Part shown: positions 1 to 64,000 of the stretch, one piece after another
How the letters are laid out: every line of letters begins with the position of its first letter
Position numbering within the stretch: position 1 is the stretch's first letter
Origin: Candidatus Woesearchaeota archaeon
Lineage (GTDB): Archaea; Nanobdellota; Nanobdellia; Pacearchaeales; GW2011-AR1
Assembly (NCBI GenBank): GCA_964401675.1
Contig: CAYNZD010000001.1
Span: forward strand, 12,007 to 76,006
Reading direction: 5' to 3'
DNA length: 64,000 bases
The notes under the pieces: model-generated
What the model saw: only the letters and a program-made list of their open reading frames with translations
What the model was told of the DNA's origin: nothing
Databases searched by the model: none
Made by a program: the position numbers and the translations under genes

Positions 1-1064
1 ACAGTAATTGAAGTATTCAAGCTGAGCATTAGCATTTCGCTAAATTTTAATTTTTGGATTGGCTCGTTTTTTTCGCTTCCAAAAATTTTGTTGAATAACG
101 TATATTTTATTTTTATTTTTTCTGTAATTTCCGGCAAATTTCCTTCGCTTGAAGCTACATTGCCGGATAATGCATCGGCTTTTGTTAGAGAGGGGTCAAG
201 TTCCGTCTCGATTGCCAAACTTCCTCCGGGCGTTGCTTCAGTAATCGAGTACTCGCCTTTTTGCATTGAAACAATTTTAGATTTTACGGTTTTGTAGTGA
301 TGGTTATTTTGTTTCTTGTAGGAATAACCCGGTTTAATTTCAATCGTGTCACCTATTTTTAACACTCCTTGCTTTAGAGCTCCGCCAAGTACTCCGCCAT
401 GAAGATACTTAATCTTTATCCCGGGTTTATTGATATCAAAACTTCTGGCAACTAAGAATAGCGGCTTTTCGTTTGGACTTAGTTTTGGAATTTCTGTATT
501 GCAGAGTTCAGTCAAAATCTTGTCAATATTAATTCCTTGTGATGCGGAGATTGGAATGATTGGTGCATCTTCAGCGATTGTTCCTTTGATGAATTTTTTG
601 ATTTCTTTATAATTATTTGTCGCTTGTTCTTTCGATACGAGGTCAATTTTGTTTTGAGCGATTATTATTTTTTTAACCTTTTTTGTTTTGAGCGCGACAA
701 GATGTTCTTGGGTTTGTGGCTTGATTCCTTCATTAGCTCCAATAACTAAAATTGCTACATCCATAATTGCTGCGCCAGAAAGCATTGTTGCCATTAGCAT
801 CTCGTGACCGGGCGCATCAACAAATGTAACATATCTAATTGGTTTTCCTTTTGAATCTGCTTCCGTAGTTAAGGTTCCATTTTCATCTTTTATGATTATG
901 TCTGCATAGCCAAGCTTAATTGTAATTCCTCGCTTTAGTTCTTCGGAATGTGTATCTGTCCATTTGCCCGACAATTTTTGTAAGAGTGTCGTTTTCCCGT
1001 GGTCTATATGCCCAACTATGCCTACATTTATTGTGTCTATTTTTGAAATATCTATTTTGTCCAT
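1..1064 (-). CDS. eif2g: translation initiation factor aIF2 gamma subunit. Partial: the C-terminal part runs off the window start.
   Basis: Reverse-strand translation from the ATG (complement of 1062-1064) gives MDKIDISKIDTINVGIVGHIDHGKTTLLQKLSGKWTDTHSEELKRGITIKLGYAD. This is a GTPase P-loop plus the eIF2-gamma-specific SEELKRGITIKLGYA motif. The frame stays open to position 1. It is absent from the ORF track because it has no stop in the window. Confidence 0.8.
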   Translation of the reverse strand, partial: MDKIDISKIDTINVGIVGHIDHGKTTLLQKLSGKWTDTHSEELKRGITIKLGYADIIIKDENGTLTTEADSKGKPIRYVTFVDAPGHEMLMATMLSGAAIMDVAILVIGANEGIKPQTQEHLVALKTKKVKKIIIAQNKIDLVSKEQATNNYKEIKKFIKGTIAEDAPIIPISASQGINIDKILTELCNTEIPKLSPNEKPLFLVARSFDINKPGIKIKYLHGGVLGGALKQGVLKIGDTIEIKPGYSYKKQNNHHYKTVKSKIVSMQKGEYSITEATPGGSLAIETELDPSLTKADALSGNVASSEGNLPEITEKIKIKYTLFNKIFGSEKNEPIQKLKFSEMLMLSLNTSIT

Positions 1065-1095
1065 TATATTAATTTAAGAAAATGAGTTTAAAAGT

Positions 1096-1728
1096 TTATT
1101 CAGTCTCTGTTTTTTCTGGTGTTATCTCTTCTTCGATTGTTTCTGATGGTTGGAATATGGAATAAGTAAAATCGGCAATTCGCATGATGAATTCTATAGC
1201 TACAATAAAAATTAAATAATATGGCAAGCTGGAGACAAGGGATGGGATTTCGGAGACCCTTGAAATTAGAGTTTCGATGTCAAAAAACCCTGCGGTTGTT
1301 ATTGCGATTGCAAGAAGCGTGAATGGAAGCATTTTTGCTAAATCTTTTGACAAATTTTCGCTGATATAAGCTGTGACTCGAACTGATGCAACGAGAGCTG
1401 CCGATATTAGCAAAATTGTACTAATCTCTAATCCTTTAGCTAGTAATAAAATTAAGATTGCGAGAACGGAGAACCAAAAAAAAGTTAAGACTGGGAGCAA
1501 GATGATATATTCAATAATGTAAAAAAAGATTGCGACTATTTTTGCAACTCCAGGAGAGCTATAACGATTGTATTGATTTAAATTAAGTTTAATGATGTTT
1601 CTTTTCGCGAGAATTCGATAGAAATAAAATGCGAAAATAGAGTAGATAATAATTACTGCTGTAAAAATAATTAGAGTTAAAATTAAATTGGCTTCGTTCG
1701 CGAAGAAGTTTGTTAAATTTTCTATCAT
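1096..1728 (-). CDS. hypothetical polytopic membrane protein
   Basis: 210-aa ORF that is highly hydrophobic with multiple predicted TM helices. No recognisable motif. Confidence 0.45.
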   Translation of the reverse strand: MIENLTNFFANEANLILTLIIFTAVIIIYSIFAFYFYRILAKRNIIKLNLNQYNRYSSPGVAKIVAIFFYIIEYIILLPVLTFFWFSVLAILILLLAKGLEISTILLISAALVASVRVTAYISENLSKDLAKMLPFTLLAIAITTAGFFDIETLISRVSEIPSLVSSLPYYLIFIVAIEFIMRIADFTYSIFQPSETIEEEITPEKTETE

Positions 1729-1822
1729 TATATCACCCTATAGTATAATAACGGGAAGAGTTTATAAGAGTTTGTGAAATTAGTTCAATAAGATTTATAA
1801 GTTTGAAATTTTTTTATATTTG

Positions 1823-2590
1823 ATGGTAACATATTCTCATTCGCGACTGGCTACCTTTGAGCAATGCCCGTTTAAATTTAAGCTCAGGTATATTGACAAA
1901 GTTGTTCCAGAAATAGAAAATACAATTGAATCTTATTTGGGGAGCATAGTTCATAATACTTTAGAGTGGGTTTATATTGAAACAAAAAAAGAGAAAGTGC
2001 CGACAATAGATGACACGATTGTTTATTACGCGGAAAGTTGGGAAAAAGGATTTAGTTTGGAAATAAAAATTGTGAAAAAAAATTTGACAGCGAAAGATTA
2101 TTTTGAGAAAGGAGTCAAATTTCTTTTAGATTATTATGTGAGACACGCGCCTTTTAACGATAATACTTTGGAGATTGAAAAAAGAATAAGTATTAAATTA
2201 AATGAGGATAGCAACCTTCAAGGTTTTATTGATAGATTGACTTATAATTCTGAAGCTGGAGAATATGAAATACACGATTATAAAACTGCAGCGAATTTGC
2301 CTACAAAGGAAAAGATAGAATCAGATAGACAGTTGGCCTTGTATTCAATTGCCATTAAGGAAAAATTTGGATTTGATAAAGAAGTTGTTTTGATTTGGCA
2401 TTATTTGGCACATGATATGGACATAGTTTCTAGAAGAACAAATGAGCAACTGGAACAATTAAAGAAAGATATAATTCATCTTATTAAACAGATTGAGACA
2501 GAAACGGATTTCCCCTACAGAGAATCTGCTCTTTGTGGATGGTGTGAATATAAAAATACGTGCTTGGAATGTAGAAGGGATAGTAATTAA
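1823..2590 (+). CDS. PD-(D/E)XK nuclease of the Cas4/RecB family, a putative Fe-S exonuclease
   Basis: The track ORF starts at TTG 1820, with an ATG at 1823. The N-terminus reads YSHSRLATFEQCPFKF and includes an N-terminal Cys. Nuclease motifs GFIDRL and EIHDYKTA are present. The C-terminal Cys cluster CGWCEYKNTCLEC resembles the 4-Cys Fe-S arrangement of Cas4 (DUF83). Confidence 0.65.
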   Translation: MVTYSHSRLATFEQCPFKFKLRYIDKVVPEIENTIESYLGSIVHNTLEWVYIETKKEKVPTIDDTIVYYAESWEKGFSLEIKIVKKNLTAKDYFEKGVKFLLDYYVRHAPFNDNTLEIEKRISIKLNEDSNLQGFIDRLTYNSEAGEYEIHDYKTAANLPTKEKIESDRQLALYSIAIKEKFGFDKEVVLIWHYLAHDMDIVSRRTNEQLEQLKKDIIHLIKQIETETDFPYRESALCGWCEYKNTCLECRRDSN

Positions 2591-2593
2591 AGA

Positions 2594-3031
2594 TTATTCC
2601 TTCGCTGGAGTTTCTTCTACTGGGGCTTCTTCTGGTTTTTCGAAAAGGGTTTCGAATTTTTTAGAACCTTCTTTTAGAACTTTTGTATTAATTTGAACTG
2701 TGTCAAGAGAGATTTCTTTTCCTCGGACTGTTTTTCTCAATCGAAGTCCTTTTGGTCTTTTATTGACTTTCTTTTCTCCCTTTGGTTTTTTTCGCATACC
2801 TTTTCCGTAGCCGAGTAAAGCTTTGTGTAAATTTGGGCCATCTAGATTTGACATTCCGGTAAAACCTGATTTATCAGAAGTTCCAGTTATTTCTATTTCG
2901 TAACCTGCTAATTCTTCCGAAATTTCTTTTCCATCTATTTTGTCGCCGATTGAATGACCAGCTAAGTTTTCATTCTCGGTCTCGAGTTTGAAAGTCTTTC
3001 CATTGTGCGCTACATTTATTTTGAATGCCAT
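2594..3031 (-). CDS. rps6e: 30S ribosomal protein S6e
   Basis: MAFKINVAHNGKTFKLE... GFTGMSNLDGP... basic C-terminal tail, which matches the S6e family. The track ORF extends to 3055 (MTLGNTIK-). The internal ATG at 3031 fits S6e N-termini better. Confidence 0.8.
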   Translation of the reverse strand: MAFKINVAHNGKTFKLETENENLAGHSIGDKIDGKEISEELAGYEIEITGTSDKSGFTGMSNLDGPNLHKALLGYGKGMRKKPKGEKKVNKRPKGLRLRKTVRGKEISLDTVQINTKVLKEGSKKFETLFEKPEEAPVEETPAKE

Positions 3032-3131
3032 TTTTATAGTATTTCCGAGGGTCATTGACGTTTAGCCTTTCCTCAGCTTATAATTGTAATAGTAATTAGA
3101 AATTTGGGTTTTTAAAGTTTGGGGATGTAAA

Positions 3132-3139
3132 TTTATAAA
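3132..3139 (+). promoter_or_regulatory. TATA box (tttataaa) about 25 nt upstream of the HAD gene ATG, consistent with a leaderless transcript
   Basis: An archaeal TATA-like octamer at the typical distance from the ATG at 3161, with no Shine-Dalgarno sequence. Confidence 0.4.
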
Positions 3140-3160
3140 CTTATTATTATCTGTTATGTA

Positions 3161-3757
3161 ATGAAAGCAGTCATTTTTGATTTTGATGGAGTTATTCACA
3201 ATACATTGAATTTAGCCTATGGGATTAACAAAGAGATGTTTGGCAATAATCTTTCGCTAGAAAAATATAAGGATATTTTTAACGGAAATATCTATAAACA
3301 TGAAGCTATAACGGAGGAGGCGTCTAATAAATTTTTTGAATTACAAAAAAAAGAATTTGATAATTTAAGGATTGAAGAAAGTATAAAAAAAGAATTATTA
3401 AAATTAAAAGATAAGTATATGCTGTTTATAATTTCATCTAACAAAGAAGATACTTTGAATATTTATCTTAAAAATAATAATATTTTAAATATATTTGATA
3501 GGGTTTTGGGAGTTGAAACACATAAATCTAAGATTGAAAAATTTAAAATTCTTTTCGAAGAATATAATTTCGATAAAGGTAATTGTATATTTGTGACGGA
3601 TACATTGGGAGATATATTGGAAGCAAATAAACTCGGGGTTAATACAATAGCAGTAGATTTTGGTTTTCACGAAAGAAGTAGATTGGAAAAAGGATTTCCC
3701 AAAAAAATAATTTCAAACTTTGATGAAATTTTTTCATATGTTGAAAATTTAAATTAA
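3161..3757 (+). CDS. HAD-superfamily hydrolase (phosphatase or beta-phosphoglucomutase-like)
   Basis: N-terminal motif I VIFDFDGVI (DxDG), followed by downstream HAD motifs. Confidence 0.7.
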   Translation: MKAVIFDFDGVIHNTLNLAYGINKEMFGNNLSLEKYKDIFNGNIYKHEAITEEASNKFFELQKKEFDNLRIEESIKKELLKLKDKYMLFIISSNKEDTLNIYLKNNNILNIFDRVLGVETHKSKIEKFKILFEEYNFDKGNCIFVTDTLGDILEANKLGVNTIAVDFGFHERSRLEKGFPKKIISNFDEIFSYVENLN

Positions 3758-5490
3758 ATCCCCCAAGTTGGACTTTCTCTTCTTTTAACTTGAGCTATTT
3801 CTTGTAAGATAGATTTTTCTTCAGAAGATAGTAAATTTTTGTGTTCTTTGAATTGTCTGAATTGGGTTTCTGATAAGTTTGTGTAAAGTGATTCGCCGAT
3901 GGTGATTTGTCTTTCAAAATTGAGTCCGGGGATTGAGATTGCGACTTCTTTTCCTTTCGATGCTTCCTGAACCGTATTTTTATCTTCCTGAATTTCTTTT
4001 ATCTGTCCAATTTTCACATCATCTTTATTTATGAATCGCTCTCTTTTTCTCAGTATACCGCCATCTACGACGACTCCAAAAACTGCGGGAGAGGAATTTC
4101 GGAAAACAAAATCAAGCACGGTTATTTTTGAAATGGTCGGAAGCTCGTCTAATTTTCTTCTTTCAATATCTTTCAACTTCTGGGCTTTCCATTCTTCCAA
4201 GTCTTCAATTAATTTATAGACAACGGGGTTAGTCAGAATTTTTACATTTTTCAATTCGTCAACTTTGGCTTCGTCCACGAGTTCAACATTGAAACCCAAA
4301 ATTATTTTGTCTTCTTCGGGAAGTGTGTTTGCCAAATAAACATCTTTTTTTGAGATTGGTCCGATGCCAGCTTTGATTATTGGAATTTGTTTTTGTTTCA
4401 AGAGAACTAAAAGTGCTTCAAGTGAGCCCAGCGAGTCGGCCTTTACTACAATTCCATATTCTTCCGTTTGAATTTCTTCCGATATTTCTTCCGCAAATTC
4501 TTCCGTGATTTTTTCAAGAGTGTTTTCTTTGGTGATGACTTGAAAGGGCATGCCCGGCAAAATTTCTTCTTTGGATACTATTTGCAATTGGATTCCTGTC
4601 GCAGCTTCCACTTCTTGTTTCGTTTCGTAGCCTTTGTTTAGAGGACGGATTTCTTGAATATTTCTGATTTTTGTTTGGATTGAACCATCGAAAGATGCAA
4701 TTGCGATTTCGTCTTTGCTTGTCAGCTTGCCGTCATAAAGAATGCATTCAAGGAAATTCATTGCCTTGTCTTTTTTGACTTCAAGAATAACTCCCTTACC
4801 AAGTTCTCTAGTTTGTATTCTTTCTTTCAGAAATTTTTGAGAGAGTGCAGTTATCATCGCAAGAATTTCTGTCATTCCTTCTCCTGTTTTTGCTGAACAG
4901 GGAACTATTGCTACCGATTTTGTGAAGTCTTCAATCTTGGAATAGATTTCTGCAGTTATTCCGTGAGAATGGAGTGCTCCTATTATTGTGTAAAATTTTT
5001 CATCAAAGTTTTCTTTGACATTGGTTGCTTGATTTTCGATTGAGTCTAAAGAAAGAAAAGATTCGGAAGTTTTCCATCCAGAAATATTGTCTATTTTATT
5101 TAGTGCGATTATAAAAGGAGTTTTGTTTGCCTTAAGAATTTGTAGGACTTCGGCAGTTTGGGGCTTGATTCCATCGTTAATATCAATTACCAATATCGCA
5201 ATGTCTGCTAGTGAACCACCTCGTTTTCGAATATTTGTAAATGCCGCGTGACCGGGAGTGTCGATAAAAAGCAAACCAGGTATCTCAAGTGGGATTTTAA
5301 ATTTCTCAAGAACATGGCTAGCTCGTTTTCTAATATTTTCTTTTGGCAAAGTTGTAAATGAAATTTTTTGAGTAATTCCTCCCGCTTCTCCTTCTTGAAC
5401 AGAAGTTCCTCTAATTTCATCTAATATTGATGTCTTTCCGTGATCAACATGACCCGCTATTGTCACAATTGGTTGTCGTATTTTTGTCAT
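3754..5490 (-). CDS. infB: translation initiation factor aIF5B (IF-2)
   Basis: MTKIRQPIVTIAGHVDHGKTSILDEIRG... DTPGHAAF... NKID. These are translational GTPase G1-G4 motifs in a 578-aa protein typical of aIF5B. Confidence 0.9.
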   Translation of the reverse strand: MTKIRQPIVTIAGHVDHGKTSILDEIRGTSVQEGEAGGITQKISFTTLPKENIRKRASHVLEKFKIPLEIPGLLFIDTPGHAAFTNIRKRGGSLADIAILVIDINDGIKPQTAEVLQILKANKTPFIIALNKIDNISGWKTSESFLSLDSIENQATNVKENFDEKFYTIIGALHSHGITAEIYSKIEDFTKSVAIVPCSAKTGEGMTEILAMITALSQKFLKERIQTRELGKGVILEVKKDKAMNFLECILYDGKLTSKDEIAIASFDGSIQTKIRNIQEIRPLNKGYETKQEVEAATGIQLQIVSKEEILPGMPFQVITKENTLEKITEEFAEEISEEIQTEEYGIVVKADSLGSLEALLVLLKQKQIPIIKAGIGPISKKDVYLANTLPEEDKIILGFNVELVDEAKVDELKNVKILTNPVVYKLIEDLEEWKAQKLKDIERRKLDELPTISKITVLDFVFRNSSPAVFGVVVDGGILRKRERFINKDDVKIGQIKEIQEDKNTVQEASKGKEVAISIPGLNFERQITIGESLYTNLSETQFRQFKEHKNLLSSEEKSILQEIAQVKRRESPTWGI

Positions 5491-5563
5491 AAAGAAAAGA
5501 GTTATGGAGAATTTTTAAATGTTGGTTTGAGAGGTTTATAGTCATTTTCTAATAACAACAAAT

Positions 5564-5571
5564 TTTATAAA
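5564..5571 (+). promoter_or_regulatory. TATA box (tttataaa) about 26 nt upstream of the ATG at 5594
   Basis: Spacing is typical for a leaderless archaeal gene. Confidence 0.35.
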
Positions 5572-5593
5572 CAAGGTTTTGCAGATTGTTTCC

Positions 5594-6943
5594 ATGCCAG
5601 ACGATAGAAGAAAAAATGCATATAGAGATTTGATGCGTATTGGAGATTCCGTCTTGAAAAAATACATACCTTCTTTTGAGTCTCTTCTTCTTTCCGAGAG
5701 AGAAGAAGGATTGAGGATTCTTGTTTCAGATACTTTTGCAGAAGGCAAAGTCAAGGAAACTCTTAGCGGCAATGGAGATGGCTATGTGATTGAAGTAAGT
5801 GAAGATAAGTATGCAGAATTATATCCTCAAAAACAAGAGGAAATGTTTAAGAGAGGGAATGAAGTTGCAAAAATTAGCAAAGAAGAAGAAGGGGTTGGCT
5901 CTTTACCCTATGTTAAGGGAAAAGCCTTTATTCTTCATGATGGAAATATAGAAACTATTCGAGAAATGCAAGGGCTTCTCGAAAAGATTTCTGCAGGAAA
6001 TAAGCCAGAAAAACCTATCCTTTTTTTTGGGGCAAATGGTGCTGGAAAAACTGCTTCGATGTCTTATTTAGGATGGGAAGGATTGAGTCTCAAACAAAGA
6101 GTTTCTTATACAGATATAGATAGCTGGGCCAAATATAATTATAAACATAAAGGTGAAAAAGACGAACCTTCTCTTGAGAGTGTGAGAAGATCTAATGTTG
6201 GAATTGTAGACTCGGTACATAAGGTGTTTTATGGAGAAACTTATAGAACCAAATGTGGAGAAGATTTATGTTTGTTGCTTGATAAAAATTTGAAAGATCC
6301 TAAACAGCAGATTTTTTTATCTATTACTGAACCATCAGAGGAAGATTTAGAGAATTTTTTAAATAAATTATCTAAAAAAAATCCTGATTTGTCAAGTAGA
6401 ATTGGAGGGATAAGAAGAATAAATGTTCCTGTACTGGGAAATGATAAAGAAGAATTTTTAAGGGAGTTCGTAAAACATAAAGAAATCAGTTCTCAATATG
6501 TGAAGGAGGTTGTTGAAAGAGCTAGTGATACCTTGAGAGAAGAAGACTCTTTTAGGATAATTACAAGAAAAGTAAATGAGGCGTATAGGAAGGTAAGTAG
6601 AAACAATAGAATGGCAACCAATCAAAGAGTTTTATTCAAAGGTAGAAGTATAGATCCAATTTTAGACATTATGGAAGCAGAAGGAGAGATGAGCAAAGAA
6701 GATATTGTGGGATTTAAGCTTCTTACTATGGAAGCTCAACGATATAGAAGTTTTGCTGTTTTGTTTGCTACAGAAGAATTAGGATTACCAATTTCAGAAA
6801 TTGCTCCTCAATTTGGAGGCAGAACTCCTAAAGAAATTAAGGAATTGGCAAAATATGCTATAAAAACACTAGAAGAGAAAGATGTTAAAGGAGTTATGGA
6901 AGGGCTAAGGCAAAGATATACAGGAATTAAGACAAAGGCTTAA
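5594..6943 (+). CDS. hypothetical P-loop NTPase with a C-terminal HTH-like region
   Basis: The track ORF starts at TTG 5579, and the first ATG is at 5594 (MPDDRRK). A Walker-A-like motif ILFFGANGAGKTAS is present. The C-terminus RSFAVLFATEELGLPISEIAPQFGGRTPKEIKEL looks like a sigma-70 region 4 or HTH. No family is recognised. Confidence 0.45.
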   Translation: MPDDRRKNAYRDLMRIGDSVLKKYIPSFESLLLSEREEGLRILVSDTFAEGKVKETLSGNGDGYVIEVSEDKYAELYPQKQEEMFKRGNEVAKISKEEEGVGSLPYVKGKAFILHDGNIETIREMQGLLEKISAGNKPEKPILFFGANGAGKTASMSYLGWEGLSLKQRVSYTDIDSWAKYNYKHKGEKDEPSLESVRRSNVGIVDSVHKVFYGETYRTKCGEDLCLLLDKNLKDPKQQIFLSITEPSEEDLENFLNKLSKKNPDLSSRIGGIRRINVPVLGNDKEEFLREFVKHKEISSQYVKEVVERASDTLREEDSFRIITRKVNEAYRKVSRNNRMATNQRVLFKGRSIDPILDIMEAEGEMSKEDIVGFKLLTMEAQRYRSFAVLFATEELGLPISEIAPQFGGRTPKEIKELAKYAIKTLEEKDVKGVMEGLRQRYTGIKTKA

Positions 6944-6974
6944 TATTTAAATAATCAAACATATTTATTATTTT

Positions 6975-7244
6975 ATGAATTATACTATTGCCAATTTGGA
7001 AAAAGATTATGAATTAGAACTTGAACAGATTGTTAGCGAAATAAAAAAACAGAAAGCGAAAAAAGTTTTATTACAATTGCCTGATGGATTGAAGCCGTGG
7101 GGATTGGTAATTAGTGATTATTTGGAAGAAAAGGCAAATGCGAAAATTAGCATTTGGCTTGGAAGTTGTTTTGGAGCTTGTGATTTACCAGATACAGATG
7201 CCGATTTAATTATTCAATTTGGACACGCGCCGTGGTTAAAATGA
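6975..7244 (+). CDS. Dph2-like (diphthamide synthesis) N-terminal fragment. 89 codons, truncated relative to ~330-aa homologs.
   Basis: ...KKVLLQLPDGLKPWGLVISDYLEE...IWLGSCFGACDLPDTDADLIIQFGHAP matches the Dph2 N-terminal domain, including the Cys-containing CFGACD motif. The stop TGA at 7242-7244 overlaps the ATG of the next gene (ATGA). Confidence 0.55.
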   Translation: MNYTIANLEKDYELELEQIVSEIKKQKAKKVLLQLPDGLKPWGLVISDYLEEKANAKISIWLGSCFGACDLPDTDADLIIQFGHAPWLK

Positions 7245-8287
7245 AATACGATGTTTTATCGAGTCCTCGTAGTATCTATAAAAAAATGCTTTCAGATATC
7301 AGAAGTGCAAAAAGAGAGATACTTCTAGAGACCTATATTTATGGTAAAAACGCTGTAGGCAGGGAATTTAGAGAAGCACTTATAAAAAAAGCATTGAAGG
7401 GAGTTAAAGTCAAACTTCTGATTGATTCTTGGGGCTCTGGAGTTAAGAAAATTTTTTTCAAGAAACTAATTGATGCAGGAGGAGAAGTAAGATTTTTCAG
7501 AGAGCTTCGTTATGCCTTCCATTTTATTAATATAAATCATGAAAGAAACCATAGGAAGCTTTTGGTGATTGATGAAAATATTTCTTATATAGGTTCAATC
7601 AATATTACTAGTTTTTGTTTGGATTGGGAAGAATTAGTTTTGAGAATTGAGGGATCTTTGGCGCGAGTTCTTAAATTTTCATTTAGAAAATCTTGGAAGC
7701 GATTTAATTTGTGGGAGTCTCGAAAAATTAAAAATATTTTTCATGAAGGAGTAGAGATTATACAAGATTTTCCTTCAATGAAATATAGCTTTACTGAAAG
7801 AAGTTATAAAAAATTAATAAGGAAAGCAAAAAGGGAAATTTTTATTGAAAATCCTTTCCTTGTTCCTTCGATTGGCATTAGGAAGGCTTTCAAAAAAGCG
7901 TTAGCTCGTGGGGTCAAAATTAAAATGATTATTCCTAAGGTTTCGGATGTGAAATTGCTTGATATTTTTCGTGAGAGATATACTGGGAAACTTAATAAGA
8001 TGGGATTCGAAATTTATCATTTTCCAAGGATTTTGCATTCAAAATTACTAATTGTAGATGATGATTTCTTTTTACTGGGTTCTTCAAATTTGGATTATCG
8101 TAGTTTTAAGTATCAATATGAGATTAATTTGCTTGGAAAAAATGAAGCAATCGTTGATTCTTTGAAAAAAATTTTTTACAAAAATTTACGGAAATCTAAA
8201 ACATTTAATTATGTTCAGTGGGAAAATCGAGGAATTCCTAGAAGATTACTCGAAAGAATGATTAAGCCTTTTAAGAGATATTTATAG
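7241..8287 (+). CDS. phospholipase D / cardiolipin-synthase-like protein with two HKD motifs
   Basis: HRKLLVIDENISYIGSINI and HSKLLIVDDDFFLLGSSNLDYRS are two HxKx4D PLD catalytic motifs. The track ORF begins at GTG 7232, and the ATG is at 7241. Confidence 0.75.
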   Translation: MKYDVLSSPRSIYKKMLSDIRSAKREILLETYIYGKNAVGREFREALIKKALKGVKVKLLIDSWGSGVKKIFFKKLIDAGGEVRFFRELRYAFHFININHERNHRKLLVIDENISYIGSINITSFCLDWEELVLRIEGSLARVLKFSFRKSWKRFNLWESRKIKNIFHEGVEIIQDFPSMKYSFTERSYKKLIRKAKREIFIENPFLVPSIGIRKAFKKALARGVKIKMIIPKVSDVKLLDIFRERYTGKLNKMGFEIYHFPRILHSKLLIVDDDFFLLGSSNLDYRSFKYQYEINLLGKNEAIVDSLKKIFYKNLRKSKTFNYVQWENRGIPRRLLERMIKPFKRYL

Positions 8288-8409
8288 AATATTACTTAGT
8301 AAGAATATCAAAAGTGATTTTTTATAGTGATTCAATCTGATATGTGTCCTGAAGGTAGAAAATGTTTCAAAACATAAATATTTATAAGAGGAGATGATTT
8401 TTTTTATTT

Positions 8410-9906
8410 ATGGAAAAGGGGTTTGATACGGAAAAATATCTTGAGGTTCAATCAAAAGAAATTCTAAATAGGGTTAATAATTTTAAGAAACTTTATCTTG
8501 AATTTGGGGGGAAAATTTGTGATGATTTTCATGCGGCGAGAGTTTTGCCGGGCTATGATGCTAATGCAAAAATTAGAATGTTACAAATGATAAAGAACGA
8601 CTCTGAGATTATATTTTGCATTAGCGCGAAGGACATTGAAAAAAGCAAGATGCAGGGAAATTTTGGTCTGACTTATGAATCTATGGCTTTGAAATCTATA
8701 AATGACTTGAGAGGTTTTGGACTAGACATTTCTGCTATTGTGATAAACAGATTTTCTGGAGAGAAAAAAGCACTGAAGTTCAAAAAATATTTGGAGAATA
8801 TTGGAATCAGAGCTTATTTACAAAAAGAAATTGAAGGATATCCGGCGGATGTTGATAAAATTGTGAGCGATGAAGGGTATGGGCAGAATCCTTATGTGAA
8901 AACCGAGAAATCTATTATTGTGGTTAGTGGAGTAGGACCTGGAAGTGGAAAAATGTCGTTTTGTCTGTCTCAGATATATCATGATAATATTAGAGGGATA
9001 GAATCAGGATTTTCAAAGTTCGAAACATTTCCGGTTTGGGATTTGTCAATAGACCATCCTATCAATATTGCTTATGAAGCGGCTACGGCAGATATAGGCG
9101 ACAAGAATATGATAGATCCGTTTTATTTACAAAAATATAATTCTACCGCTGTGAATTATAATAGAGATATTGAAAATTTTCCAATTTTAAAAAGAATTTT
9201 TAAAAAGATTGGCAAGGATATTTATTCGTCTCCTACGGAGATGGGTGTGAATAAAGTTAGTCAGGGAATAATTGACGACGAGGCAGTGAGAGAGGCACCG
9301 AAGCAAGAGATTATTAGAAGGTATTTTAGACATAAAAAAGAAAATATTCTGGGCATTGTGGATAAAGAAGTTGTGGGAAAAATTGAAAAATTGATGCAAG
9401 AGTTGGAAGTAAATGAGAATTATAGAAAGACTGTAATTCCTGCGAGACGGGCGATGATAGATGCCACGAGACAAGATGATAAAGGCAAGGAGGGATTTTA
9501 TTGCGGTTCTGCTATCCAAATAGGAGATGAGATAATTACTGGAAAAAATTCGGAGTTGCTTCATTCGGAATCTGCATGCATTATAAATGCTTTAAAATAT
9601 ATATCGGGGGTTCCTGATGATATTGACCTTCTCCCAGAATCTTTGATTAATAACATAAAAGAATTAAAGGAAAAAATAGTGAAAAATTCGAAGCCAAGTT
9701 TAGATGTGGGTGAAATATTAATTGCTTTGGCGGTTTCCTCATCTTCAAATCCGACAGTTAAAAAATGTATAGATAATATTTCTCTTTTAAGAAATTGCGA
9801 AATACATACAACCCACTTGCTTTCAAAGGGAGATGAAAGAGGACTTAGAGATTTAGGAATTAATTTAACTACAGACGCAGAATTTAGCTCTAAGATTTAT
9901 TTTTAG
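8410..9906 (+). CDS. conserved hypothetical protein of ~500 aa (possibly DUF1846/UPF0371-like, uncertain)
   Basis: Long clean ORF with coding-like composition. The family assignment is from memory only. Confidence 0.4.
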   Translation: MEKGFDTEKYLEVQSKEILNRVNNFKKLYLEFGGKICDDFHAARVLPGYDANAKIRMLQMIKNDSEIIFCISAKDIEKSKMQGNFGLTYESMALKSINDLRGFGLDISAIVINRFSGEKKALKFKKYLENIGIRAYLQKEIEGYPADVDKIVSDEGYGQNPYVKTEKSIIVVSGVGPGSGKMSFCLSQIYHDNIRGIESGFSKFETFPVWDLSIDHPINIAYEAATADIGDKNMIDPFYLQKYNSTAVNYNRDIENFPILKRIFKKIGKDIYSSPTEMGVNKVSQGIIDDEAVREAPKQEIIRRYFRHKKENILGIVDKEVVGKIEKLMQELEVNENYRKTVIPARRAMIDATRQDDKGKEGFYCGSAIQIGDEIITGKNSELLHSESACIINALKYISGVPDDIDLLPESLINNIKELKEKIVKNSKPSLDVGEILIALAVSSSSNPTVKKCIDNISLLRNCEIHTTHLLSKGDERGLRDLGINLTTDAEFSSKIYF

Positions 9907-9957
9907 AATTACGTATGTTTCCCCAATATTTTTAAAGGGTATTTTGCAAGAGATTAT

Positions 9958-11034
9958 ATGAGAAAGATCGTGTTTGTGTTGACGCTTTTGTTTTTAGCTA
10001 GTGGGATTTATGCTCAGAGCGCTCCTGTTACAAATGTTTATTATTTTTATTCTACTGGATGTTCACATTGTGCCAAAGTTATGGATTCTGGAGTTTTAGA
10101 TAAAGTCGCTTTAATGGAAAATGTTAATTTAAGAAATTTAAATCTTTATGACGGCCAAGAGAATCGTGATTTATTTAATAATTTTTGTGATGAATTTAAT
10201 ATTTCTCGTAGAGGTTGGCCATTTGTAGTTATTGAGTGTGATGGAAAATATGATTATATATCAGGAGACATTAGAATAATCGAGAATTTAGAAAAAGTTG
10301 TTGTTGACTGCAATGGAATTCATCTTAATATTGTAGATTCAAAAATAGATAAACAAATTACTTTAGGTTCTATTTTGATTGCAGCTTTTATTGACTCTAT
10401 TAATCCTTGTGCTTTTGGAGTATTAATTTTTCTTATGGCCAGTTTATTAAAAATGGGTTCTTCTCGAAGAGCTTTGCGAGCAGGTCTAATTTATAGTCTT
10501 GTCGTTTTCTTGGTTTATTTTTTTATTGGTTGGGGTTTTTATAATTTAATTGATAATTTTTCTTCCTCTCCTGCTTTTTATTATTTTTATTTGTTTGTAG
10601 CAGGTTTTATTTTTCTTTTAGGATTATTACAATTAAAGGATGTTTTCTGGTATGGCAAGGGAATTACTCTTAGAATCTCTTCAAGGGCTAAGCCAATTAT
10701 CGAAAAGTTTATGAGCAAAGGAACCTTGGTATCTATTATTATTTTGGGTGTTATTGTTTCGCTTTTTGAATTGCCTTGTACTGGCGAAATATATATTGGC
10801 ATTCTTACTCTAATGTCAATTCATGAAACTTTCGGACTGACTTATTTATTTATCTATAATTTGATTTTTGTTTTACCATTGGTTGTTTTGACTTATCTTG
10901 TTTATCGTGGAACTTCGACGGAGAGGATGCAAAATTGGACAGTTTCTAACAGAAAATATATGAAACTTGTTTCTGGATTGTTACTTATTGGTCTCTCAAC
11001 CTATATTTTTATAAGGGCAATTGGTTTTGTTTAG
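9958..11034 (+). CDS. thioredoxin-like domain fused to a DsbD/CcdA-type transmembrane thiol-disulfide transporter
   Basis: Signal peptide MRKIVFVLTLLFLASGIYAQ, followed by a CxxC motif (CSHC). Then come TM helices with INPCAFGVLIFL and ELPCTGEIY, which are the DsbD/CcdA conserved Cys in TM1 and TM4. Confidence 0.7.
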   Translation: MRKIVFVLTLLFLASGIYAQSAPVTNVYYFYSTGCSHCAKVMDSGVLDKVALMENVNLRNLNLYDGQENRDLFNNFCDEFNISRRGWPFVVIECDGKYDYISGDIRIIENLEKVVVDCNGIHLNIVDSKIDKQITLGSILIAAFIDSINPCAFGVLIFLMASLLKMGSSRRALRAGLIYSLVVFLVYFFIGWGFYNLIDNFSSSPAFYYFYLFVAGFIFLLGLLQLKDVFWYGKGITLRISSRAKPIIEKFMSKGTLVSIIILGVIVSLFELPCTGEIYIGILTLMSIHETFGLTYLFIYNLIFVLPLVVLTYLVYRGTSTERMQNWTVSNRKYMKLVSGLLLIGLSTYIFIRAIGFV

Positions 11035-11036
11035 AT

Positions 11037-11780
11037 ATGGGTTTAGTTAATTGGATAAAAAGTTTCGGAGAAAAAGTTTTGTATTATCCTGGATGTTTAA
11101 CAAAGGGAGTTTTGGAAGAGCAATTTGAAAATTATAAAGATATTTTTAATAGAATTGGAATTGATTTTATTTTATTATCAGACAAAGAGGTTTGTTGCGG
11201 TTCGCCAGTTTCGAATGCTGGTTATAAAAAAGATGCACGGAAATTGGCGAAAAAAAATTTTGAGATTTTTAAGAAAAATAATATTACGAAAATTGTGACA
11301 AATTGTCCGGCATGTTATTATATGTTTAATGAAGTTTATCCTTCATTGGTTCGGGAATGGGATATTGAAGTTGAACATGCAACGATTACGATTTTGAATG
11401 CACTGAAGAGGAAAAAAATTAAGTATAAAGGATTAGATGAGGACAGGGAGATTGTTGCTTATCATGATCCTTGTCATCTTGGTAGATATAGTGAAATTTA
11501 TGAAGAGCCTCGCGAGGTGATTAAGTTATTGGGTGGGAAAATTCTTGAAGCGAAGTTTAATCGTGATAATGCTTATTGTTGTGGAGGAGGCGCGGGAGTT
11601 CGTGCTAATTTTCCTGAAGTTGCCAAGGCTGTTGCAAAAAAGAAAGTAAGTTTTGTTCCAAAATCTGCTGGAAAAATTATCTCTCCTTGTGGATTGTGTT
11701 ATTCTAATATTAAATCGGCGACTGATAAAAGTGTTGAATTTTCGAGTTTTGTGCTTGGAAAGTTGAAGGAAATGAAATGA
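11037..11780 (+). CDS. Fe-S CCG-domain protein (GlcF/LutA/HdrB-like subunit)
   Basis: Two CCG-type Cys-rich motifs, EVCCGSP and AYCCGGGAG, plus additional conserved Cys. The gene directly precedes and overlaps the FAD oxidase gene. Confidence 0.65.
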   Translation: MGLVNWIKSFGEKVLYYPGCLTKGVLEEQFENYKDIFNRIGIDFILLSDKEVCCGSPVSNAGYKKDARKLAKKNFEIFKKNNITKIVTNCPACYYMFNEVYPSLVREWDIEVEHATITILNALKRKKIKYKGLDEDREIVAYHDPCHLGRYSEIYEEPREVIKLLGGKILEAKFNRDNAYCCGGGAGVRANFPEVAKAVAKKKVSFVPKSAGKIISPCGLCYSNIKSATDKSVEFSSFVLGKLKEMK

Positions 11781-12895
11781 ATAAAGATATTATGAAAATT
11801 TATGAATGTGATGCTTCTCAATTAAAAGGAAAGGCGTTGGATGTTATTTTTCCTAAAAGTGTTGCAGAAATTAAAGGGATTATTAATAGGACAAATAGGA
11901 TTGTTATTCGGGGGGGCGGAACTGGTTTAGCTGGAGGTTGTGTTCCGCAGAATGGTTTGGATGTTGTTTTAGATATATCGAAAATGGATAAAATTTCTGG
12001 ATTTGATACTGAGCGAAAAACCATTGAAGTCGAAGCAGGAGTTATTCTTAATGAATTACAAGGTTATGTCGCAAAACATAATTTAGAATTTCCAGTAAAG
12101 CCGTCGAGTCATGCAGTTGCCACCATTGGAGGAATGATTGCTACCGATGCTGTTGGAAATCGCGCGATTAAATATGGAAAAACTTCTAATTGGGTAAGGT
12201 GGGTTGAAATTATTGATGATACAGGAAAATTACACAAGAAAGGAGTTACTGAATTAAGTGATTATTCTGGAATGGAAGGAATTACTGGGGTGATTGTTAG
12301 GGCTTGTTTGGAGCTGTCTTCATTAAAAAATAGAACCGCGACATTGGTTAAAATTAATAGTCTCGAAGAGATTGTTTCAATTGTTCGAAATTTAAAAAGG
12401 AATTCAGCGGTTTCAATGATTGAATTTATAGATAAGAAAATAAGTGAAGGATTAGAGTTAGGAGAAGGATACCATTTGATTGTTGAATATGAAAATAATA
12501 GTGGCAAATTGAAAGATAAAGAATATGAAGATTTATTGACTTTGAGGGATAGAGTTTATCCGCTTCTTGCTGGAGAAGGTTACGTTAAAATTGAAGACCC
12601 AAAAATTATGCTTGACAGATTTGTAAAATTGATGAGCTGGCTGGAAGAAAAAAAGATTCCTACTTATGGACATATTGGAGTCGGCATTTTACATCCGTGT
12701 TTTAATTCTGAGCAAGAAAAATATATTCCGGAAATGATGAAATTAGTGAAAAGACTTGGTGGACAAATTTCTGGGGAGCACGGAATTGGAATTTTAAAAA
12801 AAGAATTTGTCGAGATGAATGATAAAAGAATTTTAGTTAATGTAAAAAAGAGAACTGACCCTTTGAATAAATTTAATGTTGGAAAGGTAATATAA
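11777..12895 (+). CDS. FAD-linked oxidase (GlcD / D-lactate dehydrogenase-like)
   Basis: FAD_binding_4 motif RIVIRGGGTGLAGGCVP. Its start overlaps the previous stop by 4 nt. Confidence 0.75.
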   Translation: MNKDIMKIYECDASQLKGKALDVIFPKSVAEIKGIINRTNRIVIRGGGTGLAGGCVPQNGLDVVLDISKMDKISGFDTERKTIEVEAGVILNELQGYVAKHNLEFPVKPSSHAVATIGGMIATDAVGNRAIKYGKTSNWVRWVEIIDDTGKLHKKGVTELSDYSGMEGITGVIVRACLELSSLKNRTATLVKINSLEEIVSIVRNLKRNSAVSMIEFIDKKISEGLELGEGYHLIVEYENNSGKLKDKEYEDLLTLRDRVYPLLAGEGYVKIEDPKIMLDRFVKLMSWLEEKKIPTYGHIGVGILHPCFNSEQEKYIPEMMKLVKRLGGQISGEHGIGILKKEFVEMNDKRILVNVKKRTDPLNKFNVGKVI

Positions 12896-12983
12896 TGGAA
12901 AGATTTAAATATATTGGAGGATTGATATAAACATTACTTCCCCGGTATGACGAAAGGAATGCCGGGAGTCTTTATTTTCTAAA

Positions 12984-13541
12984 ATGGTTAAGAAGAGAGC
13001 TATTATTTTTGTTGATGGTAATAATTGGTATCATGGCGTCAAGCGGCTTGTTGGTAATCCGAAATCTGTTTGTTTCAAAAAAGTTGCTTCAATGATTGCC
13101 GAAAATTTTGATTTGGATATTATTGATATTAGATATTATAATTCTACACCGGATATTGATTTGGGCGAAGATAATTATTATAAGCATATGGTTTTTTTGG
13201 CTGGATTAAAAAAAAGTGGAATAGTTGTGAATACAAATAAATTAAAAAAAATTCGTGTGGACGGGAAAGTGTTGCGAGTTGAAAAAGGCGTTGATGTTAT
13301 GATTACAACAGATATGATGAGAAAAAGCTTGGTTGAAAATATGTGCGATTGCTGTGTTTTAATTTCTGGCGACTCCGATTTTGTTCCTGTTATGAGAGCT
13401 ATCAAAAAAGCAGAAAAGGAAGTTTTGACAGTTTCGGTTTTGAGAGGTTATGCTAGAGAATTATTGCAAGGAGAATTTAGATTTTGGATTTTGAAAAAGG
13501 CTGATCTAATTAAATGTTTTAAGGGGTATAATGGAAAATAA
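12984..13541 (+). CDS. NYN-domain (LabA-like, PIN-like) putative RNase
   Basis: IIFVDGNNWYH ... EKGVDVMITTDM ... VLISGDSDFVP are the NYN/LabA acidic motifs. The gene overlaps the downstream ferredoxin start. Confidence 0.7.
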   Translation: MVKKRAIIFVDGNNWYHGVKRLVGNPKSVCFKKVASMIAENFDLDIIDIRYYNSTPDIDLGEDNYYKHMVFLAGLKKSGIVVNTNKLKKIRVDGKVLRVEKGVDVMITTDMMRKSLVENMCDCCVLISGDSDFVPVMRAIKKAEKEVLTVSVLRGYARELLQGEFRFWILKKADLIKCFKGYNGK

Positions 13542-13938
13542 AAAACCGAGTGAAGCTGATAAAATTGAGTCGGCAAATTTAATGGAAGAAGCCAAAGATA
13601 TTTTTGATTCATGCATTCAGTGTGGAATGTGTAAGGCGATTTGTCCGGTGTTTAAAGTTTTGAAAGAGGAAAGGGTTTCGGCTAGGGGTAAGGGAATTAT
13701 TATTTCTGACAAGGTGATGGATAAAGTTGTTTTTGAGTGTACCTTGTGTGGAGGATGTGAACAAGAATGTCCGTTAAATATAAAAATTTGTGATGCGGTT
13801 AGAAAAGTTCGGGAAGCTATGGTTTTGAGAGGGAAAGGTTTGAAATCAAATGAAGAAATGATTGAAAATATTCGGAAGTATGGAAATCCTTTTGGAAAGG
13901 GGAAAATTTCCGATAAAGATAAATTGTATTGTTGTTGA
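13531..13938 (+). CDS. 4Fe-4S dicluster ferredoxin-domain protein (GlcF N-terminal-like)
   Basis: Two CxxCxxC-type motifs: CIQCGMCKAICP and CTLCGGCEQECP. Confidence 0.75.
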   Translation: MENKKPSEADKIESANLMEEAKDIFDSCIQCGMCKAICPVFKVLKEERVSARGKGIIISDKVMDKVVFECTLCGGCEQECPLNIKICDAVRKVREAMVLRGKGLKSNEEMIENIRKYGNPFGKGKISDKDKLYCC

Positions 13939-13946
13939 GAATTATT

Positions 13947-15635
13947 TTACTTATGTGCAAACCAAAATTCTAATATACCTTTTTCTTTTTTGTGTAATTT
14001 GACAAATCCAAATCTTTCAAATTGCATGATAGTTCCAACTTTTAATTTTGATAGTTCTGATTCGCCGAGCCCTTTTGTTATGGTTCCGTCTGGCATTCTA
14101 ATCTCAACATTAATATTCTTAGGTGTAGATGACAACCATTGAATAAATTTCGTTTTTAATTTGGGATCAGGTTCTTCAGAGATGAATGAAAAAGTTCGTG
14201 GCTTTGTTTTTCCCACATTGTTGGATTTAAAATTTAAGAGATGCATTAGCCGGTAGTTTTCGTTTTGCATAAGCTCAAAGTCTTGGCCTGAAATTAAAAA
14301 CTCCTGAGCTGTTTTATATTTTCGTGTTCCCAATTTTCCGTTTGGATGAAGTGGAATTTTTGCCGTTAGTTTAGGCGTGTTTTCAATTGTGATTTCTTCA
14401 GGTTGCTCTACAAAGAAATATCTAGGAACATCTTCTAGAAATTTTTTATTTAAAACGTAAAGAGATTCGACGGGAGTAGTTATATTTGTTTTTCGCATCC
14501 CAAGATTCAGAACAAATTGTCGGATTGCTTCCGGGCGAATACCTCTATCTCGAAGAGATTGTAGCGACCATGTTCGCGGGTCATTCCAACCAACATAACT
14601 GCCTGATTTTACCTCTTTGGAGCCTTTTGATTTTGATATTTTTACACCTTCTATCGCAAAGTGTCCGTTATAGATACTCTCCGGGTTTTTCCAGCCAAGA
14701 ATTTCACGAATAAAATCCTGAACTCGTGTTGACATCTGATGATCGATTCCTCTGAGCACATGAGTAACTCCAAGAAGATGGTCATCAATTCCCCACGAAA
14801 ATTCCATAGAAGGATATACTCTGAATTTTGCTTTTGTTCTCGGATGCGGTCGGTCAGAAATTTTAAACATTACTCTATCTCTAAACGCCGGGTCAGGATC
14901 TTGCATATTTGTTTTTAGCCGAACGGTCATCGCTCCTTCTTTTGCTGTAAACATTTCCCCCCATTTTTCCATCTGCTTAATTGGTCCATGTTGTCTACAT
15001 GAACATTCAATGCCTTTAACTCTCAATTCGTGCATTGTATCTTGGTCACAAGTACAAACGTAAAGATATCCCTTTTTTAGCATCTCCTTTGCATAGACAT
15101 AATATTTTTCAGTTCGATCTGATTTGTATATTATTTTTTTATCATAATTGATACCGAGCCACTTGATTCCTTCTTCGATTAATTTGTAAGCTTCTGGTTC
15201 TATGGTTTTGACTTTTGAGCCAATTGTGTCATCCATTACGATTAAAAGTTTTCCGCCATACATTTTTACATATTCGTCATTGAGAATTGTTGTTCGAGTG
15301 TTTCCAATGTGCAAGGCTCCCGACGGAAAAGGAGCCATTCGCATTATGACTTTTCCCCTTTTTGCATCTGTCAATTCTTTTAACCCTTCTCTAATTTCTC
15401 TTTTGGAAGTTTTAGTATTAAGTTTTGAAAATTTCTTCTTTTGATTTTCTAATGAAAGTGCATTTATTTCTTTGATAATTTTTTGAATTGTTGGAATAAT
15501 ATTTTTTATTTCTGATTTTTCAAGCCCCTCTGAAAATAATCCTGCTAAAATAGCTCCCTGATTCGCTTTGCCATTATGCTTAATTGCGTTTTCAAGAGCG
15601 TAAGCCATTATCACTTCTTTGGTTATTTCTGTCAT
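13947..15635 (-). CDS. gltX: glutamyl-tRNA synthetase, archaeal type
   Basis: Class I HIGH motif (PSGALHIGNTRT) and KMSKS-like KISKSKG. There is an archaeal-type N-terminal extension (ALENAIKHNGKANQGAILAGL). Confidence 0.9.
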   Translation of the reverse strand: MTEITKEVIMAYALENAIKHNGKANQGAILAGLFSEGLEKSEIKNIIPTIQKIIKEINALSLENQKKKFSKLNTKTSKREIREGLKELTDAKRGKVIMRMAPFPSGALHIGNTRTTILNDEYVKMYGGKLLIVMDDTIGSKVKTIEPEAYKLIEEGIKWLGINYDKKIIYKSDRTEKYYVYAKEMLKKGYLYVCTCDQDTMHELRVKGIECSCRQHGPIKQMEKWGEMFTAKEGAMTVRLKTNMQDPDPAFRDRVMFKISDRPHPRTKAKFRVYPSMEFSWGIDDHLLGVTHVLRGIDHQMSTRVQDFIREILGWKNPESIYNGHFAIEGVKISKSKGSKEVKSGSYVGWNDPRTWSLQSLRDRGIRPEAIRQFVLNLGMRKTNITTPVESLYVLNKKFLEDVPRYFFVEQPEEITIENTPKLTAKIPLHPNGKLGTRKYKTAQEFLISGQDFELMQNENYRLMHLLNFKSNNVGKTKPRTFSFISEEPDPKLKTKFIQWLSSTPKNINVEIRMPDGTITKGLGESELSKLKVGTIMQFERFGFVKLHKKEKGILEFWFAHK

Positions 15636-15666
15636 ATCATATAAAAGAAAGCTTGGGTTTTAAATG

Positions 15667-16059
15667 TTACCAGCCCATCACTCCGACGGATGTATCTGAT
15701 GGCTGGCTAATGTCAAGTTTTTTTTCTAAAAGTTCAATTCTGTTCTCGAGCTTGTATATTTTATTATCAAGATTCGTTATTTTTGTATCAACTTCTCTTT
15801 TGTTGTAACCTTCGGGTTCTATTGAAAATTCTGTTGAAGCGGGAGTGGATGAAGCTGATTCTGCCGAAGAGTCCATAAACCCAAAAAATTCTGTGTTTGA
15901 TGAAGGCTGTGTTTTTTGTTTCGGTTTTCCATTGCTGCCTAATTCTACAAAGCCATCCTGATTTGTCGGAATTACAACATCATTTTTTGGAATTCTCACG
16001 ATTCCTCTTTTCTGAAGCTCCCTCACATCAATCATCCTTTTTTTCTTTTTGAAAAACAT
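15667..16059 (-). CDS. hypothetical protein with a C-terminal coiled coil
   Basis: 130-aa ORF. The likely start is an internal Met (MIDVRELQKRGIVRIPK). It has a Ser/Thr-rich linker and a coiled-coil tail. Confidence 0.35.
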   Translation of the reverse strand: MFFKKKKRMIDVRELQKRGIVRIPKNDVVIPTNQDGFVELGSNGKPKQKTQPSSNTEFFGFMDSSAESASSTPASTEFSIEPEGYNKREVDTKITNLDNKIYKLENRIELLEKKLDISQPSDTSVGVMGW

Positions 16060-16140
16060 ATATAGTTAGAGATATTTGACTATATAAAATTTTGGAAGCG
16101 AAATAGTGAGATTTATATATTCTTTATTCCATGTTAAAAT

Positions 16141-17754
16141 ATGGGTGATGAAAAAGAGGAAGCGAGGAAATATTCTTTTCTTGACGATAATAATAGGGGG
16201 AAAGATATGAATTGGGCTATTGGGGAAGTTTTGACGAAAATATACAAACCCGGGGACCTAGCATCGATAGGAATGTATAATTTTAATAAGAGTAAATTTC
16301 AACCACTTTCGTCATACAAATTAAGTTATGATTCTCAGCAAAATCAGGTAGAGCCATCATACTATTGGCTGTTGGATTGGCTAGGAGAAAGAAACTGGGA
16401 TTTGAGAAAAATAGTCGATAATTTTGTGGCATCTCCCGGCTCAGGACAATTTTCTGAGATGAACATGAAAGCAACAAAAATGCAGGAAGAAGGAATGAAA
16501 ATTCTTGGAGGACTGAACCAAGTTGTTAAATCAGTTCTGAATTTAATTTATGATTTAAAAGAATTTGAATTAAGGCTGGAGCATTATGATGATGTAAATT
16601 CGGAGGACTCAAATAAAAAGAAAGAAGGGATGTTGGCGTTGAAGCAAATTTGGCTAGACAATGTTGATTTGAAACGAGGGCGTGGCTCGATTCACCAGAT
16701 GGCCGCTGAGCTTGGTTTTACAACGGTAAGAGAAGTTTTTATGATGGCGGATTCGCAGAAAGACTTAAAGAAAATGAACAGCGACGAAGAAGGAGGATTG
16801 ATTAATGATCAAGTTTTGAGAATTTTGATTCCAAGGCTGAGCGAATTTTTGAAGTGGACTGATTATTCGGAGAGAGAACTAAGAAAGAGGTTTAGTATTG
16901 AGAAAAATTATCTGAAGTCACAAGTTGAGACGATTAAGTTGTATTCTGCTTGGATGAAACCATATTTAATTGCGGCAGAAAAATTGAGACAAAAGGGTTT
17001 TGATAATCATTCTGCTTTGGTTAATGCGTTTTCTACATCAATGTTTGAGTTGCAGCTATTTGGAAAACAGGAAGTATCCGTCGATGACATTAGGTTTCCT
17101 AATTATAATCCAAAAAGAAAATATTACAAAGTAATGATTATTGCAATTGAATTTCGAGGCCATGTTTCGCAAAGGGTGACACAGAAAGGTGATTATGGAT
17201 TTGGAATGGGAGGTAAGATTAATATAGATTATGATTGCTATGCATTAAACGACGAAGAGTTGGCAACGGCGAAAAAATTAGTTGATGATGCAGATGTTGA
17301 AAAAAGTTTACAATTTTCTGGGGATATTGCTGGAGACGCACTAAAAGAATTGAAAGAAGATTTAGATTATTTTCTAATGAGTAAAGAGGACAAAGAAAAA
17401 GAAGAGGGGGAAATTCCGAAGAAGGAAAAGGCTCAGGATATTAATCCGTTTGCGGCTTTATTTGGATTGGGCAAAAAGAAAAAGAAAAAAACTGGACCTA
17501 AAGATGAAAAAATGATTTTGGAACCTGAAGACATAAAGAAAGATAACTTTGTTGAAAAGACAATGAGAGGCGAAGCAGCGGTAGGAGCTGCAGATTGGTT
17601 ATATTTAGCTTATGATATTTACAAAAAAGCTCATCTTATGGCGTCGCCACCTAGAGAAGGATTTGATAGATTTGGTACTGGCGCTATTGGAGAATTAAAA
17701 GAAGGTGGCAATGTCAAATTTGGTAAGGCATTTAAGAGTAGAGATGCTAATTAG
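16141..17754 (+). CDS. hypothetical protein (537 aa), first gene of an uncharacterised three-gene cluster
   Basis: Long ORF with ATG at 16141. It has a central Lys/Glu-rich low-complexity segment and no recognised domain. Confidence 0.5.
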   Translation: MGDEKEEARKYSFLDDNNRGKDMNWAIGEVLTKIYKPGDLASIGMYNFNKSKFQPLSSYKLSYDSQQNQVEPSYYWLLDWLGERNWDLRKIVDNFVASPGSGQFSEMNMKATKMQEEGMKILGGLNQVVKSVLNLIYDLKEFELRLEHYDDVNSEDSNKKKEGMLALKQIWLDNVDLKRGRGSIHQMAAELGFTTVREVFMMADSQKDLKKMNSDEEGGLINDQVLRILIPRLSEFLKWTDYSERELRKRFSIEKNYLKSQVETIKLYSAWMKPYLIAAEKLRQKGFDNHSALVNAFSTSMFELQLFGKQEVSVDDIRFPNYNPKRKYYKVMIIAIEFRGHVSQRVTQKGDYGFGMGGKINIDYDCYALNDEELATAKKLVDDADVEKSLQFSGDIAGDALKELKEDLDYFLMSKEDKEKEEGEIPKKEKAQDINPFAALFGLGKKKKKKTGPKDEKMILEPEDIKKDNFVEKTMRGEAAVGAADWLYLAYDIYKKAHLMASPPREGFDRFGTGAIGELKEGGNVKFGKAFKSRDAN

Positions 17755-17787
17755 CAAGGTAAATAAAGTTTGTTTCTGTGAAATTAT

Positions 17788-18366
17788 ATGGCAAAAGATG
17801 AAGAAATAATTGAAGAACTTGATGAAAATAGCGATAGCGAAATAGGAGAGGAGAAAATAGAGGAGAGTGGAATTTTTGATGAGGATACTGATGAGTCTGA
17901 GCTGAATTTTGAAGAGGCTGATGAGAGTATTAGCGATTTTTCTATTGGAGATACAATTCTATCTTCAGCTTCGACGATGCAAATAAGACAATCACATAAT
18001 TTAGAAGATCTTGCCGGCAAAGATAAAACAGAGGGTTCTGGATGGGATAGTTCTGGTGAAGTTAATGAGGAAGAAAAAAATGAAAGAGATTTTTATAATA
18101 ATTCAAGTGGGAATCTTTATGAGGGGAGTCAAGGCGAAGGAAATTCATATCAAAATGGAAACGAAAATTTATATTCGGAGAAAAGCGATGGAAAGAATGC
18201 TTATGATTTTGAAAAAGTTAGTATTAAGAGTTATGACCAACTTAAAGATGAACGAAGGGGAAGTAAGTCTATGTTGGAAATTTCCGGATTTGAAGACAAT
18301 GAAAAACAGAAACATAAAGAATTTACTCGTGATTTTGTTGCTTATGATGCAGATAAGGCGGCGTAG
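17788..18366 (+). CDS. highly acidic, low-complexity (probably disordered) protein
   Basis: 192 aa rich in D, E, S, N and G (EELDENSDSEIGEEKIEES...). It sits 33 nt after the upstream gene and 38 nt before the next. Confidence 0.4.
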   Translation: MAKDEEIIEELDENSDSEIGEEKIEESGIFDEDTDESELNFEEADESISDFSIGDTILSSASTMQIRQSHNLEDLAGKDKTEGSGWDSSGEVNEEEKNERDFYNNSSGNLYEGSQGEGNSYQNGNENLYSEKSDGKNAYDFEKVSIKSYDQLKDERRGSKSMLEISGFEDNEKQKHKEFTRDFVAYDADKAA

Positions 18367-18404
18367 TTAATTTTAAATAATAAGATAAGTTTAGTTTCTT
18401 GGTG

Positions 18405-20375
18405 ATGGCGTACAATACGACAAGTTATGAATCTATTTATGAAGGAGGTGCGAGTTCGCTTAGTCCCGATTATGGAAATTTTACTGGTTATCGGATGAGT
18501 GCAGCACAGTTGGGTTTTCCTGGGTCTCCACAAACAGCTAATCAGCTAGGAGAAACAATTAATGCATTGAAACAAGGAGTGAAGGCGTTTGAAGTTACAA
18601 TGCTTACGCCTGATACAGCTGAAACAATTCCGACACAACATTTTAAGGAAATGAGAGCGCTAATGAAGCTCAGTGGAGTTAAGCCTTCGGTGCATGGCCC
18701 AATGATTGACGCGGCTGGTTTTGATGAGAAAGGTAATTGGGGTAATGGATTTGGGAGAGAAGATGCGGAAAGAAGAATGTTTGACACGATAGAGAAAGCT
18801 GCGATATTAGATTCAAAGGGAAATGTTCCCGTTGTTTTTCATTCTTCGGCGGGAGCACCGGGTGCGGAATTTAGACCGGGGAAAAAGGAATGGGGAGAGA
18901 AGGGAGACATTATGCAAAGGGGTGCAATGATTAATAGGGAAACTGGAGCGGCTCAGGGTATTAAAAGAGAATATAAACTTAGACCAGAAGCTCCTGGACT
19001 TTTAGATAAGGGCGGAGAGATTACTGGACGCGACGAGAAGGGAAGGTTGACTTATGAACATATAAAAGACCGTCCTGCGGGAGTTTTGTTTAGTGCAGAA
19101 GGTACTATTAATGCTGCAAATTTGGGTGATTGGGAAGGAAAATTAATGGAAGTTGCTCAGATGAATAAACACGCAGAAGAGATTATGGGATTGGCACATT
19201 TAAAATTAAGGGACTATGGTAATGCTTTTATTGACAAAGACGGAAGAATTGTTGATTTTAAGGAGGGCGAAAAGACGAGGAGAGATTTAAAACCTTTTAA
19301 TGAAGATGCTGAGCAGGTTGATTCTTATAACAAGCTAAAGAGAGCAGATTTGTTTCTTGAAAATGCTGATTTGTCCTTTAAATCGGCTTTTCATCAAGCA
19401 TATAAATATTCAGATAGTAATCAAAAAAAGAAATTAAAGAAATTGTCTGAGAAGTATGCTGACGATATAGATGCTGCCTCAAGAGCCATAAGAATGGGAG
19501 ATAATATTGGAGTAGGCATATGGAATCCCGTCAAAAAGCATGAGGTCCTTACTGAATCTCTTAATAAGCTGAAAGAGCTTACCGACCCTAATTTAGGGGG
19601 AAAGCTTCCAAAAATTTACCAAGAGGCGAATGCTTTTGCGATGGATAAGGCGTCAGAAACTTTTGGGAATTTGGCAATGAAATCTTATAATAAGCTTGGT
19701 GAGAAGAAATCACCTGTTTTAGCTATTGAGCCGTTTCATCCTGGGGCGGGGCTGTCTAGTACTGATGATATGATTAAGCTAGTTAAAGAATCTAGGAAAA
19801 AATTCGCGAAACAATTAGTTGAAGATAAAAATTTCAACGAGGAGAGGGCGAAAAAAATTGCAGAAAGTAAAATTGGTGTGACATGGGATGTTGGCCATAT
19901 TAACATGATTAAAAAATATGGATTTACAGATAAAGATATTGTGGAACAAACTAAGAAAATCGCACCCATGGTTAAACATATCCACCTGACTGATAATTTT
20001 GGTCATGCGGATACACATTTAGCTCCCGGGATGGGGAATGTTCCCATTAAGGATATTTTGGAGGAGTTGGAAAAGACGGGAAGACTTGATGAGATGAGAA
20101 AAATTACAGAGGCAGGGGCATTTGTTCAGCATTTTAAAAAATCGCCGCATCCTTTGACAATGGCTGCATTTGGTTCGCCGATATATGGGATGAAGTCTGC
20201 ACCATATTGGAACCAGGTGATGGATATTCAGGGCTCATACTTCGGTGGATATGGAACCGTTAATCCTTCTCAGCATCATTCAATATATGGATCGGGATTT
20301 ACTACAATGCCAGTTGAACTAGGTGGACAAATGCCTGGTGGACAATCTAGACTCAGTGGAACTCCGATGGCTTAG
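18405..20375 (+). CDS. endonuclease IV / xylose-isomerase-like TIM-barrel protein with a ~270-aa insertion and Gly/Tyr/Ser-rich termini
   Basis: Segments align to Nfo/AP_endonuc_2 motifs. SVHGPMIDAAG matches AHVSAAGG, VVFHSSAGAPG matches NFHPGSH, LAIEPFHPGAG matches VIENTAGQG, IGVTWDVGHINM matches VCIDTCHAFAAG, and HIHLTDNFGHADTHLAPGMGNVP matches MHLNDAKS..DRHHSLGEGNIG. The first and second halves of the barrel are about 270 aa apart. The track start is TTG 18399, with an ATG at 18405. Confidence 0.5.
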   Translation: MAYNTTSYESIYEGGASSLSPDYGNFTGYRMSAAQLGFPGSPQTANQLGETINALKQGVKAFEVTMLTPDTAETIPTQHFKEMRALMKLSGVKPSVHGPMIDAAGFDEKGNWGNGFGREDAERRMFDTIEKAAILDSKGNVPVVFHSSAGAPGAEFRPGKKEWGEKGDIMQRGAMINRETGAAQGIKREYKLRPEAPGLLDKGGEITGRDEKGRLTYEHIKDRPAGVLFSAEGTINAANLGDWEGKLMEVAQMNKHAEEIMGLAHLKLRDYGNAFIDKDGRIVDFKEGEKTRRDLKPFNEDAEQVDSYNKLKRADLFLENADLSFKSAFHQAYKYSDSNQKKKLKKLSEKYADDIDAASRAIRMGDNIGVGIWNPVKKHEVLTESLNKLKELTDPNLGGKLPKIYQEANAFAMDKASETFGNLAMKSYNKLGEKKSPVLAIEPFHPGAGLSSTDDMIKLVKESRKKFAKQLVEDKNFNEERAKKIAESKIGVTWDVGHINMIKKYGFTDKDIVEQTKKIAPMVKHIHLTDNFGHADTHLAPGMGNVPIKDILEELEKTGRLDEMRKITEAGAFVQHFKKSPHPLTMAAFGSPIYGMKSAPYWNQVMDIQGSYFGGYGTVNPSQHHSIYGSGFTTMPVELGGQMPGGQSRLSGTPMA

Positions 20376-20454
20376 GAAATTTTTTATTTTCAATTAACTT
20401 TAAAAGTTATTAATTTTTTAGATGATAAGGTGACAATTTTTATTGTTGAATATT

Positions 20455-22236
20455 AAAATGGAAAATAAAAAAATAGGAAATCCAATATGGAATGTTATTA
20501 AAACAGAATGGAAATACTTGGGAGATCGGAAAAAGATTTTTGTTTTGTATATGTCTCTATTTGTTATAGCAGGAATAATAAATTTACTTAATCCGTTGGT
20601 AATTGGACTTATTTTTAATTCAATTCAGCAAACTATTGGTTCTGACGCAGAATTGAAAAAATTGATTTCTATGATTTTTTTACTTTTAGCACTTACAATT
20701 GGATTTTGGATTTTTCATGGAGCAGGAAGGATTCTCGAGGAGTTGACAGGTTTTCAGGTTCAAAGAAATTATACTAATTCGAAAATTAAAAGGATTTTAG
20801 AATTGCCGGTGAGATGGCATAAAGACCATCATTCAGGAGACACAATCGACAAAGTTAATAGAGGGAGAAATGCTATTGGTTCTTTTTCAGAGTCTGCTAC
20901 TTTCTCAATAGTTTATGCAATTCTGAATATTTTTGGAGCTTTAATAATTTTGTTTTTTATAGATAAAAAAATAGCTATTTTTGCCATGGTATTTTCTTTT
21001 TCAGTTTTGTTTGCAATAATGAAAATTGATAAAAGATTATCTAGATATTATCAAAAATTGAATAAATACAGCAATAAGCTTTCTTCTGCAATTTTTGATT
21101 ATTTAAGCAATATTATGACGGTTATTACTTTACGTTTGAAAAAAACGGTATCGCAAGAAATCGATGATAAATTTATGGCAGCATATAAAATTAATAAAAA
21201 GAGTTTATTTTTGAATGAATTTAAATGGGGGTTCGCAAGTATCTCTATCTCTCTCATGACCGTGTTGGCTTTAAGCTATAGGGCATATTCTGATTATTAT
21301 AGTGGTGGAATAATTTTAATTGGAACTCTTTATATGTTATATGGCTATCTGAAAACAGTCGGAAATACTTTTTATGAATTTGCTCATTTGTATGGAACTA
21401 TTATAAAATATGATGCAAGAATTCGGGGCGCATATCCAATTGACGAGGCGTTTGAAAAAATTGGAGAGGAATCCAATGGAAGATTGCCTTATGGGTGGAA
21501 AGAAATTGAATTGAAAAATTTAAATTTCAAATACGATCATTCTATTGAAAAGAGCAACCTTAAGGATGTTAACGTTAAATTTAAAAATGGGCAAAAGATT
21601 GCTTTAGTCGGCGAAAGTGGTTCGGGTAAAAGTACAATTTTGTCTATTATTAGGGGACTTTATCCCACTGACAAGGGAAGTGTTTATTTTGATGGCATGA
21701 AATTGAAGAAAGGTATCAATGAGCTTAAGCAAAGCGTTAGCTTGATTCCACAGGACCCTGAAATTTTTAATAATACAATTAAATATAATATGACAATGGA
21801 TTTGAAAACCAGCAAGGAAGATTTGATGAAAGCTGTTAAAATGGCGAGATTTGGCGACGTGGTTAAGAGATTGGAAAATGGATTAGATACTAACGTTTTA
21901 GAAAAAGGAGTTTCGTTGAGTGGCGGAGAAAAGCAAAGACTTGCATTAGTTCGAGGATTACTTGCTGCAAGAAAAAGTGATATTGTTTTATTGGACGAGC
22001 CAACGAGCAGTGTAGATAGCTTGAATGAGATGAAAATTCATGATAACATATTTAAGGAATTTGAAGATAAAACAATTATATCCTCGATACATAGGCTTCA
22101 TCTTCTTGATAAGTTTGATTATATTTATATGTTTGAGCAAGGAAAAATAATAGCAGAAGGAAATTTGGAAGAGATTAAGAAAAATATAAAGTTCATGTAT
22201 ATATGGAGAAAATATGGGGCAGGAAGAAAAAAATAG
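20455..22236 (+). CDS. ABC transporter, fused permease and ATP-binding protein (MsbA-like exporter)
   Basis: N-terminal TM helices are followed by Walker A (GESGSGKST), the ABC signature (LSGGEKQRLALVRGL) and Walker B (IVLLDEPTSSVD). Confidence 0.8.
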   Translation, partial: KMENKKIGNPIWNVIKTEWKYLGDRKKIFVLYMSLFVIAGIINLLNPLVIGLIFNSIQQTIGSDAELKKLISMIFLLLALTIGFWIFHGAGRILEELTGFQVQRNYTNSKIKRILELPVRWHKDHHSGDTIDKVNRGRNAIGSFSESATFSIVYAILNIFGALIILFFIDKKIAIFAMVFSFSVLFAIMKIDKRLSRYYQKLNKYSNKLSSAIFDYLSNIMTVITLRLKKTVSQEIDDKFMAAYKINKKSLFLNEFKWGFASISISLMTVLALSYRAYSDYYSGGIILIGTLYMLYGYLKTVGNTFYEFAHLYGTIIKYDARIRGAYPIDEAFEKIGEESNGRLPYGWKEIELKNLNFKYDHSIEKSNLKDVNVKFKNGQKIALVGESGSGKSTILSIIRGLYPTDKGSVYFDGMKLKKGINELKQSVSLIPQDPEIFNNTIKYNMTMDLKTSKEDLMKAVKMARFGDVVKRLENGLDTNVLEKGVSLSGGEKQRLALVRGLLAARKSDIVLLDEPTSSVDSLNEMKIHDNIFKEFEDKTIISSIHRLHLLDKFDYIYMFEQGKIIAEGNLEEIKKNIKFMYIWRKYGAGRKK

Positions 22237-22256
22237 GGCAAAAATTTATAACAACC

Positions 22257-22265
22257 TTTATAAAA
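22257..22265 (+). promoter_or_regulatory. TATA box (tttataaaa) about 30 nt upstream of ATG 22294
   Basis: AT-rich TATA-like element at leaderless spacing. Confidence 0.3.
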
Positions 22266-22293
22266 TATAATTGCTACTAATTATTAGTAAAAG

Positions 22294-23220
22294 ATGGTGA
22301 AGAAAATAGCTAAGAAAGCAAATAAAAGCGTTGGAAATTTTGCGCATCCTAAATCGAAGAAGCCTAAAGTGAATTCTGGAAAAAAAGTGGAGTCAAAATA
22401 TATAACGAAAACTATGAAAAAAGAAGTGCCGACTTTGGCAATTGCGGGCGAGCGTGAAATTGCTTCGGATTTTGCAATAAAAGTTTATGATAAATTTGAT
22501 CAGATGATTAAATCAATTATTTTGTTTGGGTCTTCGGCAAAGAAAGTTGCGACTGCGGGTTCCGATATTGATATTATTATTATTATTGACGATGTTTCGG
22601 TGAGATGGGATCAAAGTTTAATTGCTTGGTATCGCGAAGAACTTGGGAAAATAGTTAAAGCAAATCCCTATGCTAAAACATTGCATATTAATACAGTTAA
22701 GTTGTCTACGTGGTGGGACGATATGATGAGGGGAGATCCGGTTGTAATTAATATTTTAAGATATGGAGATGCACTAGTTGACATTGGAGGATTTTTTAAT
22801 CCGTTGCGAATTTTATTAAAAGAAGGCAGAATTCGTTCTACCCCTGAATCAATTTATACATTGTTACAGAGAGCGCCAGGACATCTTACTAGAGCAAAGC
22901 AATCAATGCTTGCAGTTGTTGATGGGCTTTATTGGACGATGGTTGATTCGGCACATGCGGCTTTAATTGCTGCAGATGTTATGCCATCTTCTCCCGAGGC
23001 AATTCCAGAAGTTTTAACTGAAAAATTTGTTAAGGAGAAAAAGCTTGATAAGAAATATGTTGATTATTATTCTGAGATTCACATAGTTGCCAAAGAAATT
23101 ATTCACGGCAAAATGACCTCTGTTAAAGGTAGCGATTTAGATAATTGGTTTGAGAAAACGGATGATTTCTTGGGAGAAATGGCAAAATTAGTTGATTCTT
23201 TAATTGATAGCAAGGAATAG
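22294..23220 (+). CDS. Pol-beta-superfamily nucleotidyltransferase with a C-terminal helical domain (KNTase-like architecture)
   Basis: Basic N-terminal tail, followed by the NTase motif ILFGSSAKKVATAGSDIDIIIIID (GS ... DxD). It is a paralog of the 23661 gene across the C-terminal region (SPEAIPEVL is similar to SPEAIDMFM). Confidence 0.65.
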   Translation: MVKKIAKKANKSVGNFAHPKSKKPKVNSGKKVESKYITKTMKKEVPTLAIAGEREIASDFAIKVYDKFDQMIKSIILFGSSAKKVATAGSDIDIIIIIDDVSVRWDQSLIAWYREELGKIVKANPYAKTLHINTVKLSTWWDDMMRGDPVVINILRYGDALVDIGGFFNPLRILLKEGRIRSTPESIYTLLQRAPGHLTRAKQSMLAVVDGLYWTMVDSAHAALIAADVMPSSPEAIPEVLTEKFVKEKKLDKKYVDYYSEIHIVAKEIIHGKMTSVKGSDLDNWFEKTDDFLGEMAKLVDSLIDSKE

Positions 23221-23271
23221 TAGAGTAGACGCCTCAAGAAAATTTTTATATTTTATTTAACAAATATTAAT

Positions 23272-23616
23272 ATGAGAAATAAAAAAATTGTGATATTACT
23301 GGAAATTTTGTTTCATGATAGCTAGTTCGTCAGCCTCATCCTTAAATGCTGTGGGAAATATTACGCAACTGGAAATATAACTTTAAGTCAGAAAATAGTT
23401 TTTAGCCCTGGAGAAATAATCGATAATGTCCTTAATGGTTTAGTTAGAGTTATGGGAGGATTGAATGTTATAAATAGTTCTGGAAATAGTAAATTTTTTG
23501 GAAATGTTACTTCTGGAAATGTGGGGATAGAAACTTCGGAGCCGAATGAAACTTTGCATGTGCAAGGTACAGACCCTGTTTTTGTAACTGGTGGAAAAAT
23601 AACCTATTCTTATTAA
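23272..23616 (+). pseudogene. gene remnant: a short frame interrupted by an in-frame TAG, encoding a beta-helix or tail-fibre-like repeat fragment
   Basis: ATG 23272, then MRNKKIVILLEILFHDS, then TAG at 23323-23325. The frame continues FVSLILKCCGKYYATGNITLSQ...GNVTSGNVGIETSEPNETLHVQGTDPVFVTGGKITYSY to TAA 23614-23616. TAG is used as a stop elsewhere (for example at 9906). Nothing is intact. Confidence 0.35.
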
Positions 23617-23660
23617 TCAAAAGTAACAACATTTAAAAACAAAAAACACAATATCTAGTT

Positions 23661-25505
23661 ATGACAGAACACAAAAGTAATTCTGAAGAAAAATCGGTAG
23701 AACAAAATTTAGAGAAAGATTATAAATCAAAAACTGAAAGCTTGCCAGTATCAAATCAAATCGATGATGCATTAAAGAAAAAAATGAATATAACGCAAAA
23801 AGATATTGAAAAGTTCAAAACAGAATTTCTGAAAAAATACAAATCGGCCGAAGCTATGGGCATAGTTCCTGCGCAAGCCGCAGAAAAAATAGAAGAAGAA
23901 TATGAAATTTCTGAAGAAGATGCAAAAAGAAAGCTAATACATCTCGTAGTATTTATTCCAGAAAAACAATTCAAAAATATAGCGCAGATTCGATTAGACG
24001 CGATATCAACAGCAAAAAAAATCAACGACAAATTTTGGATACATGTAATGACACCGGTTGACTATTGGAACTTGGGTCTTGATTCAAAATTCGAAGTAAT
24101 GGAAGCAATAGCAATGTCCTATCCAATTATGGATAAGGGCATCTTGAGCCATATACGGGTTGCCCAAATTCACAAATCTCTTGTTTTAAAAAAATTCGAA
24201 AAATATGTAACATCTTATGTAATTGGTGGTTCATTAACGACGGGTACAACAAAAAAAGATTCAGATGTAGACGTTTTCATAGTTATCGACGACACAGACG
24301 TAAAACGAATGCCAAGATTAGAACTTAAAGAAAAACTTCGAGGTATAATTTATTCTTATATTCAAGAAGCAGAAGCAATTGCGGGTGTGAACAAAAACAC
24401 GTTGAATGTTCAGGTTTATTTAATAACAGAATTTTGGGAAGCAGTAAAAGATGCTCATCCCGTAATGTTCACATTTATTCGAGACGGCATCCCATTATAT
24501 GACAGAGGTACGTTTCTTCCATGGAAATCTTTATTACGAATGGGGAAAATCAAACCAAGCCCAGAAGCAATTGATATGTTTATGTCTTCAGGAAATAAAC
24601 TCAAGGAAACAATAGAAAAACGAATCTTTGACGTTGCAACGCTGGATTTATTTTGGGGAATTTCAACACCAACTCAGGGATTATTAATGCTTTACGGACT
24701 CGCTCCACCAAACGTTTACGAAACTGTAAAGCAATTCAGAGAAGTTTTTGTAAAAAAAGAAAAATTAGTTGAACAAAAATATGCAGATATTCTCGAAGAA
24801 ATTGTTATTAAAGTTTGGAAAGCATACGAACATGGAAAAATTAAGCCAGGAGACATAGATGGCAAAAAGCTCGACCAATTATCCAAAGACGCCTTAGATT
24901 ATATTAAAAGATTAAAAGAATTAAGAGAACAAATTGAGAAACGAATTCAGGAAAAATCAATAGAGCAAATTTATAATGATGTTTTTGGAATGTTGGGATC
25001 GTTACTAAAGAAAAAGTCCGAAGTGGAAATATTGAAAAAATTCAACGAAAAACTAATTCAAGAAGGACGTTTTCCTCCAAGATTTTTGGATAATTTAAAA
25101 TTAATTTCTAAAACAAAGAAGAATATTTCAAAAATCAAGAAAGGTATGAAAAAAGATAATCTAACATTAAAACAAAGTCAGGATGTTGATAATGCGAGAA
25201 AACTAGCAATGGAAATTACGACAGCGCTAGTGGAATACAGCCAGCGATGCGAATTGGCAGTATTAAAAAAATCACGATTCTTGATTGAAGGCAAAGATAC
25301 AAGTGCGGAAATTTTCTTTCTTTCAAGCACTTTTATAGTTCAAGGTTCAAAAATTCAAAAAATATTCGGTGAAAAATTGATAAAATCAAATTCAAAAGAA
25401 TTACAAGAACAACTTGAAAAACAAAAAAACAAAAAAACAAAAATTGATTTTGAATCTCTTGAAATTCTCAAAAAAATATTCGGCAAATTTGATTTAGTTT
25501 ATTAA
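23661..25505 (+). CDS. large Pol-beta-superfamily nucleotidyltransferase paralog (614 aa) with N- and C-terminal extensions
   Basis: NTase motif VIGGSLTTGTTKKDSDVDVFIVIDD. The downstream helical region is homologous to the 22294 protein. It has an extra ~180-aa N-terminal region and a ~200-aa Lys-rich C-terminal region. Confidence 0.6.
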   Translation: MTEHKSNSEEKSVEQNLEKDYKSKTESLPVSNQIDDALKKKMNITQKDIEKFKTEFLKKYKSAEAMGIVPAQAAEKIEEEYEISEEDAKRKLIHLVVFIPEKQFKNIAQIRLDAISTAKKINDKFWIHVMTPVDYWNLGLDSKFEVMEAIAMSYPIMDKGILSHIRVAQIHKSLVLKKFEKYVTSYVIGGSLTTGTTKKDSDVDVFIVIDDTDVKRMPRLELKEKLRGIIYSYIQEAEAIAGVNKNTLNVQVYLITEFWEAVKDAHPVMFTFIRDGIPLYDRGTFLPWKSLLRMGKIKPSPEAIDMFMSSGNKLKETIEKRIFDVATLDLFWGISTPTQGLLMLYGLAPPNVYETVKQFREVFVKKEKLVEQKYADILEEIVIKVWKAYEHGKIKPGDIDGKKLDQLSKDALDYIKRLKELREQIEKRIQEKSIEQIYNDVFGMLGSLLKKKSEVEILKKFNEKLIQEGRFPPRFLDNLKLISKTKKNISKIKKGMKKDNLTLKQSQDVDNARKLAMEITTALVEYSQRCELAVLKKSRFLIEGKDTSAEIFFLSSTFIVQGSKIQKIFGEKLIKSNSKELQEQLEKQKNKKTKIDFESLEILKKIFGKFDLVY

Positions 25506-25543
25506 AAGATTAAATTTATAAAGCAATTTTTCGGACAACTAAT

Positions 25544-25810
25544 ATGGTTACTGCAAAGGTTATCCAATTTCGCAGAGGGCGAAAAAATTATACTCCTAGA
25601 CACTTCCTTCTCGAAATTCCAGGGATTGATTCTCGAGAAAAAGCAAAAGAATTCGTTGGCAAAACAGCTAATTGGAAATCCCCAGGCAAAGAACCAAAAA
25701 TAATCACAGGTAAAATTTCTTCAGCGCATGGTGGAAATGGCGTTGTCCGAGCAATCTTCGAGAGAGGTTTGCCAGGTCAAGCAATCGGCACTGATGTTGA
25801 GGTAAACTAA
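25544..25810 (+). CDS. rpl35ae: 50S ribosomal protein L35Ae
   Basis: 88 aa reading MVTAKVIQFRRGRKNYTPRHFLLEIPGIDSREKAKEFVGK..., an L35Ae-family pattern. Confidence 0.8.
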   Translation: MVTAKVIQFRRGRKNYTPRHFLLEIPGIDSREKAKEFVGKTANWKSPGKEPKIITGKISSAHGGNGVVRAIFERGLPGQAIGTDVEVN

Positions 25811-25811
25811 A

Positions 25812-26345
25812 ATGGCATTAAGAAAGGCATCGGCATACAGCAAGCGTTACGCAAGACCCTACACGCGTAAGTCCAAAAAACGAACTAAGTCTTATATTAA
25901 AACGGTTCCAAATTCCAAAATCGTAAAATTCAAAATGGGTGACCTCAAAGGTTTTACAGAGGAAAAATATCCTATTCAACTTCATGTAATCTCAAAAGAA
26001 AATTGTCAAATTCGGGACAATTCAATTGAAGCAGTCCGGCAGTTTTTAAATCGTTTTCTTCAAATTAAAGTTGGAAAAGAGTTTTATTTAGAGGTGAAAA
26101 TTTATCCACACCATATACTAAGGGAAAATAAAATGCTTACTGGAGCAGGAGCTGACCGTATGCAAACGGGTATGAGTCGGTCTTTTGGCAAAACAATTGG
26201 TCGAGCAGCGTTAGTAAAATCAGACCAAGTACTTTACATTGTAGGAGTTAAAAATACAAAAGCAGAAACAGAAGCAAGAAAATTAATCAGATCTATAAAG
26301 GCGAGATTAGCATGCAAGGTCACAACAAAAACTATTAAAGCTTAA
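25812..26345 (+). CDS. rpl10e: 50S ribosomal protein L10e (uL16)
   Basis: MALRKASAYSKRYARPYTRKSK... is a conserved L10e N-terminus. The gene is 177 aa. Confidence 0.85.
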   Translation: MALRKASAYSKRYARPYTRKSKKRTKSYIKTVPNSKIVKFKMGDLKGFTEEKYPIQLHVISKENCQIRDNSIEAVRQFLNRFLQIKVGKEFYLEVKIYPHHILRENKMLTGAGADRMQTGMSRSFGKTIGRAALVKSDQVLYIVGVKNTKAETEARKLIRSIKARLACKVTTKTIKA

Positions 26346-26348
26346 CTT

Positions 26349-27425
26349 ATGGAAAGCACATTTTTTATTCTAGGCAGAAACCCTAAGCTATCGAGAGCAG
26401 AAGTCCTCGAATTTCTGAAGTCCAGAAACATAAAACATAAAGAAATTCTATTCGAAAAAAACCTTCTAATTATAGATACCGAAGAAAAATTTAATATCCA
26501 AGAATTTGGCGGAATAATATGGCTCGGACAAATAAATTTTGAAGGAGAATCTCAAGAATTCGAAAAATATATTGGACTAAATGAAATCATCCCAAGCGAC
26601 AAATTCTCGTATGCCATATTTGGCAATCAAGATACACAAATTCTAAAAGACAAGTTCAAAAAAGAAAAGAAAAAAGCAACAATAAAACATGGACGGAAAC
26701 AAATTAAATTTCAGGATGGTGAAAAACACGAACTTCCATCAGCAGATTTTTATATTTTTTATCACGAATATAAGGATACAATTTATTTCGGTATAGTAAC
26801 GCAATCTTATGACAATACAGAAATAAAAAACCGTGACATGAATAAACCTGTCAGAAGAGAATCCCTCGCGATTTCACCTAGACTTGCAAAAATATTAATT
26901 AATTTATCGGGAGCAAAACAAAACGATTTATTTTTAGATCCTTTCTGTGGTGTAGGCGGTATACTTCAAGAAGCACTCTTGAAAAAAATAAACGTTCATG
27001 GAATAGACAAGGATAAATCTGCCACAGAGGATGCCAAAATAAATATAAAATGGCTCAGCTCTCAATATAACATAAAAAATGCCCATAAAATTGAAAATAA
27101 TAATTCCAAAGATGCTCCAAACTTACAATTTGATGCAATCGCAACCGAAACGCCACTTGGGGAAGTTCTTAGAAAAAAGCCAAATGACAATCAAGCAAAA
27201 AAAATCATCTTAGATTTTGAGAGCCACATTATTCCAATTTTAAGACGATTAAAAATAATAAAAAAACCACTTGCAAAAATTGCCATAACACTTCCGACAA
27301 TCAGAACATTTCACGCAGATGCTGAAAAAATTGCTGAAAAAACTGGATTAAAAATTTATACAAATCCAATATTAGAATCTCGTCCTGACCAATACATCTC
27401 CAGAGACATCATGGTTTTTCAATAA
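26349..27425 (+). CDS. class I SAM-dependent RNA methyltransferase (Trm11/Trm-G10 or RlmL-like)
   Basis: Motif I LDPFCGVGGILQEA (DPFCGxG is typical of N2-G/N6-A RNA MTases). A ~190-aa N-terminal domain is possibly THUMP-like. The candidate motif IV TETPLG is divergent. Confidence 0.5.
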   Translation: MESTFFILGRNPKLSRAEVLEFLKSRNIKHKEILFEKNLLIIDTEEKFNIQEFGGIIWLGQINFEGESQEFEKYIGLNEIIPSDKFSYAIFGNQDTQILKDKFKKEKKKATIKHGRKQIKFQDGEKHELPSADFYIFYHEYKDTIYFGIVTQSYDNTEIKNRDMNKPVRRESLAISPRLAKILINLSGAKQNDLFLDPFCGVGGILQEALLKKINVHGIDKDKSATEDAKINIKWLSSQYNIKNAHKIENNNSKDAPNLQFDAIATETPLGEVLRKKPNDNQAKKIILDFESHIIPILRRLKIIKKPLAKIAITLPTIRTFHADAEKIAEKTGLKIYTNPILESRPDQYISRDIMVFQ

Positions 27426-27491
27426 TTTAGTTACTCCTTTAAAGACACAACAAAACAAAACCTTTATATACCCAATTTAACGTATTTTCAT

Positions 27492-27911
27492 ATGGAAAAC
27501 CCTAATGAAAGTGGAACACCTTTAAGCACATGGAATACCTCTAATGAACTTGGTTCTCTAGGCAAAGCAAAAATAGATTCCCTCAAGGACATTGTTTCAG
27601 AAATTGAAAATATGATTGGAGAAAGAACTATCCTTAGTTCAAAATTTGTCAAAGAAGGCGAAAACATGAAAGTAAAAATTCACAATTTTCTTTTAGAGAA
27701 CGAGCCAAAAGGCGAAAACGATTCTGAGTTTACACGAGAAAGAGCTGAATTACGAAAAAAGCAAATTGAAATCTCAGAACTTCAACTTAACGAAAAAATA
27801 GGATGCTGGAGAGATATTTCATTATTGAAAAAAGAGCTTCGAGAAAATAATAAAGAATTAAATGAAAAAGAAAGCCGAATAAAAATGTTCGGAGAAATTT
27901 TGAAAGAATAA
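27492..27911 (+). CDS. hypothetical coiled-coil protein
   Basis: 139 aa with Glu/Lys-rich heptad-like repeats. The ATG sits 16 nt upstream of the HerA-like ATPase gene. Confidence 0.35.
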   Translation: MENPNESGTPLSTWNTSNELGSLGKAKIDSLKDIVSEIENMIGERTILSSKFVKEGENMKVKIHNFLLENEPKGENDSEFTRERAELRKKQIEISELQLNEKIGCWRDISLLKKELRENNKELNEKESRIKMFGEILKE

Positions 27912-27927
27912 TAAATAAAATTTCACG

Positions 27928-29823
27928 ATGAGACAACAAACATTAACCATAGAAGAAATTTGCAACAAGCTTAGACCTTTCTTTGAGAAAAAAATTGACG
28001 AGATGTATTTTCAGTATGCCATGGCAGATAGCCGAGAAGAAAAAGAAGAAATCGCGCATATTTTGAATATGCTTTATCAAAAATACTTAAATCAACTATT
28101 GGATAAAAGTGTCTTACTAGAACCCCCGAGGAAAGAATTGATTGATGGAACATATAACCTTGCAACAATTAGTTATGCGGGAAGAAAGCTTTTTGATTTT
28201 TCATTAAGAGAGCAGGATTGGCCGCGACACATTTGCGTTACAGGCATGTCTGGTTCCGGAAAAACAACTTTCGCATTCAAAATAATTGAAGCTCTGAATA
28301 AGCACAATAAACCCTATTTAGTTTTTGATTGGAAAAAATCCTTTCGGCCACTTTCGGCAGAGAATAATTCAATTATGACTTTTACCGTCGGCAATGAAAA
28401 AGTAACCAACCTATTCAAGACAAATATAAATCAGCCACCTAAAGGGGTAACTCCAAAAGAATGGATTAATGTTTTATCCGGCCTTTTAACTGAAAGTTTC
28501 TCCGCATCGTTTGGCGTCCATAAAATAATTTTAGAAACGTTAGATCAAGCATTCAAAGAATGGGGAATTTATAGTGGATCAGAAAATTATCCAACATGGA
28601 ATCACATTAAATGGAAAATGGAAGAAAAATTAGATAAAGCTAAAGGCAGAGAGGCAGGATGGATGGAATCCGCATTAAGAATTGCGACCGTAATGACTTT
28701 CGGAGAATTCGGAAAAACAATGAACTATAAAGGAAACAATAGTTTCACAGTTGAAGAACTACTAGACAAAAAAGTAATTATGGAATTAAATTCTCTGGGT
28801 GGTGTAGAAAAAACTTTTTTTTGTGAATTTATCTTAACTTACATCTACAAATTAAAAAAAGCAATGCCCAATGAAATGAATCATGGATTCGACCACGCGA
28901 TTATCGTCGACGAAGCACATAATATTTTCTTAAAAAAACCAACGAGTTTTTCCAACGAATCTACAACTGATATGATATATCGAGAAATGAGAGAATATGG
29001 AACAAGTCTTATTTGTCTCGACCAACATATTTCAAAAATCTCTGATACAGTCAAAGGCAATAGTGCATGCCATATTGCATTTCAGCAACAGCTGCCTCAA
29101 GATATTCGAGATATAAGCGACATTATGAATCTTGGAGAAAACCGGCAATATTTTTCTCAACTTCCCGTAGGAAATGCAATTGTGAAACTCGCAGAAAGAC
29201 ACACCTCGCCTTTCTTAATAGAAGTTCCATATGTCGAAATGCGAAACAAAAATATAACGGATGAATATATCAAATCCAAAATGCAAATGACGACACTTGG
29301 TAACGATTATAAAAAAAAAGTAGACCCGAAATTCAACAAAGCGATAGAAGAACCCATATTAATTGAGCCAGTATCAACCGATGCTGGACCAATCGGCACT
29401 TCGAATAATCTAACAGAAATACAGCAAATATTATATGATTTTATTACAGCCCATTTAGAAGCTGGTATGGAATTAGAAGAAATTGAAAAAACTTTAGAAA
29501 AAAGTAAAGAACAAGGAAACTACACAACTTCGGACATAATATACACTATTAACTTGATTTTTGAAAATCAATTAACTCTATCGCCTCAAAATTTAAAAAT
29601 AAATGAAAATAGTAATTTAAGTTTAGATGAAAAAAATTTTACGGAATTTCTTCAGAAAAATCCAAAACATATTCTAAGCACAACTGAGCTATATTTACAA
29701 TTGGGACTTTCAGCAAGGAAGGGAACAATGGTAAAAAAAGGATTAGAAGAAAAGGAATTGATTAAAATCGAAGAAATAAAATATAACAAAGGTTGGAAAA
29801 AAATAATTAGACCATCCAATTAA
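27928..29823 (+). CDS. FtsK/HerA-superfamily ATPase (DUF87/HerA-like) with a C-terminal winged-helix-like domain
   Basis: Walker A HICVTGMSGSGKTT and Walker B AIIVDEAHNIF. The size and motif spacing are typical of HerA/VirB4-like DNA-translocating ATPases. The C-terminus LSTTELYLQLGLSARKGTMVKKGLEEKELIKIEEI is HTH-like. Confidence 0.65.
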   Translation: MRQQTLTIEEICNKLRPFFEKKIDEMYFQYAMADSREEKEEIAHILNMLYQKYLNQLLDKSVLLEPPRKELIDGTYNLATISYAGRKLFDFSLREQDWPRHICVTGMSGSGKTTFAFKIIEALNKHNKPYLVFDWKKSFRPLSAENNSIMTFTVGNEKVTNLFKTNINQPPKGVTPKEWINVLSGLLTESFSASFGVHKIILETLDQAFKEWGIYSGSENYPTWNHIKWKMEEKLDKAKGREAGWMESALRIATVMTFGEFGKTMNYKGNNSFTVEELLDKKVIMELNSLGGVEKTFFCEFILTYIYKLKKAMPNEMNHGFDHAIIVDEAHNIFLKKPTSFSNESTTDMIYREMREYGTSLICLDQHISKISDTVKGNSACHIAFQQQLPQDIRDISDIMNLGENRQYFSQLPVGNAIVKLAERHTSPFLIEVPYVEMRNKNITDEYIKSKMQMTTLGNDYKKKVDPKFNKAIEEPILIEPVSTDAGPIGTSNNLTEIQQILYDFITAHLEAGMELEEIEKTLEKSKEQGNYTTSDIIYTINLIFENQLTLSPQNLKINENSNLSLDEKNFTEFLQKNPKHILSTTELYLQLGLSARKGTMVKKGLEEKELIKIEEIKYNKGWKKIIRPSN

Positions 29824-29890
29824 TTCACATTCACACAAACAAAACAAAAATCCACACAACAAATACAACAAACAACAAACAACAACAATT
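29824..29890. repeat. CA-rich low-complexity tract (ACAAA / CAACAA microsatellite-like)
   Basis: cacattcacacaaacaaaacaaaaatccacacaacaaatacaacaaacaacaaacaacaacaa. It lies immediately after the ATPase stop. Confidence 0.5.
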
Positions 29891-30119
29891 CAATACATAA
29901 ATATTGAATTCAGCAACTCGCCAAAAATAAGTGGATAAAAACAAAAGAACGAAATACCTTCGCAGAAAATCAAAAAATCTGTGGAATAAGTTAATTCGAA
30001 AGAAGGAAATATTAGACTTGTCTTTAAGAAAGTTTCAGATATATGGTGGAATATCTTGATTATGAGGTATTTCAAACTAATTATTAGAAATAATTAACTA
30101 ACAAAGGGGGAACTAAGAG

Positions 30120-30545
30120 ATGAAGAAAATATTTGTCATTACAATTATTATGTTAACTATAGCATTTTCTTTCAGCAACCCGGCATTGGCAGAAGATTTA
30201 AGCGGGTATATCGGAACTTCAATATTCCCGGTAAACGACGAACACGATACCAATGGGACGGTTGAAGGATACGCGGAATATGCGCGCAAAAACTTTTTTG
30301 TTTCCGCAGAAGGAGAATTTTGGATTACAAACAACGTGCCAGAAAAGACAAGAACGGACAACTCCTACATTACAGGAACAAGTTTCGGCACATTCGGTTA
30401 TTTGTCCGATGTTCAACTTGGTATAGGATATAAACTGCCAAAAGGTTTTGATATAAGGTTAATTTATCGAAACCAGAGGTGGTATACCGGCTATGAAGGA
30501 GATTCGACGGGGATACAAGTCCGATGGAATTTTGGGAAAAATTAA
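30120..30545 (+). CDS. secreted beta-rich protein with a signal peptide
   Basis: Signal peptide MKKIFVITIIMLTIAFSFSNPALA. The mature part has alternating hydrophobic and polar stretches and ends RWNFGKN. A Shine-Dalgarno aagggggaac sits upstream. Confidence 0.45.
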   Translation: MKKIFVITIIMLTIAFSFSNPALAEDLSGYIGTSIFPVNDEHDTNGTVEGYAEYARKNFFVSAEGEFWITNNVPEKTRTDNSYITGTSFGTFGYLSDVQLGIGYKLPKGFDIRLIYRNQRWYTGYEGDSTGIQVRWNFGKN

Positions 30546-30669
30546 ACTTTAAAATAAGAGAGAGGAGGGCAAAAACACAACTCTATCAATTAGGGGAGGG
30601 AAAGAAATCTTTACATTAATTCTTTCCTTCCATGGACTTAACAATAAACTAACAGGAAGGAGTTTATTT

Positions 30670-30783
30670 ATGGCGAGAAAAAGGAAGCCGTCAGGAAAAG
30701 GAGGAAATAACATTTGTCCTAGATGTGGAAAATACAAAGCCTCTAGGCAAGACATATGTACGAAATGTCAACGAAATAAATAA
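30670..30783 (+). CDS. small basic zinc-ribbon protein (37 aa)
   Basis: MARKRKPSGKGGNNICPRCGKYKASRQDICTKCQRNK has CPRC...CTKC, a 4-Cys zinc ribbon. A GGAGG-like site (ggaaggag) sits 8 nt upstream. The gene is below the ORF-track size cutoff. It weakly resembles L37e-type ribosomal Zn ribbons, which is uncertain. Confidence 0.4.
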   Translation: MARKRKPSGKGGNNICPRCGKYKASRQDICTKCQRNK

Positions 30784-30799
30784 CAGAAAGGAAGAAATT

Positions 30800-30946
30800 A
30801 TGGCAAACGGGAAAGGAAGAACGTCCCCAAGAAACAACAAAAAGAATCGGCATTTCTGTGACTATTGTGGAAGGCCCAAATCTCCAGAAAATGAGATGTG
30901 TAAAAGATGTGTAAAAGAAAGAAAGAAAGAAATGGAAAATTATTAA
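30800..30946 (+). CDS. small basic zinc-ribbon protein (48 aa), tandem paralog of the previous gene
   Basis: MANGKGRTSPRNNKKNRHFCDYCGRPKSPENEMCKRCVKERKKEMENY has CDYC...CKRC. A Shine-Dalgarno aaaggaag sits upstream. It is in the same frame as track ORF 30725. Confidence 0.4.
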   Translation: MANGKGRTSPRNNKKNRHFCDYCGRPKSPENEMCKRCVKERKKEMENY

Positions 30947-30989
30947 GCTATCACCAATTTCACTTACTCAAAGAATAAGGAGCTTAGAA

Positions 30990-31154
30990 ATGCCTGTAGA
31001 TGCTAAAAATATTTCACTGGGAGTTAAAAAAATGGAAGATAGTCTTGTTGGAAAAATTGACGAGAATAGAAGAGGGGAGGGGAAGGAAGATAAAAAGGTG
31101 AAAAAAATAAAGAAAAGAAAAGAAGATGGAAAAACCAATCACAGAAGAACGTAA
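30990..31154 (+). CDS. possible small Lys-rich protein (54 aa)
   Basis: The ATG is preceded by aaggag. The protein is very basic and low-complexity, and could be a non-coding spacer. Confidence 0.25.
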   Translation: MPVDAKNISLGVKKMEDSLVGKIDENRRGEGKEDKKVKKIKKRKEDGKTNHRRT

Positions 31155-31266
31155 TAAAGTTTTAACGCAATAATGCAAAGAGACAGAAAGGTTCTGTTAT
31201 TTCACCTTTCTCTAAACAGAATCTTTCTGTCCCACCGAAAAGAAGAAGAATGAGAGGAGGAAATTT

Positions 31267-31422
31267 ATGTCGTCGAAAAAGAACAGAATAGTTATAATAA
31301 CAATAACAGCTATTGCGATTATACTTGCCTTCGCATTTACAATCATGTGCATTGGCATGATCCCAGAATTAAATTCACTTTTTGATTTAGAACAAATCGA
31401 AAAGAATCTAAAAACATTTTAG
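31267..31422 (+). CDS. small single-pass membrane protein (51 aa)
   Basis: A strong Shine-Dalgarno gaggagg sits 7 nt upstream. The central TM helix is IVIITITAIAIILAFAFTIMCIGMI. Confidence 0.4.
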   Translation: MSSKKNRIVIITITAIAIILAFAFTIMCIGMIPELNSLFDLEQIEKNLKTF

Positions 31423-31434
31423 GAGGATAAACTC

Positions 31435-31686
31435 ATGACGAGAAATAAAGCACTGCTTGGCTGGATCGCTTTTGTAGTCCCAACAACAATAGGGTGGCTA
31501 GTTCTTGAAACTGATTCAATACTGTATTTTCATTTTAACCACATATGGGAGATGATTGAAAGATACAGAACACCAGGACCATACCAATGCATTTTCGATC
31601 AAGAATTGATAATATCAACAGGAATCTTTCTGATGATATTATTTTCCGTAGTTACCTCCATGATAATGTGTATTAGGAAAGAATAA
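31435..31686 (+). CDS. small membrane protein (83 aa)
   Basis: A Shine-Dalgarno aggagg sits 8 nt upstream. It has two hydrophobic helices. Confidence 0.45.
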   Translation: MTRNKALLGWIAFVVPTTIGWLVLETDSILYFHFNHIWEMIERYRTPGPYQCIFDQELIISTGIFLMILFSVVTSMIMCIRKE

Positions 31687-31714
31687 AAGCCAGGAGGGGA
31701 TTAGTCATCAATTC

Positions 31715-31760
31715 AAAAAAGAGTTCGCTTTAGACAGGAGCTCTTTCAATTCTAAACCAA
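31715..31760 (+). repeat. hairpin repeat, copy A (terminator-like, AAAGAGTTC...GAGCTCTTT stem, then caattctaaac)
   Basis: aaaaaagagttcgctttagacaggagctctttcaattctaaacc. The stem is 9 bp with one G-U pair and is followed by TTT. It shares the 3-prime ggagctctttcaattctaaac with copy B. Confidence 0.6.
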
Positions 31761-31783
31761 TTTAATTTTAAGAGGAGGATATT

Positions 31784-32149
31784 ATGGAAAAAAAAGGGGT
31801 TCACATAGACATAGAGGAATACGAAGACAAAGAAAGACTATCGTTGACCTTAATGGCCATCGGAATGATTATGGGCGCAATGATAGTAATAATATCAGCA
31901 ATTCTGGCGTTTGGTGCATTTGTGGCGGAAGGAGATTATGGCTATGCAATAAAGTCTGTGAGTTTTCTCCCTATACCTATTTGTATTTTTTTAATCGGAT
32001 ATTTTCGAATAAAAAGAATGGGGAGGGAACTATCTGCGAGTGCTTTCGAAAAGAAAAATGAAAAAGAGTGGAAGGAATTTGAAAAGACTGTCTCCGAAGA
32101 TTGCAAAAAAGAAGGGAGTGAGCACGTCGGAGGTGGATGCAAATGCTAA
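31784..32149 (+). CDS. small membrane protein (121 aa)
   Basis: A Shine-Dalgarno agaggagg sits upstream. It has two TM helices and a Cys-containing C-terminal tail (GGGCKC). Confidence 0.45.
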   Translation: MEKKGVHIDIEEYEDKERLSLTLMAIGMIMGAMIVIISAILAFGAFVAEGDYGYAIKSVSFLPIPICIFLIGYFRIKRMGRELSASAFEKKNEKEWKEFEKTVSEDCKKEGSEHVGGGCKC

Positions 32150-32157
32150 CAAAACTA

Positions 32158-32210
32158 GCCTAACCCAAAAAAAGGGCTCGCTTCCGATTGGAGCTCTTTC
32201 AATTCTAAAC
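32158..32210 (+). repeat. hairpin repeat, copy B
   Basis: ctaacccaaaaaaagggctcgcttccgattggagctctttcaattctaaac. The stem is AAAGGGCTC / GAGCTCTTT. It starts 9 nt after the stop of the 31784 gene. Confidence 0.6.
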
Positions 32211-32237
32211 ATTTTTTTCTTCAAAGGAGAAAAAATA

Positions 32238-34061
32238 ATGAAAAAGTTATCTTTAGTTTTAAGTATAGTAATTGTTGCTGTTTTTGGATTGAATCAAGAA
32301 GCTTCTGCCAGAGAAGATCAAGAAGCATTTTGGATCTATTTTACACAAGATAAAAATATAAGTAATTTAAACACACAAACATCGGCACAAAAAGGATTAC
32401 TGGAAAAAGCAGAAAGGGGTATTAATTCCATTGGAAAACACCAAAAAATAGCTCACGCTCCCAATGCATATAAAAAAATTGGTATTGAAATGTATCAAAA
32501 ACATGACACCTTGTCTATAGACTATGTCATACTGCCTCCTCGAGAATTTAACAACAGAATCTCCATTCATGAACAGATATTTAGAGAGAGTATCGCAGAA
32601 ACACATGTGTACATTGTGCTTCCAAAATATATTTTTCCAATTCTCAGAAAACAACGAAGTATTATAACAAGCAACAACCGTCAAATTGAATTTTTAGATA
32701 TGGTATCTCCTGAAACAACCAACCTATCTAAAATATTAGAAAAATATAATTCAATAACAGGAAACACTCAGAAATCTCAAGAAAATTATTCTTCTAGTAT
32801 GGAAAGGGCATTTGATGGAACTCTTGATTTAATGGGAAAATCTGGAAAAATTGCAAAGTTTGTAAAAAAATTCATCAAATTGGGACTTGAAAAAGGGGAG
32901 AAAGAAAGAGTTCAATATCTTAGAGAAAAATATGGTTCTAATTACCAGGTCTATCGGATACCATTTCATGCATTCAAGAAAGTAAACCTCAAGCAGATTA
33001 ATATAGGAAGAGCCAATTCTATCTCCCTGTATTCTTCCAAGAAACCAGTGAAAGAAAAAATGTTTATAGAAATCCCTCGCATGACTTTTGAAATTGATGT
33101 TAAGGGTGCTGCAAGAAAAGCGAGTATCGAAGGATTAGCTTATGAAATGATGATTAAACCTGAATTTGTCAAAATAACCAATATTCCAACTGTAGTAACA
33201 AAAAAGAAATCTAAAAAATTCCTCCATCGAGATACACTTATGAATCGTAATAAATTTAATGAAGAAGTTAAAAAATATGTAGAATCAGGAGAATTATTCA
33301 AATCAGTATATAATAATGTTGGCAGGATTCTCTGGTTTGAAAAAATAAACGATGGCAAATTTCTTGTAGCTGTAGAATATAAAAGAGGTGGCGGAATACA
33401 ATATTGCGAAGTACGCTCATTTTATTTCCCTCTTCCTAATGATCTGGAATTTATTTCTGAACTCAAAAAAATACGTGGCATATCCTACTTGTCTCCAAAA
33501 GCAATCGAGGAGGAGCGACTCAAAGCTTTTGGGTGGATAGTTTTTGAACAGCTTCGAAAACATGGCAATAAGGGATATATATGGGGCAAAGGATGCGCCT
33601 TTAAAAAAAATTACAATACGGGCAAATATGAATGGAGTTTTCCACATAGTCCTAGGTCTTCTCTGAATGCCATAGCCAAAGAAGGAATAGAATCCTATAG
33701 GCGCATGTCTGATAAATATCGTAAAAGCCTCCTTGGAGAAGCAGAAAAAATTTGCTTAACAAGCCCGCTTAAAGAACTTTCACGAGACTATCGGATATCA
33801 ATGTATAAGCGCATTGATAATGCCATAGGAAATACTGTTGGTATTGTAGCAACATATATCCTAAAAGGTCGTAATGGCACACATATGGAATTGAGGGGAG
33901 ATGATACATTTTTAATAAAGAACAGAAAAACTATCAATGGAAAGTACAGAATAGAAGCAAGTGGTATTGTATTCATGGTAAACAATAGAACCATAAGAAG
34001 AAATTATGGCGTTGAATTTGTTATAGGTCCTGAGGACAACCGTTGGACAAGAACAGATTAA
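32238..34061 (+). CDS. secreted hypothetical protein (608 aa) with an N-terminal signal peptide
   Basis: The track ORF starts upstream at 32040. ATG 32238 is preceded by aaaggaga and gives MKKLSLVLSIVIVAVFGLNQEASA, a signal peptide. No known domain was recognised. The gene is flanked by hairpin repeat copies B and C. Confidence 0.5.
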   Translation: MKKLSLVLSIVIVAVFGLNQEASAREDQEAFWIYFTQDKNISNLNTQTSAQKGLLEKAERGINSIGKHQKIAHAPNAYKKIGIEMYQKHDTLSIDYVILPPREFNNRISIHEQIFRESIAETHVYIVLPKYIFPILRKQRSIITSNNRQIEFLDMVSPETTNLSKILEKYNSITGNTQKSQENYSSSMERAFDGTLDLMGKSGKIAKFVKKFIKLGLEKGEKERVQYLREKYGSNYQVYRIPFHAFKKVNLKQINIGRANSISLYSSKKPVKEKMFIEIPRMTFEIDVKGAARKASIEGLAYEMMIKPEFVKITNIPTVVTKKKSKKFLHRDTLMNRNKFNEEVKKYVESGELFKSVYNNVGRILWFEKINDGKFLVAVEYKRGGGIQYCEVRSFYFPLPNDLEFISELKKIRGISYLSPKAIEEERLKAFGWIVFEQLRKHGNKGYIWGKGCAFKKNYNTGKYEWSFPHSPRSSLNAIAKEGIESYRRMSDKYRKSLLGEAEKICLTSPLKELSRDYRISMYKRIDNAIGNTVGIVATYILKGRNGTHMELRGDDTFLIKNRKTINGKYRIEASGIVFMVNNRTIRRNYGVEFVIGPEDNRWTRTD

Positions 34062-34102
34062 CTAACCCAAAAAAGAGCTCGCTCCCACAGGAGCTCTTTT
34101 CC
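34062..34102 (+). repeat. hairpin repeat, copy C (perfect 10-bp stem AAAAGAGCTC / GAGCTCTTTT)
   Basis: ctaacccaaaaaagagctcgctcccacaggagctcttttcc. It begins at the stop codon of the 32238 gene and shares the 5-prime ctaacccaaaaaa with copy B. Confidence 0.6.
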
Positions 34103-34276
34103 AACCTTTTTTATTTGTCCCAACCTATATACTCTAACATACTATATTCAAACATATATATTAAACATCATACTAAATTCCTATACCAATTCAAAATACA
34201 ACAACAGCATGCCCAACCAATAATAGAAATAATCTGGGAGGGTTACATTTATATATTCTCTCCTCTAAAAAAATAT

Positions 34277-36811
34277 ATGGGTGATGAATATATTGCATGG
34301 CTTTCAAATATTTCTAAAAACGATTTAAATCTTATGGGAGGAAAGGGATCAAACCTAGGAGAAATGTTTAACGCAAAATTTCCAGTTCCCCAAGCATTCG
34401 TAATAACAACTAAGGCATTTTTTTATTTTCTTAAACAAGCAAAAATAGAAGACGAAATAAAATTAATCCTAAACAAAATAGATGTTGATAATACAAATGA
34501 TCTCGCCAAAAAAGCAGAAGAAGTTCGAAATATAATAATCAGCGCAGAAATACCAAAAGATTTAGAGGACGAAATTCTCGAAGCATACGACCATTTTAAT
34601 GTTGACCTTGCGGGGCTCGAAGGTTCGCCCGGAGCATTAGCAATTTTAAAATCTGCACGAGAACCTCTTTTCGTTTCGGTTCGTTCATCCGCGACAGCAG
34701 AAGATCAAGCCGATGCATCTTTCGCAGGACAACAAGATTCTTTTATTAATGTAAAAGGCAACACTGAATTAATCGAAAAAGTAAAACGATGTTTCGCCTC
34801 AATTTTCACTGCACGTTCAATTTTCTACCGAAAGAAAAAAGGATTTAACAAGCTAGTAGGTATTGCGGCAATCGTTCAAAAAATGGTAAATTCTGATAAA
34901 TCGGGGGTAATCTTTTCGCGGAATCCTGTCAAAAATAACGATGAAATTTTGATTGAAGCTGTTTTTGGACAAGGCGAAGGGATTGTATCCGGAAAAATAA
35001 AGCCAGACCAATATATTTTGACAAGGGAGCTAGAAATCACAGACAAAAAAATACCAAACAAAAAAATTGCAATCGTTAGAACCGCAGGAGGAGAAACGAA
35101 AACAATTCAATTGACACCTGAAAAATCAAATAGCCAAGTTTTGAAAACATACGAACAAAAACAATTAGCAGAATATGCAATCAAACTCGAAGAGCACTAC
35201 GATAAACCGCAAGACATAGAATTTTCAATTGAGAATGAAAATATTTACATCTTACAGACTCGACCGATTACAACTCTAAAGGAACCAACGGGTGAAGAAG
35301 AAGCGGACCTAGACGGACAAGTATTAACTGAGGGAATGGCAGCATCGCCTGGAATTGCATCAGGAATTGTAAAAATTATACATTCTATGGATGATTTAGG
35401 AAAAATAAAACAAGGAGATATTTTAGTTACGACGATGACAAACCCTGATATGGTTGTAACAATGCAAAAAGCGACGGCAATCGTGACATCAGAGGGAGGG
35501 GTAACGGCACACGCGGCAATTGTATCCAGAGAAATGGGAATACCTGCAATCGTCGGAGCACAAGATGCACTTGAGGTTTTAAAGGATGGCGATGAGGTTA
35601 CAGTCGACGGATTTCATGGAAAAGTATTTGCGGGGAAAGCCGAAAATAAATCAGTAGAAATATTACCGATTGTTGACACAAAGACAAAAATTAAAGTTAT
35701 GGTCGACCTTCCTCAATTTGCCGAGAGAGCCGCAAAAACACAAGCTGATGGGATAGGATTGATTAGATTAGAGGGATTGATCGCAACTGCAGGCAAGCAT
35801 CCAATCGCATATGAAAAAGAAAAAAAATTAGATGAATATCAAGCAATGCTAAAAGAAGGTTTGGGTAAAATAGCAGAGACTTTCATTGGCAAACCAATTT
35901 GGGTTAGAACTTCAGATATTCGAAGCGATGAATATGCAAATCTTAAAGGAGCACCAGAAGAAATCGAAAAAAATCCAATGCTTGGCGACCATGGAATCAG
36001 ATTCTCATTAAAACATCCAGACATCTTAAAAGCGGAATTATTAGCAATTAAAGAGCTTGCGGACAAAGGACATAAGTTTGGAGCAATGTTTCCACAAATT
36101 ATCTCGGTTGATGAAGTTAAACAGACAAAAAAAATCTTCAACGAATTGAAAATTGAAAACGTCCAATTCGGAGTTATGATAGAAACACCTGCCGCAACAA
36201 TTTTAATTAAAGATATCTGCGAAGAGGGAATTGATTTCATTTCTTTCGGAACAAATGATCTAACACAATATACACTGGCAATCGATAGAGGTAACGAAGA
36301 TGTTCAGAATATTTACGACGAAATGAATTGGGCGATTTTAAAACAAATCTCGCGAGTAATTAGGGAATGTAAAAAGCAAGGCGTGGAAACCTCAATCTGT
36401 GGGCAAGCGGGTTCCAAAAAAGAAATGGTGAAATTCCTAGTAAATTGTGGGATAGACTCGATATCTGTAAATGCCGACGCCGCAAAAGAAATTTCTGAAC
36501 TAGTACAACAATTAGAAAATCCAAATTCTCAACCTCCCGAAATAACAAAACCAGCCATTGAGCCACAAGTAGCAAAGTCAGTCCCAGAGACTCAAAATAA
36601 ACCTATCTCCGAAAATCCATCTCCGAAAATCCAAATTGAACCAATTGATAACAAAGAAGAAATTGAGAAAGAAATTGAAGAAAGAAAACAAGATGACAAT
36701 GAAGCCATGAAAGAATTAGAAAATCCAGAGCCAACCGAAGAAATTTTAACAGGACCAGAAGAAAAAACTGAAGCTACAGAAGAACCAAAAAAAGAAGATA
36801 TTTTTGATTAA
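34277..36811 (+). CDS. ppsA: phosphoenolpyruvate synthase (pyruvate, water dikinase) with a ~110-aa acidic/Pro-rich C-terminal tail
   Basis: MGDEYIAWLSNISKNDLNLMGGKGSNLGEMFNAKFPVPQAFVITTKAF is the PEP-utilising enzyme N-terminus. The mobile His domain reads TSEGGVTAHAAIVSREMGIPAIVG. The C-terminal TIM barrel reads GTNDLTQYTLAIDRGNEDV. The track start at 34043 is an upstream TTG. Confidence 0.9.
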   Translation: MGDEYIAWLSNISKNDLNLMGGKGSNLGEMFNAKFPVPQAFVITTKAFFYFLKQAKIEDEIKLILNKIDVDNTNDLAKKAEEVRNIIISAEIPKDLEDEILEAYDHFNVDLAGLEGSPGALAILKSAREPLFVSVRSSATAEDQADASFAGQQDSFINVKGNTELIEKVKRCFASIFTARSIFYRKKKGFNKLVGIAAIVQKMVNSDKSGVIFSRNPVKNNDEILIEAVFGQGEGIVSGKIKPDQYILTRELEITDKKIPNKKIAIVRTAGGETKTIQLTPEKSNSQVLKTYEQKQLAEYAIKLEEHYDKPQDIEFSIENENIYILQTRPITTLKEPTGEEEADLDGQVLTEGMAASPGIASGIVKIIHSMDDLGKIKQGDILVTTMTNPDMVVTMQKATAIVTSEGGVTAHAAIVSREMGIPAIVGAQDALEVLKDGDEVTVDGFHGKVFAGKAENKSVEILPIVDTKTKIKVMVDLPQFAERAAKTQADGIGLIRLEGLIATAGKHPIAYEKEKKLDEYQAMLKEGLGKIAETFIGKPIWVRTSDIRSDEYANLKGAPEEIEKNPMLGDHGIRFSLKHPDILKAELLAIKELADKGHKFGAMFPQIISVDEVKQTKKIFNELKIENVQFGVMIETPAATILIKDICEEGIDFISFGTNDLTQYTLAIDRGNEDVQNIYDEMNWAILKQISRVIRECKKQGVETSICGQAGSKKEMVKFLVNCGIDSISVNADAAKEISELVQQLENPNSQPPEITKPAIEPQVAKSVPETQNKPISENPSPKIQIEPIDNKEEIEKEIEERKQDDNEAMKELENPEPTEEILTGPEEKTEATEEPKKEDIFD

Positions 36812-36886
36812 TTATGCTCTTTGCGTTACTCCTTGAAAGATACAACAAGTAGAAAGATTTATAAACTCTAACTGCCTAAAGAAAAC

Positions 36887-37744
36887 ATGGCATTAGAAAA
36901 TATTGTAAACGGATTAAGAACTGGTGGAGAAAATTCCAAAGTTAATTCTAAATATAATTCTGGAACACTTGTTTCTACAGACAAATATCTTATTGATTTG
37001 GAGGGAATAAATATAAGAACAGACGAGGGAGTTTATAATTATGGGAAATTGATGGGGAAGCCAACAGGCAAAGTTTTCCGTGAAGAAATGGCTTCTGAAT
37101 TAGAGCGAACAAAAGAATATGTAGTCGAAATATTTGGAAGCTATGTTTCAAAACATCTTAAATCAGCAATAAATGAATTAAGCGAAAAAGGAAAAACAGA
37201 GATGGGATATAAATTCTGTTCAGGAATTGAATCGGGAGATAAAAAATATGACAGTGTAAGAAGTATAGTTTCCGATGCAAAAAAAACAATTGAAGAAATT
37301 CAACGATATCCGGAAGCTTATGTAAAGCAAGAAAAAGAAAAGGCTTCACATTTTATGGAAGGAATTATTGCAAAACATACTAATGAAACACTTCAAATAG
37401 ATATGCTATGTGCACAAAAAAGAGCTATGAGAGCAATTGGAGAATATGGTTCTACAAAATTCGCAATTGATACACACGATCACTTGAAAACATTAGAAAC
37501 TGAATATACCGCAGAAACTAAAAGACTCGATAGAGTAGAAAAAGAAATGACAGAAGCTAAACCATATCTCTATGCAGACGAGTCCGCAAAATATTTCGCA
37601 AAAATAGAAAAAGAAAGAACGGAACTCAAAAAAAGAGCAGAGCAGTTTAAGACACTTCCAGAATTAACAGGAACAATTGTTCAAGAAGCTATTGAGACAA
37701 TTATGAAAAAGAAAGAAGAAAAATCCGAGAAGGCTTCTAATTAA
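36887..37744 (+). CDS. hypothetical protein (285 aa)
   Basis: Clean ORF that is Lys/Glu-rich with no recognised motif. Confidence 0.4.
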   Translation: MALENIVNGLRTGGENSKVNSKYNSGTLVSTDKYLIDLEGINIRTDEGVYNYGKLMGKPTGKVFREEMASELERTKEYVVEIFGSYVSKHLKSAINELSEKGKTEMGYKFCSGIESGDKKYDSVRSIVSDAKKTIEEIQRYPEAYVKQEKEKASHFMEGIIAKHTNETLQIDMLCAQKRAMRAIGEYGSTKFAIDTHDHLKTLETEYTAETKRLDRVEKEMTEAKPYLYADESAKYFAKIEKERTELKKRAEQFKTLPELTGTIVQEAIETIMKKKEEKSEKASN

Positions 37745-38018
37745 TTTTTATTTTATTGAAATTGTATATATCATTGCTTTTGTTCTAATAGTGCTAATCT
37801 GTTTAATATTTTTTGATTTTTGAGTTCTTTATTCTCTGCCCTTAACTCAAATATATTTACCTAATTTTTTCTGCCAATTGTAATATCTTACATTTAATTT
37901 CTATTCCTTATCAACCTATCTTGAATAAAAAACATCCGTTTTGCAATATTCGCGGCATTACCGGCGCCACTTTCCTCAAGCGCTCTGAATATCTCTCTCG
38001 CTTTTTCTATCTTATCCA

Positions 38019-38210
38019 TCACAAATTCTCCTCATTTAATTCCACTCCTTTCTCCTCCAGAAAAGCCATCACGGCACTATCAACAAAATTCCTCTTCGAC
38101 GGAAACTCTATTTTAATTTTCCTATCAGAAATAAAATTCTCAACCTCCTCATCCAACCACCGACTAACCCTAACCGCCGTGTCATTTCTTTCAACAGAGG
38201 AGATTACCAT
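38019..38210 (-). CDS. small protein with a ribbon-helix-helix-like N-terminus (possible CopG/antitoxin-like)
   Basis: TAVRVSRWLDEEVENFI shows a beta-strand then helix pattern typical of RHH. A second 41-aa ORF (MDKIEKAREIFRALEESGAGNAANIAKR...) follows immediately downstream on the same strand at about 37880-38002, preceded by a gaggag Shine-Dalgarno. Confidence 0.3.
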   Translation of the reverse strand: MVISSVERNDTAVRVSRWLDEEVENFISDRKIKIEFPSKRNFVDSAVMAFLEEKGVELNEENL

Positions 38211-38277
38211 AAATGTACTAATGGTTACCTTGCCTATATAAATGTTCTGATTTTAAAATTTAATTTTAATCTTTGCC

Positions 38278-38823
38278 TTAAATGAAAGAATCCAAAGAAC
38301 CTAGTTTCAAAGAGCCTGCCTTCTTAGCTAATTTTTTTCTAGTCTTAGAATGAATACATCTCCTATCAGATTCATCTTGAAAAATACTAATTTCTAACTT
38401 TTTATATTTATCATGTTTAAAAGGATTCTCTTTAAAAAATAGAATAGCCCTCCCAGGAACAGGATAAAGATTAGAAGAAGGACAAATAACCGCGGGATCA
38501 TCAGAATTACTAATAAATCCAGGAAAGTCTCTCTTAAAAGAATAAGAAACCTTTTCTTCCCGAAGAGGAAAAATCATTAAATTAGAGCCATAAGACCTAC
38601 TATAAAAACGATTCAAATTAGTAAAACATCCGCCAAGCGTAACTAGCCTTTCACTTTCAGAATCGACTCTTAAAATATACTTATATATTTTATCTTTAAT
38701 TTCTTCATTATCATAACTACGTTTCGATTTGACCCAATGATCAAGCACATTACTTCCTATTAACCACAATTGATTCAACTCTTCTAAATATTTAACTCTG
38801 AAAACATTCTCCATAAAAAACAA
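38278..38823 (-). CDS. hypothetical protein (181 aa)
   Basis: ORF only, with no recognised motif. Confidence 0.4.
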   Translation of the reverse strand: MFFMENVFRVKYLEELNQLWLIGSNVLDHWVKSKRSYDNEEIKDKIYKYILRVDSESERLVTLGGCFTNLNRFYSRSYGSNLMIFPLREEKVSYSFKRDFPGFISNSDDPAVICPSSNLYPVPGRAILFFKENPFKHDKYKKLEISIFQDESDRRCIHSKTRKKLAKKAGSLKLGSLDSFI

Positions 38824-38896
38824 AACAAAAAATTAGTTAAAAATAGTTATATTCTATAAACTATATATCAGAGTTAAAAAAAATAAAAATAACTAA

Positions 38897-39172
38897 TTAC
38901 CACGCAACATCTTTCGGCTCACGTATCACATACTGAATCTCGCCCTGCAATTCATAAATCTCAATCGACGATTCAATCTGGTCATCAAAATACCGAACCT
39001 GATATTCCCTATCATTTTCAGGATTAAAAATTTCAACAACCATCTCCTTCATGTCTCCATGGTCTTGAAGTAAAAATTGCTTATCTACTTTCATCTCTTT
39101 GCCATTAATAAAAAAACTGTCTCCTTCTTTCAACCCCCCAATCGGCTTGCTCTTTTTTTTAATTTCTATCAT
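38897..39172 (-). CDS. hypothetical protein (91 aa)
   Basis: ORF only. It is acidic with beta-rich character. Confidence 0.35.
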   Translation of the reverse strand: MIEIKKKSKPIGGLKEGDSFFINGKEMKVDKQFLLQDHGDMKEMVVEIFNPENDREYQVRYFDDQIESSIEIYELQGEIQYVIREPKDVAW

Positions 39173-39204
39173 AATAACAAAGCTATTTCAGAATTTATAA
39201 AGAT

Positions 39205-40647
39205 TTAGTAGCTCTTCCCCGCATAAGCAACAACACTCGCCTTCTTCCCGCAAATAACACATTTTCCTTTTGCCTTTTCAGTTATATCCGCACGAGAACC
39301 TCTAACTTCTGCCATTAAATCCTTTTCAATAAATCCTGCACAATCTTCGCCTTCTTTATCTACTGAACAGAAATTAAACCTTGCAATCTTTCCAGATTTT
39401 AAAACTTTTTTAAGTTCTTCTTTGTTCTTACAATCCACAATTCTATCAGAAAAAAAATCATCTGCACGAGATAATAATCTTTCATCATATTCTGCCCCAA
39501 GATTTTTAATCGACTCAGCCAAATCACTAATCTCCACACTAACTTTTTCCTTAACGTCTCTAATAAAAATACTTGCCTTCCCTGATTTCAACTCTTTTTC
39601 GCCGAGCTCAATTCTAAACGGAACACCCTTCATTTCCCAAAAGAAAAACTTCTCACCAGGACGCTTATCTGAATCATCAATTCTGACATCAATATTTTCA
39701 TTCAATAATTCCGCTTTAATTTTTTTAACAGCTTCGCTAACACCTTCCCCGTCGAAAGGAACTATAACAACTTGAACCGGGGCTAGCACATATGGTAAAA
39801 TCAAGCCGTTATCATCTCCATGCAAAGAAATAATTGAAGCCAACATTCTAGACATGCACGGACCATAACAAGTTAACCAAGGCGTCTTTTCTTTTTCCTT
39901 CTCATCAACAAATTTCAAATCAAATGCCTTAATAAAATGCTGACCAATTAAATGGGTAGAAGGTTGTTGAATTAATTTTCCGTCAGGCATAATACAATCA
40001 CTTCCCACAGTATATTCTGCTCCAGGAAATTTATCCCATTCGGGTCTTTTCATCGGCAAAAATGGCACTCCAAAAATTTTATGCATAACTTCCTCTGTCA
40101 TCACAATATCATCTTGAACCTGCGCCTCAGCATCTTTTTTTGTCGCAAACGCATTATGTGATTCAATCCAATGAAACTCTCTCGAACGAATCAGCGGCCT
40201 TGTAGCCTTCGTCTCATCTCGAAAAACATTTGCTCTTTGATAAAGCTTCATGGGCAAATCGCGATAACTCCGAATCCATAAATTATACATTTCATAAAAC
40301 GCCGTCTCGCTTGTAGGCCTCAATGCTAATTTGTCCTCGCCCTGTTTTTTATCCAACCAAAAAACATCAGGCGCAAATCCTTCAATATGACTTGATTCTT
40401 TTTTAAAATTTTTCTCAGGAATCACCGCAGGAAAAACCACAGCATCGTGCCCCGTGCATCTAAGTGCCGACTCGTAAATCCTATACATCTTATCAATAAT
40501 TCTCGCACCCCACGGACGAATCACAACAAAACCTTTTACCCCATATCTTAAATCTGTAATCTCTGCCTTGTTCAAAATCTCACTATACCATTCACTAAAA
40601 TTCTCCGTCTTCGAAATATTAAAAGTAGTCTTCTTAGCCATAAACAA
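39205..40647 (-). CDS. proS: prolyl-tRNA synthetase, archaeal/eukaryal type
   Basis: Class II aaRS motifs (FRDE, GxGxGxxR-like) are present. The N-terminus WYSEILNKAEITDLRYGVKGFVVIRPWG is characteristic of ProRS. The C-terminal zinc-binding Cys pairs are CAG...CVICGKKA. Confidence 0.85.
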   Translation of the reverse strand: MFMAKKTTFNISKTENFSEWYSEILNKAEITDLRYGVKGFVVIRPWGARIIDKMYRIYESALRCTGHDAVVFPAVIPEKNFKKESSHIEGFAPDVFWLDKKQGEDKLALRPTSETAFYEMYNLWIRSYRDLPMKLYQRANVFRDETKATRPLIRSREFHWIESHNAFATKKDAEAQVQDDIVMTEEVMHKIFGVPFLPMKRPEWDKFPGAEYTVGSDCIMPDGKLIQQPSTHLIGQHFIKAFDLKFVDEKEKEKTPWLTCYGPCMSRMLASIISLHGDDNGLILPYVLAPVQVVIVPFDGEGVSEAVKKIKAELLNENIDVRIDDSDKRPGEKFFFWEMKGVPFRIELGEKELKSGKASIFIRDVKEKVSVEISDLAESIKNLGAEYDERLLSRADDFFSDRIVDCKNKEELKKVLKSGKIARFNFCSVDKEGEDCAGFIEKDLMAEVRGSRADITEKAKGKCVICGKKASVVAYAGKSY

Positions 40648-40721
40648 TTTTATACAAAGGACTATTTAAAATTAATTAATTAGATAATTTTATAAGCCAT
40701 CTTCAATTTACCCAATTACCA

Positions 40722-40793
40722 GAGCTCGTAGTTTAATGGATAGAATATCAGGTTTCGGCCCTGACGATGGGGGTTCGATTCCCTCCGAGCTCG
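40722..40793 (+). tRNA. tRNA-Arg (anticodon TCG)
   Basis: 72-nt cloverleaf. The acceptor stem is GAGCTCG/CGAGCTC with discriminator G. The anticodon stem is TCAGG/CCTGA with loop TTTCGGC (anticodon TCG). The T-arm is GGGGG-TTCGATT-CCCTC. No CCA is encoded. Confidence 0.8.
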
Positions 40794-40801
40794 TAATCAT
40801 T

Positions 40802-41377
40802 TTATTTTTGCCCAACCCACAAAAAATAATTATCCATAAAAACATTTGCTTCAATACTCTTGAAGCCCAAAGCTTCACCATCTTTCACGCAATCTTCTAA
40901 ATTTCGAGCCGAATGTAAAGCCCATGTATAATCTAATCCATATTCTTCAATTTCTGCTTTTTCACAATCAGATATAAACGCATCAAAAAAATTATCTCTT
41001 TTTATGTTTCCAAAATTATAATCTACGATGCAAACTTTCCCATTAGATTTGACAACATTATAAATCTCTCTCAGTATCTCTGAGCCAGACTCATGGAGAA
41101 CAAAACTAGAAACAACACTATCATATCTATTTGAAGTCAATACTTCTTTTGAATTAGAAAAAATAACTCCCTCGTTCCCTTTCCTGTCAAAAATAGATTT
41201 AAATTCTTTAACATATGGATCATAACCAACCACAGAAGAGACAGGAAAAATTCTATTTACATAACAGGAAAAATTGCCTTTCCCACATCCAAAATCCAAA
41301 AAATCTCCATAAATATGATGTTTAACTCGTCCAATAGCTTCACGCAAAAATTTAGTTCTAAACCCATTATTTGTCAT
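40802..41377 (-). CDS. class I SAM-dependent methyltransferase
   Basis: Motif I FLDFGCGKGNFS, followed by acidic motif II. Confidence 0.65.
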   Translation of the reverse strand: MTNNGFRTKFLREAIGRVKHHIYGDFLDFGCGKGNFSCYVNRIFPVSSVVGYDPYVKEFKSIFDRKGNEGVIFSNSKEVLTSNRYDSVVSSFVLHESGSEILREIYNVVKSNGKVCIVDYNFGNIKRDNFFDAFISDCEKAEIEEYGLDYTWALHSARNLEDCVKDGEALGFKSIEANVFMDNYFLWVGQK

Positions 41378-41488
41378 AAAATTTAATTTTTAAATAATAT
41401 ATAAATCTTTCTAAATGTAACTCCTAAATAATAATAACCATATTTTTTTCCAAAACAATTAAAAATCTATTTGTCTTAAATATCATAG

Positions 41489-42616
41489 GTGATAAAATCT
41501 ATGAATAAAAAATTTTGGGCAACAGCTTTCACGCTTACTGGATCCATTGTAGGAGCAGGCCTTCTCGGCTTACCATATGTTTTCGCAAAGTCAGGTTTTC
41601 TTGCGGGCCTATTCTGGCTAATAATCCTTGGCGCACTAATGACTTTCATAAATTTAACACTCGGAGAGGTCGCATTGAGAACAAAAGGAAAGCACCAACT
41701 TCCGGGCTACGCTGAAAAATATTTGGGCAAGTGGGGGAAACGGGCAATGCTCTTCGCAATGCTCTTTGGCGTTTATTCTGCTCTTTTAGCTTACCTAGTT
41801 GGCGAAGGCAAATCCTTATCCCAAATTTTGCCCGGCAACATCCCACCAATTGTTCTCGGAATAATGTTTTGGCTTATCATGACTTTACTATTAAGAGAGG
41901 GATTAAAAGGATTGAAAAAAATTGAAACATGGGGTGTCCTTGCTGTTATCACAATCGTTTTTGGCATTTTTATTAAATTTGTTCCTTTGGTAAAACCTGA
42001 AAATTTAATTACATGGAATTCTGCAAATTTCCTGACCCCGATTGGAGTAATTATGTTTGCCTTACTTGGATTCACATCAATTCCAGAACTCCGCAAAGAA
42101 ATCAAAGGTCAAGAAAAACTCCTTAAGCAAGCAATTATTATCGGCAGTCTGGTTCCAATTTTTCTCTATATTCTTTTTAGTACAATCTTTGTCGGCATCC
42201 TAGGCACAAACATCACCCAAATCGCGACTTTGTCATTCGGTCCCATTATAACCCTACTTGGAATTTTTACTATGCTAACATCCTACTTTGTCCTCTCATT
42301 TTCCGTTCAGTCCATTTTCAAATATGATGTTAAAATATCCAAAAAAGCAAATTTCTTTTTTACATCACTAATTCCACTTGTCCTTTATGCTTTAGTAACA
42401 CAATATAATCTTATTGGATTTGCCTTAATTCTCGGAATTGGCGGAGTAATCTCGGGCGGATTAACCGGGATATTAATTCTCTTAATGGCAAAAAAAGCAA
42501 AATCAAACACGCGAAACAAAAAAAATCCAGAAATTGAAATCCCATTAAACTGGACATTAATAATTATTTTATCACTAATTTTTATTGCAGGAATTATCTT
42601 ACAATTTACACATTAA
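41489..42616 (+). CDS. amino acid permease/transporter with about 10-11 TM helices
   Basis: FWATAFTLTGSIVGAGLLGLPYVFAKSGF is a motif of amino-acid/auxin permease-type transporters. The gene is noticeably GC-richer than its neighbours, so many overlapping spurious ORFs appear in the track. Confidence 0.65.
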   Translation: MIKSMNKKFWATAFTLTGSIVGAGLLGLPYVFAKSGFLAGLFWLIILGALMTFINLTLGEVALRTKGKHQLPGYAEKYLGKWGKRAMLFAMLFGVYSALLAYLVGEGKSLSQILPGNIPPIVLGIMFWLIMTLLLREGLKGLKKIETWGVLAVITIVFGIFIKFVPLVKPENLITWNSANFLTPIGVIMFALLGFTSIPELRKEIKGQEKLLKQAIIIGSLVPIFLYILFSTIFVGILGTNITQIATLSFGPIITLLGIFTMLTSYFVLSFSVQSIFKYDVKISKKANFFFTSLIPLVLYALVTQYNLIGFALILGIGGVISGGLTGILILLMAKKAKSNTRNKKNPEIEIPLNWTLIIILSLIFIAGIILQFTH

Positions 42617-42706
42617 CTTTAAAAACCCTCTTTCTATAAAATTATGTAATGAGCAGAACCCAAATGAGAATTCTATTAAAATTATTAAATAACACAGGAG
42701 GAAAAT

Positions 42707-43153
42707 ATGAAATTATACGTAGGTAATTTGCCTTGGTCAGTTGATGATAAAGCGCTAAAAGAACTTTTCGCATCTTATGATGTAGAAGAAGCAGTCTTAA
42801 TCAAAGATAAATACTCAGGCAGATCTAAAGGATTCGGATTTGTAACTATCGCAGATGATAATGCAGCTCAAAAAGCAATCTCTGAAATGCACGAAAAAGA
42901 TATTGAAGGCCGAGCACTAACAGTTAGCGAAGCTAAGCCAATGGTTCCAAGAGACAACGCACCAAGATATGACAATTCAAATCGGTCAGAAGAACCAGCA
43001 GAAGCTCCAATGGCAGACTCATCCGCTATCAATCAAAGCACTGAAGATGAAATTGAGAGCGAAGCTCCAGAAATTGTCGATAACAATTCTGACGCCGAAA
43101 AAGGTGAAGAAGACATCGAAACAGTTGAAGAAGCTAAAGAAGACGCTGAATAA
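42707..43153 (+). CDS. RRM-domain RNA-binding protein with an acidic C-terminal tail
   Basis: RNP2 KLYVGNL and RNP1 KGFGFVTI are present in a glycine-poor RRM fold. A strong Shine-Dalgarno aggagg sits 7 nt upstream. Confidence 0.8.
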   Translation: MKLYVGNLPWSVDDKALKELFASYDVEEAVLIKDKYSGRSKGFGFVTIADDNAAQKAISEMHEKDIEGRALTVSEAKPMVPRDNAPRYDNSNRSEEPAEAPMADSSAINQSTEDEIESEAPEIVDNNSDAEKGEEDIETVEEAKEDAE

Positions 43154-43224
43154 TTAGGTCAAATAATTTTTATTTTTTTATTTTAAATTTTTGAAAGAGA
43201 AAGCTTTTTATACCAAACTTCATT

Positions 43225-43506
43225 ATGCTTATTATGAGTGAAAGAGTTGATGCACTAATGAGAATTGTAGTTGCAATTGTTACAGGAATTATTTTAGCTG
43301 CTTGGAAAGCATTAATAGATTTATTTTTTATAATTAATTTTATTTGGATATTAATTTCCAAGAAAAAAATTAAAGATCTGGCAACAATGTCTGAAGTATG
43401 GAACACTCAAAATTATATATTTAGACGATATATTATTTTCTTAACAGACGAAAAGCCATTTCCTTTTAGTCCTTTAACTAAAAATATTAGCAAGTTTAAA
43501 AAATAA
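43225..43506 (+). CDS. small membrane protein
   Basis: 93 aa with two hydrophobic helices. Confidence 0.3.
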   Translation: MLIMSERVDALMRIVVAIVTGIILAAWKALIDLFFIINFIWILISKKKIKDLATMSEVWNTQNYIFRRYIIFLTDEKPFPFSPLTKNISKFKK

Positions 43507-43508
43507 AA

Positions 43509-43742
43509 ATGGCACGAAAGAAAACTCCAGATATTGATATCAAAGTTAGAAACATCGACAAACTAGTCAAAGCAGATAAAATGAAATACCATCACAGCGG
43601 ACACTTCTGGATGTTCGGCTCAGCCCTTGCGATGATTCTATCCTATGAACGCTCCGCATCAATTCTCTGGGCAATCCTGCACGGAGTTTTCAGCTGGTTC
43701 TACATCCTATTTAGAGCAATGCAAATTTGGGGATGGATTTAA
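43509..43742 (+). CDS. small membrane protein
   Basis: 77 aa with a basic N-terminus and two TM helices. It lies adjacent to the previous ORF. Confidence 0.3.
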   Translation: MARKKTPDIDIKVRNIDKLVKADKMKYHHSGHFWMFGSALAMILSYERSASILWAILHGVFSWFYILFRAMQIWGWI

Positions 43743-43760
43743 TTAATCCTTTTCCAAAAA

Positions 43761-43967
43761 TCAAAACATCTTCTTCATCACTGGAATAGCAATGACAACA
43801 GTCAGAATCAAATACCAGTACCAATCAAATTGCATCACGAAATCGTGAAATGCTGGCCAAACCGTGATAAGAAACAAAGTCGCGAAAAAAGTCGCAGCTT
43901 TAGCAAGTGATATATCGTACCACTTCATTTTTTTCATCAATCCTTTAGCCCATTTTGTATAAAACAT
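43761..43967 (-). CDS. small membrane protein
   Basis: 68 aa with two TM helices. Confidence 0.3.
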   Translation of the reverse strand: MFYTKWAKGLMKKMKWYDISLAKAATFFATLFLITVWPAFHDFVMQFDWYWYLILTVVIAIPVMKKMF

Positions 43968-43979
43968 TTTTACCTCCTT

Positions 43980-44162
43980 TTATTTTTTTAAATAAATCAT
44001 ATATTCAACAATCAAGGTGAATATAGGAAATATGCAACTCAGAACAATCCGAGTATCAAGTCCAACTGTATTCAAAGAAGCAAGAACGAAATATGTAATA
44101 AGTCCCAGGCTGGCCGCCTGAATCAGCCCGAACACTAAAAACAAATTCTTATCCTTTTTCAT
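43980..44162 (-). CDS. small membrane protein
   Basis: 60 aa and hydrophobic. Confidence 0.25.
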   Translation of the reverse strand: MKKDKNLFLVFGLIQAASLGLITYFVLASLNTVGLDTRIVLSCIFPIFTLIVEYMIYLKK

Positions 44163-44182
44163 AAATAACTAATGTATTAAGA

Positions 44183-44425
44183 TTATTTAAACTTCTCCTT
44201 TAAAACAATATCAACAATCGCTATAGCTATTCCAATCCCCATCAAACTATAACTTATCCACTTGTTCCCACTAAAGAAAATTCCCACCAAGATAAATCCA
44301 AGAGCGACCCCTGCCAACGGACTAAGCCTTTCCTCTTTCTTATCTTTCCTCTTAAAAAACACAACCGCCCCAATCACCAACAAAACCGCAACGGCAATTA
44401 TAATATAAATTTGCGACACATCCAT
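44183..44425 (-). CDS. small membrane protein
   Basis: 80 aa with two TM helices. Confidence 0.3.
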   Translation of the reverse strand: MDVSQIYIIIAVAVLLVIGAVVFFKRKDKKEERLSPLAGVALGFILVGIFFSGNKWISYSLMGIGIAIAIVDIVLKEKFK

Positions 44426-44579
44426 AAATTAAATAGAAATTAGAAGTTTAAAGGTGTTTGGGATTAGATATATTATCTACATAAATTAAAAATAGAAAGA
44501 TTTATAAGGGTATATCATTTGATATAACCATGAGAGAGATGATGAAAGGTCGTGCCCTGGGAGATTGTCGGGATGAAGA

Positions 44580-44879
44580 GTGAAGTTAATAACAATGAAA
44601 AACAAAACTCTCGCAAGATCACCCAGATTAGATACCGTTCTAATGGTAGAAAAATTCATACAAGAAAACGATGGAGAATACAAAAAAAAACAATTATGGG
44701 AGAACTTACCTAAGAAAATGATGTATCAAACATACAGCACAATAATAGATTATTTACTAATCTCAGGAAAAATATCCGTAGACAGTGAAGGAAAAATAGG
44801 ATGGATATTCTATCCAGAAGAAGCAAAGAAAAGACTTGAGATGGCACACTTGACATGGACAGGAGGAAAAAGAAAGTGA
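44580..44879 (+). CDS. putative antitoxin or small DNA-binding protein, partner of a RelE-like toxin
   Basis: 99-aa ORF that overlaps the downstream RelE-like gene by 25 nt. It has a possible winged-helix character. Confidence 0.35.
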   Translation: MKLITMKNKTLARSPRLDTVLMVEKFIQENDGEYKKKQLWENLPKKMMYQTYSTIIDYLLISGKISVDSEGKIGWIFYPEEAKKRLEMAHLTWTGGKRK

Positions 44880-45196
44880 AGAAACCTTGTGAAGTACAAT
44901 TCGTAAACGAGAAGATACAAAAAACATTTGAAGAATTAGAAGAAAAACCATTGAAAGAACAACTTGAAAGAGCACTATGCGACATAGAAGAAAATCCTTT
45001 CTGTGGAATTCAAATTCCAAAAAAATTAATCCCTAAAGAATACATCCAAAAATATAATATCGCCAACGTTTGGAAATACAATCTCCCAGGAGCATGGAGA
45101 CTAATTTACTCAATTCGTGGAGGAGAAGCAGTCATCATAACAATAATTCTGGAATGGATGGACCACAAAGAATATGAAAGAAGATTCAAATATTAA
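44855..45196 (+). CDS. RelE/ParE-superfamily toxin-like protein
   Basis: The pattern ...NVWKYNLPGAWRLIYSIRGGEAVIITIILEWMDHKEYERRF matches the RelE/YoeB-type C-terminal fold (WK.. R.IY.I....V.I..i..H..Y). Confidence 0.45.
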   Translation: MDRRKKKVKKPCEVQFVNEKIQKTFEELEEKPLKEQLERALCDIEENPFCGIQIPKKLIPKEYIQKYNIANVWKYNLPGAWRLIYSIRGGEAVIITIILEWMDHKEYERRFKY

Positions 45197-45251
45197 TCAC
45201 TCATAAGCCTCTTCAAAATCTCTCTCGCTTTAGCAAAATCCGCCCACCTCA

Positions 45252-45731
45252 TCAAATCCCTCTTTCCAAAACTAAAGTATAATCCTCAAACCCCTTCTTC
45301 CTATAAAACCCAATAGCTTGTTTATTTTCAGCTGAAGCCGCAACTCTTAGCATCTTAACCTTTTTTCCCTTACACCATTTAACAAAAGCGCTATACAGCA
45401 TTCCCCCAGTGCCTTTCCCTCTATATTCCTCCAAAACAAACATATTGTCCAACTCCGCACTCTTTGGAACATTTCTATAACTTTCAACCTTACAAATTCC
45501 TCCAGCCAAATATCCAACAATCTCATCATCATCCTCGACAACAAAAGCACAAAAACTTTTTTTGATTAAGCATTTTTTAAAATACTCCTCTCCCTTTTCC
45601 CCAAAAGTCCAACTAAGATTTAATAGCTTATCATACTCTTTCTTCTCTTTTTTAAAAAGCAAAAGATTTAATTCCTGAATCCTTTTCAAGTCACCCATAA
45701 CCGCTTTTCTAATTTCCATTATATCCTTCAA
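45252..45731 (-). CDS. GNAT-family N-acetyltransferase
   Basis: Acetyl-CoA-binding motif RGKGTGGMLYSAF (R/Q-x-x-G-x-G/A). Confidence 0.7.
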   Translation of the reverse strand: MKDIMEIRKAVMGDLKRIQELNLLLFKKEKKEYDKLLNLSWTFGEKGEEYFKKCLIKKSFCAFVVEDDDEIVGYLAGGICKVESYRNVPKSAELDNMFVLEEYRGKGTGGMLYSAFVKWCKGKKVKMLRVAASAENKQAIGFYRKKGFEDYTLVLERGI

Positions 45732-45844
45732 CCAAAATATCTACTTGCGCCATATAATTTAATAGAATAGATTTATTTAAATCTTTCAAAAATCGCCATA
45801 GTCACATTTCCAAATAATAATCAATCCCATTTTCCCGAATGTAT

Positions 45845-46057
45845 TTATGCAATCATCCAAATTAATAATATTACTGCCACTATCACAGCAACCCCCGCGA
45901 CCCAATAAATCCATTTCTTGCTTGTTGGTTCTCCAACGACTGGGACACTTTCCACAACGGGAGTATTTGTCTCAGTAGGAGTATTTGTCGTAGCAGATGT
46001 ATTTGTTGCAACGGGAGCACTTGTTGCGGCAGGATTTTCGACGATTTTATCACCCAT
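45845..46057 (-). CDS. small C-terminally anchored Thr/Pro/Asn-rich protein
   Basis: The repetitive TNT/TPT low-complexity region is followed by a C-terminal TM helix. Confidence 0.3.
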   Translation of the reverse strand: MGDKIVENPAATSAPVATNTSATTNTPTETNTPVVESVPVVGEPTSKKWIYWVAGVAVIVAVILLIWMIA

Positions 46058-46125
46058 AAGTCAACTAACAATTTAGACTTTATAAAATTATCCCATGGCT
46101 CTTCATAACTTCTACCATAATTCAA

Positions 46126-46905
46126 TTATCCAAACAACCCTTTAAAAAAATTCCCTATACTTTCAACAACTTTCCCAACAACACCCGGCCCCTCGTGTCC
46201 TTTCTCAAAACTCGCATCGCCAGTTCCAGCATCATCCCCAAATTCACCAGAAGCATCTGCACATTCAATATCAATAATACAATCCCATCCCTGCCCCGAC
46301 GGACCCTCGACAGGCTCGCCATAACAATTTTCACAAGTCTCACAATCTTTTTCTTTCTCGTTCAATTGCTCATCATTCAAACACGGCCCAGAATATAAAT
46401 ACTCACAAGATTTCGCACATTTTTGACACAACGCATTACCAGTCTCACCCTCTTTGCTATTCCCACAAATAACACTCGAATCTTCTAACTCTACACATTC
46501 AGAAATACATAATTGCGCTTCAGCCATCTCGCTTTCATCTGGAGCATCGCCCTTCATCCCACACTCATCTTCACAAAAAGCTACATTCGCCAACTGACAA
46601 CTAAAATCACGTTCTTCACAACCCCGAACAATACATTCCTGCATACATCCCTCTTCGTCACTAGCAGATTCCGGCTCGGGCTCAACATCACACTCAACCA
46701 TACACTCTGCTTCTGGACGACCCTCTCCAACAACACAATTATACAAACATTCACTATCTTCTGCAGTCGGACCACCATATCCGCCATCCGTACTCTCTGA
46801 CGGACCACCGACGACACTCCCAGTAATAAAATAATTAACACTGAAACAAGCAACAAAAACTGCAACAACAATTAAAACAATCACATCTTTTCTCATAAAA
46901 TACAT
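46126..46905 (-). CDS. cysteine-rich, highly acidic secreted or anchored protein
   Basis: N-terminal signal anchor, then about 22 Cys in about 200 aa arranged in EC / CxxC / CxxxC repeats (ECLYNC, ECMVEC, QECIVRGCEE, CETCENC). The local GC content is higher than the surroundings. Confidence 0.5.
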   Translation of the reverse strand: MYFMRKDVIVLIVVAVFVACFSVNYFITGSVVGGPSESTDGGYGGPTAEDSECLYNCVVGEGRPEAECMVECDVEPEPESASDEEGCMQECIVRGCEERDFSCQLANVAFCEDECGMKGDAPDESEMAEAQLCISECVELEDSSVICGNSKEGETGNALCQKCAKSCEYLYSGPCLNDEQLNEKEKDCETCENCYGEPVEGPSGQGWDCIIDIECADASGEFGDDAGTGDASFEKGHEGPGVVGKVVESIGNFFKGLFG

Positions 46906-47272
46906 AACAATTGAAACTTTATAAAATTATCCAACATAAGACATATATAATACAAAAACATTTTAATATAATGAAACAAAAAGAAAACATCGCAATAACA
47001 ATCGGAATCATCGGACTAATCGCCATGTTCTTTTTCCCAAGCCCCGAAGAAAATTTTATCTACTACCTCGGACTGATTGTTCTAATAATCGGCTTGATTG
47101 TTTATGTTTTGAAAAAATAACTATTTCTTTCCCTAAATCCAAGACCAAGGAAAAGCCCAGTAAGAATAAACAAGCTAGAATTATCCTCTTTTTTATTTTT
47201 TGTCATGATGTTATTTTTTTTGTTTAAATAATTGATGAGCAATACAAATCTAATACTGACCCTAAAAACTAT

Positions 47273-47980
47273 TTAATATTTCTCAAAAAACTCTTCAATT
47301 AAATAAAAAGTCATTTGAGGCTCTTTTCCTTTAAGCTCAGTTTTATTACTTAAATGATAAAGGGAATGAGTTTTATCATTAGCATCATCCTTAAATTCGG
47401 ATGCTTTCTGCAAAATCCTCTGAATTAATTTCTTTTCATCTGCATCAAATTGTTTTGAAGCTTTTTTTAAATTATCAATAACTACCGACAAATCCAACGT
47501 CCTTCCTCTAGACAAATCAAGATAGAGCTCTTTATTTTTCTTAGATCTGCCAGGAAATTTTTTCTTCACAATTTCAACTATTAGATTTTCCAAAACTTTT
47601 CTAATTAAAATAAATACAGAGGTATAACATTCAGCATTGTAAGCCCTATTTATTTCATCTATGTGAAGCTTCAGAAACTTATTTTCTGTTTTAAAATTAA
47701 TAAAAATTAGTGCTCTAACTTTAGATTTCTTCTTAAATGATGACTTTAATTTTATAACTTTAATTTCTTTATCTCCAAAATGACCTCTATCCTTTTCATC
47801 CAAAATCCCCCATACACTAAAACCATCTTTACGTCCCCATAATTCTGCTGCAGCATTCAAACTAACACCCTCTTTCCTAGAAAGTTTAGATATCTTTACT
47901 CTAATAGCATTATCAGTTTTTGTAGAAAATCTTTTTTTCAATTTAGAAAAAATTTTGGAATCAAGCTTTTGTCTTCCCAT
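47273..47980 (-). CDS. hypothetical protein with an N-terminal HTH-like segment and an uncharacterised C-terminal domain
   Basis: 235 aa. The N-terminus (IRVKISKLSRKEGVSLNAAAELWG) resembles the upstream small HTH paralogs. The C-terminal ~150 aa is unknown. It is the last gene of a minus-strand cassette. Confidence 0.4.
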   Translation of the reverse strand: MGRQKLDSKIFSKLKKRFSTKTDNAIRVKISKLSRKEGVSLNAAAELWGRKDGFSVWGILDEKDRGHFGDKEIKVIKLKSSFKKKSKVRALIFINFKTENKFLKLHIDEINRAYNAECYTSVFILIRKVLENLIVEIVKKKFPGRSKKNKELYLDLSRGRTLDLSVVIDNLKKASKQFDADEKKLIQRILQKASEFKDDANDKTHSLYHLSNKTELKGKEPQMTFYLIEEFFEKY

Positions 47981-47989
47981 ATTATCCCT

Positions 47990-48175
47990 TTATTTCCCCT
48001 CTCTTTCATTAAAAGTAACTTTTTTTCGAAGTGTACTTTCACCACACTTTAACAATCTTGCAACCTCTTTATTGGTAGCGCCAGATTTAACGGCTACCAA
48101 AATTAACAAATCTCTTATTTCCGCAAGTACCTTATTCTCATCTTTTTTACTTTTTACCATTTTACTTTTTACCAT
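47990..48175 (-). CDS. small HTH protein (paralog 1 of 5)
   Basis: 61 aa. ...LILVAVKSGATNKEVARLLKCGESTLRKKV is an HTH. Confidence 0.45.
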   Translation of the reverse strand: MVKSKMVKSKKDENKVLAEIRDLLILVAVKSGATNKEVARLLKCGESTLRKKVTFNEREGK

Positions 48176-48356
48176 CTTTTTTTAATTTTGTATGTAAATT
48201 GCCATGATTTTTTCCTAAAAGCCTCGCAGTTTTTCTTAAACCCAAACAATTGACCGCAATTCTTAATTTGTCTTCTTCAGAAGAATCGCTCATACAATTA
48301 AGTAAAATTAAACACTCCAATCTTTTCTCAAGTTCTTCAGTCATTTTTTCATCCAC
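48162..48356 (-). CDS. small HTH protein (paralog 2 of 5)
   Basis: 64 aa. ...LRKTARLLGKNHGNLHTKLKK. It overlaps its neighbours. Confidence 0.45.
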   Translation of the reverse strand: MDEKMTEELEKRLECLILLNCMSDSSEEDKLRIAVNCLGLRKTARLLGKNHGNLHTKLKKDGKK

Positions 48357-48538
48357 CCCTTAGAATCCCTAACGCTACTCTCAGTAATCCCAACCAGTGG
48401 AGCAACTTCCATAGAAGTCAGGCCAGCCCTTCTCAGCATGGAAATTTTATCCTCCTTACTTTCAAAACTCTGCATTGCAATAGCAAGTGATATTCTATCT
48501 AACTTCTTGCAAATTGTTTTAAATTGTTCATCATTCAT
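48341..48538 (-). CDS. small HTH protein (paralog 3 of 5)
   Basis: 65 aa. ...LTSMEVAPLVGITESSVRDSK. Confidence 0.45.
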   Translation of the reverse strand: MNDEQFKTICKKLDRISLAIAMQSFESKEDKISMLRRAGLTSMEVAPLVGITESSVRDSKGWMKK

Positions 48539-48750
48539 TTTTTCACTCTCCTATTTTTAGATAAAATCATACTGACATAATTAAGAGTTGTACCCAATGT
48601 ATCCGCAATCTGTCTCGAACCCAGCCCCATCTTACTCAATCGGATTATAGACTCAGTCTGAGTGGCATTAGGATTAAGATTAGAGTGAACACTAAGTTTA
48701 ATCAACAAATCCATCCTTTTCAAAATTTCTTTTTCAAATTTCTCACTCAT
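48535..48750 (-). CDS. small HTH protein (paralog 4 of 5)
   Basis: 71 aa. ...LGSRQIADTLGTTLNYVSMILSKNRRVKK. It has a 4-nt ATGA overlap with its neighbours. Confidence 0.45.
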   Translation of the reverse strand: MSEKFEKEILKRMDLLIKLSVHSNLNPNATQTESIIRLSKMGLGSRQIADTLGTTLNYVSMILSKNRRVKK

Positions 48751-48980
48751 TTTCTAGGGTACTTATTTTTATTTACAAGCTGACTCACTCTGCCGGGCGA
48801 CATTCCAATTGCATCAGCAATCTTAGCATTCTCAACCTTCTCGTTTTGAAGAAGAAGAATCAGCAACGCCTTAATATCTTCAACCTCTTGTCTCAACGTC
48901 TTCAAGTCCTCTGTATCTTTCATGTTAAAATTAAAAACAATATAATATATAAACCTTTCGTTTACCCTGGATAAAAACAA
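48747..48980 (-). CDS. small HTH protein (paralog 5 of 5)
   Basis: 77 aa. ...VENAKIADAIGMSPGRVSQLVNKNK. Confidence 0.45.
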   Translation of the reverse strand: MFLSRVNERFIYYIVFNFNMKDTEDLKTLRQEVEDIKALLILLLQNEKVENAKIADAIGMSPGRVSQLVNKNKYPRK

Positions 48981-49014
48981 AATTACAAAAAAAATGTTAT
49001 ATTCTATTTAATAT

Positions 49015-49647
49015 TCAAACCTTATCAAAAAACTTAACCGCAAAATCACAAAAATCAATAATAACTTTCTTATCCAAATCAAACTCCTTTCTATTCCCTA
49101 AATAATTCTGACTCTTAGGACTAACCTCCTTCCTCGCCACAAGCTCCTCATAAGTTATACATTTAATATGCTTCTTGGAAACAACAATAAAATAAGCATT
49201 AGTAAAAGGATAATCCTTCGGCAAATCTTTCAAAGAAAAACTCTCACTCGCCCGAAACTTAACCTCAACAAAATAAACATCCTTCCTCTCCGGATGCTGA
49301 ACAACAAAATCCGGCATCCTCCGAATATTATCCGCAACATCACTTCGAACATTCTTCAATAATTTCATAACCCCGGGAACAGTATTCTCCATCCCATACC
49401 TAAATACATTATAATCTAAAGACAAAAACAATTCCTCAATAAGCGTCTCAGCAATCCGCCCTTTTATCATACTCTCCCTATATTTACTTTGCCTATCGCT
49501 CAAACCATTACCTTCTATATTCTCTTTTACTTCGGATTTTTTATTTGGCTGACAATTCTTACAAAAAATACCACCGTAATGCTCTTTAGAATAATCATAA
49601 ACTTTTTTTTCTATATCTTTATCACATTTAGAACAATAATATCTCAT
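49015..49647 (-). CDS. zinc-ribbon plus PD-(D/E)XK nuclease-fold protein
   Basis: N-terminal CSKC...CKNC zinc ribbon. The core RMPDFVVQHPERKDVYFVEVKFRAS matches the PD...(D/E)xK restriction-endonuclease-like motif. Confidence 0.5.
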   Translation of the reverse strand: MRYYCSKCDKDIEKKVYDYSKEHYGGIFCKNCQPNKKSEVKENIEGNGLSDRQSKYRESMIKGRIAETLIEELFLSLDYNVFRYGMENTVPGVMKLLKNVRSDVADNIRRMPDFVVQHPERKDVYFVEVKFRASESFSLKDLPKDYPFTNAYFIVVSKKHIKCITYEELVARKEVSPKSQNYLGNRKEFDLDKKVIIDFCDFAVKFFDKV

Positions 49648-49958
49648 CTATTCTTTCCTTTCACTTTATCTTTCAAAATTCTCCTAATAATAAAATAACT
49701 CAATGGAGCCATTCCAACAATCAAAAACAATATAGCATTTACATAATCTTTAACCCAAACAGAATACATCGACAACACAAACGCAACAATCATCACAAAA
49801 TCAAGCGCAGTAAACAATTTTCTTCTTCTCTCTTTGTCTCTCGCTCTCTCTCTAGATTTCTGCTGAGCATTCATAACCATAATCTCCGCTTTGGCTTGGT
49901 CCTTAGGTCTGCCCCGAAGATTAACACGCCCTTTTATTTTAGTGTTACGAATTCCCAT
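49644..49958 (-). CDS. small basic membrane protein
   Basis: 104 aa with an Arg/Lys-rich N-terminus and two TM helices. It has a 4-nt overlap with the downstream nuclease gene. Confidence 0.35.
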   Translation of the reverse strand: MGIRNTKIKGRVNLRGRPKDQAKAEIMVMNAQQKSRERARDKERRRKLFTALDFVMIVAFVLSMYSVWVKDYVNAILFLIVGMAPLSYFIIRRILKDKVKGKNR

Positions 49959-49994
49959 ATAAACAACACTATTAACAACTATAAAAAACTTTAC

Positions 49995-51491
49995 TTATCC
50001 TATCAACCTCTTCAAAATCTCCCCAGCAACTTTAAAATCCGCCCGCCGTTCCGACAATCTCATAACCTGCCCAATCAAATAATTCAGCGACGCATCCTTC
50101 CCATTTTTATATTCATCAACAACATGTATATTTTCCGAAATAACCTGCTTGCACAAATTCTCAATCGCCGCATCATCAATACTAGAAATTTCTCCTTTAT
50201 GTTCCGATAACGAAAAACTTTTCGGCACAAAATCATTCATAATCTGCTTCCCTTTCAAAACCGTAATCTTCCCCGACTCAACCGCCTTAATCAACTCCGC
50301 CAAATGCTCCGGCAAAATCTCAACGTCCTCATCTTCAAGCGTCTTCTTATTATAATTCAAAACCCTCAATAACTCAACCGTTACCCAAGATAAATTCTTA
50401 GACATATTAATATTCTCCTTAGCCAACTCTTCAAAAAATTGGACCAACTCCAAATTACTTGTCAAAATTTTAGCATCTTTTTCAACAACCTTATACTTTT
50501 TCAACAACCGCGCCAACTTAACCTCGGGCATTTCGGGCATCTTCGCCTTAATTTCATTAACCATTTTCTTATCAATCCTAATCTCCAGCAAATCTGGGTC
50601 AGGAATAAATCTGTAATCCGCCGCCCCTTCTTTCGACCTCATCTTAATCGTCTTACCCAATTTTTCATCAAACGCCAAAGTATCCCGCTTCTGCTCAATC
50701 CCCTTATCATAATTCTCAACCTGCCGCGCAATCTCGTAATCAATCGCCTTCCTAATCTTCTCCAACGAATTCAAATTCTTCATCTCAACCCGCTCCCCAT
50801 AAGTCGAAACATTCACATCAACCTTAATCCCCGCATTCTTCCGAACCGCCTTAATATACGACAAAGAAAGCAAAAGATTTTTCAGCCACTCGACAACCTG
50901 TTCCGAATCCGAAAACTCTGGCTCGGTCACAATCTCAATCAACGGCAACCCCGAACGATTATAATTAATTTTCCCAGAATCAGGATTCCACTGCGCTGGG
51001 TCCTCTTCAAGATGCAACTCAGTCAAATTAATTCCTCTAAATTTCCCGCCAATAGCATTCGATGTCGCATGCGCCCCAGAAATCGTCGTCTGATACCCCT
51101 TCGGCAAATCCGCCCAATTATAATGCTTCCTCTGCCAAACAATATTGGAATAATTAATCTTCGACTTAAACACCAGCGCAATCTGAATCATTTTTTTAAT
51201 CGCTTCAACATTCGGAGCCATCGGTTTCGAGCCCGGTGTTCCCGTACAAATTGGACAAATTCTTGAGTTGGGTTTATCGCTACCGACCTTGTCTGCGTCA
51301 GCAGATGCCATCTGGATAGGAGATACACCCTTGGGTGTCCCATTAATTTTACACATACAAAATAGCTTCTCCCGAGTATCCAAATATCCATGAACCTCAA
51401 GACCTATCTTTATGGGAAATGTTTTGCCCGTTTTAATATTGAGATTGGAAGAATCTCCTAAAGAGGGTACACCTTGTGCGTGTGTTGCCAT
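49995..51491 (-). CDS. gatB: aspartyl/glutamyl-tRNA amidotransferase subunit B
   Basis: IGLEVHGYLDTREKLFCMC, plus a GatB-specific Cys/Pro loop (ICPICTGTPGSKP). The C-terminal helical/YqeY-like region is present. Confidence 0.8.
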   Translation of the reverse strand: MATHAQGVPSLGDSSNLNIKTGKTFPIKIGLEVHGYLDTREKLFCMCKINGTPKGVSPIQMASADADKVGSDKPNSRICPICTGTPGSKPMAPNVEAIKKMIQIALVFKSKINYSNIVWQRKHYNWADLPKGYQTTISGAHATSNAIGGKFRGINLTELHLEEDPAQWNPDSGKINYNRSGLPLIEIVTEPEFSDSEQVVEWLKNLLLSLSYIKAVRKNAGIKVDVNVSTYGERVEMKNLNSLEKIRKAIDYEIARQVENYDKGIEQKRDTLAFDEKLGKTIKMRSKEGAADYRFIPDPDLLEIRIDKKMVNEIKAKMPEMPEVKLARLLKKYKVVEKDAKILTSNLELVQFFEELAKENINMSKNLSWVTVELLRVLNYNKKTLEDEDVEILPEHLAELIKAVESGKITVLKGKQIMNDFVPKSFSLSEHKGEISSIDDAAIENLCKQVISENIHVVDEYKNGKDASLNYLIGQVMRLSERRADFKVAGEILKRLIG

Positions 51492-51541
51492 AATTAACTA
51501 GATCTCCAAACCTTTTTATATCTTCTTAAACTACTTATCTT

Positions 51542-52780
51542 ATGGAAACAAAAACCTTCGCTCCAGGCGATAAAATAAAACTTCAGACCAAAAATCGAAA
51601 ATGGGAAGGCTATATTTTAGAATCTCACGACCCAGAAATAATTCTCTTAAAATTACCAAGCGGCTACAACATAGGAATCCGCGAAAACGAAATAATCAAC
51701 GCAACAATTTTAGAAAAACGCAAGCCAATCCAAAAAGACAAAACAAAAATCCAACAAGATGAAAACTTGCCTAACGTCGCAATTATAATTACAGGAGGAA
51801 CAATCTCCTCCAGGCTCGACCCAAAATCGGGCGGAGTAATCTCAACCGACAAAGAGGCGATTTTGGATATTGCACCCAAATTAAAGAATATTTGTAATCC
51901 AATTTTGGTTAGTCCTTTTATGAAATTCTCCGAAGATATGACTTCAAAGGATTGGAAGAAACTTGCTGAAATCTGTGAGCGATATCTGAATGACGAATCA
52001 ATTAAGGGGATAATTATTACACACGGAACCGACACTCTGCATTACACTTCCGCCGTACTATCTTTTTTTATTCAAAATCTTAACAAACCAATTGCCCTAA
52101 CATATTCTCAGCGCTCAATAGACCGAGCCTCAACCGATGCCGCCTTCAACTTAATTTGTTCAGCAAAATATGCAATCTCAGACATTGCCGAAATCGCACT
52201 AGTAGGACATAAAGATACAAGTGACAATATATGTCTCGCAATGCCCGCGGCAAAAGTCAGAAAAATGCACACCTCAAAACGAGATGCTTTCAAAACAATT
52301 AATGACACTCCAATTGCCGAAATCACTCCCGAAAAAATAAATATATTAAAAACATTCAATGCAAGAAATAACAAAAAACCAAAACTAGATACAAAATTTT
52401 CAGACAAAGTTACACTAATAAAAATCCATCCGGGACAAGATCCAGCAATTTTAGAATATTATGAGCAGCAAGGGTATAAAGGAATTATTTTAGAAATAAC
52501 TGGGCTAGGACAGGTTCCCGGAAAAAAATCTTTAATGAATTGGATTCCAAAAATTAAAAAAGCAATTCAAAATGGAATAATAATTTGCGCAACGCCTCAA
52601 ACCATTTACGGACGGCTAAATCCAAATGTATATTCTGCAGGGAGAGAACTAAGAAAAACCGGAATCATTTTTCTCGAAGGCATGCTTTCAGAAACCGCTC
52701 TGGTTAAATTAGGATGGGTCTTAGGACATAAAAACTGGAACAAAAAAGAAAAGATGTTGGAGAAAATCTCCAACGAGTAA
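51542..52780 (+). CDS. gatD: glutamyl-tRNA(Gln) amidotransferase subunit D
   Basis: N-terminal beta-domain, then an asparaginase-like domain (IIITGGTISS, HGTDT). Confidence 0.8.
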   Translation: METKTFAPGDKIKLQTKNRKWEGYILESHDPEIILLKLPSGYNIGIRENEIINATILEKRKPIQKDKTKIQQDENLPNVAIIITGGTISSRLDPKSGGVISTDKEAILDIAPKLKNICNPILVSPFMKFSEDMTSKDWKKLAEICERYLNDESIKGIIITHGTDTLHYTSAVLSFFIQNLNKPIALTYSQRSIDRASTDAAFNLICSAKYAISDIAEIALVGHKDTSDNICLAMPAAKVRKMHTSKRDAFKTINDTPIAEITPEKINILKTFNARNNKKPKLDTKFSDKVTLIKIHPGQDPAILEYYEQQGYKGIILEITGLGQVPGKKSLMNWIPKIKKAIQNGIIICATPQTIYGRLNPNVYSAGRELRKTGIIFLEGMLSETALVKLGWVLGHKNWNKKEKMLEKISNE

Positions 52781-52789
52781 AATGAAAAA

Positions 52790-53056
52790 TTACTTTTTGA
52801 CTTCCCAAGAAACTGGATATTTCTTAGCTATTAAATTATAAATTGCAATTGCAATTAACATTGTCAAATATCCTATAATCCCCCAAGAAATTGGAGTAAG
52901 GACAAAAACCTGAGTCGCCGTCAAAGAAATTCCTTGAGCCAATAAAACCTCTCGCGAAGTCCACATAAATAAACCAAGTGGCAAATACATCACCAGAGAA
53001 ATCACTCCAAAGAACACAGCCGACATATAATTAATTTTCGATAATTTCATTTTCAC
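52790..53056 (-). CDS. small membrane protein
   Basis: 88 aa with two or three TM helices. Confidence 0.35.
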   Translation of the reverse strand: MKMKLSKINYMSAVFFGVISLVMYLPLGLFMWTSREVLLAQGISLTATQVFVLTPISWGIIGYLTMLIAIAIYNLIAKKYPVSWEVKK

Positions 53057-53115
53057 CTCCTTGCTAAAAAAAACAAGAAACCAACTTATTTAAACCTTCA
53101 CTTACTATCCAACAT

Positions 53116-54540
53116 ATGGAACACAACTACAAAAAAATTGGGTTAAAATCAGGGCTAGAAATTCATCAGCAATTAGACACGCACAAACTTTTTTGTGAAT
53201 GCCCAAGTATTCTAAGAAACGACGAGCCACAATATGAAATTCAAAGAACACTAAATCCTGTTGTAGGTGAAACGGGAAAAATTGATGTAGCAGTAGCCCA
53301 CGAAAAATTACAAAATAAAAAATTTGCATATCAGGTTTATGATACAAATTGCCTTGTTGAAATAGACGAAGAACCACCACATGAAATTAATCAGGAAGCC
53401 TTAAAAATAGCATTGCAAATTTCACATCTTTTAAGTTGTAAAATATTTCCCGTTGCACAGGTCATGCGTAAAACCGTAATTGACGGCTCGAACACAACAG
53501 GATTCCAACGAACAGCACTCATTGCCCACGACGGCTATATTGAAATTTCTTCAGGAAAAATCTCAATCGACGCTATAATGCTAGAAGAAGATTCAGCAAG
53601 AGCGGTATCAGAAAAAGATGGGGTAAAAACTTACAAATTAGACAGATTGGGAATTCCATTGGTTGAAATTGCAACAGGTCCGCATATGCATACCCCAGAA
53701 GAAATCAAAGAAGCCGCCTTAAAAATCGGAGAAATTTTACGAGCCTGTAAAATTAAAAGAGGAATAGGAACAATCAGACAAGATGTAAATATTTCAATAA
53801 AAGGAAGTAAGCGAGTTGAGATAAAAGGTTTTCAAGATACAAAAATGATGATAAAAACAATCGACATTGAAATCACAAGACAAGAAAAATGTGTTAAAGA
53901 AAAATCCTGCAAGAACGAAGTTCGGAACGCACTCCCCGACGGAACAACAGAATTTCTCAGACCAATGCCAGGAGCTGCGCGAATGTATCCCGAAACAGAT
54001 GTTCCACTTTTAAAAATATCTAGAGAGTTAATGTATGAGACGAAAAAGAACTTGCCAAAACTCACATCCGAACACAAATCTTATCTTTCTGAATTTGGCC
54101 TCAACGATGAATTAATGAAACTTATTCTAAAACAAAACAAGGTAGAAGATTTTAAAATTCTCACAAAAACAATTTCCAATTACGAATTAATCGCAAAATC
54201 ACTTACACTATTCCAAGTCGAAATTGGGAAAAAAGAAAACAAATCTAAAGAAAAGATTAAAGAACTTTTTAATACACACACTCTTGAAGCTATTCTAGAA
54301 GAAGTGGGAAAAAATATTTCAGAAAATGATGTAAAAATAGTAATGCAAAAAATCGCACAAGGAAAATCGTTAAACGAGGCGATGAAAAAATCTGACATCA
54401 ACCTGAAAAGTGAAATTGAAAAATTAATAAAAGAAAAACCTGAACTATCACAAGGCGCTTACATGGGATTAGTTATGGGAAAATTCAAAGGCCAAGTTTC
54501 GGGAAAAGAAGTTAGTGATATCTTAAAAAAATTATTTTAA
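53116..54540 (+). CDS. gatE: glutamyl-tRNA(Gln) amidotransferase subunit E
   Basis: GLEIHQQLDTHKLFCECP ... VMRKTVIDGSNTTGFQRT is the GatE hallmark. The C-terminus AYMGLVMGKFKGQVSGKEV is YqeY-like. At 474 aa it is shorter than typical GatE. Confidence 0.75.
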   Translation: MEHNYKKIGLKSGLEIHQQLDTHKLFCECPSILRNDEPQYEIQRTLNPVVGETGKIDVAVAHEKLQNKKFAYQVYDTNCLVEIDEEPPHEINQEALKIALQISHLLSCKIFPVAQVMRKTVIDGSNTTGFQRTALIAHDGYIEISSGKISIDAIMLEEDSARAVSEKDGVKTYKLDRLGIPLVEIATGPHMHTPEEIKEAALKIGEILRACKIKRGIGTIRQDVNISIKGSKRVEIKGFQDTKMMIKTIDIEITRQEKCVKEKSCKNEVRNALPDGTTEFLRPMPGAARMYPETDVPLLKISRELMYETKKNLPKLTSEHKSYLSEFGLNDELMKLILKQNKVEDFKILTKTISNYELIAKSLTLFQVEIGKKENKSKEKIKELFNTHTLEAILEEVGKNISENDVKIVMQKIAQGKSLNEAMKKSDINLKSEIEKLIKEKPELSQGAYMGLVMGKFKGQVSGKEVSDILKKLF

Positions 54541-54761
54541 AAATCCGCTAATTCCCCACGCTACCAACAGAGCCATAACAGCACCAACAGAAAAAACAAT
54601 AATCATATTATTTGAACCTGAAGTTGAGCCAAAACCAGCACCAACAGCACCAGAAATCGCAGCAACCCAAAACATATTTTTTTTATTCATCACATCTAAA
54701 AAACTTTTCAATTTAAAAACTTAACCCCAATTTTTATAAACTCAAATCAATGTAGATTAAG

Positions 54762-56048
54762 ATGGAAAGAACAATGATTAATGACTCCTTCGAAAAAACT
54801 GGAAAGATTTTAGTTAAAGGATGGGTTCACGAAACAAGAGATTTGAAAAAAGTAAGATTCCTTATACTTAAAGATAGCTCTGGAAGAATTCAGATAACAG
54901 GTGTTGAAGGAAAAACAAATCCCGAAACATTTGAGCTACTAGATAATCTAAATAGAGAATCCGTCGTAGAAGTCGTCGGAGAATTAAAAGAATGCAAGCA
55001 AGCGCCGGGAGGAAAAGAGCTTCTGCCAGACTCAATAACCATAATCGCAGAAGCTGAAAATCCACTGCCAATTGATGCATCGGACTATTCAAAAACAGAA
55101 CTCCCCTTAAGGTTAGACAACAGATTTTTAGATTTACACTCCCAAAGAACTCAAGCAATATTTAAAATTCAGTCAACGATAGGCTCTTCTTTCTTGAACT
55201 ATTTCATAAACAAGGGATTCGTGTACGCGCACCCTCCATCAATTATATCAGCAAGCTCAGAAGGTGGAACGGAATTATTCAAAGCAAAATATTTTGAAAA
55301 AGAAGTTTTCCTAGCACAATCCCCTCAGTTATACAAGCAAATGATTGCATGTTCAATGGAAAACATGGTAACAATAACTCCTGTCTGGAGAGCAGAAAAA
55401 CACAATACCGTCCGCCATCTAAACGAATGCAGACAAATGGATATTGAAATGGCGTTTTCAGACACGAAAATCGTAATGAAAGAAATGGAGGGCGCCGTTA
55501 AATATATTGTCGAACAAGTAATCGCAAAAAACAAAAAAGATTTAGACATACTTAATCTTAAATTGGAAATCCCAAAAGTCAAATATCTAACCTTTGCAGA
55601 AACAAAAATACTAATGGAAAAAAATAAAGTAAAAATTGAAAAAAACGATTTAACTGGAGAAGCAGAAAAAAAACTTAACGAATTATTCCCAAATACTCTG
55701 ACTTTCGTATACGATTGGCCAATGAAAGGAAAACCATTTTATATCATGCCAAAAGATGAAAAAGCTGACGCAGAAATGAGCGAAGGTTTCGACGCAATCT
55801 ACAAAGGAATGGAAATCAGTTCCGGCGGACAAAGAGTTCATATTCCAAAATTATTAGAAAAAAGACTAAAAGCGAATAAATTAAACCCAAAAGATTTCAA
55901 GTCTTATATCGATAGTTTCAGATTCGGAGCCCCGCCTCACGCAGGATGGTCAATCGGAATTGAAAGATTCACACAAGTTTTATTAGAAATGGCAAATATC
56001 AGAGAAGTCTGCATGTTCCCACGAGACCGAGATAGATTGACACCTTAG
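54762..56048 (+). CDS. aspS: aspartyl-tRNA synthetase, archaeal type (likely non-discriminating given Gat systems nearby)
   Basis: N-terminal OB-fold (VKGWVHETRDLKKVRFLILKD), class II motifs (FRAE, GxGxGxER-like GWSIGIERF) and QSPQLYKQ. Confidence 0.85.
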   Translation: MERTMINDSFEKTGKILVKGWVHETRDLKKVRFLILKDSSGRIQITGVEGKTNPETFELLDNLNRESVVEVVGELKECKQAPGGKELLPDSITIIAEAENPLPIDASDYSKTELPLRLDNRFLDLHSQRTQAIFKIQSTIGSSFLNYFINKGFVYAHPPSIISASSEGGTELFKAKYFEKEVFLAQSPQLYKQMIACSMENMVTITPVWRAEKHNTVRHLNECRQMDIEMAFSDTKIVMKEMEGAVKYIVEQVIAKNKKDLDILNLKLEIPKVKYLTFAETKILMEKNKVKIEKNDLTGEAEKKLNELFPNTLTFVYDWPMKGKPFYIMPKDEKADAEMSEGFDAIYKGMEISSGGQRVHIPKLLEKRLKANKLNPKDFKSYIDSFRFGAPPHAGWSIGIERFTQVLLEMANIREVCMFPRDRDRLTP

Positions 56049-56180
56049 GATAATTACAAAAAATTTTGTAAATATTCTATTATGGGATATAAATAGCAAA
56101 CTTCTTTAAACTTCATGTTAAATAGCATTTAAATTTAACACTCCAAAAGATATTTATAGTAGAATATTATATTATATTAT

Positions 56181-56963
56181 ATGGGGTGGAAAAATTGGTC
56201 TGCTTGGTTGAAGGGTACAATAATTGGACTTATTATTCCATGTATATACCTATTTTTAACAACTTTATTTTTTTATTTAGTTCCCTCAGGACCCTATGCT
56301 GCAGAAAAAAACTTTCTTCTTTTCTTTAAAATCTTTATCTCATCGTTCACTGACCTCACTTATGTTATAGTTTTTTTTGTTATTTATTGTTTTTTAATAG
56401 GACTAATAATAGATAAAAAAAGAGGTCCTATCACACAGCATAGTATAGCCACCATCAGTTTTTTGATTCCTTGGGCGTTTTTTATAGTAGCCGCAATAAT
56501 TATTATTTTAACTATGATGTTTTCAGGAGAGGCCATGGTTGGGATATTTATTTTCCCTTTAGCAGGTTTTACTTTTATTATATCCTTCATTTGTATGTTA
56601 GTTGGTTTAAAATTAAATTATAAGAAGCCAGAAAAAACTACTATTATAAAAATGGCTGAGGAAAAAGCAAAGCCAAGCATGGCAAAAGCAATAGTTGCTC
56701 TGATTTTAAACATTCCGCTTCCAGGCCTTGGTAGTATTATAGGCGGGAGAACTCAAACAGGAATCTTACAACTAATACTTTTCATTGTTATTTATTTTGT
56801 TCCTTGGCTGATAATTTCCTTTTTTTATATTGCGCAGAGTTTTCTTTTTTTATTAGGAACTATATATAAAATTTTAATAGCAGCGATATGGATATGGGGA
56901 ATTATAACAGGAATACAGATTATTAAAGAAGCAGTATTAAAAAATAAAAAAAATAAAATTTAA
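56181..56963 (+). CDS. polytopic membrane protein, hypothetical
   Basis: 260 aa with about 7 TM helices. Confidence 0.4.
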   Translation: MGWKNWSAWLKGTIIGLIIPCIYLFLTTLFFYLVPSGPYAAEKNFLLFFKIFISSFTDLTYVIVFFVIYCFLIGLIIDKKRGPITQHSIATISFLIPWAFFIVAAIIIILTMMFSGEAMVGIFIFPLAGFTFIISFICMLVGLKLNYKKPEKTTIIKMAEEKAKPSMAKAIVALILNIPLPGLGSIIGGRTQTGILQLILFIVIYFVPWLIISFFYIAQSFLFLLGTIYKILIAAIWIWGIITGIQIIKEAVLKNKKNKI

Positions 56964-57108
56964 AAAACAATTTATTCTTTTTCTGTACCAAATTTACTTT
57001 TCCTTTGTTTTTCAGTTGGCCCACCATTCTCCCCTTAATTTGAAAAAAAATCATAACTCTGCGAAATTCTTTTAGGACTTCTTGTCATATCTTACAGAAT
57101 TTCATTTT

Positions 57109-57456
57109 CTAAACCCCAACCCTAAACCCATCATCTTTTTTTCTAGGCAAAATATGCCAATGCACATGCGGAATCACCTGCCCTGCAACCTTACCATTAT
57201 TCATAATCAAATTAAATCCTTCTGCCCCAACTTCTTCAACAATTTTCAAGCTAGCCTCCTTGCTAACTCTCAATAATTCTTCATACAATTCCTGAGGCAT
57301 CTCCAAAAAATCCCCATAATGCTTCTTCGAAATAACCAAAGAGTGCCCTTTAACTTTTGGAAAAGCATCCCTAATCACAACAAAATTTTCACTCTCCAAA
57401 ACTTTCTCACTCGGAATCGTCCCGGCAATTATCTTACAAAACAAACAATCGTCCAT
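57109..57456 (-). CDS. HIT-family (histidine triad) hydrolase
   Basis: The HIT motif HVHWHILPR and the N-terminal CLFCKII are present. The track ORF begins 22 codons upstream at 57522. The internal Met (MDDCLFCKII) matches HIT N-termini. Confidence 0.7.
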   Translation of the reverse strand: MDDCLFCKIIAGTIPSEKVLESENFVVIRDAFPKVKGHSLVISKKHYGDFLEMPQELYEELLRVSKEASLKIVEEVGAEGFNLIMNNGKVAGQVIPHVHWHILPRKKDDGFRVGV

Positions 57457-57506
57457 AGCAAACACAATAACCCCAAATTTATAAACCATTCTATCTATCA
57501 ACTTAC

Positions 57507-57779
57507 ATGACAAACAATTCACTTTGGCACGAGGTCACCGAGAAGGAAAAAGAAGAAATAAGAAAAGACTCCAAAAAACTCTTAAATGAATTTGCATCCA
57601 AATTATCGAAAATCAAAGCTCCAAAAAAAGATTCTACCCTATCCGAAGAAAATATATCTGGAACACGAGATGAGGGCAACGGCTGGAACACCGACCCAGA
57701 TTTTAGAGACTTAACTCTTTTGAATGCTCCCTTCGTTGAAGATGATTCAATTGTGGCAGAAAAAGGAGGATGGAAATAA
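57507..57779 (+). CDS. gatC: putative GatC (amidotransferase subunit C)
   Basis: 90 aa. The C-terminal region TRDEGNGWNTDPDFRDLTLLNAPFVEDDSIVAEKG resembles the GatC C-terminal consensus (LReDe...r.e.L.nAP..edg.f.vP). It lies in an overlapping gene string ending in gatA. Confidence 0.45.
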   Translation: MTNNSLWHEVTEKEKEEIRKDSKKLLNEFASKLSKIKAPKKDSTLSEENISGTRDEGNGWNTDPDFRDLTLLNAPFVEDDSIVAEKGGWK

Positions 57780-58384
57780 TGAATCAAGAAGCTAAAATAA
57801 AAAAATTAGATATCCAATTAGCAAATATTCTAGAAGAAAGATTAAACATAGTAAAACAAATGGAGAAAAATGGATTAATTACAGAAGAAGAATTTCAAAC
57901 AAAATTAAAAGGAAAGGCAACAACTTTAATTCTAAACAGTATTTTCAAAGAATTTGAAAAAAGGATAGCAAAACTAAATATTAAATCAATTGTAGCATCG
58001 GGACCCGTAATAATTCAAGATGGAAAACTCCTAGTCGACAAAGATTTGAAAGACGACTTTTATAAAATTCCTGGAGGAACTATTGAACCTGACACAGAGG
58101 ATCTAGAGGAAGCTTGTCATAGAAAGGTTGGAGAAGAAATTGGAGCAAGAATAGAAATTCTCAAGCCACTCCATCCAATGATAATTTGGAAAAACCCTCA
58201 AACAAAAGAAAAAATGGCCATTCTTTTAATTCATTATTTAGCCAAATTAAAAAATCCCGAAGAAATAAAAGCAATTGCTCCAATACAGGGAATAAGATGG
58301 TTGGATATAGAAGAAATAAAACAAGGAAATCATAATGTGGCGCCAAATATAAAATTCTTAATTGATAAAGGAGATATCAAATGA
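57770..58384 (+). CDS. NUDIX hydrolase with an N-terminal coiled-coil extension
   Basis: The Nudix box GGTIEPDTEDLEEACHRKVGEEIG is present. The gene overlaps gatC-like upstream by 10 nt and gatA downstream by 4 nt. Confidence 0.65.
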   Translation: MEIMNQEAKIKKLDIQLANILEERLNIVKQMEKNGLITEEEFQTKLKGKATTLILNSIFKEFEKRIAKLNIKSIVASGPVIIQDGKLLVDKDLKDDFYKIPGGTIEPDTEDLEEACHRKVGEEIGARIEILKPLHPMIIWKNPQTKEKMAILLIHYLAKLKNPEEIKAIAPIQGIRWLDIEEIKQGNHNVAPNIKFLIDKGDIK

Positions 58385-59712
58385 CACTCAAACATAAACT
58401 TAAACAAATCAAATCGGGGAAATTAACTGCAGTTGAAAACTTAATGAATTTTTCAAAAAAAATCGCAACACCAAAAACAAAAGACCTAAATATTTTTTTA
58501 TCTTTAAATGAAAATGCAATTGAACAAGCAAAAGAAATTGATAAGCGAATAAAAAAAGGAACGACAGGCAAATTGGCAGGATTATGTTTTGCAGTAAAAT
58601 CAAATATTTCAGTAAAAGGAATGGAAACAAATTGTGGCTCAAAAGTTTTGGAAGGATATGTCTCGCCATATAATGCAACAGTTATAAATAAACTTTTAGC
58701 TGAAGACGCGATATTATTAGGAATGGCAAATATGGATGAATTTGCATTAGGTTCTTCTGGTGAAACTTCGGCCTTCGGACCGACAAAAAATCCAACTGAT
58801 ACCACACTGATACCAGGAGGAACTTCATCGGGACCAGCAGCAGCTGTAGCAGCAGACTTATGTGATTTTGCATTAGGTTCAGATACTGGAGGATCCATAA
58901 GAAACCCCGCATCTCATTGTGGAATTACAGGATTAAAACCAACGCATGGAGCCGTTTCAAGATATGGACTATTAGATGCGGCAATGACTTTCGACACAAT
59001 AGGACCCCTTACAAGAACAGCTTCAGACGCTAAACTAATTTTCAATATAATCAAAGGACAAGATAATTTTGATCAAACAACAAAAAATACGCCAAAAGAA
59101 AAACCAAAAGTAAAAAAAATAATTGGCTTAGTAAACATGAAAAAATTTGCAGATGAAAAAATTGCAAATCTTATAGAAAAACAAACTGAAAAAATATCGA
59201 AAAAATATAATTGGAAAATCGAAAAAATAGATCTCCCTTTAGATATAACTCTAGAAGCATATTATATAATAAATTACACAGAATTTTTTTCAGCAACAAG
59301 AAAATATGACGGAAGAAGATTCGGTAAAAAAATTGAGAATTTTGCAGGCCCAGAAGTAATCAGAAGAATTTTAGGAGGATCAGAAATAACTAAGGCTGAA
59401 CACGAAGGAAAATTCTACAGAGAAGCATTAAAAGCAAGAAATTATATAAAACAGGAATTCAAAAAAATTTTTGAAAAAGTTGATGCAATAATTCTACCAA
59501 CTTCTCCAAAACTACCACACAAAATAGGAGAAAAAATATCTGTCCAAGAAATGTATAATTACGACGTCACAACAACTCCTGCATCAATCGCAGGACTTCC
59601 AGCGATATCAATTCCCATAGGAAAAATAGAAAATAAACACGTTGGGCTTCAAATTATAACACCACCTTTTCAAGAAGAATTAATTTTTAAATTAGCAAAA
59701 GATTTTGAATAA
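58381..59712 (+). CDS. gatA: Glu-tRNA(Gln)/Asp-tRNA(Asn) amidotransferase subunit A
   Basis: Amidase signature region GGSSGG-like (GGTSSGPAAAVAADLCDFALGSDTGGSIR) with a Ser-cisSer-Lys triad context. Confidence 0.85.
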   Translation: MTLKHKLKQIKSGKLTAVENLMNFSKKIATPKTKDLNIFLSLNENAIEQAKEIDKRIKKGTTGKLAGLCFAVKSNISVKGMETNCGSKVLEGYVSPYNATVINKLLAEDAILLGMANMDEFALGSSGETSAFGPTKNPTDTTLIPGGTSSGPAAAVAADLCDFALGSDTGGSIRNPASHCGITGLKPTHGAVSRYGLLDAAMTFDTIGPLTRTASDAKLIFNIIKGQDNFDQTTKNTPKEKPKVKKIIGLVNMKKFADEKIANLIEKQTEKISKKYNWKIEKIDLPLDITLEAYYIINYTEFFSATRKYDGRRFGKKIENFAGPEVIRRILGGSEITKAEHEGKFYREALKARNYIKQEFKKIFEKVDAIILPTSPKLPHKIGEKISVQEMYNYDVTTTPASIAGLPAISIPIGKIENKHVGLQIITPPFQEELIFKLAKDFE

Positions 59713-60724
59713 AATGCCAGAAATAACATTTCAACAAGCAAAAGAATTTCTAAATAATATAACCAGAAAAGACAAAGTCGCAGTCATCCATCATGATGAT
59801 GGCGACGGCTTCTGCGCTGGAATTTTATATTATGACTGGTGTAAATTAAAAAAAGCCAAAGTTGAACATTTCACTTATGCAATTCACAAATCAAAGTTAA
59901 AAGAATTTAATCTAAAAGAATTTAATAAAATAATTGTCTGCGACCTTGCGCCAGGTTTTATGGCAGAGGAACTTGAGTTAATAAAAGATAAACAAGTTTT
60001 ATATACGGACCATCACCCAAGGGAGGTTCCACTTCCAAAAGAAATTCTAGAATTAATCACCATAAATCAAGGATACATTCCATCCTCAAGAACCACAGGA
60101 GAATTAACCGAGTTAAAACCATGGCTATCCTTAATCGGAACAATCACCGACTCTGGAAATCTCTATCCAGAAAACCAAAATTTTATAGACGAACAACTAA
60201 AAAAAATCAACATGAATTTAGAAGAATTTCAACAAAACATAACAAGCGTAGTTACAAATTTTTTAACTTATTTCGACAAAGATTTAGACAAAGCATTCAA
60301 GATTTTACAAAAAATAAATTCTATAGAAGAAATAAAAAACTTAAAAAAATATTCAGAACCTATTGAAGAAGAAGTTCAGAAGTTCGTAGAAGAATATGGA
60401 AATAAAAAAGAACGATTAGGAAATATAAACTTTTATTATTTCGAACCAAATTTTCCAATAAAAGCTTCTGTTTGCGGAATAATCAGTCATCAAAGTCGAG
60501 ACCAAATATATATTTTTGCAACACCAAAAAGCGACAGCAAACATATTGTATTATCCGCAAGAAATACCTCTCAAAAAATAAATATGACAGAACTCCTTCG
60601 TGCTGGAATGATAAATTTAAAGGATGGTTCAGCAGGCGGGCATCCAGCGGCAGCAGGTGGGATGATTTCTACAAAAGATTTAGAAAAATTCAAACAAAAT
60701 ATAAGAAATTTCATATCAAAATAA
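59705..60724 (+). CDS. DHH/DHHA1-family phosphoesterase (NrnA/RecJ-like)
   Basis: DHH motif region VIHHDDGDGFCAG and DHHA1 motif GGHPAAAGG. It overlaps gatA by 8 nt. Confidence 0.65.
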   Translation: MNKMPEITFQQAKEFLNNITRKDKVAVIHHDDGDGFCAGILYYDWCKLKKAKVEHFTYAIHKSKLKEFNLKEFNKIIVCDLAPGFMAEELELIKDKQVLYTDHHPREVPLPKEILELITINQGYIPSSRTTGELTELKPWLSLIGTITDSGNLYPENQNFIDEQLKKINMNLEEFQQNITSVVTNFLTYFDKDLDKAFKILQKINSIEEIKNLKKYSEPIEEEVQKFVEEYGNKKERLGNINFYYFEPNFPIKASVCGIISHQSRDQIYIFATPKSDSKHIVLSARNTSQKINMTELLRAGMINLKDGSAGGHPAAAGGMISTKDLEKFKQNIRNFISK

Positions 60725-60836
60725 TCTCTCAGAAATAAAAACAGCACTTCCCAACCACATATATCTTTTTAAACAAAAACGCCCCTCTATTATTATACAT
60801 TTCATTTATTGAAAGGAGGTTATTAAAAAAGAGAAA

Positions 60837-61916
60837 ATGCCATTAGATTTTGCAAAAGAAGCGATTCAAAATGCAGAAACCAATTCTATAAGTTTTGATG
60901 ATTTAAAAGCTGGAAAAGCTAACATCAAAGTTTTCGGATGTGGTGGATGTGGATGTAACATGGCGACCTGGCTTTTTAACAAGGGAATAAACGGTGCAAC
61001 AATTTACGGAGTTAATACCGATGCACTTCACTTGTCCATCACAAAAACAGACGAAAAAATTCTTATTGGTAAAGAATTAACACGTGGTTTGGGATGTGGA
61101 GGATACCCTAAAAGAGGAAGAGAAGCTGCTAAAGAATCTCTTACTGACCTGAAAAAAGCTGTTTCGAATTCGGATATGGTTTTTGTTCTGGCTGGTATGG
61201 GAGGAGGATCCGGAACGGGTTCAATTCCAGTAGTTGCTCAATTAGCTAAAGAAGCAGGCGCAGTAGTTATCGCAGTAGTCACAATGCCTTTTGAAGCAGA
61301 AAAAGCAAGAATCGATAAAGCAGAGTTCGGTCTTCAAGAATTAAGAGAAGTTGTTGATACAGTAATTGTATTAGACAACAACAGATTAGTTGACATAGCT
61401 GGTCAATTGCCAATGGAACAAGCTTTCGCAGTTGCGAATGAATTAGTTTCCACAATGATTAAAGGTATTGTAGAAACAATTACACTACCTTCGTTAATCA
61501 ATTTAGACTATGCAGACGTTTCTTCAATTATGAAAAACGGCGACGTAGCAGTAATTGGTATCGGAGAAGATAATTCAAATGCACGAGTAGATGCAGCAGT
61601 TCAGCAAGCTCTAACACATCCATTACTAGATGTAGATTATAGAGGAGCAACTGGCGCATTGGTTCACATTACATGCGGTCCAGATTTAAAACTTGAAGAG
61701 TTCGATACTATCGGAAGACTCGTTACAGAAAATCTTTCGCCAGAAGCACAGGTTATCATAGGAGCAAGAGTCAACAAAGAATTCCAAGGAAGAGTAAGGG
61801 TCATTACAATTATGACAGGAGTAAAATCTCCATACATCTTAGGAAAAAGTTCTAGCACTTTTGATAGAGAAAACCAAATCAGCACAAACGATCTCGGCTT
61901 AGACGATTTAAGTTAA
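60837..61916 (+). CDS. ftsZ: FtsZ/tubulin-family cell-division GTPase
   Basis: GGGTGSG-type tubulin signature (AGMGGGSGTGS), an N-terminal Gly-rich loop and T7-loop region (VLDNNRL). Confidence 0.85.
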   Translation: MPLDFAKEAIQNAETNSISFDDLKAGKANIKVFGCGGCGCNMATWLFNKGINGATIYGVNTDALHLSITKTDEKILIGKELTRGLGCGGYPKRGREAAKESLTDLKKAVSNSDMVFVLAGMGGGSGTGSIPVVAQLAKEAGAVVIAVVTMPFEAEKARIDKAEFGLQELREVVDTVIVLDNNRLVDIAGQLPMEQAFAVANELVSTMIKGIVETITLPSLINLDYADVSSIMKNGDVAVIGIGEDNSNARVDAAVQQALTHPLLDVDYRGATGALVHITCGPDLKLEEFDTIGRLVTENLSPEAQVIIGARVNKEFQGRVRVITIMTGVKSPYILGKSSSTFDRENQISTNDLGLDDLS

Positions 61917-61926
61917 ATACAGAATA

Positions 61927-61966
61927 TTTTTATTTTTATTTTTATTTTTTCTCACCTTCGGGTGAG
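61927..61966. terminator. hairpin (CTCACC-ttcg-GGTGAG) flanked by T-tracts between convergent ftsZ and nitroreductase genes
   Basis: tttttatttttattttttctcaccttcgggtgag lies immediately after the ftsZ stop. The oligo-T tracts fit archaeal termination. Confidence 0.5.
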
Positions 61967-61979
61967 AATTAAATTATTT

Positions 61980-62546
61980 TTAGACAACTTCTCTACTCAT
62001 TTTAACTCTTGGAATCATTTTATTATTTTTCCATTTATCAAAATAAAGAACATCTTCTAATTTCTCTTTTTTCTCCGACTTAGACTTAATTTTTGTTTCT
62101 ATCCCAATCGGGAAAAGTGCCTCAATATGTAATCCTTCAGGAATCTCTAAAGTCCTCCTAACCTGTTCTTTATAAAAATATCCTACCCATGTTGTCACCA
62201 ATTTTTGTCCCACCAAAGCTAATAAAAAATTCTCAATTGCTGCCCCCGCTTGTTGTGAACAAAAACGATTTCCTCGTTTGCCATAATCTCTGACTAAAGC
62301 TGATTCATCTGATACAACGACTACAATATATTTAGCAGTTCCAACAAATTCTTGTTGAGATGCAGCCCCTAACTCTTTGATTTTTTTCTCATCTGAAACT
62401 AAAATAAATTTTGCTACAAACTGCCCCCCTGCGCTCGGTGCGAACCTTGCCATATCAATAGCTCGAATAATCTTTCGCCAATCCGGCTCCTTCAAATCAA
62501 ATCGCCTCACGCTCTTTCTTTCTTTAATAGCATCTTCTAATTGCAT
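61980..62546 (-). CDS. nitroreductase-family protein
   Basis: N-terminus IKERKSVRRF and the conserved FAPSAGGQ motif region. Confidence 0.7.
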   Translation of the reverse strand: MQLEDAIKERKSVRRFDLKEPDWRKIIRAIDMARFAPSAGGQFVAKFILVSDEKKIKELGAASQQEFVGTAKYIVVVVSDESALVRDYGKRGNRFCSQQAGAAIENFLLALVGQKLVTTWVGYFYKEQVRRTLEIPEGLHIEALFPIGIETKIKSKSEKKEKLEDVLYFDKWKNNKMIPRVKMSREVV

Positions 62547-62689
62547 AGAATAAAATAGAATAAGAAGTTTATAAAATTTCCTAAAAGCACGATTTTATCC
62601 ATGAAACATCTCCAGTATTACTTTATGAATTATTGGAAAAAATGATAAAATTTTTAAACATTGCATCAGTTATAAGATAAACAAAAACT

Positions 62690-63508
62690 ATGGAATTAAC
62701 AAATTATCATCTCCACACGAATAAAGGATCCCACGGTCACCTATCATCAAAAGAAGTTATAAAAAAATCAATAGAAGATGGTATTAAATATATTTGCTTC
62801 ACAGACCATTATCCGCTACCGAATCACATAAAAAAAGAAGATGACAGTAACTTTTGTTCTGACGAATATTATGAAGAACTCAAGAAATTAAAAAAAGAAT
62901 ACAAAAACAAAATTAATATTTCCATAGGAGTAGAAATAGACTGGATAGAAGAACTAGAGGATTACTTAAGAAACGAAATTAATAAAAGAAACTATGATTT
63001 TGTAATAGGTGCCATACATTTAATGAAAGATAAAGGAGGAACTCAATATTTACAACCCCATGCAAAAAACAAGCTTATAGAAAATTATAATGGAATTAAA
63101 AATTTCATAACAGAATACTATCGCCAAATTAGACTAATGATAAAATCTGGAATGTTTGATAGCATAGGACACCTCGACAGAATAAAATGGAACAACCAAG
63201 CATACTTCTCTGAAGAAGATGATTGGTACAAAGATGAAATAATAAAATGTCTTGATATAGCAAAAAAACAAGACAACTGCATTGAGGTAAACACATGCGG
63301 ACTCTTTCATTTCGGAATAGAAGAACAATATCCAAACCGCTGGATTTTAGAAGAAATCAAAAAAAGAAACATTCCAATCACTATTGGAACAGATGGACAT
63401 GATTTCGTTAATGATGGATTAAAAGAAGGATATAAAACATTAAAAGAAATTGGATTTACTCATGTATGTATTTATCAAAATCGTGTAAGAAAAAAAATTC
63501 CTCTTTAA
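62690..63508 (+). CDS. PHP-domain phosphoesterase (HisJ-type histidinol phosphatase-like)
   Basis: N-terminal NYHLHTNKGSHGHLS and ICFTDHYP, which are PHP metal-binding His motifs. Confidence 0.65.
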   Translation: MELTNYHLHTNKGSHGHLSSKEVIKKSIEDGIKYICFTDHYPLPNHIKKEDDSNFCSDEYYEELKKLKKEYKNKINISIGVEIDWIEELEDYLRNEINKRNYDFVIGAIHLMKDKGGTQYLQPHAKNKLIENYNGIKNFITEYYRQIRLMIKSGMFDSIGHLDRIKWNNQAYFSEEDDWYKDEIIKCLDIAKKQDNCIEVNTCGLFHFGIEEQYPNRWILEEIKKRNIPITIGTDGHDFVNDGLKEGYKTLKEIGFTHVCIYQNRVRKKIPL

Positions 63509-64000
63509 CTCTTTTTCAGCAATGCCCTCATTCTTTTATCCAAATTATCTGTATAAGCTTCCTGATCACTTTCAGGCACATATAATTTATAACAGGCCAT
63601 CATATCAACTACGGCCAACATTGAATAAACACCCTCTCTTTCCTCTGCGCCATCTAATCGTGGATGGTTAGAATAATAAATCTCATCAAACAGCCCCGCG
63701 AGTTCATCTTTTCTTTTGAAGTTACCTTCAGGGCCAAAAAAATTAAGCCCAGTTCTAATGCCTTCCTCTTCCGAATTTCCTGCAGTCGCCCATTCGAAAT
63801 CAATAGCACCGGAAACACTCCCTTTGTTTATCATTATATTAGAAGGCTTAAAATCACCATGAATAAGTCTCGGTCTTATTAAATCAAAGGACGCATTATC
63901 TGCCTTTTTAGAAACCGCCTCAGCATAAGCTTCAAATTCCGTACCCCTAAGTCGTCCTAGTTCATAATTCAAGACAGTTTCAAATAAAGAATCATAATTT
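63505..64000 (-). CDS. aminoglycoside/choline-kinase-like phosphotransferase (APH fold). Partial: the N-terminus lies beyond the window end.
   Basis: The catalytic loop LIHGDFKPSNIMIN (HGD...N) and a DFE-like IDFEWA are present. The frame remains open to position 64000. The track start at 63972 is a TTG and is probably not the true start. Confidence 0.55.
   Translation of the reverse strand, partial: NYDSLFETVLNYELGRLRGTEFEAYAEAVSKKADNASFDLIRPRLIHGDFKPSNIMINKGSVSGAIDFEWATAGNSEEEGIRTGLNFFGPEGNFKRKDELAGLFDEIYYSNHPRLDGAEEREGVYSMLAVVDMMACYKLYVPESDQEAYTDNLDKRMRALLKKS

What the first reader, a model, noticed from the sequence alone, without database searches (positions are those of the whole stretch)
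16141..20375. Uncharacterised three-gene cluster with an endonuclease-IV-like TIM barrel split by a ~270-aa insertion
The cluster has three same-strand genes 33-38 nt apart, so an operon is likely.
- The first gene encodes a 537-aa unknown protein.
- The second encodes a 192-aa extremely acidic low-complexity protein.
- The third encodes a 657-aa protein whose N- and C-terminal thirds match the two halves of an Nfo / AP_endonuc_2 xylose-isomerase-like barrel. The matched motifs are SVHGPMIDAAG, VVFHSSAGAPG, LAIEPFHPGAG, VTWDVGHINM and HIHLTDNFGHADTHLAPGMGNVP. The last corresponds to the Nfo metal-binding HLND...DRH..GEG motif.
- The two barrel halves are separated by about 270 aa with no known similarity.
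- The termini are Gly/Tyr/Ser-rich (GSYFGGYGTVNPSQHHSIYGSGFTT...GGQMPGGQ), which is odd for an archaeal enzyme.
- None of the three is a standard annotated family. The barrel could be a DNA-repair endonuclease or a sugar isomerase/epimerase relative. The partners suggest a larger assembly.
Basis: partly seen in the sequence, partly recalled or inferred. Interest (0 to 1): 0.7.

Follow-up and report, generated by a model that had tools for sequence, protein, structure and literature searches.

The report
Conserved Nanoarchaeota metallo-enzyme gene neighbourhood
Three adjacent genes conserved across tiny symbiotic archaea (Nanoarchaeota) encode an unknown helical protein, an acidic disordered protein and an endonuclease-IV-like metal enzyme carrying a large inserted domain; what the enzyme acts on is untested.

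Summary
Genes A (16141-17754, 537 aa), B (17788-18366, 192 aa, pI 4.1) and C (18405-20375, 656 aa) exist as described.

All nine positions matching the endonuclease IV metal ligands carry ligand-type residues in 80 orthologues. Seven are invariant. Two switch together from D-x-H to H-x-E.

The Gly/Tyr-rich tails are not junk. The C-terminal tail is as conserved as the barrel.

A belongs to an unnamed family, seen so far only in Nanoarchaeota, with no Pfam, PDB or fold match. B is a fast-evolving acidic protein kept by position.

A lies upstream of C in 51 of 65 informative loci. A Pol-beta-type nucleotidyltransferase lies downstream in 52 of 64.

A and C diverge about as slowly as GluRS. C usually has its own TATA box, so a strict operon is not shown.

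Best reading: a lineage-specific trinuclear-metal phosphoesterase with accessory proteins, probably acting on nucleic acids. The database label "sugar phosphate isomerase/epimerase" is poorly supported. Function is untested.

The parts
16112..16119 (+). TATA box (TTTATATA) about 25 nt upstream of the ATG of gene A. It lies in an 81-bp divergent promoter region shared with the minus-strand gene 15667-16059, whose own TATA is at 16081-16089.
   Evidence: Read directly from the sequence. In relatives a TTTAWATA box with at most one mismatch lies upstream of A in 56% of loci, against 5% for in-gene controls.
16141..17754 (+). Gene A: 537-aa soluble protein (pI 6.2) of an unnamed family seen so far only in Nanoarchaeota. 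It has long helical hairpins and a split five-stranded sheet that resembles a KA1 domain.
17437..17466 (+). Short linear motif DINPFAALFG (A residues 433-442) inside a disordered Lys/Glu-rich linker. Probably a docking motif.
   Evidence: D433, I434, N435, P436, F437, A439, L440, F441 and G442 are invariant or nearly so. The PFxxxxxGF core survives in the diverse alignment. The flanks have pLDDT below 50.
17611..17646 (+). Conserved C-terminal helix motif YDIYKKAHLMAS (A residues 491-502; family consensus YDxYKKAHGM).
   Evidence: Conserved in the close set and the diverse set; also seen in the distant homologues P0390 and P0260.
17788..18366 (+). Gene B: 192-aa acidic (pI 4.1) low-complexity protein that evolves fast and is kept by position.
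   Evidence: A B-like ORF (median 199 aa; body net charge -0.10 per residue) lies directly upstream of C in 63 of 80 loci. A [PG][FW]E motif occurs in the last 50 aa in 25 of 63, against 5 of 455 control ORFs. B is absent in L015 and L048, where A abuts C.
18371..18379 (+). TATA-like box (TTTTAAATA) about 30 nt upstream of the ATG of gene C. Probable separate promoter for C.
   Evidence: Sequence. A perfect TTTAWATA box occurs at the same distance in 48% of 77 orthologous loci, against 7% for B and 0% for in-gene controls.
18405..20375 (+). Gene C: 656-aa xylose-isomerase-like TIM barrel of the endonuclease IV / MJ1311 type, with an insert and conserved tails.
18405..18491 (+). N-terminal aromatic/Gly-rich tail of C (residues 1-29).
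   Evidence: Conserved: E9, F11, Y12, G14 and G28. Found only in C orthologues. pLDDT below 50.
18492..18866 (+). N-terminal half of the barrel (residues 30-154, strands 1-4). It carries E63, H97 and H146.
18867..19619 (+). Insert between strand 4 and helix 4 (residues 155-405): a variable beta excursion (155-230) followed by a helical bundle (231-405).
   Evidence: pLDDT mostly above 90. Present in all 79 orthologues at 186-263 aa. Least conserved region of C. No Pfam or PDB relative apart from designed helix bundles.
19620..20129 (+). C-terminal half of the barrel (residues 406-575, strands 5-8). It carries E442, D495, H498, H525, H527, D530, N531, D536, H538 and E569.
   Evidence: All are invariant in 80 sequences except D536/H538. 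That pair is D-x-H in 59 sequences and H-x-E in 20, with one further variant, E-x-H or D-x-E. The region aligns residue for residue with MJ1311. The HLTDN...D.H...G.GN and ITE motifs align with Nfo H216, D229, H231 and E261, without statistical significance.
20130..20372 (+). C-terminal aromatic/Gly/His-rich tail of C (residues 576-656), conserved to the last residues (...SRFGGTPMA).
   Evidence: Mean column identity 0.82, against 0.76-0.79 for the barrel in the close set; 0.65 against 0.60-0.65 in the wide set. pLDDT below 50. Found only in C orthologues.
20380..20390 (+). T-run (TTTTTTATTTT) just after the stop codon of C. It resembles an archaeal oligo-T terminator.
   Evidence: Sequence. 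Inference from the known archaeal terminator signal; not tested.
15667..16059 (-). Divergent neighbour: 130-aa coiled-coil protein with a DivIVA-like motif.
   Evidence: NCBIfam NF045995, 1.3e-7, below the cut-off. Found divergent from A in 22 of 51 loci at phmmer E<=1e-5.
22294..23220 (+). 308-aa Pol-beta-type nucleotidyltransferase. It is the usual downstream neighbour of C in relatives; here an ABC transporter gene (20443-22236) separates them.
   Evidence: PF01909 and PF18765. Same-strand downstream neighbour of C in 52 of 64 informative loci. Median 60% identity, the highest of the four genes compared.

Best explanation
Gene C encodes a cytoplasmic metal-dependent phosphoesterase. It is a xylose-isomerase-like TIM barrel of the endonuclease IV / MJ1311 branch, and its nine ligand positions should hold a trinuclear Zn/Mn/Fe centre at the C-terminal face of the barrel.

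A lineage-specific insert of about 250 aa sits in the loop after strand 4, on the active-site face. It probably acts as a lid, a substrate-binding module or a partner-binding module. Conserved extended N- and C-terminal arms probably pack on a partner, on another subunit or over the active site.

Protein A is a new helical/KA1-like scaffold with a docking motif and a C-terminal helix. Protein B is an acidic disordered protein with a C-terminal docking motif. Both are lineage-specific accessory proteins encoded beside C.

The most likely substrate class is nucleic acid: incision at abasic sites, or removal of 3'-blocking phosphate groups. That would fit the Pol-beta-type nucleotidyltransferase usually encoded next door.

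Shown here:
- the fold;
- ligand conservation and the covarying ligand pair;
- that the insert is always present;
- the conserved gene neighbourhood;
- housekeeping-level conservation.

Inferred, not shown:
- metal content;
- hydrolytic chemistry;
- nucleic-acid substrate;
- physical association of A, B and C.
For: **Fold**
- PF01261 hit above the gathering score.
- AF2 model with pLDDT above 85 over most of residues 100-500 and above 90 through most of the insert.

**Ligands**
- H97, H146, E442, D495, H498, H527 and E569 are invariant in 80 orthologues down to 34% identity.
- Five of them end model strands.
- The D536-x-H538 pair is replaced together by H-x-E in 20 sequences, which keeps one carboxylate and one imidazole.
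- The C-terminal motifs line up with Nfo H216, D229, H231 and E261 and residue for residue with MJ1311.
- From my memory of Uechi et al. 2014 (Acta Cryst F; paper not held): MJ1311 keeps all nine endonuclease IV zinc ligands.

**Core-gene status**
- At least 512 relatives among species-representative genomes.
- Median identity to the window is 38% for C and 45% for A, against 46% for GluRS in the same loci.

**Neighbourhood**
- A lies upstream in 51 of 65 loci and the nucleotidyltransferase downstream in 52 of 64.
- B is kept by position in 63 of 80 loci.
- A and C occur in one MAG even when they are not adjacent.

**Not mobile or viral**
- No relative in 2.9 million viral contigs.
- No PHROG or PADLOC hit.
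Against: - No significant sequence similarity to bona fide endonuclease IV. hmmsearch and hhalign against E. coli Nfo are not significant, and no NCBIfam nfo model is hit.
- The N-terminal half has no PDB sequence match.
- Strands 1-2, the 529-546 loop and everything after residue 568 (including E569) are modelled with low confidence.
- Where Nfo has H69-D-S-Y72-L73 in a DNA-recognition loop, C has H-G/A-P-x-[ILV]-[DE]. By my memory of Uechi et al., MJ1311 lacks a DNA-binding groove.
- An insert on the catalytic face could block duplex DNA.
- No DNA-repair gene is a conserved neighbour.
- C seems to have its own promoter, and A is not adjacent in about a fifth of genomes. The functional link between A and C is therefore only guilt by association, in a lineage where gene order is generally conserved: GluRS is also syntenic.
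Confidence: 0.4

Rival explanations
1. C is a trinuclear-metal phosphoesterase, but its substrate is not nucleic acid. It might be a phospholipid head group or a small phosphoester scavenged from a host. A would then be a peripheral membrane-binding scaffold that places the enzyme at the membrane.
Against: No transmembrane or strongly hydrophobic segment in A, B or C; the maximum Kyte-Doolittle score over 19 residues is 1.04. The KA1 resemblance comes from a mediocre model (pLDDT 67) and KA1-like domains also bind RNA. No lipid-metabolism gene is a conserved neighbour.
Confidence: 0.2
2. The three genes are neighbours only because gene order is conserved in these small genomes. C works alone, and A and B have unrelated roles, for example in the cytoskeleton or cell division together with the DivIVA-like neighbour.
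For: GluRS and other unrelated genes are syntenic too. C usually has its own consensus TATA box. A is not adjacent in 14 of 65 informative loci, and C follows FttA/aCPSF1 in L022, L024 and L026. In one MAG, A and C lie on different contigs. The diverse A alignment keeps mainly aromatic and hydrophobic positions, as expected for a structural protein.
Against: A-B-C stay on the same strand with short gaps across orthologues down to about 35% identity. B stays with C even where A is gone. Both A and B carry conserved short docking-type motifs.
Confidence: 0.2
3. C is what databases call it: a sugar or sugar-phosphate isomerase/epimerase of the D-tagatose 3-epimerase type.
Against: The NCBIfam scores are far below the cut-offs (22.7 against 305 bits; 18.5 against 353) and cover only 50-70 residues. 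By general knowledge, that family uses one metal held by four ligands (Glu, Asp, His, Glu). C additionally keeps five invariant or covarying ligand-type residues at the positions of the two extra endonuclease IV metal sites. Pacearchaeales lack upstream glycolysis (10.64898/2026.05.13.725050), so a near-universal sugar epimerase is hard to rationalise.
Confidence: 0.1
4. C is an oxidative multinuclear iron enzyme like MbnB or TglH (DUF692). It would modify a peptide or protein substrate, either B or its own conserved tail, with A as the substrate-binding partner in the manner of MbnC or TglI.
Confidence: 0.05

Closest known systems
MJ1311 of Methanocaldococcus jannaschii (PDB 3WQO, 'D-tagatose 3-epimerase-like protein', function unknown)
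   Different: MJ1311 is a single 293-aa domain. C has a 251-aa insert after strand 4, a 29-aa N-terminal tail and an 81-aa C-terminal tail, and only about 77 residues are detectably similar in sequence. MJ1311's activity is unknown, so the match does not give a function.
Endonuclease IV (E. coli Nfo, PDB 1QTW; AP endonuclease with a trinuclear zinc centre)
   Different: No significant sequence similarity and no nfo model hit. The Tyr72/Leu73-type DNA-recognition loop differs. C has a large insert on the catalytic face and conserved tails, and its neighbours are lineage-specific.
D-tagatose / D-allulose 3-epimerase family (source of the database label 'sugar phosphate isomerase/epimerase')
   Different: C adds five conserved ligand-type residues for two further metal sites. 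Scores against the curated epimerase/isomerase models are 10-20 times below the cut-offs.
Two-component barrel enzymes with a partner subunit (MbnB-MbnC, TglH-TglI, C-glycoside deglycosidases DgpB/C)
   Different: A shows no similarity to any of those partners. The metal-ligand pattern and the top fold matches point to the endonuclease IV type instead.
KA1 (kinase-associated 1) domain, for protein A only
   Different: In A the domain is interrupted by about 200 aa of long helices. The model is of medium quality (pLDDT 67) and there is no sequence similarity. This is a lead, not a family assignment.

Membership tests
Xylose isomerase-like TIM barrel superfamily (Pfam PF01261 AP_endonuc_2) | Pfam model hit above the gathering score | tested here: met
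   50.5 bits against a cut-off of 31.1, E 3e-13. The hit covers only residues 483-559.
Xylose isomerase-like TIM barrel superfamily (Pfam PF01261 AP_endonuc_2) | (beta/alpha)8 barrel fold | tested here: met
Xylose isomerase-like TIM barrel superfamily (Pfam PF01261 AP_endonuc_2) | Core Glu/Asp/His/Glu metal site at strand ends | tested here: met
   E442, D495, H527 and E569 are invariant in 80 of 80 orthologues. The first three lie at model strand ends.
Endonuclease IV (Nfo) | Nine ligands of the trinuclear metal centre (H69, H109, E145, D179, H182, H216, D229, H231, E261) | tested here: met
   Seven positions are invariant. The D229/H231 equivalents are D-x-H in 59 sequences and H-x-E in 20. 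Assigning H97 and H146 rests on model topology and motifs, not on a significant alignment.
Endonuclease IV (Nfo) | Significant sequence similarity to the nfo family models | tested here: not met
   No nfo NCBIfam hit. The C profile against E. coli Nfo gives hhalign probability about 1% and negative hmmsearch scores. A PDB profile search finds only MJ1311.
Endonuclease IV (Nfo) | Single-domain architecture of about 285 aa with DNA-recognition loops (Arg37, Tyr72/Leu73) | tested here: not met
   C is 656 aa with a 251-aa insert and tails. The loop after H97 reads G/A-P-x-[ILV]-[DE] instead of D-S-Y-L. The loop comparison was made by eye.
Endonuclease IV (Nfo) | AP endonuclease / 3'-diesterase activity on DNA | not testable with these tools
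   Needs biochemistry or complementation of an xth nfo mutant.
MJ1311-like proteins (PDB 3WQO) | Closest sequence and fold relative, sharing the extended H-x-H-x-x-D-N...D-x-H-L motif | tested here: met
MJ1311-like proteins (PDB 3WQO) | Compact single-domain protein of about 290 aa | tested here: not met
   The insert and tails are present in all 79 orthologues.
Sugar(-phosphate) isomerase/epimerase equivalogs (NCBIfam NF007360, TIGR03234, NF041099) | Score above the curated cut-off | tested here: not met
   22.7 against 305 bits, 18.5 against 353 and 14.2 against 300.
DUF692 multinuclear iron enzymes (MbnB, TglH) | DUF692 sequence signature and best fold match | tested here: not met
Single operon A-B-C | Co-transcription from one promoter | tested here: inconclusive
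   The gaps are 33 and 38 nt, and A-B gaps in relatives are 2-40 nt. However, C has its own TATA box in the window and a perfect one in 48% of relatives. No transcript data are available.

The most novel reading that the evidence does not exclude
A, B, C and the neighbouring Pol-beta-type nucleotidyltransferase form a machine seen so far only in Nanoarchaeota. In it, a new-fold scaffold (A) and an acidic disordered adaptor (B) would dock by short motifs onto an endonuclease-IV-derived trinuclear phosphoesterase. The enzyme's inserted lid and conserved arms would create a new substrate channel. The machine would carry out an essential housekeeping step that other archaea perform with different proteins. 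One candidate is healing and re-tailing of RNA or DNA 3' ends. Another is processing of host-derived phosphoesters.
Probability: 0.2. Interest if true: 0.75.

Novelty: new variant of a known kind. Interest (0 to 1): 0.52.

Why it matters
**Why these genes stand out**
- Nanoarchaeota (Woesearchaeales, Pacearchaeales and relatives) have near-minimal genomes. Their conserved core is reported to consist almost wholly of information-processing and cell-machinery genes, plus a few conserved proteins of unknown function (10.64898/2026.05.13.725050).
- A and C diverge about as slowly as a tRNA synthetase.
- C was found in hundreds of species-level genomes, and A in hundreds of protein clusters from this lineage.
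- They are therefore candidates for a core function still missing from the picture of these cells.

**What follows**
- The current annotation of C as a sugar-phosphate isomerase/epimerase probably misleads metabolic reconstructions.
- If C is the AP endonuclease or 3'-end phosphoesterase of these archaea, it would show how an old repair enzyme was rebuilt with a lid domain, extended arms and lineage-specific partners.
- If it acts on something else, it would extend the known chemistry of trinuclear barrel enzymes.
- Protein A is a sizeable family with no recognisable fold relative, which makes it a good target for structural work.

Tried and rejected
- **Direct alignment of C to E. coli Nfo.** hhalign on the full alignment and on an insert-deleted alignment, and hmmsearch --max, were all non-significant. 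Only the H-L-x-D...D-x-H and I-x-E motifs aligned.
- **PDB sequence search with the N-terminal barrel half alone.** No hits.
- **A more diverse A profile (67 sequences, 22-52% identity).** Nothing meaningful against PDB sequences or Pfam.
- **An insert-only profile of C.** Against PDB and Pfam it hit only designed four-helix bundles and scattered chance matches.
- **PHROGs and PADLOC for a phage or defence origin.** Nothing for A, B or C. There are no relatives of C in viral contigs, so I rejected a viral or mobile origin. The GluRS-linked synteny points the same way.
- **MJ1311 family retrieval.** My last homologue search, with the 76-aa MJ1311 fragment, returned only two short fragments and was wasted.
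- **The MJ1311 structure paper.** It is not held, so what I say about it comes from memory.
- **Literature on this family in DPANN archaea.** Nothing specific found.
- **Canonical nfo near C.** None in the window or in the 80 loci. This says nothing about whole genomes.
- **Rfam and tRNA scans.** No RNA gene inside the cluster.
- **PIP-box or HbYX-type C-terminal motifs in C.** Considered by eye and not found.

Full report
**1. What is in the sequence**

- A: 16141-17754, 537 aa.
- B: 17788-18366, 192 aa.
- C: 18405-20375, 656 aa.

The gaps are 33 and 38 nt. Gene callers on public assemblies that carry the identical A protein call the same three products.

None of the three has a transmembrane-like segment. 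Their pI values are 6.2, 4.1 and 8.2.

An 81-bp divergent promoter region lies upstream of A. It holds TTTATATA at 16112-16119, about 25 nt before the ATG of A. A second TATA at 16081-16089 serves the minus-strand gene 15667-16059.

A TTTTAAATA box at 18371-18379 lies about 30 nt before the ATG of C. A T-run at 20380-20390 follows the stop codon of C.

The window comes from a low-GC (about 33%) archaeon. It carries an archaeal-type GluRS, aIF5B and ribosomal protein S6e. The nearest relatives of every gene examined are Woesearchaeota, Pacearchaeota or Nanoarchaeota MAGs.

**2. Protein C is a split TIM barrel of the endonuclease IV / MJ1311 type**

Pfam finds only PF01261 (AP_endonuc_2), over residues 483-559. 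The only solved relative by sequence is MJ1311 (3wqo), at E 3.5e-7 for the single sequence and 2.7e-9 for a 43-sequence profile.

The AlphaFold2 model built from that alignment has pLDDT above 85 over most of residues 100-500, and above 90 through most of the insert. Residues 1-76, 529-546 and 568-656 are largely below 50.

The 212-221 aligned residues exceed the 170 residues of the C-terminal half. The N-terminal segment must therefore contribute to the barrel, although it has no sequence match in the PDB.

The model's secondary structure places strands 3 and 4 at residues 95-97 and 143-146. Strand 5 is at 439-442, after helix 408-431. So residues 155-405 are an insert in the loop after strand 4, on the catalytic face. 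The insert has a variable beta-rich part (155-230) and a helical bundle (231-405).

The insert is present in all 79 orthologues examined, at 186-263 aa. It is the least conserved part of the protein. It has no relative in Pfam or the PDB.

**3. Metal ligands**

In 80 orthologues, down to 34% identity, these residues never vary: E63, H97, H146, E442, D495, H498, H525, H527, D530, N531 and E569.

H97, H146, E442, D495 and H527 sit at the C-terminal ends of model strands. That is where endonuclease IV carries H69, H109, E145, D179 and H216.

The loop motif H527-L-T-D-N-F-G-x-x-D536-x-H538-L-x-x-G-x-G-N matches MJ1311 position by position. It also aligns, without statistical significance, with Nfo H216...D229-R-H231...G-E-G-N, and I-T-E569 aligns with I-L-E261. 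I verified the Nfo sequence I used as identical to 1qtw_A.

In 20 of the 80 sequences, D-x-H becomes H-x-E (FGFEHTEL). This keeps one carboxylate and one imidazole. A coupled change of that kind is what a shared metal site would produce.

All nine endonuclease IV ligand positions are therefore occupied by ligand-type residues throughout the family. By general knowledge, the sugar epimerases of this fold need only the Glu/Asp/His/Glu subset.

The curated epimerase/isomerase models score 10-20 times below their cut-offs. The database label 'sugar phosphate isomerase/epimerase' is thus weakly founded.

C is also not a regular endonuclease IV:
- It has no significant similarity to Nfo.
- It hits no nfo model.
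- The loop after H97 differs from the Nfo DNA-recognition loop.
- Its architecture is much larger.

**4. The tails**

The consensus of the C-terminal 81 residues runs ...YFGGYGTxNPxxHHSxFGxGFTTMPVELGGQMPGGQSRFGGTPMA, right to the last residues.

Mean column identity for this tail is 0.82, against 0.76-0.79 for the barrel in the close set. In the wide set it is 0.65 against 0.60-0.65.

The tails occur only in C orthologues and are modelled with low confidence. That pattern suits extended arms that become ordered on a partner, on another subunit or over the active site. This is inference.

**5. Protein A**

A has no Pfam, NCBIfam, PHROG, PADLOC or PDB-sequence match. An exhaustive profile search of 1.84 billion representatives finds 669 clusters at E<=1e-3 and 222 at E<=1e-30. 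Ten distant members that I looked up are all 'hypothetical protein' from Woesearchaeota or Nanoarchaeota.

A diverse alignment (22-52% identity) keeps mainly aromatic and hydrophobic positions: Y74, W239, P274, W171, W271 and Y275. It also keeps a PFxxxxxGF motif (DINPFAALFG here) inside a disordered Lys/Glu-rich linker, and a C-terminal YDxYKKAHGM helix. That pattern fits a scaffold rather than an enzyme.

**6. Protein B**

A B-like ORF lies directly upstream of C in 63 of 80 loci. Its median length is 199 aa. The body is acidic and the last 40 residues are neutral to basic.

Sequence similarity fades quickly. A [PG][FW]E motif followed by Lys/Arg/Tyr recurs near the C-terminus in 25 of 63, against 5 of 455 control ORFs.

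B stays with C in several loci that lack A. It is missing in L015 and L048, where A abuts C.

**7. Neighbourhood**

Among 80 loci from species-representative genomes:
- A lies upstream of C on the same strand in 51 of 65 informative cases.
- A 308-aa Pol-beta-type nucleotidyltransferase (window 22294-23220) lies downstream in 52 of 64. In the window an ABC transporter gene sits between it and C.
- GluRS and the small DivIVA-motif gene lie on the other side of A in many loci.

In L022, L024 and L026, C instead follows the termination factor FttA/aCPSF1.

In MAG GCA_018901375.1, A and C are on different contigs. There C is preceded by an AAA_14/DUF4143 ATPase and followed by small genes that look like toxin-antitoxin genes. 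So co-occurrence survives loss of adjacency.

In 31 loci that carry all four genes, median identity to the window is 46% for GluRS, 45% for A, 38% for C and 60% for the nucleotidyltransferase. A and C therefore evolve at housekeeping rates. This is in line with the 47% median reported for phylum-wide marker proteins (10.64898/2026.05.13.725050).

A perfect TTTAWATA box 24-46 nt upstream of the start is found as follows:

| Position | Loci with a perfect box |
|---|---|
| Upstream of C | 48% |
| Upstream of A | 22% |
| Upstream of B | 7% |
| Upstream of the nucleotidyltransferase | 4% |
| Inside genes (control) | 0% |

C probably has its own strong promoter, and B may ride on A's transcript. 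A single A-B-C operon is not established.

**8. Interpretation**

The best-supported statement is chemical. C has what it needs for a trinuclear metal centre of the endonuclease IV type, and all enzymes known to me with such centres hydrolyse phosphoesters.

Three further ideas are reasonable but unproven:
- The substrate is nucleic acid (an AP site or a blocked 3' end).
- The neighbouring nucleotidyltransferase acts in the same pathway.
- A and B bind C.

From general knowledge, minimal bacterial genomes keep nfo, which makes a universal, highly derived endonuclease IV plausible in minimal archaea.

Against this: C lacks the Nfo DNA-recognition loop residues, the insert sits on the substrate face, no repair gene is a conserved neighbour, and gene order is generally conserved in this lineage.

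The rivals are a non-nucleic-acid phosphoester substrate with A as a membrane scaffold, mere synteny, a sugar epimerase, and a DUF692-like oxidase. They are listed with their evidence in the rival explanations.

**9. Novelty and score**

The barrel belongs to a known superfamily. Its closest relative, MJ1311, is itself of unknown function. Four things appear undescribed:
- the insert;
- the conserved arms;
- the covarying ligand pair;
- the link to an unnamed partner family seen so far only in Nanoarchaeota.

I found no paper on them.

I rate this a new variant of a known kind, with a new protein family (A) attached. Interest is moderate. It is a well-defined conserved unknown in a minimal-genome lineage and a probable mis-annotation. 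No activity or assembly has been shown, and nothing here overturns current understanding.

Noticed in passing
window 22294-23220 (+): A 308-aa Pol-beta-type nucleotidyltransferase with a Lys-rich N-terminal tail is the most conserved of the four genes compared: 53-82% identity, median 60%, above GluRS. It is the usual same-strand downstream neighbour of C (52 of 64 loci). Only the minimal NTase motif is recognised (PF01909; weak MntA hit); its C-terminal 180 aa have no assignment.
   Followed up: partly
window 23661-25505 (+): A second, 614-aa protein with a nucleotidyltransferase domain is also conserved in many relatives. There it often lies on the opposite strand a few kb downstream.
   Followed up: no
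window 15667-16059 (-): A 130-aa protein carries a DivIVA-like motif (EGYNKREVDTKI...; NCBIfam NF045995, 1.3e-7, below the cut-off). It is transcribed divergently from A across an 81-bp region with two TATA boxes. A DivIVA-type motif in an archaeon is unusual.
   Followed up: partly
C residues 535-538 in L044-L079 and others (for example L055, L061, L067): A subgroup of 20-21 orthologues has FG[FM]EHTEL in place of FG[YF]xD[ST]HL. The carboxylate and imidazole swap places.
   Followed up: yes
L022, L024, L026 (about 6020-7910, +): In one clade C lies directly downstream of the transcription termination factor FttA/aCPSF1 (KH plus beta-CASP domains). Neither A nor B is present within 8 kb upstream.
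   Followed up: partly
L085/L086 and L084 (assembly GCA_018901375.1): In this MAG the locus is broken. C is preceded by an AAA_14/DUF4143 ATPase and followed by small genes (PF05635, DUF4258, DUF2283) before the nucleotidyltransferase. A sits on another contig and is followed by a different 242-aa NTP_transf_2 protein.
   Followed up: partly
L038, L065, L078; protein P0089: Contigs carrying this archaeal gene set are labelled 'Patescibacteria group bacterium', 'Bacillota bacterium', 'bacterium' and 'Methanococcoides sp. SA1'. These are probably binning or labelling errors. L065 and L078 show the full A-C-nucleotidyltransferase order.
   Followed up: partly
window 11037-13938 (+): A lactate/glycolate-oxidase-like set is interrupted by a NYN-domain gene (12984-13541). 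The set comprises a CCG-domain protein (11037-11780), a GlcD-like FAD oxidase (11777-12895) and a 4Fe-4S protein (13531-13938). In a strain variant (L082) a PHP-domain gene is truncated at the locus start just upstream of the 4Fe-4S gene, where the NYN gene lies in this window.
   Followed up: no
window 1820-2590 (+), 7232-8287 (+), 8410-9906 (+): Three other genes: a Cas4-like PD-(D/E)XK nuclease, a phospholipase-D-like protein with a TrmB-like N-terminus, and a full-length DUF1846 protein (E 8e-144).
   Followed up: no
C residues 8-16 and 625-632: The N- and C-terminal tails of C share a short similar element (YESIYEGGA and HSIYGSGFT). This might mean both arms bind the same kind of site.
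   Followed up: no

What the first reader, a model, noticed from the sequence alone, without database searches (positions are those of the whole stretch)
23221..23660. Abrupt switch of strand compositional skew at a gene-fragment junction
The switch is visible at codon third positions, by eye.
- Left of ~23.2 kb, plus-strand genes use T/G-ending codons. Examples are the 8410, 20455 and 22294 genes (gtg aag ... gtt gga aat ttt gcg). The top strand of minus-strand genes there, such as infB, is T-rich.
- Right of ~23.66 kb, plus-strand genes use A/C-ending codons. Examples are the 23661 gene (aca gaa cac ... atc gat gat gca, ttc, gac), L35Ae, gatD, gatA and ftsZ. The top strand of minus-strand genes there, such as proS and gatB, is C-rich.
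- Both sides are core housekeeping genes, so this is not foreign DNA. It is a flip in mutational strand bias from G>C and T>A to C>G and A>T on the top strand.
- That is the polarity expected at a replication terminus. An inversion breakpoint or a contig misjoin would look the same.
- The flip falls in the 440-bp gap that holds a decayed ORF, between two paralogous nucleotidyltransferase genes.
Basis: seen in the sequence. Interest (0 to 1): 0.72.

Follow-up and report, generated by a model that had tools for sequence, protein, structure and literature searches.

The report
Skew flip marks an inversion edge
The abrupt switch in strand composition is real, but it is the edge of a 36-kb chromosome segment that was flipped in this uncultivated DPANN (Pacearchaeota) archaeon, not the place where replication ends.

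Summary
Third-codon-position GC, AT and keto skews all change sign between the gene ending at 23220 and the gene starting at 23661. No gene-order permutation out of 2000 matched the signal, and a base-level change point falls at about 23,550-23,600.

The terminus interpretation is not supported. This organism's own overlapping contigs gave a 98.7-kb composite. In it the G/T-rich "left arm" is only a 36-kb island (window about -12.7 kb to 23.5 kb). C/A-rich DNA of equal strength lies on both sides (keto skew -0.137 / +0.088 / -0.132).

Both island edges coincide with synteny breakpoints.
- Twelve related species have the 308-aa nucleotidyltransferase gene convergent with the block that here runs 37.7 to 23.6 kb.
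- At least 25 relatives have tRNA-Val directly upstream of the 614-aa nucleotidyltransferase gene. Here that tRNA lies about 36.8 kb away, at the island's other edge.
- Relatives with strong skew show uniform skew across the whole region.

Two overlapping inversions explain the layout: X+L flipped once, the 14-kb block B flipped twice. The identical junction in at least 24 contigs from several samples excludes a misjoin. The gap holds a truncated remnant of a repeat-protein gene. This is an ordinary "pseudo-shift point".

The parts
1..23220 (+). Right-hand 23 kb of the inverted segment 'X+L'. The whole segment runs from about -13.1 kb to 23.2 kb in window coordinates. Its top strand is G/T-rich. 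It carries S6e, aIF5B/infB, DUF1846, GluRS, a 537-aa protein, an AP-endonuclease-2-like protein, an ABC transporter and the 308-aa nucleotidyltransferase.
   Evidence: Per-gene skews. Collinear with 12 relatives over window about 12-23.2 kb. Keto skew is +0.088 against -0.13 on both flanks, and the left edge is at -12,654.
22294..23220 (+). 308-aa nucleotidyltransferase gene (PF01909), the last gene of the inverted segment. In relatives its 3' end faces the 3' end of the 285-aa gene that here lies at 36887-37744.
   Evidence: GC3 +0.57, AT3 -0.15.
23221..23606 (+). Junction filler of 386 bp with no counterpart at either ancestral junction. It holds a decayed, truncated remnant of a gene for a large repeat protein. 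There is a short ATG ORF at 23271-23325 that ends in TAG, then a 96-codon open frame at 23326-23613 with its stop at 23614-23616. The repeated xGN codons appear as 4 copies of CTGGAAAT.
   Evidence: Translation. 1335 homologs at E<=1e-3 and 67 at E<=1e-10, proteins of 264-4003 aa that each match many times. CTGGAAAT clustering. No similarity to relatives' junction regions. Composition is left-type.
23607..23660 (+). Conserved promoter and 5' region of the 614-aa nucleotidyltransferase gene. Homology to relatives resumes here. In relatives tRNA-Val lies just upstream, and here it is missing.
   Evidence: blastn at 88% to L010 from 23607 onward. Alignment A1. tRNA-Val lies upstream of this gene in L008, L009, L010, L034, L037 and L057. 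The only tRNA in the window is tRNA-Arg.
23607..37744 (+). Block B, 14.1 kb: 614-aa nucleotidyltransferase, L35Ae, L10e, methyltransferase, a 139-aa protein, a HerA-like ATPase, small ORFs, a 673-aa protein, PPDK and a 285-aa protein. It is inverted relative to the 308-aa gene when compared with 12 related species. It keeps its ancestral orientation relative to R and D.
   Evidence: Synteny maps. The coding-strand skew of each gene has the same sign as the orthologs in most skewed relatives.
37745..37893 (.). Second novel junction: the 3' end of the 285-aa gene now abuts the 3' end of the 42-aa gene that begins R. There is no skew change here.
   Evidence: Relatives have the 41/64-aa genes next to X instead (CNNM/OrnDC).
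37894..64000 (.). Segment R: small genes, ProRS, tRNA-Arg, permease, RRM protein, GatB, GatD/E, AspRS, GatA, FtsZ and others. Its top strand is C/A-rich. In relatives it lies beyond X on the other side of L.
   Evidence: Skews. Third-position strand effect (keto3) -0.311+-0.022.

Best explanation
The flip is a pseudo-shift point, the right-hand edge of a roughly 36-kb chromosomal segment that is inverted in this Pacearchaeota lineage relative to its neighbours.

Gene order:
- Ancestral order, read in the window's direction: D' - tRNA-Val | B | L' - X' | R. This order is conserved in many relatives, and the strand composition is uniform across all of it.
- Order in this organism: D' - tRNA-Val | X - L | filler | B | R.

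Two overlapping inversions using three intergenic breakpoints give this result:
- One inversion flips [B L' X'], about 51 kb.
- The other flips the 14-kb block B.
- The order of the two events is unknown.
- The net result is that X+L is inverted once, and B is inverted twice and so returns to its original orientation.

Genes keep the third-position composition they acquired in their old orientation. The inverted X+L therefore now shows a G/T-rich top strand inside a C/A-rich region. This produces a terminus-like step at 23.6 kb and an origin-like step at about -13 kb.

Shown: the skew steps, the three novel junctions in this organism's own contigs, the ancestral adjacencies in relatives, and the uniform skew in relatives.

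Inferred: the two-inversion path, that the flanks are in native orientation relative to replication, and that the weaker skew of the island (about 65% of the flanks) reflects partial re-equilibration since the inversion.
For: (1) Island. The 98.7-kb composite of this organism has keto skew -0.137, +0.088 and -0.132. The change points are at -12,654 and 23,546.

(2) Contiguity. Contigs L117-L121 carry 301aa-115aa-tRNA-Val-OrnDC-DS-560aa-DHH-TsaD and run into the window's left extension. L121 positions 1-2053 are 100% identical to the reverse complement of L019.

(3) L|B junction. In 12 GTDB species representatives the L block is followed by B in the opposite orientation.

(4) tRNA-Val to 614-aa gene adjacency. 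The 614-aa gene lies next to the DEAD helicase gene in 28 loci, and tRNA-Val sits between them in all six relatives scanned for tRNAs. Homology to relatives stops at 23607.

(5) R'-X-L order. It is seen on single contigs of JAUWIJ010000001.1, k141_70902 (546 kb) and JABHSE010000004.1.

(6) Uniform skew in relatives across D, B, L, X and R.

(7) Each gene's coding-strand skew has the same sign as in most skewed relatives.

(8) The reciprocal junction, OrnDC 3' end | tRNA-Val, shows the opposite-polarity step. OrnDC has GC3 -0.22, and the D genes have +0.53 to +0.85.

(9) Third-position strand effect (keto3): L 0.195+-0.022 and B 0.223+-0.029 are weaker than R 0.311+-0.022.

(10) The junction is identical in all six independently assembled loci fetched, and all 24 contigs read share the same neighbouring genes.

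(11) Inversions are a recognised cause of false skew shift points (PMC3269016; PMC7111523).
Against: - No complete genome of this organism was available, so the true origin and terminus are unknown. The claim that the flanks, not the island, are in the 'native' orientation rests on relatives.
- No repeats or microhomology were found at the breakpoints, so the molecular mechanism of the inversions is open.
- The origin of the 386-bp filler is unexplained.
- The composite was stitched from contigs of slightly different strains. The D' part overlaps the rest at 99.6% identity over 1387 nt.
- B's reduced skew could reflect gene content and not its history.
Confidence: 0.9

Rival explanations
1. 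Replication terminus: two replichores converge in the 440-bp gap and each arm carries its own leading-strand bias.
For: The polarity, G/T-rich to C/A-rich, is the terminus type under the usual rule. That rule holds in a DPANN genome whose skew-predicted origin lies next to cdc6 (PMC5905446). The C/A-rich side runs for at least 50 kb.
Against: - The G/T-rich side ends after 36 kb with an origin-type step at a second synteny breakpoint.
- The site lies inside a uniformly skewed region in every skewed relative.
- The step is narrower than about 100 nt, whereas termination regions in Thermococcales appear as a broad distribution in skew plots (PMC2958812).
- The two 'arms' differ in strength, 0.088 against 0.132.
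- No convincing dif-like site and no XerA gene was found in the window.
Confidence: 0.04
2. The 36-kb island is replicated on its own: an extra origin sits near -13 kb and forks terminate at 23.6 kb, so the skew is actively maintained.
For: The island is bounded by an origin-type step and a terminus-type step. Some archaea use several origins (PMC7111523).
Against: - Both steps sit exactly on rearrangement junctions.
- No Orc1/Cdc6 gene was found among the window's proteins scanned against Pfam, and none is listed among the genes called around the left junction.
- A fork from -13 kb would not be expected to stop at a fixed base.
- The skew signs are the inherited ones.
- The island's skew is weaker than its flanks, as expected for decay and not for maintenance.
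Confidence: 0.03
3. Chimeric contig or misassembly that joins DNA from two places or two organisms.
For: A misjoin would give an equally sharp step. Assemblies of this organism do break repeatedly near the other junction, in the variable 301-aa gene.
Against: - The 3.2-kb junction region is identical in all six fetched loci, which come from several ENA and JGI samples and two assembly pipelines, and all 24 contigs read carry the same neighbouring genes.
- Both sides carry orthologs of one and the same relative's contig.
- All three novel junctions are mutually consistent.
Confidence: 0.01
4. Horizontally acquired DNA with a foreign composition on one side of the gap.
For: Foreign islands can create skew steps (PMC3269016). 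A lineage-specific tyrosine recombinase gene lies in the D region.
Against: Both sides consist of core genes. Their orthologs sit in conserved synteny in a dozen relatives at 60-88% identity. G+C content is the same on both sides.
Confidence: 0.01

Closest known systems
Pseudo-shift points in GC-skew plots caused by chromosomal inversions (reviewed in PMC3269016; used as an assembly check in PMC7111523)
   Same: A segment inverted within a replichore keeps its old strand composition. It therefore appears as a block of opposite skew bounded by one origin-like and one terminus-like step that coincide with synteny breakpoints.
   Different: This case is in an uncultivated DPANN archaeon. The rearrangement has three breakpoints (two overlapping inversions), not a single inversion. 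The steps show most clearly at third codon positions because the lineage has strong strand asymmetry.
Archaeal replication terminus with XerA/dif (Thermococcales; PMC2958812)
   Same: Same sign of skew change.
   Different: - Termini there are broad in skew plots and carry a conserved 28-bp dif site.
- Here the step is under 100 nt wide and lies at a lineage-specific breakpoint.
- There is no conserved dif-like site.
- The opposite-sign composition lasts only 36 kb.
Integrase-driven chromosome inversions at tRNA genes in Thermococcus (pTN3 integrase; PMC5495485)
   Same: - Nested or overlapping large inversions in an archaeal chromosome.
- One breakpoint lies just downstream of a tRNA gene (tRNA-Val).
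- A lineage-specific tyrosine recombinase gene lies about 6.6 kb from that junction.
   Different: - The break lies in the spacer downstream of the tRNA, roughly 70-120 nt past its 3' end by alignment with relatives, not inside the gene.
- The other two breakpoints have no tRNA and no shared sequence.
- Nothing shows that the recombinase acted here.

Membership tests
Replication terminus (fork-convergence region) | Sign change of strand skew with leading-strand polarity (G/T-rich to C/A-rich on the top strand) | tested here: met
Replication terminus (fork-convergence region) | Each side keeps its composition over a whole replichore arm | tested here: not met
   The left-type composition lasts only from -12.7 kb to 23.5 kb. 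Beyond that the top strand is C/A-rich again at the same strength as the right side.
Replication terminus (fork-convergence region) | A chromosome-dimer resolution site (28-bp dif: 11-nt inverted arms with a 6-nt spacer) at or near the switch | tested here: inconclusive
   The only ATAA-6-TTAT palindrome (9 of 11 arm positions) is at 22241-22268, in the promoter position of the 308-aa gene. There are 27 equally good palindromes in 82 kb. No archaeal dif consensus for this phylum was available.
Replication terminus (fork-convergence region) | Comparable skew landmark at the syntenic position in related genomes | tested here: not met
   Skew is uniform across the homologous genes in the strongly skewed relatives sampled.
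Inversion breakpoint (pseudo-shift point) | The skew step coincides with a break in gene order relative to close relatives | tested here: met
   Homology boundary at 23607, change point at 23,546-23,595. Orientation is opposite in 12 species.
Inversion breakpoint (pseudo-shift point) | A partner breakpoint with a step of opposite polarity bounds the inverted block | tested here: met
   The tRNA-Val|OrnDC junction at about -13.1 kb, with a change point at -12,654.
Inversion breakpoint (pseudo-shift point) | Genes retain the coding-strand composition of their orthologs in non-rearranged genomes | tested here: met
   The sign of GC3 and AT3 skew is the same as in most skewed relatives for all 13 genes compared.
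Inversion breakpoint (pseudo-shift point) | The junction is real in the population (reproducible, not an assembly artefact) | tested here: met
   Identical sequence in the six fetched loci from independent assemblies. All 24 contigs read have the same neighbouring genes. Raw reads could not be examined.
Archaeal replication origin (ORB repeats + Orc1/Cdc6) | Origin-type skew polarity, inverted ORB repeats around an AT-rich unwinding element, and an adjacent orc1/cdc6 gene | tested here: not met
   The polarity is terminus-type. The CTGGAAAT repeats are all direct and correspond to xGN codons of the decayed ORF. No Orc1/Cdc6 domain was found in the window proteins scanned.
Integrase-mediated inversion between tRNA genes (Thermococcus pTN3 type) | Breakpoints inside paired, inverted tRNA genes or other shared sequence, and an integrase present | tested here: inconclusive
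   One breakpoint lies downstream of tRNA-Val. No shared sequence was found between junctions. A divergent tyrosine recombinase lies nearby (PF00589 27.2 bits; XerA model 34.8 bits against a cutoff of 220).

The most novel reading that the evidence does not exclude
The clade may be losing replication-linked strand asymmetry step by step. Many Pacearchaeota have very strong asymmetry (third-position GC skew up to +-0.9). This organism is intermediate, and its closest sequenced relative has none. If so, the inverted 36-kb island, at about 65% of the flanks' strength, would be a natural clock for how fast skew re-equilibrates. The loss could also mark a change in replication mode or repair in DPANN archaea.
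Probability: 0.15. Interest if true: 0.55.

Novelty: new member of a known kind. Interest (0 to 1): 0.25.

Why it matters
The main value is as a caution. In a 64-kb window an inversion edge looks exactly like a replication terminus, and only the next 13 kb and comparison with relatives reveal the difference.

The finding also documents three things:
- A precisely mapped three-breakpoint rearrangement in an uncultivated DPANN archaeon, in which every break falls between transcription units.
- Strand asymmetry in Pacearchaeota that is strong enough for rearrangements to be read directly from codon third positions.
- A block of known ancestry whose partial loss of skew could be used to time the event.

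Tried and rejected
- **Origin reading of the gap.** The four CTGGAAAT copies at 23299-23520 looked like mini-ORB repeats. They are all direct, they encode xGN in the decayed reading frame, and the polarity is wrong for an origin.
- **dif search.** A scan for 11-6-11 palindromes gave only one weak ATAA-6-TTAT site, in a promoter position. The published archaeal dif sequences appear only in figures and could not be read.
- **Leading-strand polarity from gene orientation.** Strongly skewed relatives have 290 genes on one strand and 278 on the other, which is uninformative, and the loci are not independent.
- **Skew switches with an Orc1 gene in relatives' loci.** Only two loci had sign changes, and neither was informative.
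- **Repeats or microhomology between the two ends of block B.** Nothing longer than 11-mers was found.
- **Recombination between the two paralogous nucleotidyltransferase genes.** At 26% protein identity this is not plausible, and the breakpoints lie outside both genes.
- **Homologs of the gap ORF.**
  - The word-indexed search found none.
  - The exhaustive HMMER search found 1335.
  - Six of the best hits have no Pfam family.
  - The only family member in a relative's locus is the 1018-aa Laminin_G_3 protein of JAUWIJ, and it does not sit at a homologous junction.
- **Simple in-place inversion of block B alone.** Rejected because no skew step occurs at 37.7 kb and the DEAD helicase cluster is not next to B.
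- **Direct look-up of a left-extension protein.** The route through a cluster look-up worked.

Full report
**1. The observation**

The window has 31-40% G+C with no change across the finding. I computed third-codon-position skews for 59 ORFs.
- Left of 23.2 kb the top strand is G-rich. Plus-strand genes have GC3 skew +0.26 to +0.75, and minus-strand genes -0.08 to +0.47. It is also T-rich.
- From 23661 rightward the top strand is C- and A-rich. Plus-strand genes have GC3 around -0.1 and AT3 +0.1 to +0.4. Minus-strand genes have top-strand GC3 of -0.3 to -0.85.

A weighted two-factor fit separates two effects. One is a coding-orientation effect: the coding strand is G-rich by about 0.20. The other is a strand effect of +-0.36 for GC3 and -+0.20 for AT3. 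Both GC3 and AT3 independently put the best change point at the boundary before 23661.

For keto skew (G+T against A+C), which is nearly blind to coding orientation, the change point explains 973 of 1191 units of weighted variance. None of 2000 gene-order permutations reaches that. A base-level scan places it at 23,595. Inside the gap, 23301-23620 is still left-type and 23621-23660 is right-type.

**2. Not a misassembly**

The 614-aa protein encoded at 23661-25505 occurs with exactly this sequence on at least 24 contigs, from several ENA samples (MEGAHIT) and JGI samples. The six loci fetched are 100% identical to the window over 22294-25505, and all contigs read share the same neighbouring genes.

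**3. Who it is**

Homologs are labelled Pacearchaeota, Nanoarchaeota or Woesearchaeota archaeon. The gene content is archaeal: L35Ae, L10e, S6e, aIF5B, GatDE. The organism is an uncultivated DPANN archaeon.

**4. Relatives show a synteny break at the skew step**

Right of the gap, the order 614-aa nucleotidyltransferase, L35Ae, L10e, methyltransferase, HerA-like ATPase ... PPDK is conserved in every relative. The left flank differs.

Nucleotide homology to relatives upstream of the 614-aa gene ends at window 23607, 54 nt before the ATG (alignment A1). Immediately upstream, all relatives scanned carry tRNA-Val(TAC). Most then carry a small gene and a DEAD-box helicase on the other strand; the 614-aa gene is adjacent to the helicase in 28 loci. 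The window has no tRNA-Val and no homolog of that helicase cluster.

A scan of species-representative genomes with the 308-aa protein gave the reverse view. In 12 species the block that here occupies about 12-23.2 kb is followed directly by the block that here occupies 37.7 to about 25.5 kb, in the opposite orientation. The 308-aa gene and the 285-aa gene are convergent neighbours there. So block B (23607-37744) is inverted relative to L in this organism only.

**5. The rest of the ancestral map**

I used ProRS, the first large gene of R, as a probe. Three relatives' contigs have the order R' (...permease, ProRS, 91-aa, 64-aa, 41-aa), X (OrnDC, deoxyhypusine synthase, DHH...), L (TsaD, L7Ae...), B', tRNA-Val, D. 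The contigs are JAUWIJ010000001.1 (162 kb), k141_70902 (546 kb) and JABHSE010000004.1 (394 kb). The coordinates on single contigs are mutually consistent.

In strongly skewed relatives the strand composition is uniform over all sampled parts of this stretch, which spans at least 75 kb. The whole stretch therefore lies in one replichore in those genomes.

**6. Prediction and test**

Ancestral order in window direction: D' - tRNA-Val | B | L' X' | R. Observed order: X L | B | R. This implies a third novel junction, X (OrnDC 3' end) | tRNA-Val - D', with a skew step of opposite polarity.

One metagenome contig from the helicase scan, L019, showed exactly this. It has OrnDC, then 120 nt, then tRNA-Val, a 301-aa gene and the DEAD helicase. 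OrnDC is C/A-rich on its coding strand (GC3 -0.22) and the D genes are G/T-rich (+0.53 to +0.85).

Its helicase protein occurs in the same ENA samples as the window's proteins. Contigs found through this organism's TsaD protein (L117-L121) prove contiguity:
- They run from the 301-aa gene through tRNA-Val, OrnDC, DS, a 560-aa gene and DHH into TsaD and the window's left extension.
- L121 positions 1-2053 are 100% identical to the reverse complement of L019.

tRNA-Val lies at window coordinates of about -13,256 to -13,186.

**7. The decisive profile**

A 98.7-kb composite of this organism's contigs gives three keto-skew levels:
- -0.137 from -25.2 to -12.7 kb.
- +0.088 from -12.7 to 23.5 kb.
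- -0.132 from 23.5 to 73.5 kb.

The best two change points are at -12,654 and 23,546 on a 100-nt grid. The G/T-rich 'left arm' is therefore a 36-kb island whose two edges are the two outer rearrangement junctions. The flanks match each other in sign and strength. This is what an inverted segment looks like, not two replichores meeting.

**8. Mechanism**

The change from D' tV | B | L'X' | R to D' tV | X L | B | R needs three breakpoints. The shortest path is two overlapping inversions, one of [B L' X'] (about 51 kb) and one of B (14.1 kb), in either order. X+L ends up inverted once and B twice.

All three ancestral and all three derived junctions are intergenic. They join 3' ends to 3' ends, or a 3' end to the intact promoter of the 614-aa gene, so no transcription unit is broken.

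I found no repeats at the junctions. The two paralogous nucleotidyltransferase genes are too diverged to recombine, at 26% protein identity. How the breaks were made is unknown. The two-step path is an inference.

**9. The gap**

Positions 23221-23606 have no counterpart at the ancestral junctions. The 96-codon open frame at 23326-23613 has 1335 homologs at E<=1e-3 (67 at E<=1e-10) in an exhaustive HMMER search. These are proteins of 264 to 4003 aa that each match the fragment many times. The fragment is thus a truncated remnant of a repeat-protein gene, with an in-frame TAG and a probable frameshift upstream. The local cluster of CTGGAAAT reflects its xGN repeats. Where this piece came from is unexplained.

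**10. Age**

Strand effects at third positions (keto3) are 0.195+-0.022 for L, 0.223+-0.029 for B and 0.311+-0.022 for R. The D genes look like R. The once-inverted and twice-inverted segments are thus weaker than the undisturbed flanks. This fits partial re-equilibration, but gene content could contribute, so it is an inference.

**11. Comparison with what is known**

Inversions are a recognised source of false shift points in skew plots (PMC3269016; PMC7111523). The conventional polarity, with the origin at the cumulative-skew minimum next to cdc6, has been reported for one DPANN genome (PMC5905446). Under that rule the step at 23.6 kb has the terminus sign.

Termination regions in Thermococcales appear as a broad distribution in skew plots, not a sharp peak (PMC2958812). 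Overlapping inversions with tRNA genes at their ends are documented in Thermococcus and attributed to a plasmid integrase (PMC5495485). Here only one breakpoint is near a tRNA. A lineage-specific, very divergent tyrosine recombinase lies 6.6 kb from it. That is a lead, not evidence.

**12. Verdict**

The feature is real, sharp and statistically strong, but it is ordinary in kind. It is one edge of a lineage-specific inverted segment, not a terminus, an origin, foreign DNA or a misjoin.

Noticed in passing
Related loci L008, L009, L088, L091, L092, L094, L096-L098; contrast L010/L087/L107 (JAUWIJ010000001.1): Many related Pacearchaeota have very strong strand asymmetry. Coding-strand GC3 skew is +0.8 to +0.93 or -0.5 to -0.8 depending on strand, AT3 is -+0.6, and all-site keto skew is 0.22-0.30. 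The closest relative of this organism has essentially none, only a coding-orientation effect. This organism is intermediate.
   Followed up: partly
L111:7475-8650 (this organism's D region, about 6.6 kb from the tRNA-Val junction, outside the window): A 391-aa divergent tyrosine recombinase. It scores 27.2 bits on PF00589, at the cutoff, and 34.8 bits on the XerA equivalog model, whose cutoff is 220. It could be a mobile-element integrase or this lineage's Xer.
   Followed up: partly
L111:833-1738 / L019:1499-2404 (301-aa gene next to tRNA-Val, outside the window): This gene is hypervariable in the population: its 90%-identity cluster has 27 members. Nearly all assemblies of the organism break in or near it, which is why no single contig spans D' to L.
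   Followed up: partly
window 23661-25505: The 614-aa nucleotidyltransferase-domain protein is highly conserved. It has 4091 homologs, and the best 120 are 68-86% identical at full length. It sits in a conserved cluster of tRNA-Val, this gene, L35Ae, L10e, methyltransferase and HerA-like ATPase. It has no assigned function beyond PF01909.
   Followed up: no
window 37894-38241: The 106-aa plus-strand ORF at 37921-38241 is probably spurious. Two small minus-strand genes of 42 aa and 63 aa lie there and are conserved next to ProRS in relatives.
   Followed up: partly
window 22241-22268: The palindrome AAAATTTATAA-CAACCT-TTATAAAATAT has a dif-like ATAA-6-TTAT core. It lies 26-53 nt upstream of the start of the 308-aa gene, so it is more likely promoter or terminator sequence.
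   Followed up: partly
window 6975-7244: An 89-aa ORF matches only the first 56 positions of the 302-position diphthamide synthase profile (PF01866). A PLD-domain gene follows it directly. This may be a truncated or split gene.
   Followed up: no
window 30000-32150 (L001 versus L002-L006): The gene calls for the small ORFs between the HerA-like gene and the 673-aa gene differ between contigs from different samples. This suggests population-level sequence variation inside block B.
   Followed up: no
L087:10973-11863 (JAUWIJ010000001.1): The closest relative has a 296-aa gene inserted between the convergent 308-aa and 285-aa genes, at the site of one ancestral breakpoint. I recognise an HPFTDGNGR motif in it as Fic-like from my own knowledge; it was not tested with a profile.
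   Followed up: no
window 49995-59712: Both amidotransferase systems appear to be encoded close together: GatB (49995-51491, minus strand), GatD (51542-52780), a GatE-like protein with only the GatB_N domain (53116-54540), AspRS (54762-56048) and GatA (58381-59712).
   Followed up: no

Follow-up and report, generated by a model that had tools for sequence, protein, structure and literature searches.

In Streptomyces, the ring ATPase TraB reads DNA repeats through a C-terminal winged helix, and it is followed by small, hydrophobic and poorly conserved Spd proteins. In the T7SS of Firmicutes, EssC is followed by strain-variable effector/immunity genes. Both TraB and EssC are membrane-anchored ATPases of the FtsK/SpoIIIE type. 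CedB and CedD belong to the HerA clade of ATPases and function together with small proteins containing two transmembrane (TM) segments (PMC11868833), and HerA-like ATPases count among the most frequent recognisable genes of the archaeal "dark matter islands" described by Makarova et al. in 2014 (PMC4158269). Epibiotic growth of Patescibacteria depends on a chromosomal T4SS that has no relaxase (PMC12102498).

The window analyzed here is a 64,000-nt stretch of DNA from Candidatus Woesearchaeota archaeon (assembly GCA_964401675.1; contig CAYNZD010000001.1, 12,007–76,006 of the forward strand; GTDB lineage Archaea; Nanobdellota; Nanobdellia; Pacearchaeales; GW2011-AR1), in which we studied positions 27,492–34,276. 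An earlier note on this DNA had marked 27492–34108 as a candidate integrated or cryptic element, lying between a housekeeping methyltransferase and ppsA and containing no housekeeping gene. Pfam and public annotation agreed on the flanks, a UPF0020 methyltransferase on one side and ppsA on the other, and all of the ORFs, motifs and repeats listed in that note were found, with genes A to I on the + strand in the translation of the window. The block is composite. Its left part (27492–29823) consists of genes A and B, and its right part (29824–34276) is an island comprising eight small genes. The block does not represent an inserted mobile element; the best explanation, which we favor with modest confidence, combines a core A-B operon with a species-specific flexible island.

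Gene B (27928–29823, + strand; 631 aa) encodes a HerA-clade P-loop ATPase. The Walker A motif GMSGSGKT (residues 106–113; 28243–28266, + strand) and the DEAH-type Walker B motif VDEAH (residues 327–331; 28906–28920, + strand) were read from the translation and are invariant in 40 homologues. Pfam DUF87 matched B at 8e-9, and Foldseek searches of the PDB assigned it to the HerA/DndH/TdpA/VirB4 fold at 1e-10 to 1e-13, with HerA (4d2i, 7.5e-13), VirB4 (4ag5, 2e-10), DndH-C (7es4) and TdpAB (8wfd) among the matches and Sir2-HerA and DUF4297-HerA as further structural neighbors. The DNA-import ATPase CedD was one of the best NCBIfam matches (3e-15; 56 bits with a cutoff of 600), and all NCBIfam scores for B were far under their cutoffs. 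No match to FtsK_SpoIIIE or FtsK_gamma was obtained. More than 800 homologues exist, the best 120 of which share 63–81% identity with B, and NurA, Mre11 and Rad50 genes are absent among the recurrent neighbor families of A-B loci. B belongs to the FtsK-HerA superfamily, where it is HerA/VirB4-like, as the earlier note had proposed, and not one of the repair members. The AF2 model (pLDDT 78) arranges B as an N-terminal helical domain, a RecA-like core, a helical linker and a C-terminal winged helix. The C-terminal wHTH that had been claimed for the ATPase is thus predicted from AF2 topology (residues 566–629; 29623–29814, + strand; order H-H-H-E-E: H566–577, H585–592, H596–608, E612–619 and E622–629, pLDDT 76–88), while comparison with known wHTH families gave no match at the sequence level. 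The predicted winged helix is basic, and S595, R597, K598 and KGWKK (621–625) are invariant within it.

Gene A (27492–27911, + strand; 139 aa) encodes a coiled-coil protein, the partner of the ATPase, and lies directly upstream of the ATPase gene in 74 of the 78 clustered loci. The protein carries the conserved motif LRKKQIEISELQLNEKIxCWxDIALLKKELRE, has no match in Pfam or NCBIfam and no convincing match in the PDB, and, like B, contains no TM segment. B resembles the HerA/DndH/TdpAB/VirB4-type ATPases in its RecA-like P-loop core, both Walker motifs and DUF87, and HerA-type systems in having a dedicated partner encoded adjacent to it. It differs from the latter in lacking a HAS barrel, its N-terminus being three helices and one beta hairpin in the AF2 model, in bearing an extra predicted C-terminal winged helix, and in its partner, which is a coiled-coil protein of no known domain where NurA, Sir2 and nuclease are absent. 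TraB-Spd and EssC share with this locus the order of a ring ATPase, a predicted one here, followed by genes for small hydrophobic proteins or by variable genes; B, however, is chromosomal rather than plasmid-borne, and has neither TM segments nor the FtsK-type domains. Unlike CedB and CedD, B has no TM domain. The island is similar to the archaeal dark matter islands (PMC4158269) in its narrowly distributed orphans, many of them predicted to encode membrane or secreted proteins, but the adjoining ATPase gene is a core, syntenic gene rather than an island-like one, and such an island recurs at this one slot in two clades. With the T4SS of Patescibacteria (PMC12102498), the locus shares its occurrence in an ultra-small symbiont lineage, a conserved chromosomal motor of the FtsK/HerA superfamily and poorly conserved membrane neighbors; the patescibacterial motor, however, is a bona fide VirB4 accompanied by VirB6, VirB3 and VirB2, which are undetectable here.

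The A-B pair was present in 74–78 of 80 species-level Pacearchaeota/Woesearchaeota/Nanoarchaeota loci, with ATPase identities of 50–81%, and in the close clade the gene order L35Ae-L10e-methyltransferase-A-B...ppsA is conserved. Because of this near-universal presence and conserved synteny, A-B behaves as a core gene pair, contrary to the earlier statement that the block holds no housekeeping gene. The identity of each ATPase to that of the window correlated with the identities of A (rho = 0.66), the methyltransferase (0.70) and L10e (0.75). Since A-B keeps a fixed position and diverges in step with its ribosomal and methyltransferase neighbors, the whole block is not an integrated element; in the comparison with related genomes the left third stayed in place in nearly all relatives, and the right two thirds, which differ between species, stood as non-conserved accessory DNA. 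A-B constitutes an uncharacterised, highly conserved DNA-motor-like module of two genes in Pacearchaeota/Woesearchaeota-type archaea (Nanoarchaeota in GTDB), probably inherited vertically as a leaderless core operon. Judging from its fold class, the ATPase may assemble into a ring like those of its structural relatives and, powered by ATP, translocate along or pump nucleic acid, with dsDNA as the most likely substrate. Contact with that substrate would be made by the predicted winged helix, and the coiled-coil protein would serve as an adaptor or regulator.

No SD sequence precedes A, and a TATA-like box, ctttatatac, lies about 20–29 nt before its ATG (promoter region 27426–27491, + strand), so that the transcript of the A-B operon is leaderless. 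The promoter region is 79–85% conserved upstream of A in the related loci L009, L010 and L018; an 85% match in L024 (18346–18391) lies well downstream of the ATPase gene of that locus, not upstream of A. GGAGG-type SD sites precede seven of the eight island genes, whereas in the rest of the window 2–3 of 53 ORFs have one. The strong SD usage that had been ascribed to the block as a whole, in distinction from leaderless core genes, is that of the island; A-B is leaderless.

The island begins with gene C (30120–30545, + strand; 141 aa; SD aaggggga), an orphan with the hydrophobic, signal-like N-terminus noted earlier, which matched only itself among 5.8 billion proteins. Genes D (30670–30783; 37 aa) and E (30800–30946; 48 aa), in tandem on the + strand, encode basic Zn-ribbon mini-proteins with CxxC...CxxC motifs and Pfam matches (Zn_ribbon_3, 9e-5; DZR, 0.006–0.01). 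D matched E at E = 0.009, and in the comparison with the 78 related loci the only other match of D/E was one small ORF, likewise weak (E ~0.009). Both genes are absent from public annotations. A 54-aa highly charged ORF with the SD aaggag (30990–31154, + strand), not in the earlier list, is annotated as a gene in public contigs. It is followed by three small membrane proteins with strong SD sites on the + strand, F (31267–31422; 51 aa), G (31435–31686; 83 aa) and H (31784–32149; 121 aa), which have one, two and two TM segments, respectively. For genes C, F, G, H and the 54-aa ORF, the 78 related loci yielded no homologue. The long secreted protein at the end of the block, I (32238–34061, + strand; 607 aa), has a signal-like N-terminal sequence, MKKLSLVLSIVIVAVFGLNQEASA, and two modules (residues 29–310 and 336–600). 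Database searches yielded only four homologues of I: the N-terminal module recurs in a Planctomycetota ankyrin protein and in a LemA fusion, and the C-terminal module in a DUF1566 fusion. One homologue with 38% identity is encoded in L019, downstream of ppsA.

Three copies of a conserved hairpin repeat were confirmed on the + strand: past the stop codon of G (31706–31759; covariance model, 55 bits, E = 1.6e-8), past that of H (32159–32212; inverted repeat, fold and covariance model) and past that of I (34060–34112; 65 bits, fold z = -3.7), the last followed by a T-run. The copies share a 21-mer and a gapped pattern, for each of which 0 chance matches were expected, and scored 1e-8 to 1e-10 with the covariance model, which found no further copies in the 64 kb. 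They are ~30–35 nt long with 10-bp stems, are followed by T-runs and are terminator-like. A strong 17-bp hairpin, an inverted repeat (31182–31231, + strand; -23.3 kcal/mol, z = -5.5), lies between the 54-aa ORF and F. The island is a species-specific dark-matter set of eight small orphan genes for secreted, membrane, Zn-ribbon and charged products, probably expressed from their own SD sites and insulated by terminator-like hairpins. In relatives, the gap from the ATPase gene to ppsA ranges from 395 to 8909 bp, and the equivalent slot holds unrelated genes for small envelope proteins or is empty; L019 and L078 have essentially no array. This suggests that the island turns over by gene gain and loss, and is not a self-mobile element.

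The ORFs that follow the ATPase gene encode membrane or secreted proteins in 60% of cases, with 86–88% on the same strand, compared with 9–30% upstream (58–71 loci, two clades; Fisher 5e-44, uncorrected for phylogeny and with upstream synteny differing between the clades). It is difficult to account for such TM-rich, same-strand arrays in both clades without some relation between motor and island. The hairpin family, moreover, is shared between species specifically within these arrays, a hint of some organised cassette process. The arrays would fit A-B as the motor, on the cytoplasmic side, of a translocation apparatus spanning the envelope and used in cell-cell contact with hosts to take up or exchange DNA (or protein), with the downstream products as its fast-evolving membrane and extracellular parts; the models would be Ced/Ted, the monoderm T4SS, Streptomyces TraB-Spd and the T7SS EssC with its variable effector region. 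Within 5 kb, small 2-TM proteins (25/58 loci after the ATPase vs. 11/50 upstream), polytopic proteins (27/58 vs. 6/50) and N-terminally anchored proteins (44/58 vs. 25/50) are all commoner downstream. The CedD match of B, a sub-threshold match of H to Pfam PrgI (VirB3-like; 1.5e-3) and the chromosomal relaxase-less T4SS of Patescibacteria (PMC12102498) point the same way. However, the array components are not conserved, 150 downstream proteins include no T4SS Pfam family, and the island of the window encodes no polytopic membrane protein. The low CedD score, the near absence of arrays in L019 and L078, the lack of TM segments in A and B, the leaderless operon beside SD-led island genes, and the absence of TM-protein arrays after remote A-B pairs on mobile elements also argue against a coupled machine, which we regard as possible but rather unlikely.

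In other organisms, ATPase relatives with 30–38% identity have integrases and defence genes as neighbors; the remote A-B pairs adjoin integrases, AbiE, Cdc6 and ArdC, and in L089 and L090 the gene for the remote ATPase is preceded by an ORF homologous to gene A (hmmsearch, 1e-12 to 2e-13). In favor of the earlier suggestion, these distant relatives sit on integrase-bearing elements; the core, syntenic pair itself may be a domesticated form of a module that rides integrase-bearing elements in other lineages. That the whole 6.6-kb block is an insertion of plasmid, virus or ICE origin between the methyltransferase gene and ppsA is very improbable, even though the island consists of orphan genes whose SD usage is atypical, the homologues of I are of bacterial type and an 18-nt inverted repeat brackets the island. 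That repeat is missing from relatives. As had been reported, no block protein contains an integrase domain (Pfam, NCBIfam and annotation), and no tRNA target, att sites, flanking direct repeats or compositional shift were found, nor IMG/VR relatives; plasmid matches reached only 22–27% identity. All of the retrieved population contigs (99.7–99.97% identical to the window) show the block as fixed, and for A-B the synteny and co-divergence in ~75 species refute an insertion. We give equally little credence to a HerA-type anti-virus system formed by ATPase and partner, with the downstream slot as a defence or accessory hot spot. PADLOC gave weak matches to mad8 (2.7e-14) and HerA defence models, defence ATPases (Sir2-HerA, DUF4297-HerA and TdpAB) are structural neighbors, and remote homologues lie beside CBASS, AbiE, Fic and PLD-helicase genes; but A has no effector domain, no island protein matched PADLOC, and the identity of 50–81% with fixed synteny across orders contrasts with the patchy spread of defence genes. 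The slimmest prospect is an integron-like array of promoterless cassettes that each carry a terminal recombination hairpin and are exchanged by a site-specific recombinase with its gene elsewhere. Small same-strand ORFs are each followed by a conserved hairpin, and the hairpin family occurs in four species, with different genes between the copies and all significant matches inside arrays. The family is, however, limited to a subclade, its T-runs suit terminators, and no integron integrase is encoded nearby. Integron attC sites exceed 55 nt and carry an R'/R'' core consensus, whereas the hairpins are shorter and have no such consensus.

The spacer that separates the island from the core pair (29824–30119) is weakly alignable with the equivalent position in L010 and L015, and contains the CA-rich microsatellite described earlier, a real but weak, degenerate tract (29832–29888; TRF score, 59). 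At the right border of the island, a TATA-rich non-coding element (34104–34165, + strand) that occurs once in the window is 81–87% conserved in L006, L010, L015, L017 and L019, partly in several copies.

The region of the window between a UPF0020 methyltransferase gene (26349–27425) and ppsA, whose true start lies at 34277, consists of a strongly conserved gene pair of DPANN archaea, encoding a coiled-coil protein (A, 139 aa; 27492–27911) and a HerA-clade ATPase (B, 631 aa; 27928–29823), and an adjoining species-specific island of orphan envelope genes (29824–34276). Reading of the sequence placed all of the open reading frames (ORFs) listed in an earlier note for this block (27492–34108) on the forward strand, and revealed an additional ORF led by a Shine-Dalgarno (SD) sequence at 30990–31154, which was absent from that list. 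The window is ordinary archaeal chromosome, with genes for aminoacyl-tRNA synthetases, GatB/E, FtsZ, aIF2 and ribosomal proteins, and its GC content is uniform (0.29–0.41 over the window and 0.31–0.36 over the block, as in the flanks), with no compositional shift across the block. The A gene is preceded by a TATA box approximately 25 nt upstream and has no SD sequence. GGAGG-type SD sequences, described earlier as a feature of the block, were found in seven of the eight genes that follow B, as compared with 2–3 of 53 ORFs elsewhere in the window. The CA-rich microsatellite reported from the block is a real tract, but a weak, low-complexity one, and it was rejected as a boundary mark because similar CA-rich runs (by eye, unquantified) are located upstream of A and ppsA.

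Both motifs that had been assigned to the ATPase, Walker A (GMSGSGKT, residues 106–113) and a DEAH-type Walker B (IIVDEAH, residues 325–331), were present in B and invariant in 40 homologues, and with the RecA-like core they correspond to the motif pattern of the FtsK-HerA superfamily (GxxGxGK[ST] and hhhhDE). Pfam DUF87 matched B with 36.3 bits (cutoff, 23.2), and profiles placed it in DUF87/HerA-central. An AlphaFold2 (AF2) model of B generated from 40 homologues (pLDDT 78) showed a helical N-terminal domain (helices at residues 8–57) with a single β hairpin (76–93), a RecA-like core, a helical linker and a C-terminal helix-helix-helix-strand-strand unit, a predicted winged helix that agrees with the C-terminal wHTH proposed earlier. 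Foldseek searches of the PDB with B returned HerA (7.5e-13), DndH-C (1.4e-11; TM-score on target, 0.75) and VirB4 (2e-10; TM-score on target, 0.69), as well as TdpA and defence HerAs, with overall E-values of 1e-10 to 1e-13. HerA/VirB4-like proteins were also the best matches when B was compared with viral models; a viral packaging ATPase was rejected, because ATPases of the A32, STIV and PH1 types matched far more weakly. IMG/VR yielded no relatives, and PLSDB none closer than 22–27% identity, to the ATPase core.

As a case against its own reading, the earlier note had named a grouping of B with chromosomal HerA encoded beside nurA/mre11/rad50. This grouping was not observed: neither the Pfam scan nor the AF2 N-terminus revealed a HAS barrel, B scored far below the curated NCBIfam HerA models (HerA_Thermprot, 18.8 bits vs 800; HerA_antiphage, 25 vs 800), and no nuclease or Rad50 family occurred among the families that recur as neighbours in the 80 loci, which were A, ribosomal proteins, the methyltransferase, ppsA and a XerA-like recombinase. 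The top NCBIfam matches of B, the C-terminal ATPase of a serine-rich protein family and CedD, were both far under their cutoffs, and the CedD model (55.9 bits; cutoff, 600) aligned with the ATPase core alone. The VirB4 signatures CagE_TrbE_VirB and AAA_10 were not among the Pfam matches of B, and a hydropathy scan detected no transmembrane (TM) segment. The winged helix matched no known family in profile and family searches, and neither did protein A, for which PDB profile searches gave an OmpH-like coiled coil at 0.004 alone, judged to be compositional. Given the lack of a HAS barrel, a TM segment and NurA/Mre11/Rad50 neighbours, and a winged helix and a protein A that match no family, B represents a family of its own within the HerA clade, and its partner is novel. 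No description of the A–B family was found in the literature on DPANN VirB4, HerA, FtsK or DUF87 proteins, and the two proteins are annotated merely as "DUF87" or "hypothetical".

More than 800 database homologues of the ATPase were found, the best 120 of which were 63–81% identical and derived from Pacearchaeota, Woesearchaeota and Nanoarchaeota MAGs; over 80 genomes, each representing a species, the identity was 50–81%. A homologue of A was located directly upstream of the ATPase gene in 74 of the 78 clustered loci. In the close clade, genes for an NTP-transferase, L35Ae, L10e, the methyltransferase, A and B are followed by ppsA on the same strand; in the distant clade (50–57% ATPase identity), the upstream genes are rpS9-rpL13-rpL18e and that for a XerA-like recombinase, and A and B are still paired. 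ATPase identity to the window co-varied with that of A, the methyltransferase and L10e (Spearman 0.66–0.75), and population contigs with an identical ATPase showed 99.7–99.97% identity to the window over the block. Presence or absence of the block as a whole was not seen among the relatives; A and B were always present and syntenic, and variation occurred only after the ATPase gene. A and B are core genes, not cargo. Of the earlier reading of the block as an integrated or cryptic element, the right part has proved truly variable between relatives, but A and B are conserved in place, which that note had itself listed as contrary evidence. The XerA-like tyrosine recombinase gene lies 3.6–4.1 kb upstream of A–B in L042, L046, L064 and 13 other loci and, in the 50–57% clade, is separated from the pair by rpS9-rpL13-rpL18e on the other strand, which may hint at a chromosome-resolution context for an FtsK-like motor or be mere synteny.

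Scans of all block proteins with Pfam, NCBIfam, PHROGs and PADLOC concurred with the earlier observation that the block has no integrase, and detected no integrase/recombinase, replication or capsid hallmark genes. The direct repeats looked for at the block ends were not found, and there was no tRNA target at the block, the sole tRNA being located at 40722. Taken over the entire block, the reading as an "integrated element" is wrong. An 18-nt inverted repeat (29783–29800 and 34097–34114; 17/18 complementary) brackets the variable island exactly, its first arm lying within the ATPase codons for the conserved KGWKK. The repeat was set aside as probably a chance occurrence, since it could not be extended and was absent from 12 relatives.

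An exhaustive search with the ATPase yielded 283 cluster representatives at E ≤ 1e-30, many of which shared 30–38% identity over residues 7–453. Seven loci of this type were inspected over 10 kb each: five carried a Phage_integrase-family gene (one a faint match), and the other two carried defence-type (PLD, MZB, helicase) or Cdc6 genes. Neighbours in the remote loci included CBASS, Fic, AbiE, Cdc6, SSB, ArdC, ThiF and kinase/FHA/PP2C/VWA genes, and no membrane-protein arrays followed the remote ATPase copies. In two remote loci, L089 and L090, a small upstream ORF was homologous to A (E ~1e-12), including its W-x-D...LKKEL motif, indicating that the two-gene module is old; outside the Pacearchaeota/Woesearchaeota/Nanoarchaeota lineage, it is associated with mobile elements. 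The resemblance to mobile modules that had been suggested for the block holds for these distant relatives, which lie on mobile or defence islands, but not for the window's own pair, which is core. The integrase-bearing element of L089 carries two broad-family DUF87 ATPase genes on opposite strands (857–2905 and 10001–12043), and the A-like partner accompanies only the second.

The distance from the ATPase gene to ppsA in relatives was 395, 772, 1547, 2017, 2979, 3644, ~4400–4900, 7393 or 8909 bp, and the intervening ORFs were unrelated from species to species. Among the ORFs of 78 related loci, no homologue was found for C (30120–30545), E (30800–30946), the 54-aa ORF at 30990–31154, F (31267–31422), G (31435–31686) or H (31784–32149), and D (30670–30783) matched just E and one 68-aa ORF of L087, both weakly (E ~0.009). 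C matched only itself among 5.8 billion proteins. Four database homologues were found for the secreted protein I (607 aa; 32238–34061). The N-terminal module of I also occurs in a LemA fusion and at the C-terminal end of a Planctomycetota ankyrin protein, the C-terminal one occurs in a DUF1566 fusion, and a 38% homologue is encoded downstream of ppsA in L019. The AF2 model of I with its four homologues (pLDDT 42.7) was too low in confidence for a fold search. G and H are 2-TM proteins with no sequence similarity to any family (a PrgI match of H, 1.5e-3, was sub-threshold), and no polytopic membrane protein is encoded in the island. With its orphan, envelope-rich contents, which differ between relatives at a conserved slot, the island fits the class of "dark matter islands" known from archaea (PMC4158269).

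At the start of H (31787–31794), the window, L002 and L003 contain a run of eight A residues, and the population contigs L001 and L004 a run of seven; the A7 allele shifts the frame, such that H would begin at a downstream ATG (98 aa vs 121 aa). This difference could be phase-variation-like or an assembly error. OMP_b-brl was matched by two proteins (best E = 2.7e-5) of the 150 in alignment A3, which comprises proteins of at least 100 aa from the arrays downstream of the ATPase gene in related loci, and C of the window has an aromatic-rich end (...VRWNFGKN); both are odd for single-membrane archaea.

The three copies of a hairpin repeat reported from the block were confirmed (AAAAGAGCTC-loop-GAGCTCTTTT; 31706–31759, 32159–32212 and 34060–34112), with one copy after the stop of each of G, H and I. 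A covariance model detected significant copies in the window (three), L010 (two), L019 (two) and L024 (one), all within arrays downstream of the ATPase gene and none elsewhere in the 64 kb. Because the predicted stems are 9–10 bp long, copy 3 has a clear T-run after it, and copies 2 and 3 (but not 1) were called terminator-like in a terminator scan, the simplest role is transcript termination or stabilisation, although the hairpins could also be recombination or protein-binding sites. In a test for integron cassettes, the hairpins appeared as short, terminator-like stems, and no tyrosine recombinase was seen among the top Pfam families listed for the window. Rfam gave nothing at the gathering threshold or at E ≤ 1. 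A fourth, unrelated hairpin of 17 bp is located at 31182–31231. A TATA-rich element of ~60 nt (34104–34165; AACCTATATACTCYAAYATACTATATT...CATATATATT), unique in the window, shows 81–87% conservation across five relatives, in most cases immediately before ppsA; copies were located in L006 (15920–15983 and 16299–16346), L010 (16264–16333), L017 (20610–20701) and L019 (16790–16856 and 18850–18975). Duplicates of the element sometimes surround array genes, and in L019 it borders the gene I homologue; it could act as a promoter module or mark the island border.

Concerning the relationship between the pair and the island, we rank an independent motor beside a flexible island first, and a coupled translocation machine, in which the A–B motor would be linked to the downstream island, second. 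Coupling is favoured by the composition of the downstream arrays across relatives: 60% of the ORFs starting within 4 kb after the ATPase gene carry a hydrophobic segment (9–30% upstream; window background, 26%), 86–88% share its orientation, enrichment is seen for small 2-TM, for polytopic and for N-terminally anchored proteins, and SD use is 37% vs 16% upstream. This membrane and orientation pattern holds in both clades despite their different upstream synteny. However, none of the array components is conserved, the slot between the ATPase gene and ppsA is empty in two species, both A and B are soluble proteins, A–B and the island carry unlike expression signals, and the mobile-element-borne relatives of the pair lack such arrays. 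Moreover, a Pfam scan of 150 downstream proteins from relatives detected no T4SS family, VirB4, VirB6, VirB3, VirB2 and relaxase included, and no pilin, and returned scattered unrelated domains apart from the two OMP_b-brl matches. In comparison with Ced (CedB/CedD), B neither reaches the CedD model nor has an N-terminal TM/VirB4-NTD-like region; adjacent to the Ced ATPases are CedA-like polytopic and CedA1/A2-like 2-TM proteins, and the window has the 2-TM proteins G and H and no polytopic one.

Pacearchaeota and Woesearchaeota are abundant archaea with reduced genomes that depend on hosts and have yet to be cultivated. A–B and the changing downstream envelope genes might form an unrecognised cell-surface translocation apparatus of the whole Pacearchaeota/Woesearchaeota lineage, a proposal that we regard as rather unlikely. 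Such an apparatus would descend, by domestication, from machinery that integrative elements use for transfer or partition, and would serve the uptake or exchange of DNA (or protein) between these genome-reduced archaea and host cells; its outer components, marked by the common hairpins, would be swapped cassette-wise under host-symbiont arms-race pressure. The pair would either drive a host-interaction machine or be a housekeeping DNA motor that has gone unrecognised, in a group possibly without the usual systems, and with 50–81% identity across the lineage, little under the neighbouring ribosomal proteins, it is a good experimental target. Since its distant relatives lie on integrase-bearing elements, it would also exemplify a mobile-element module turned core gene. 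For annotation, an ATPase of "mobile-element type" with orphan neighbours is insufficient to call an integrated element; the synteny of relatives decides.

Outside the block, the cumulative GC skew peaks and changes sign at ~37–38 kb, where the genes flip from the + to the − strand. Strain divergence or recombination is locally concentrated in the 5′ part of a 285-aa gene downstream of ppsA (36849–37325): within these 480 nt, population contig L003 shows ~60 differences; it is >99.9% identical over the other 19 kb and ends just past the divergent stretch. At 39155–39322, 12 SNPs within 170 nt set L001 and L002 apart from the window, in near-identical surroundings.
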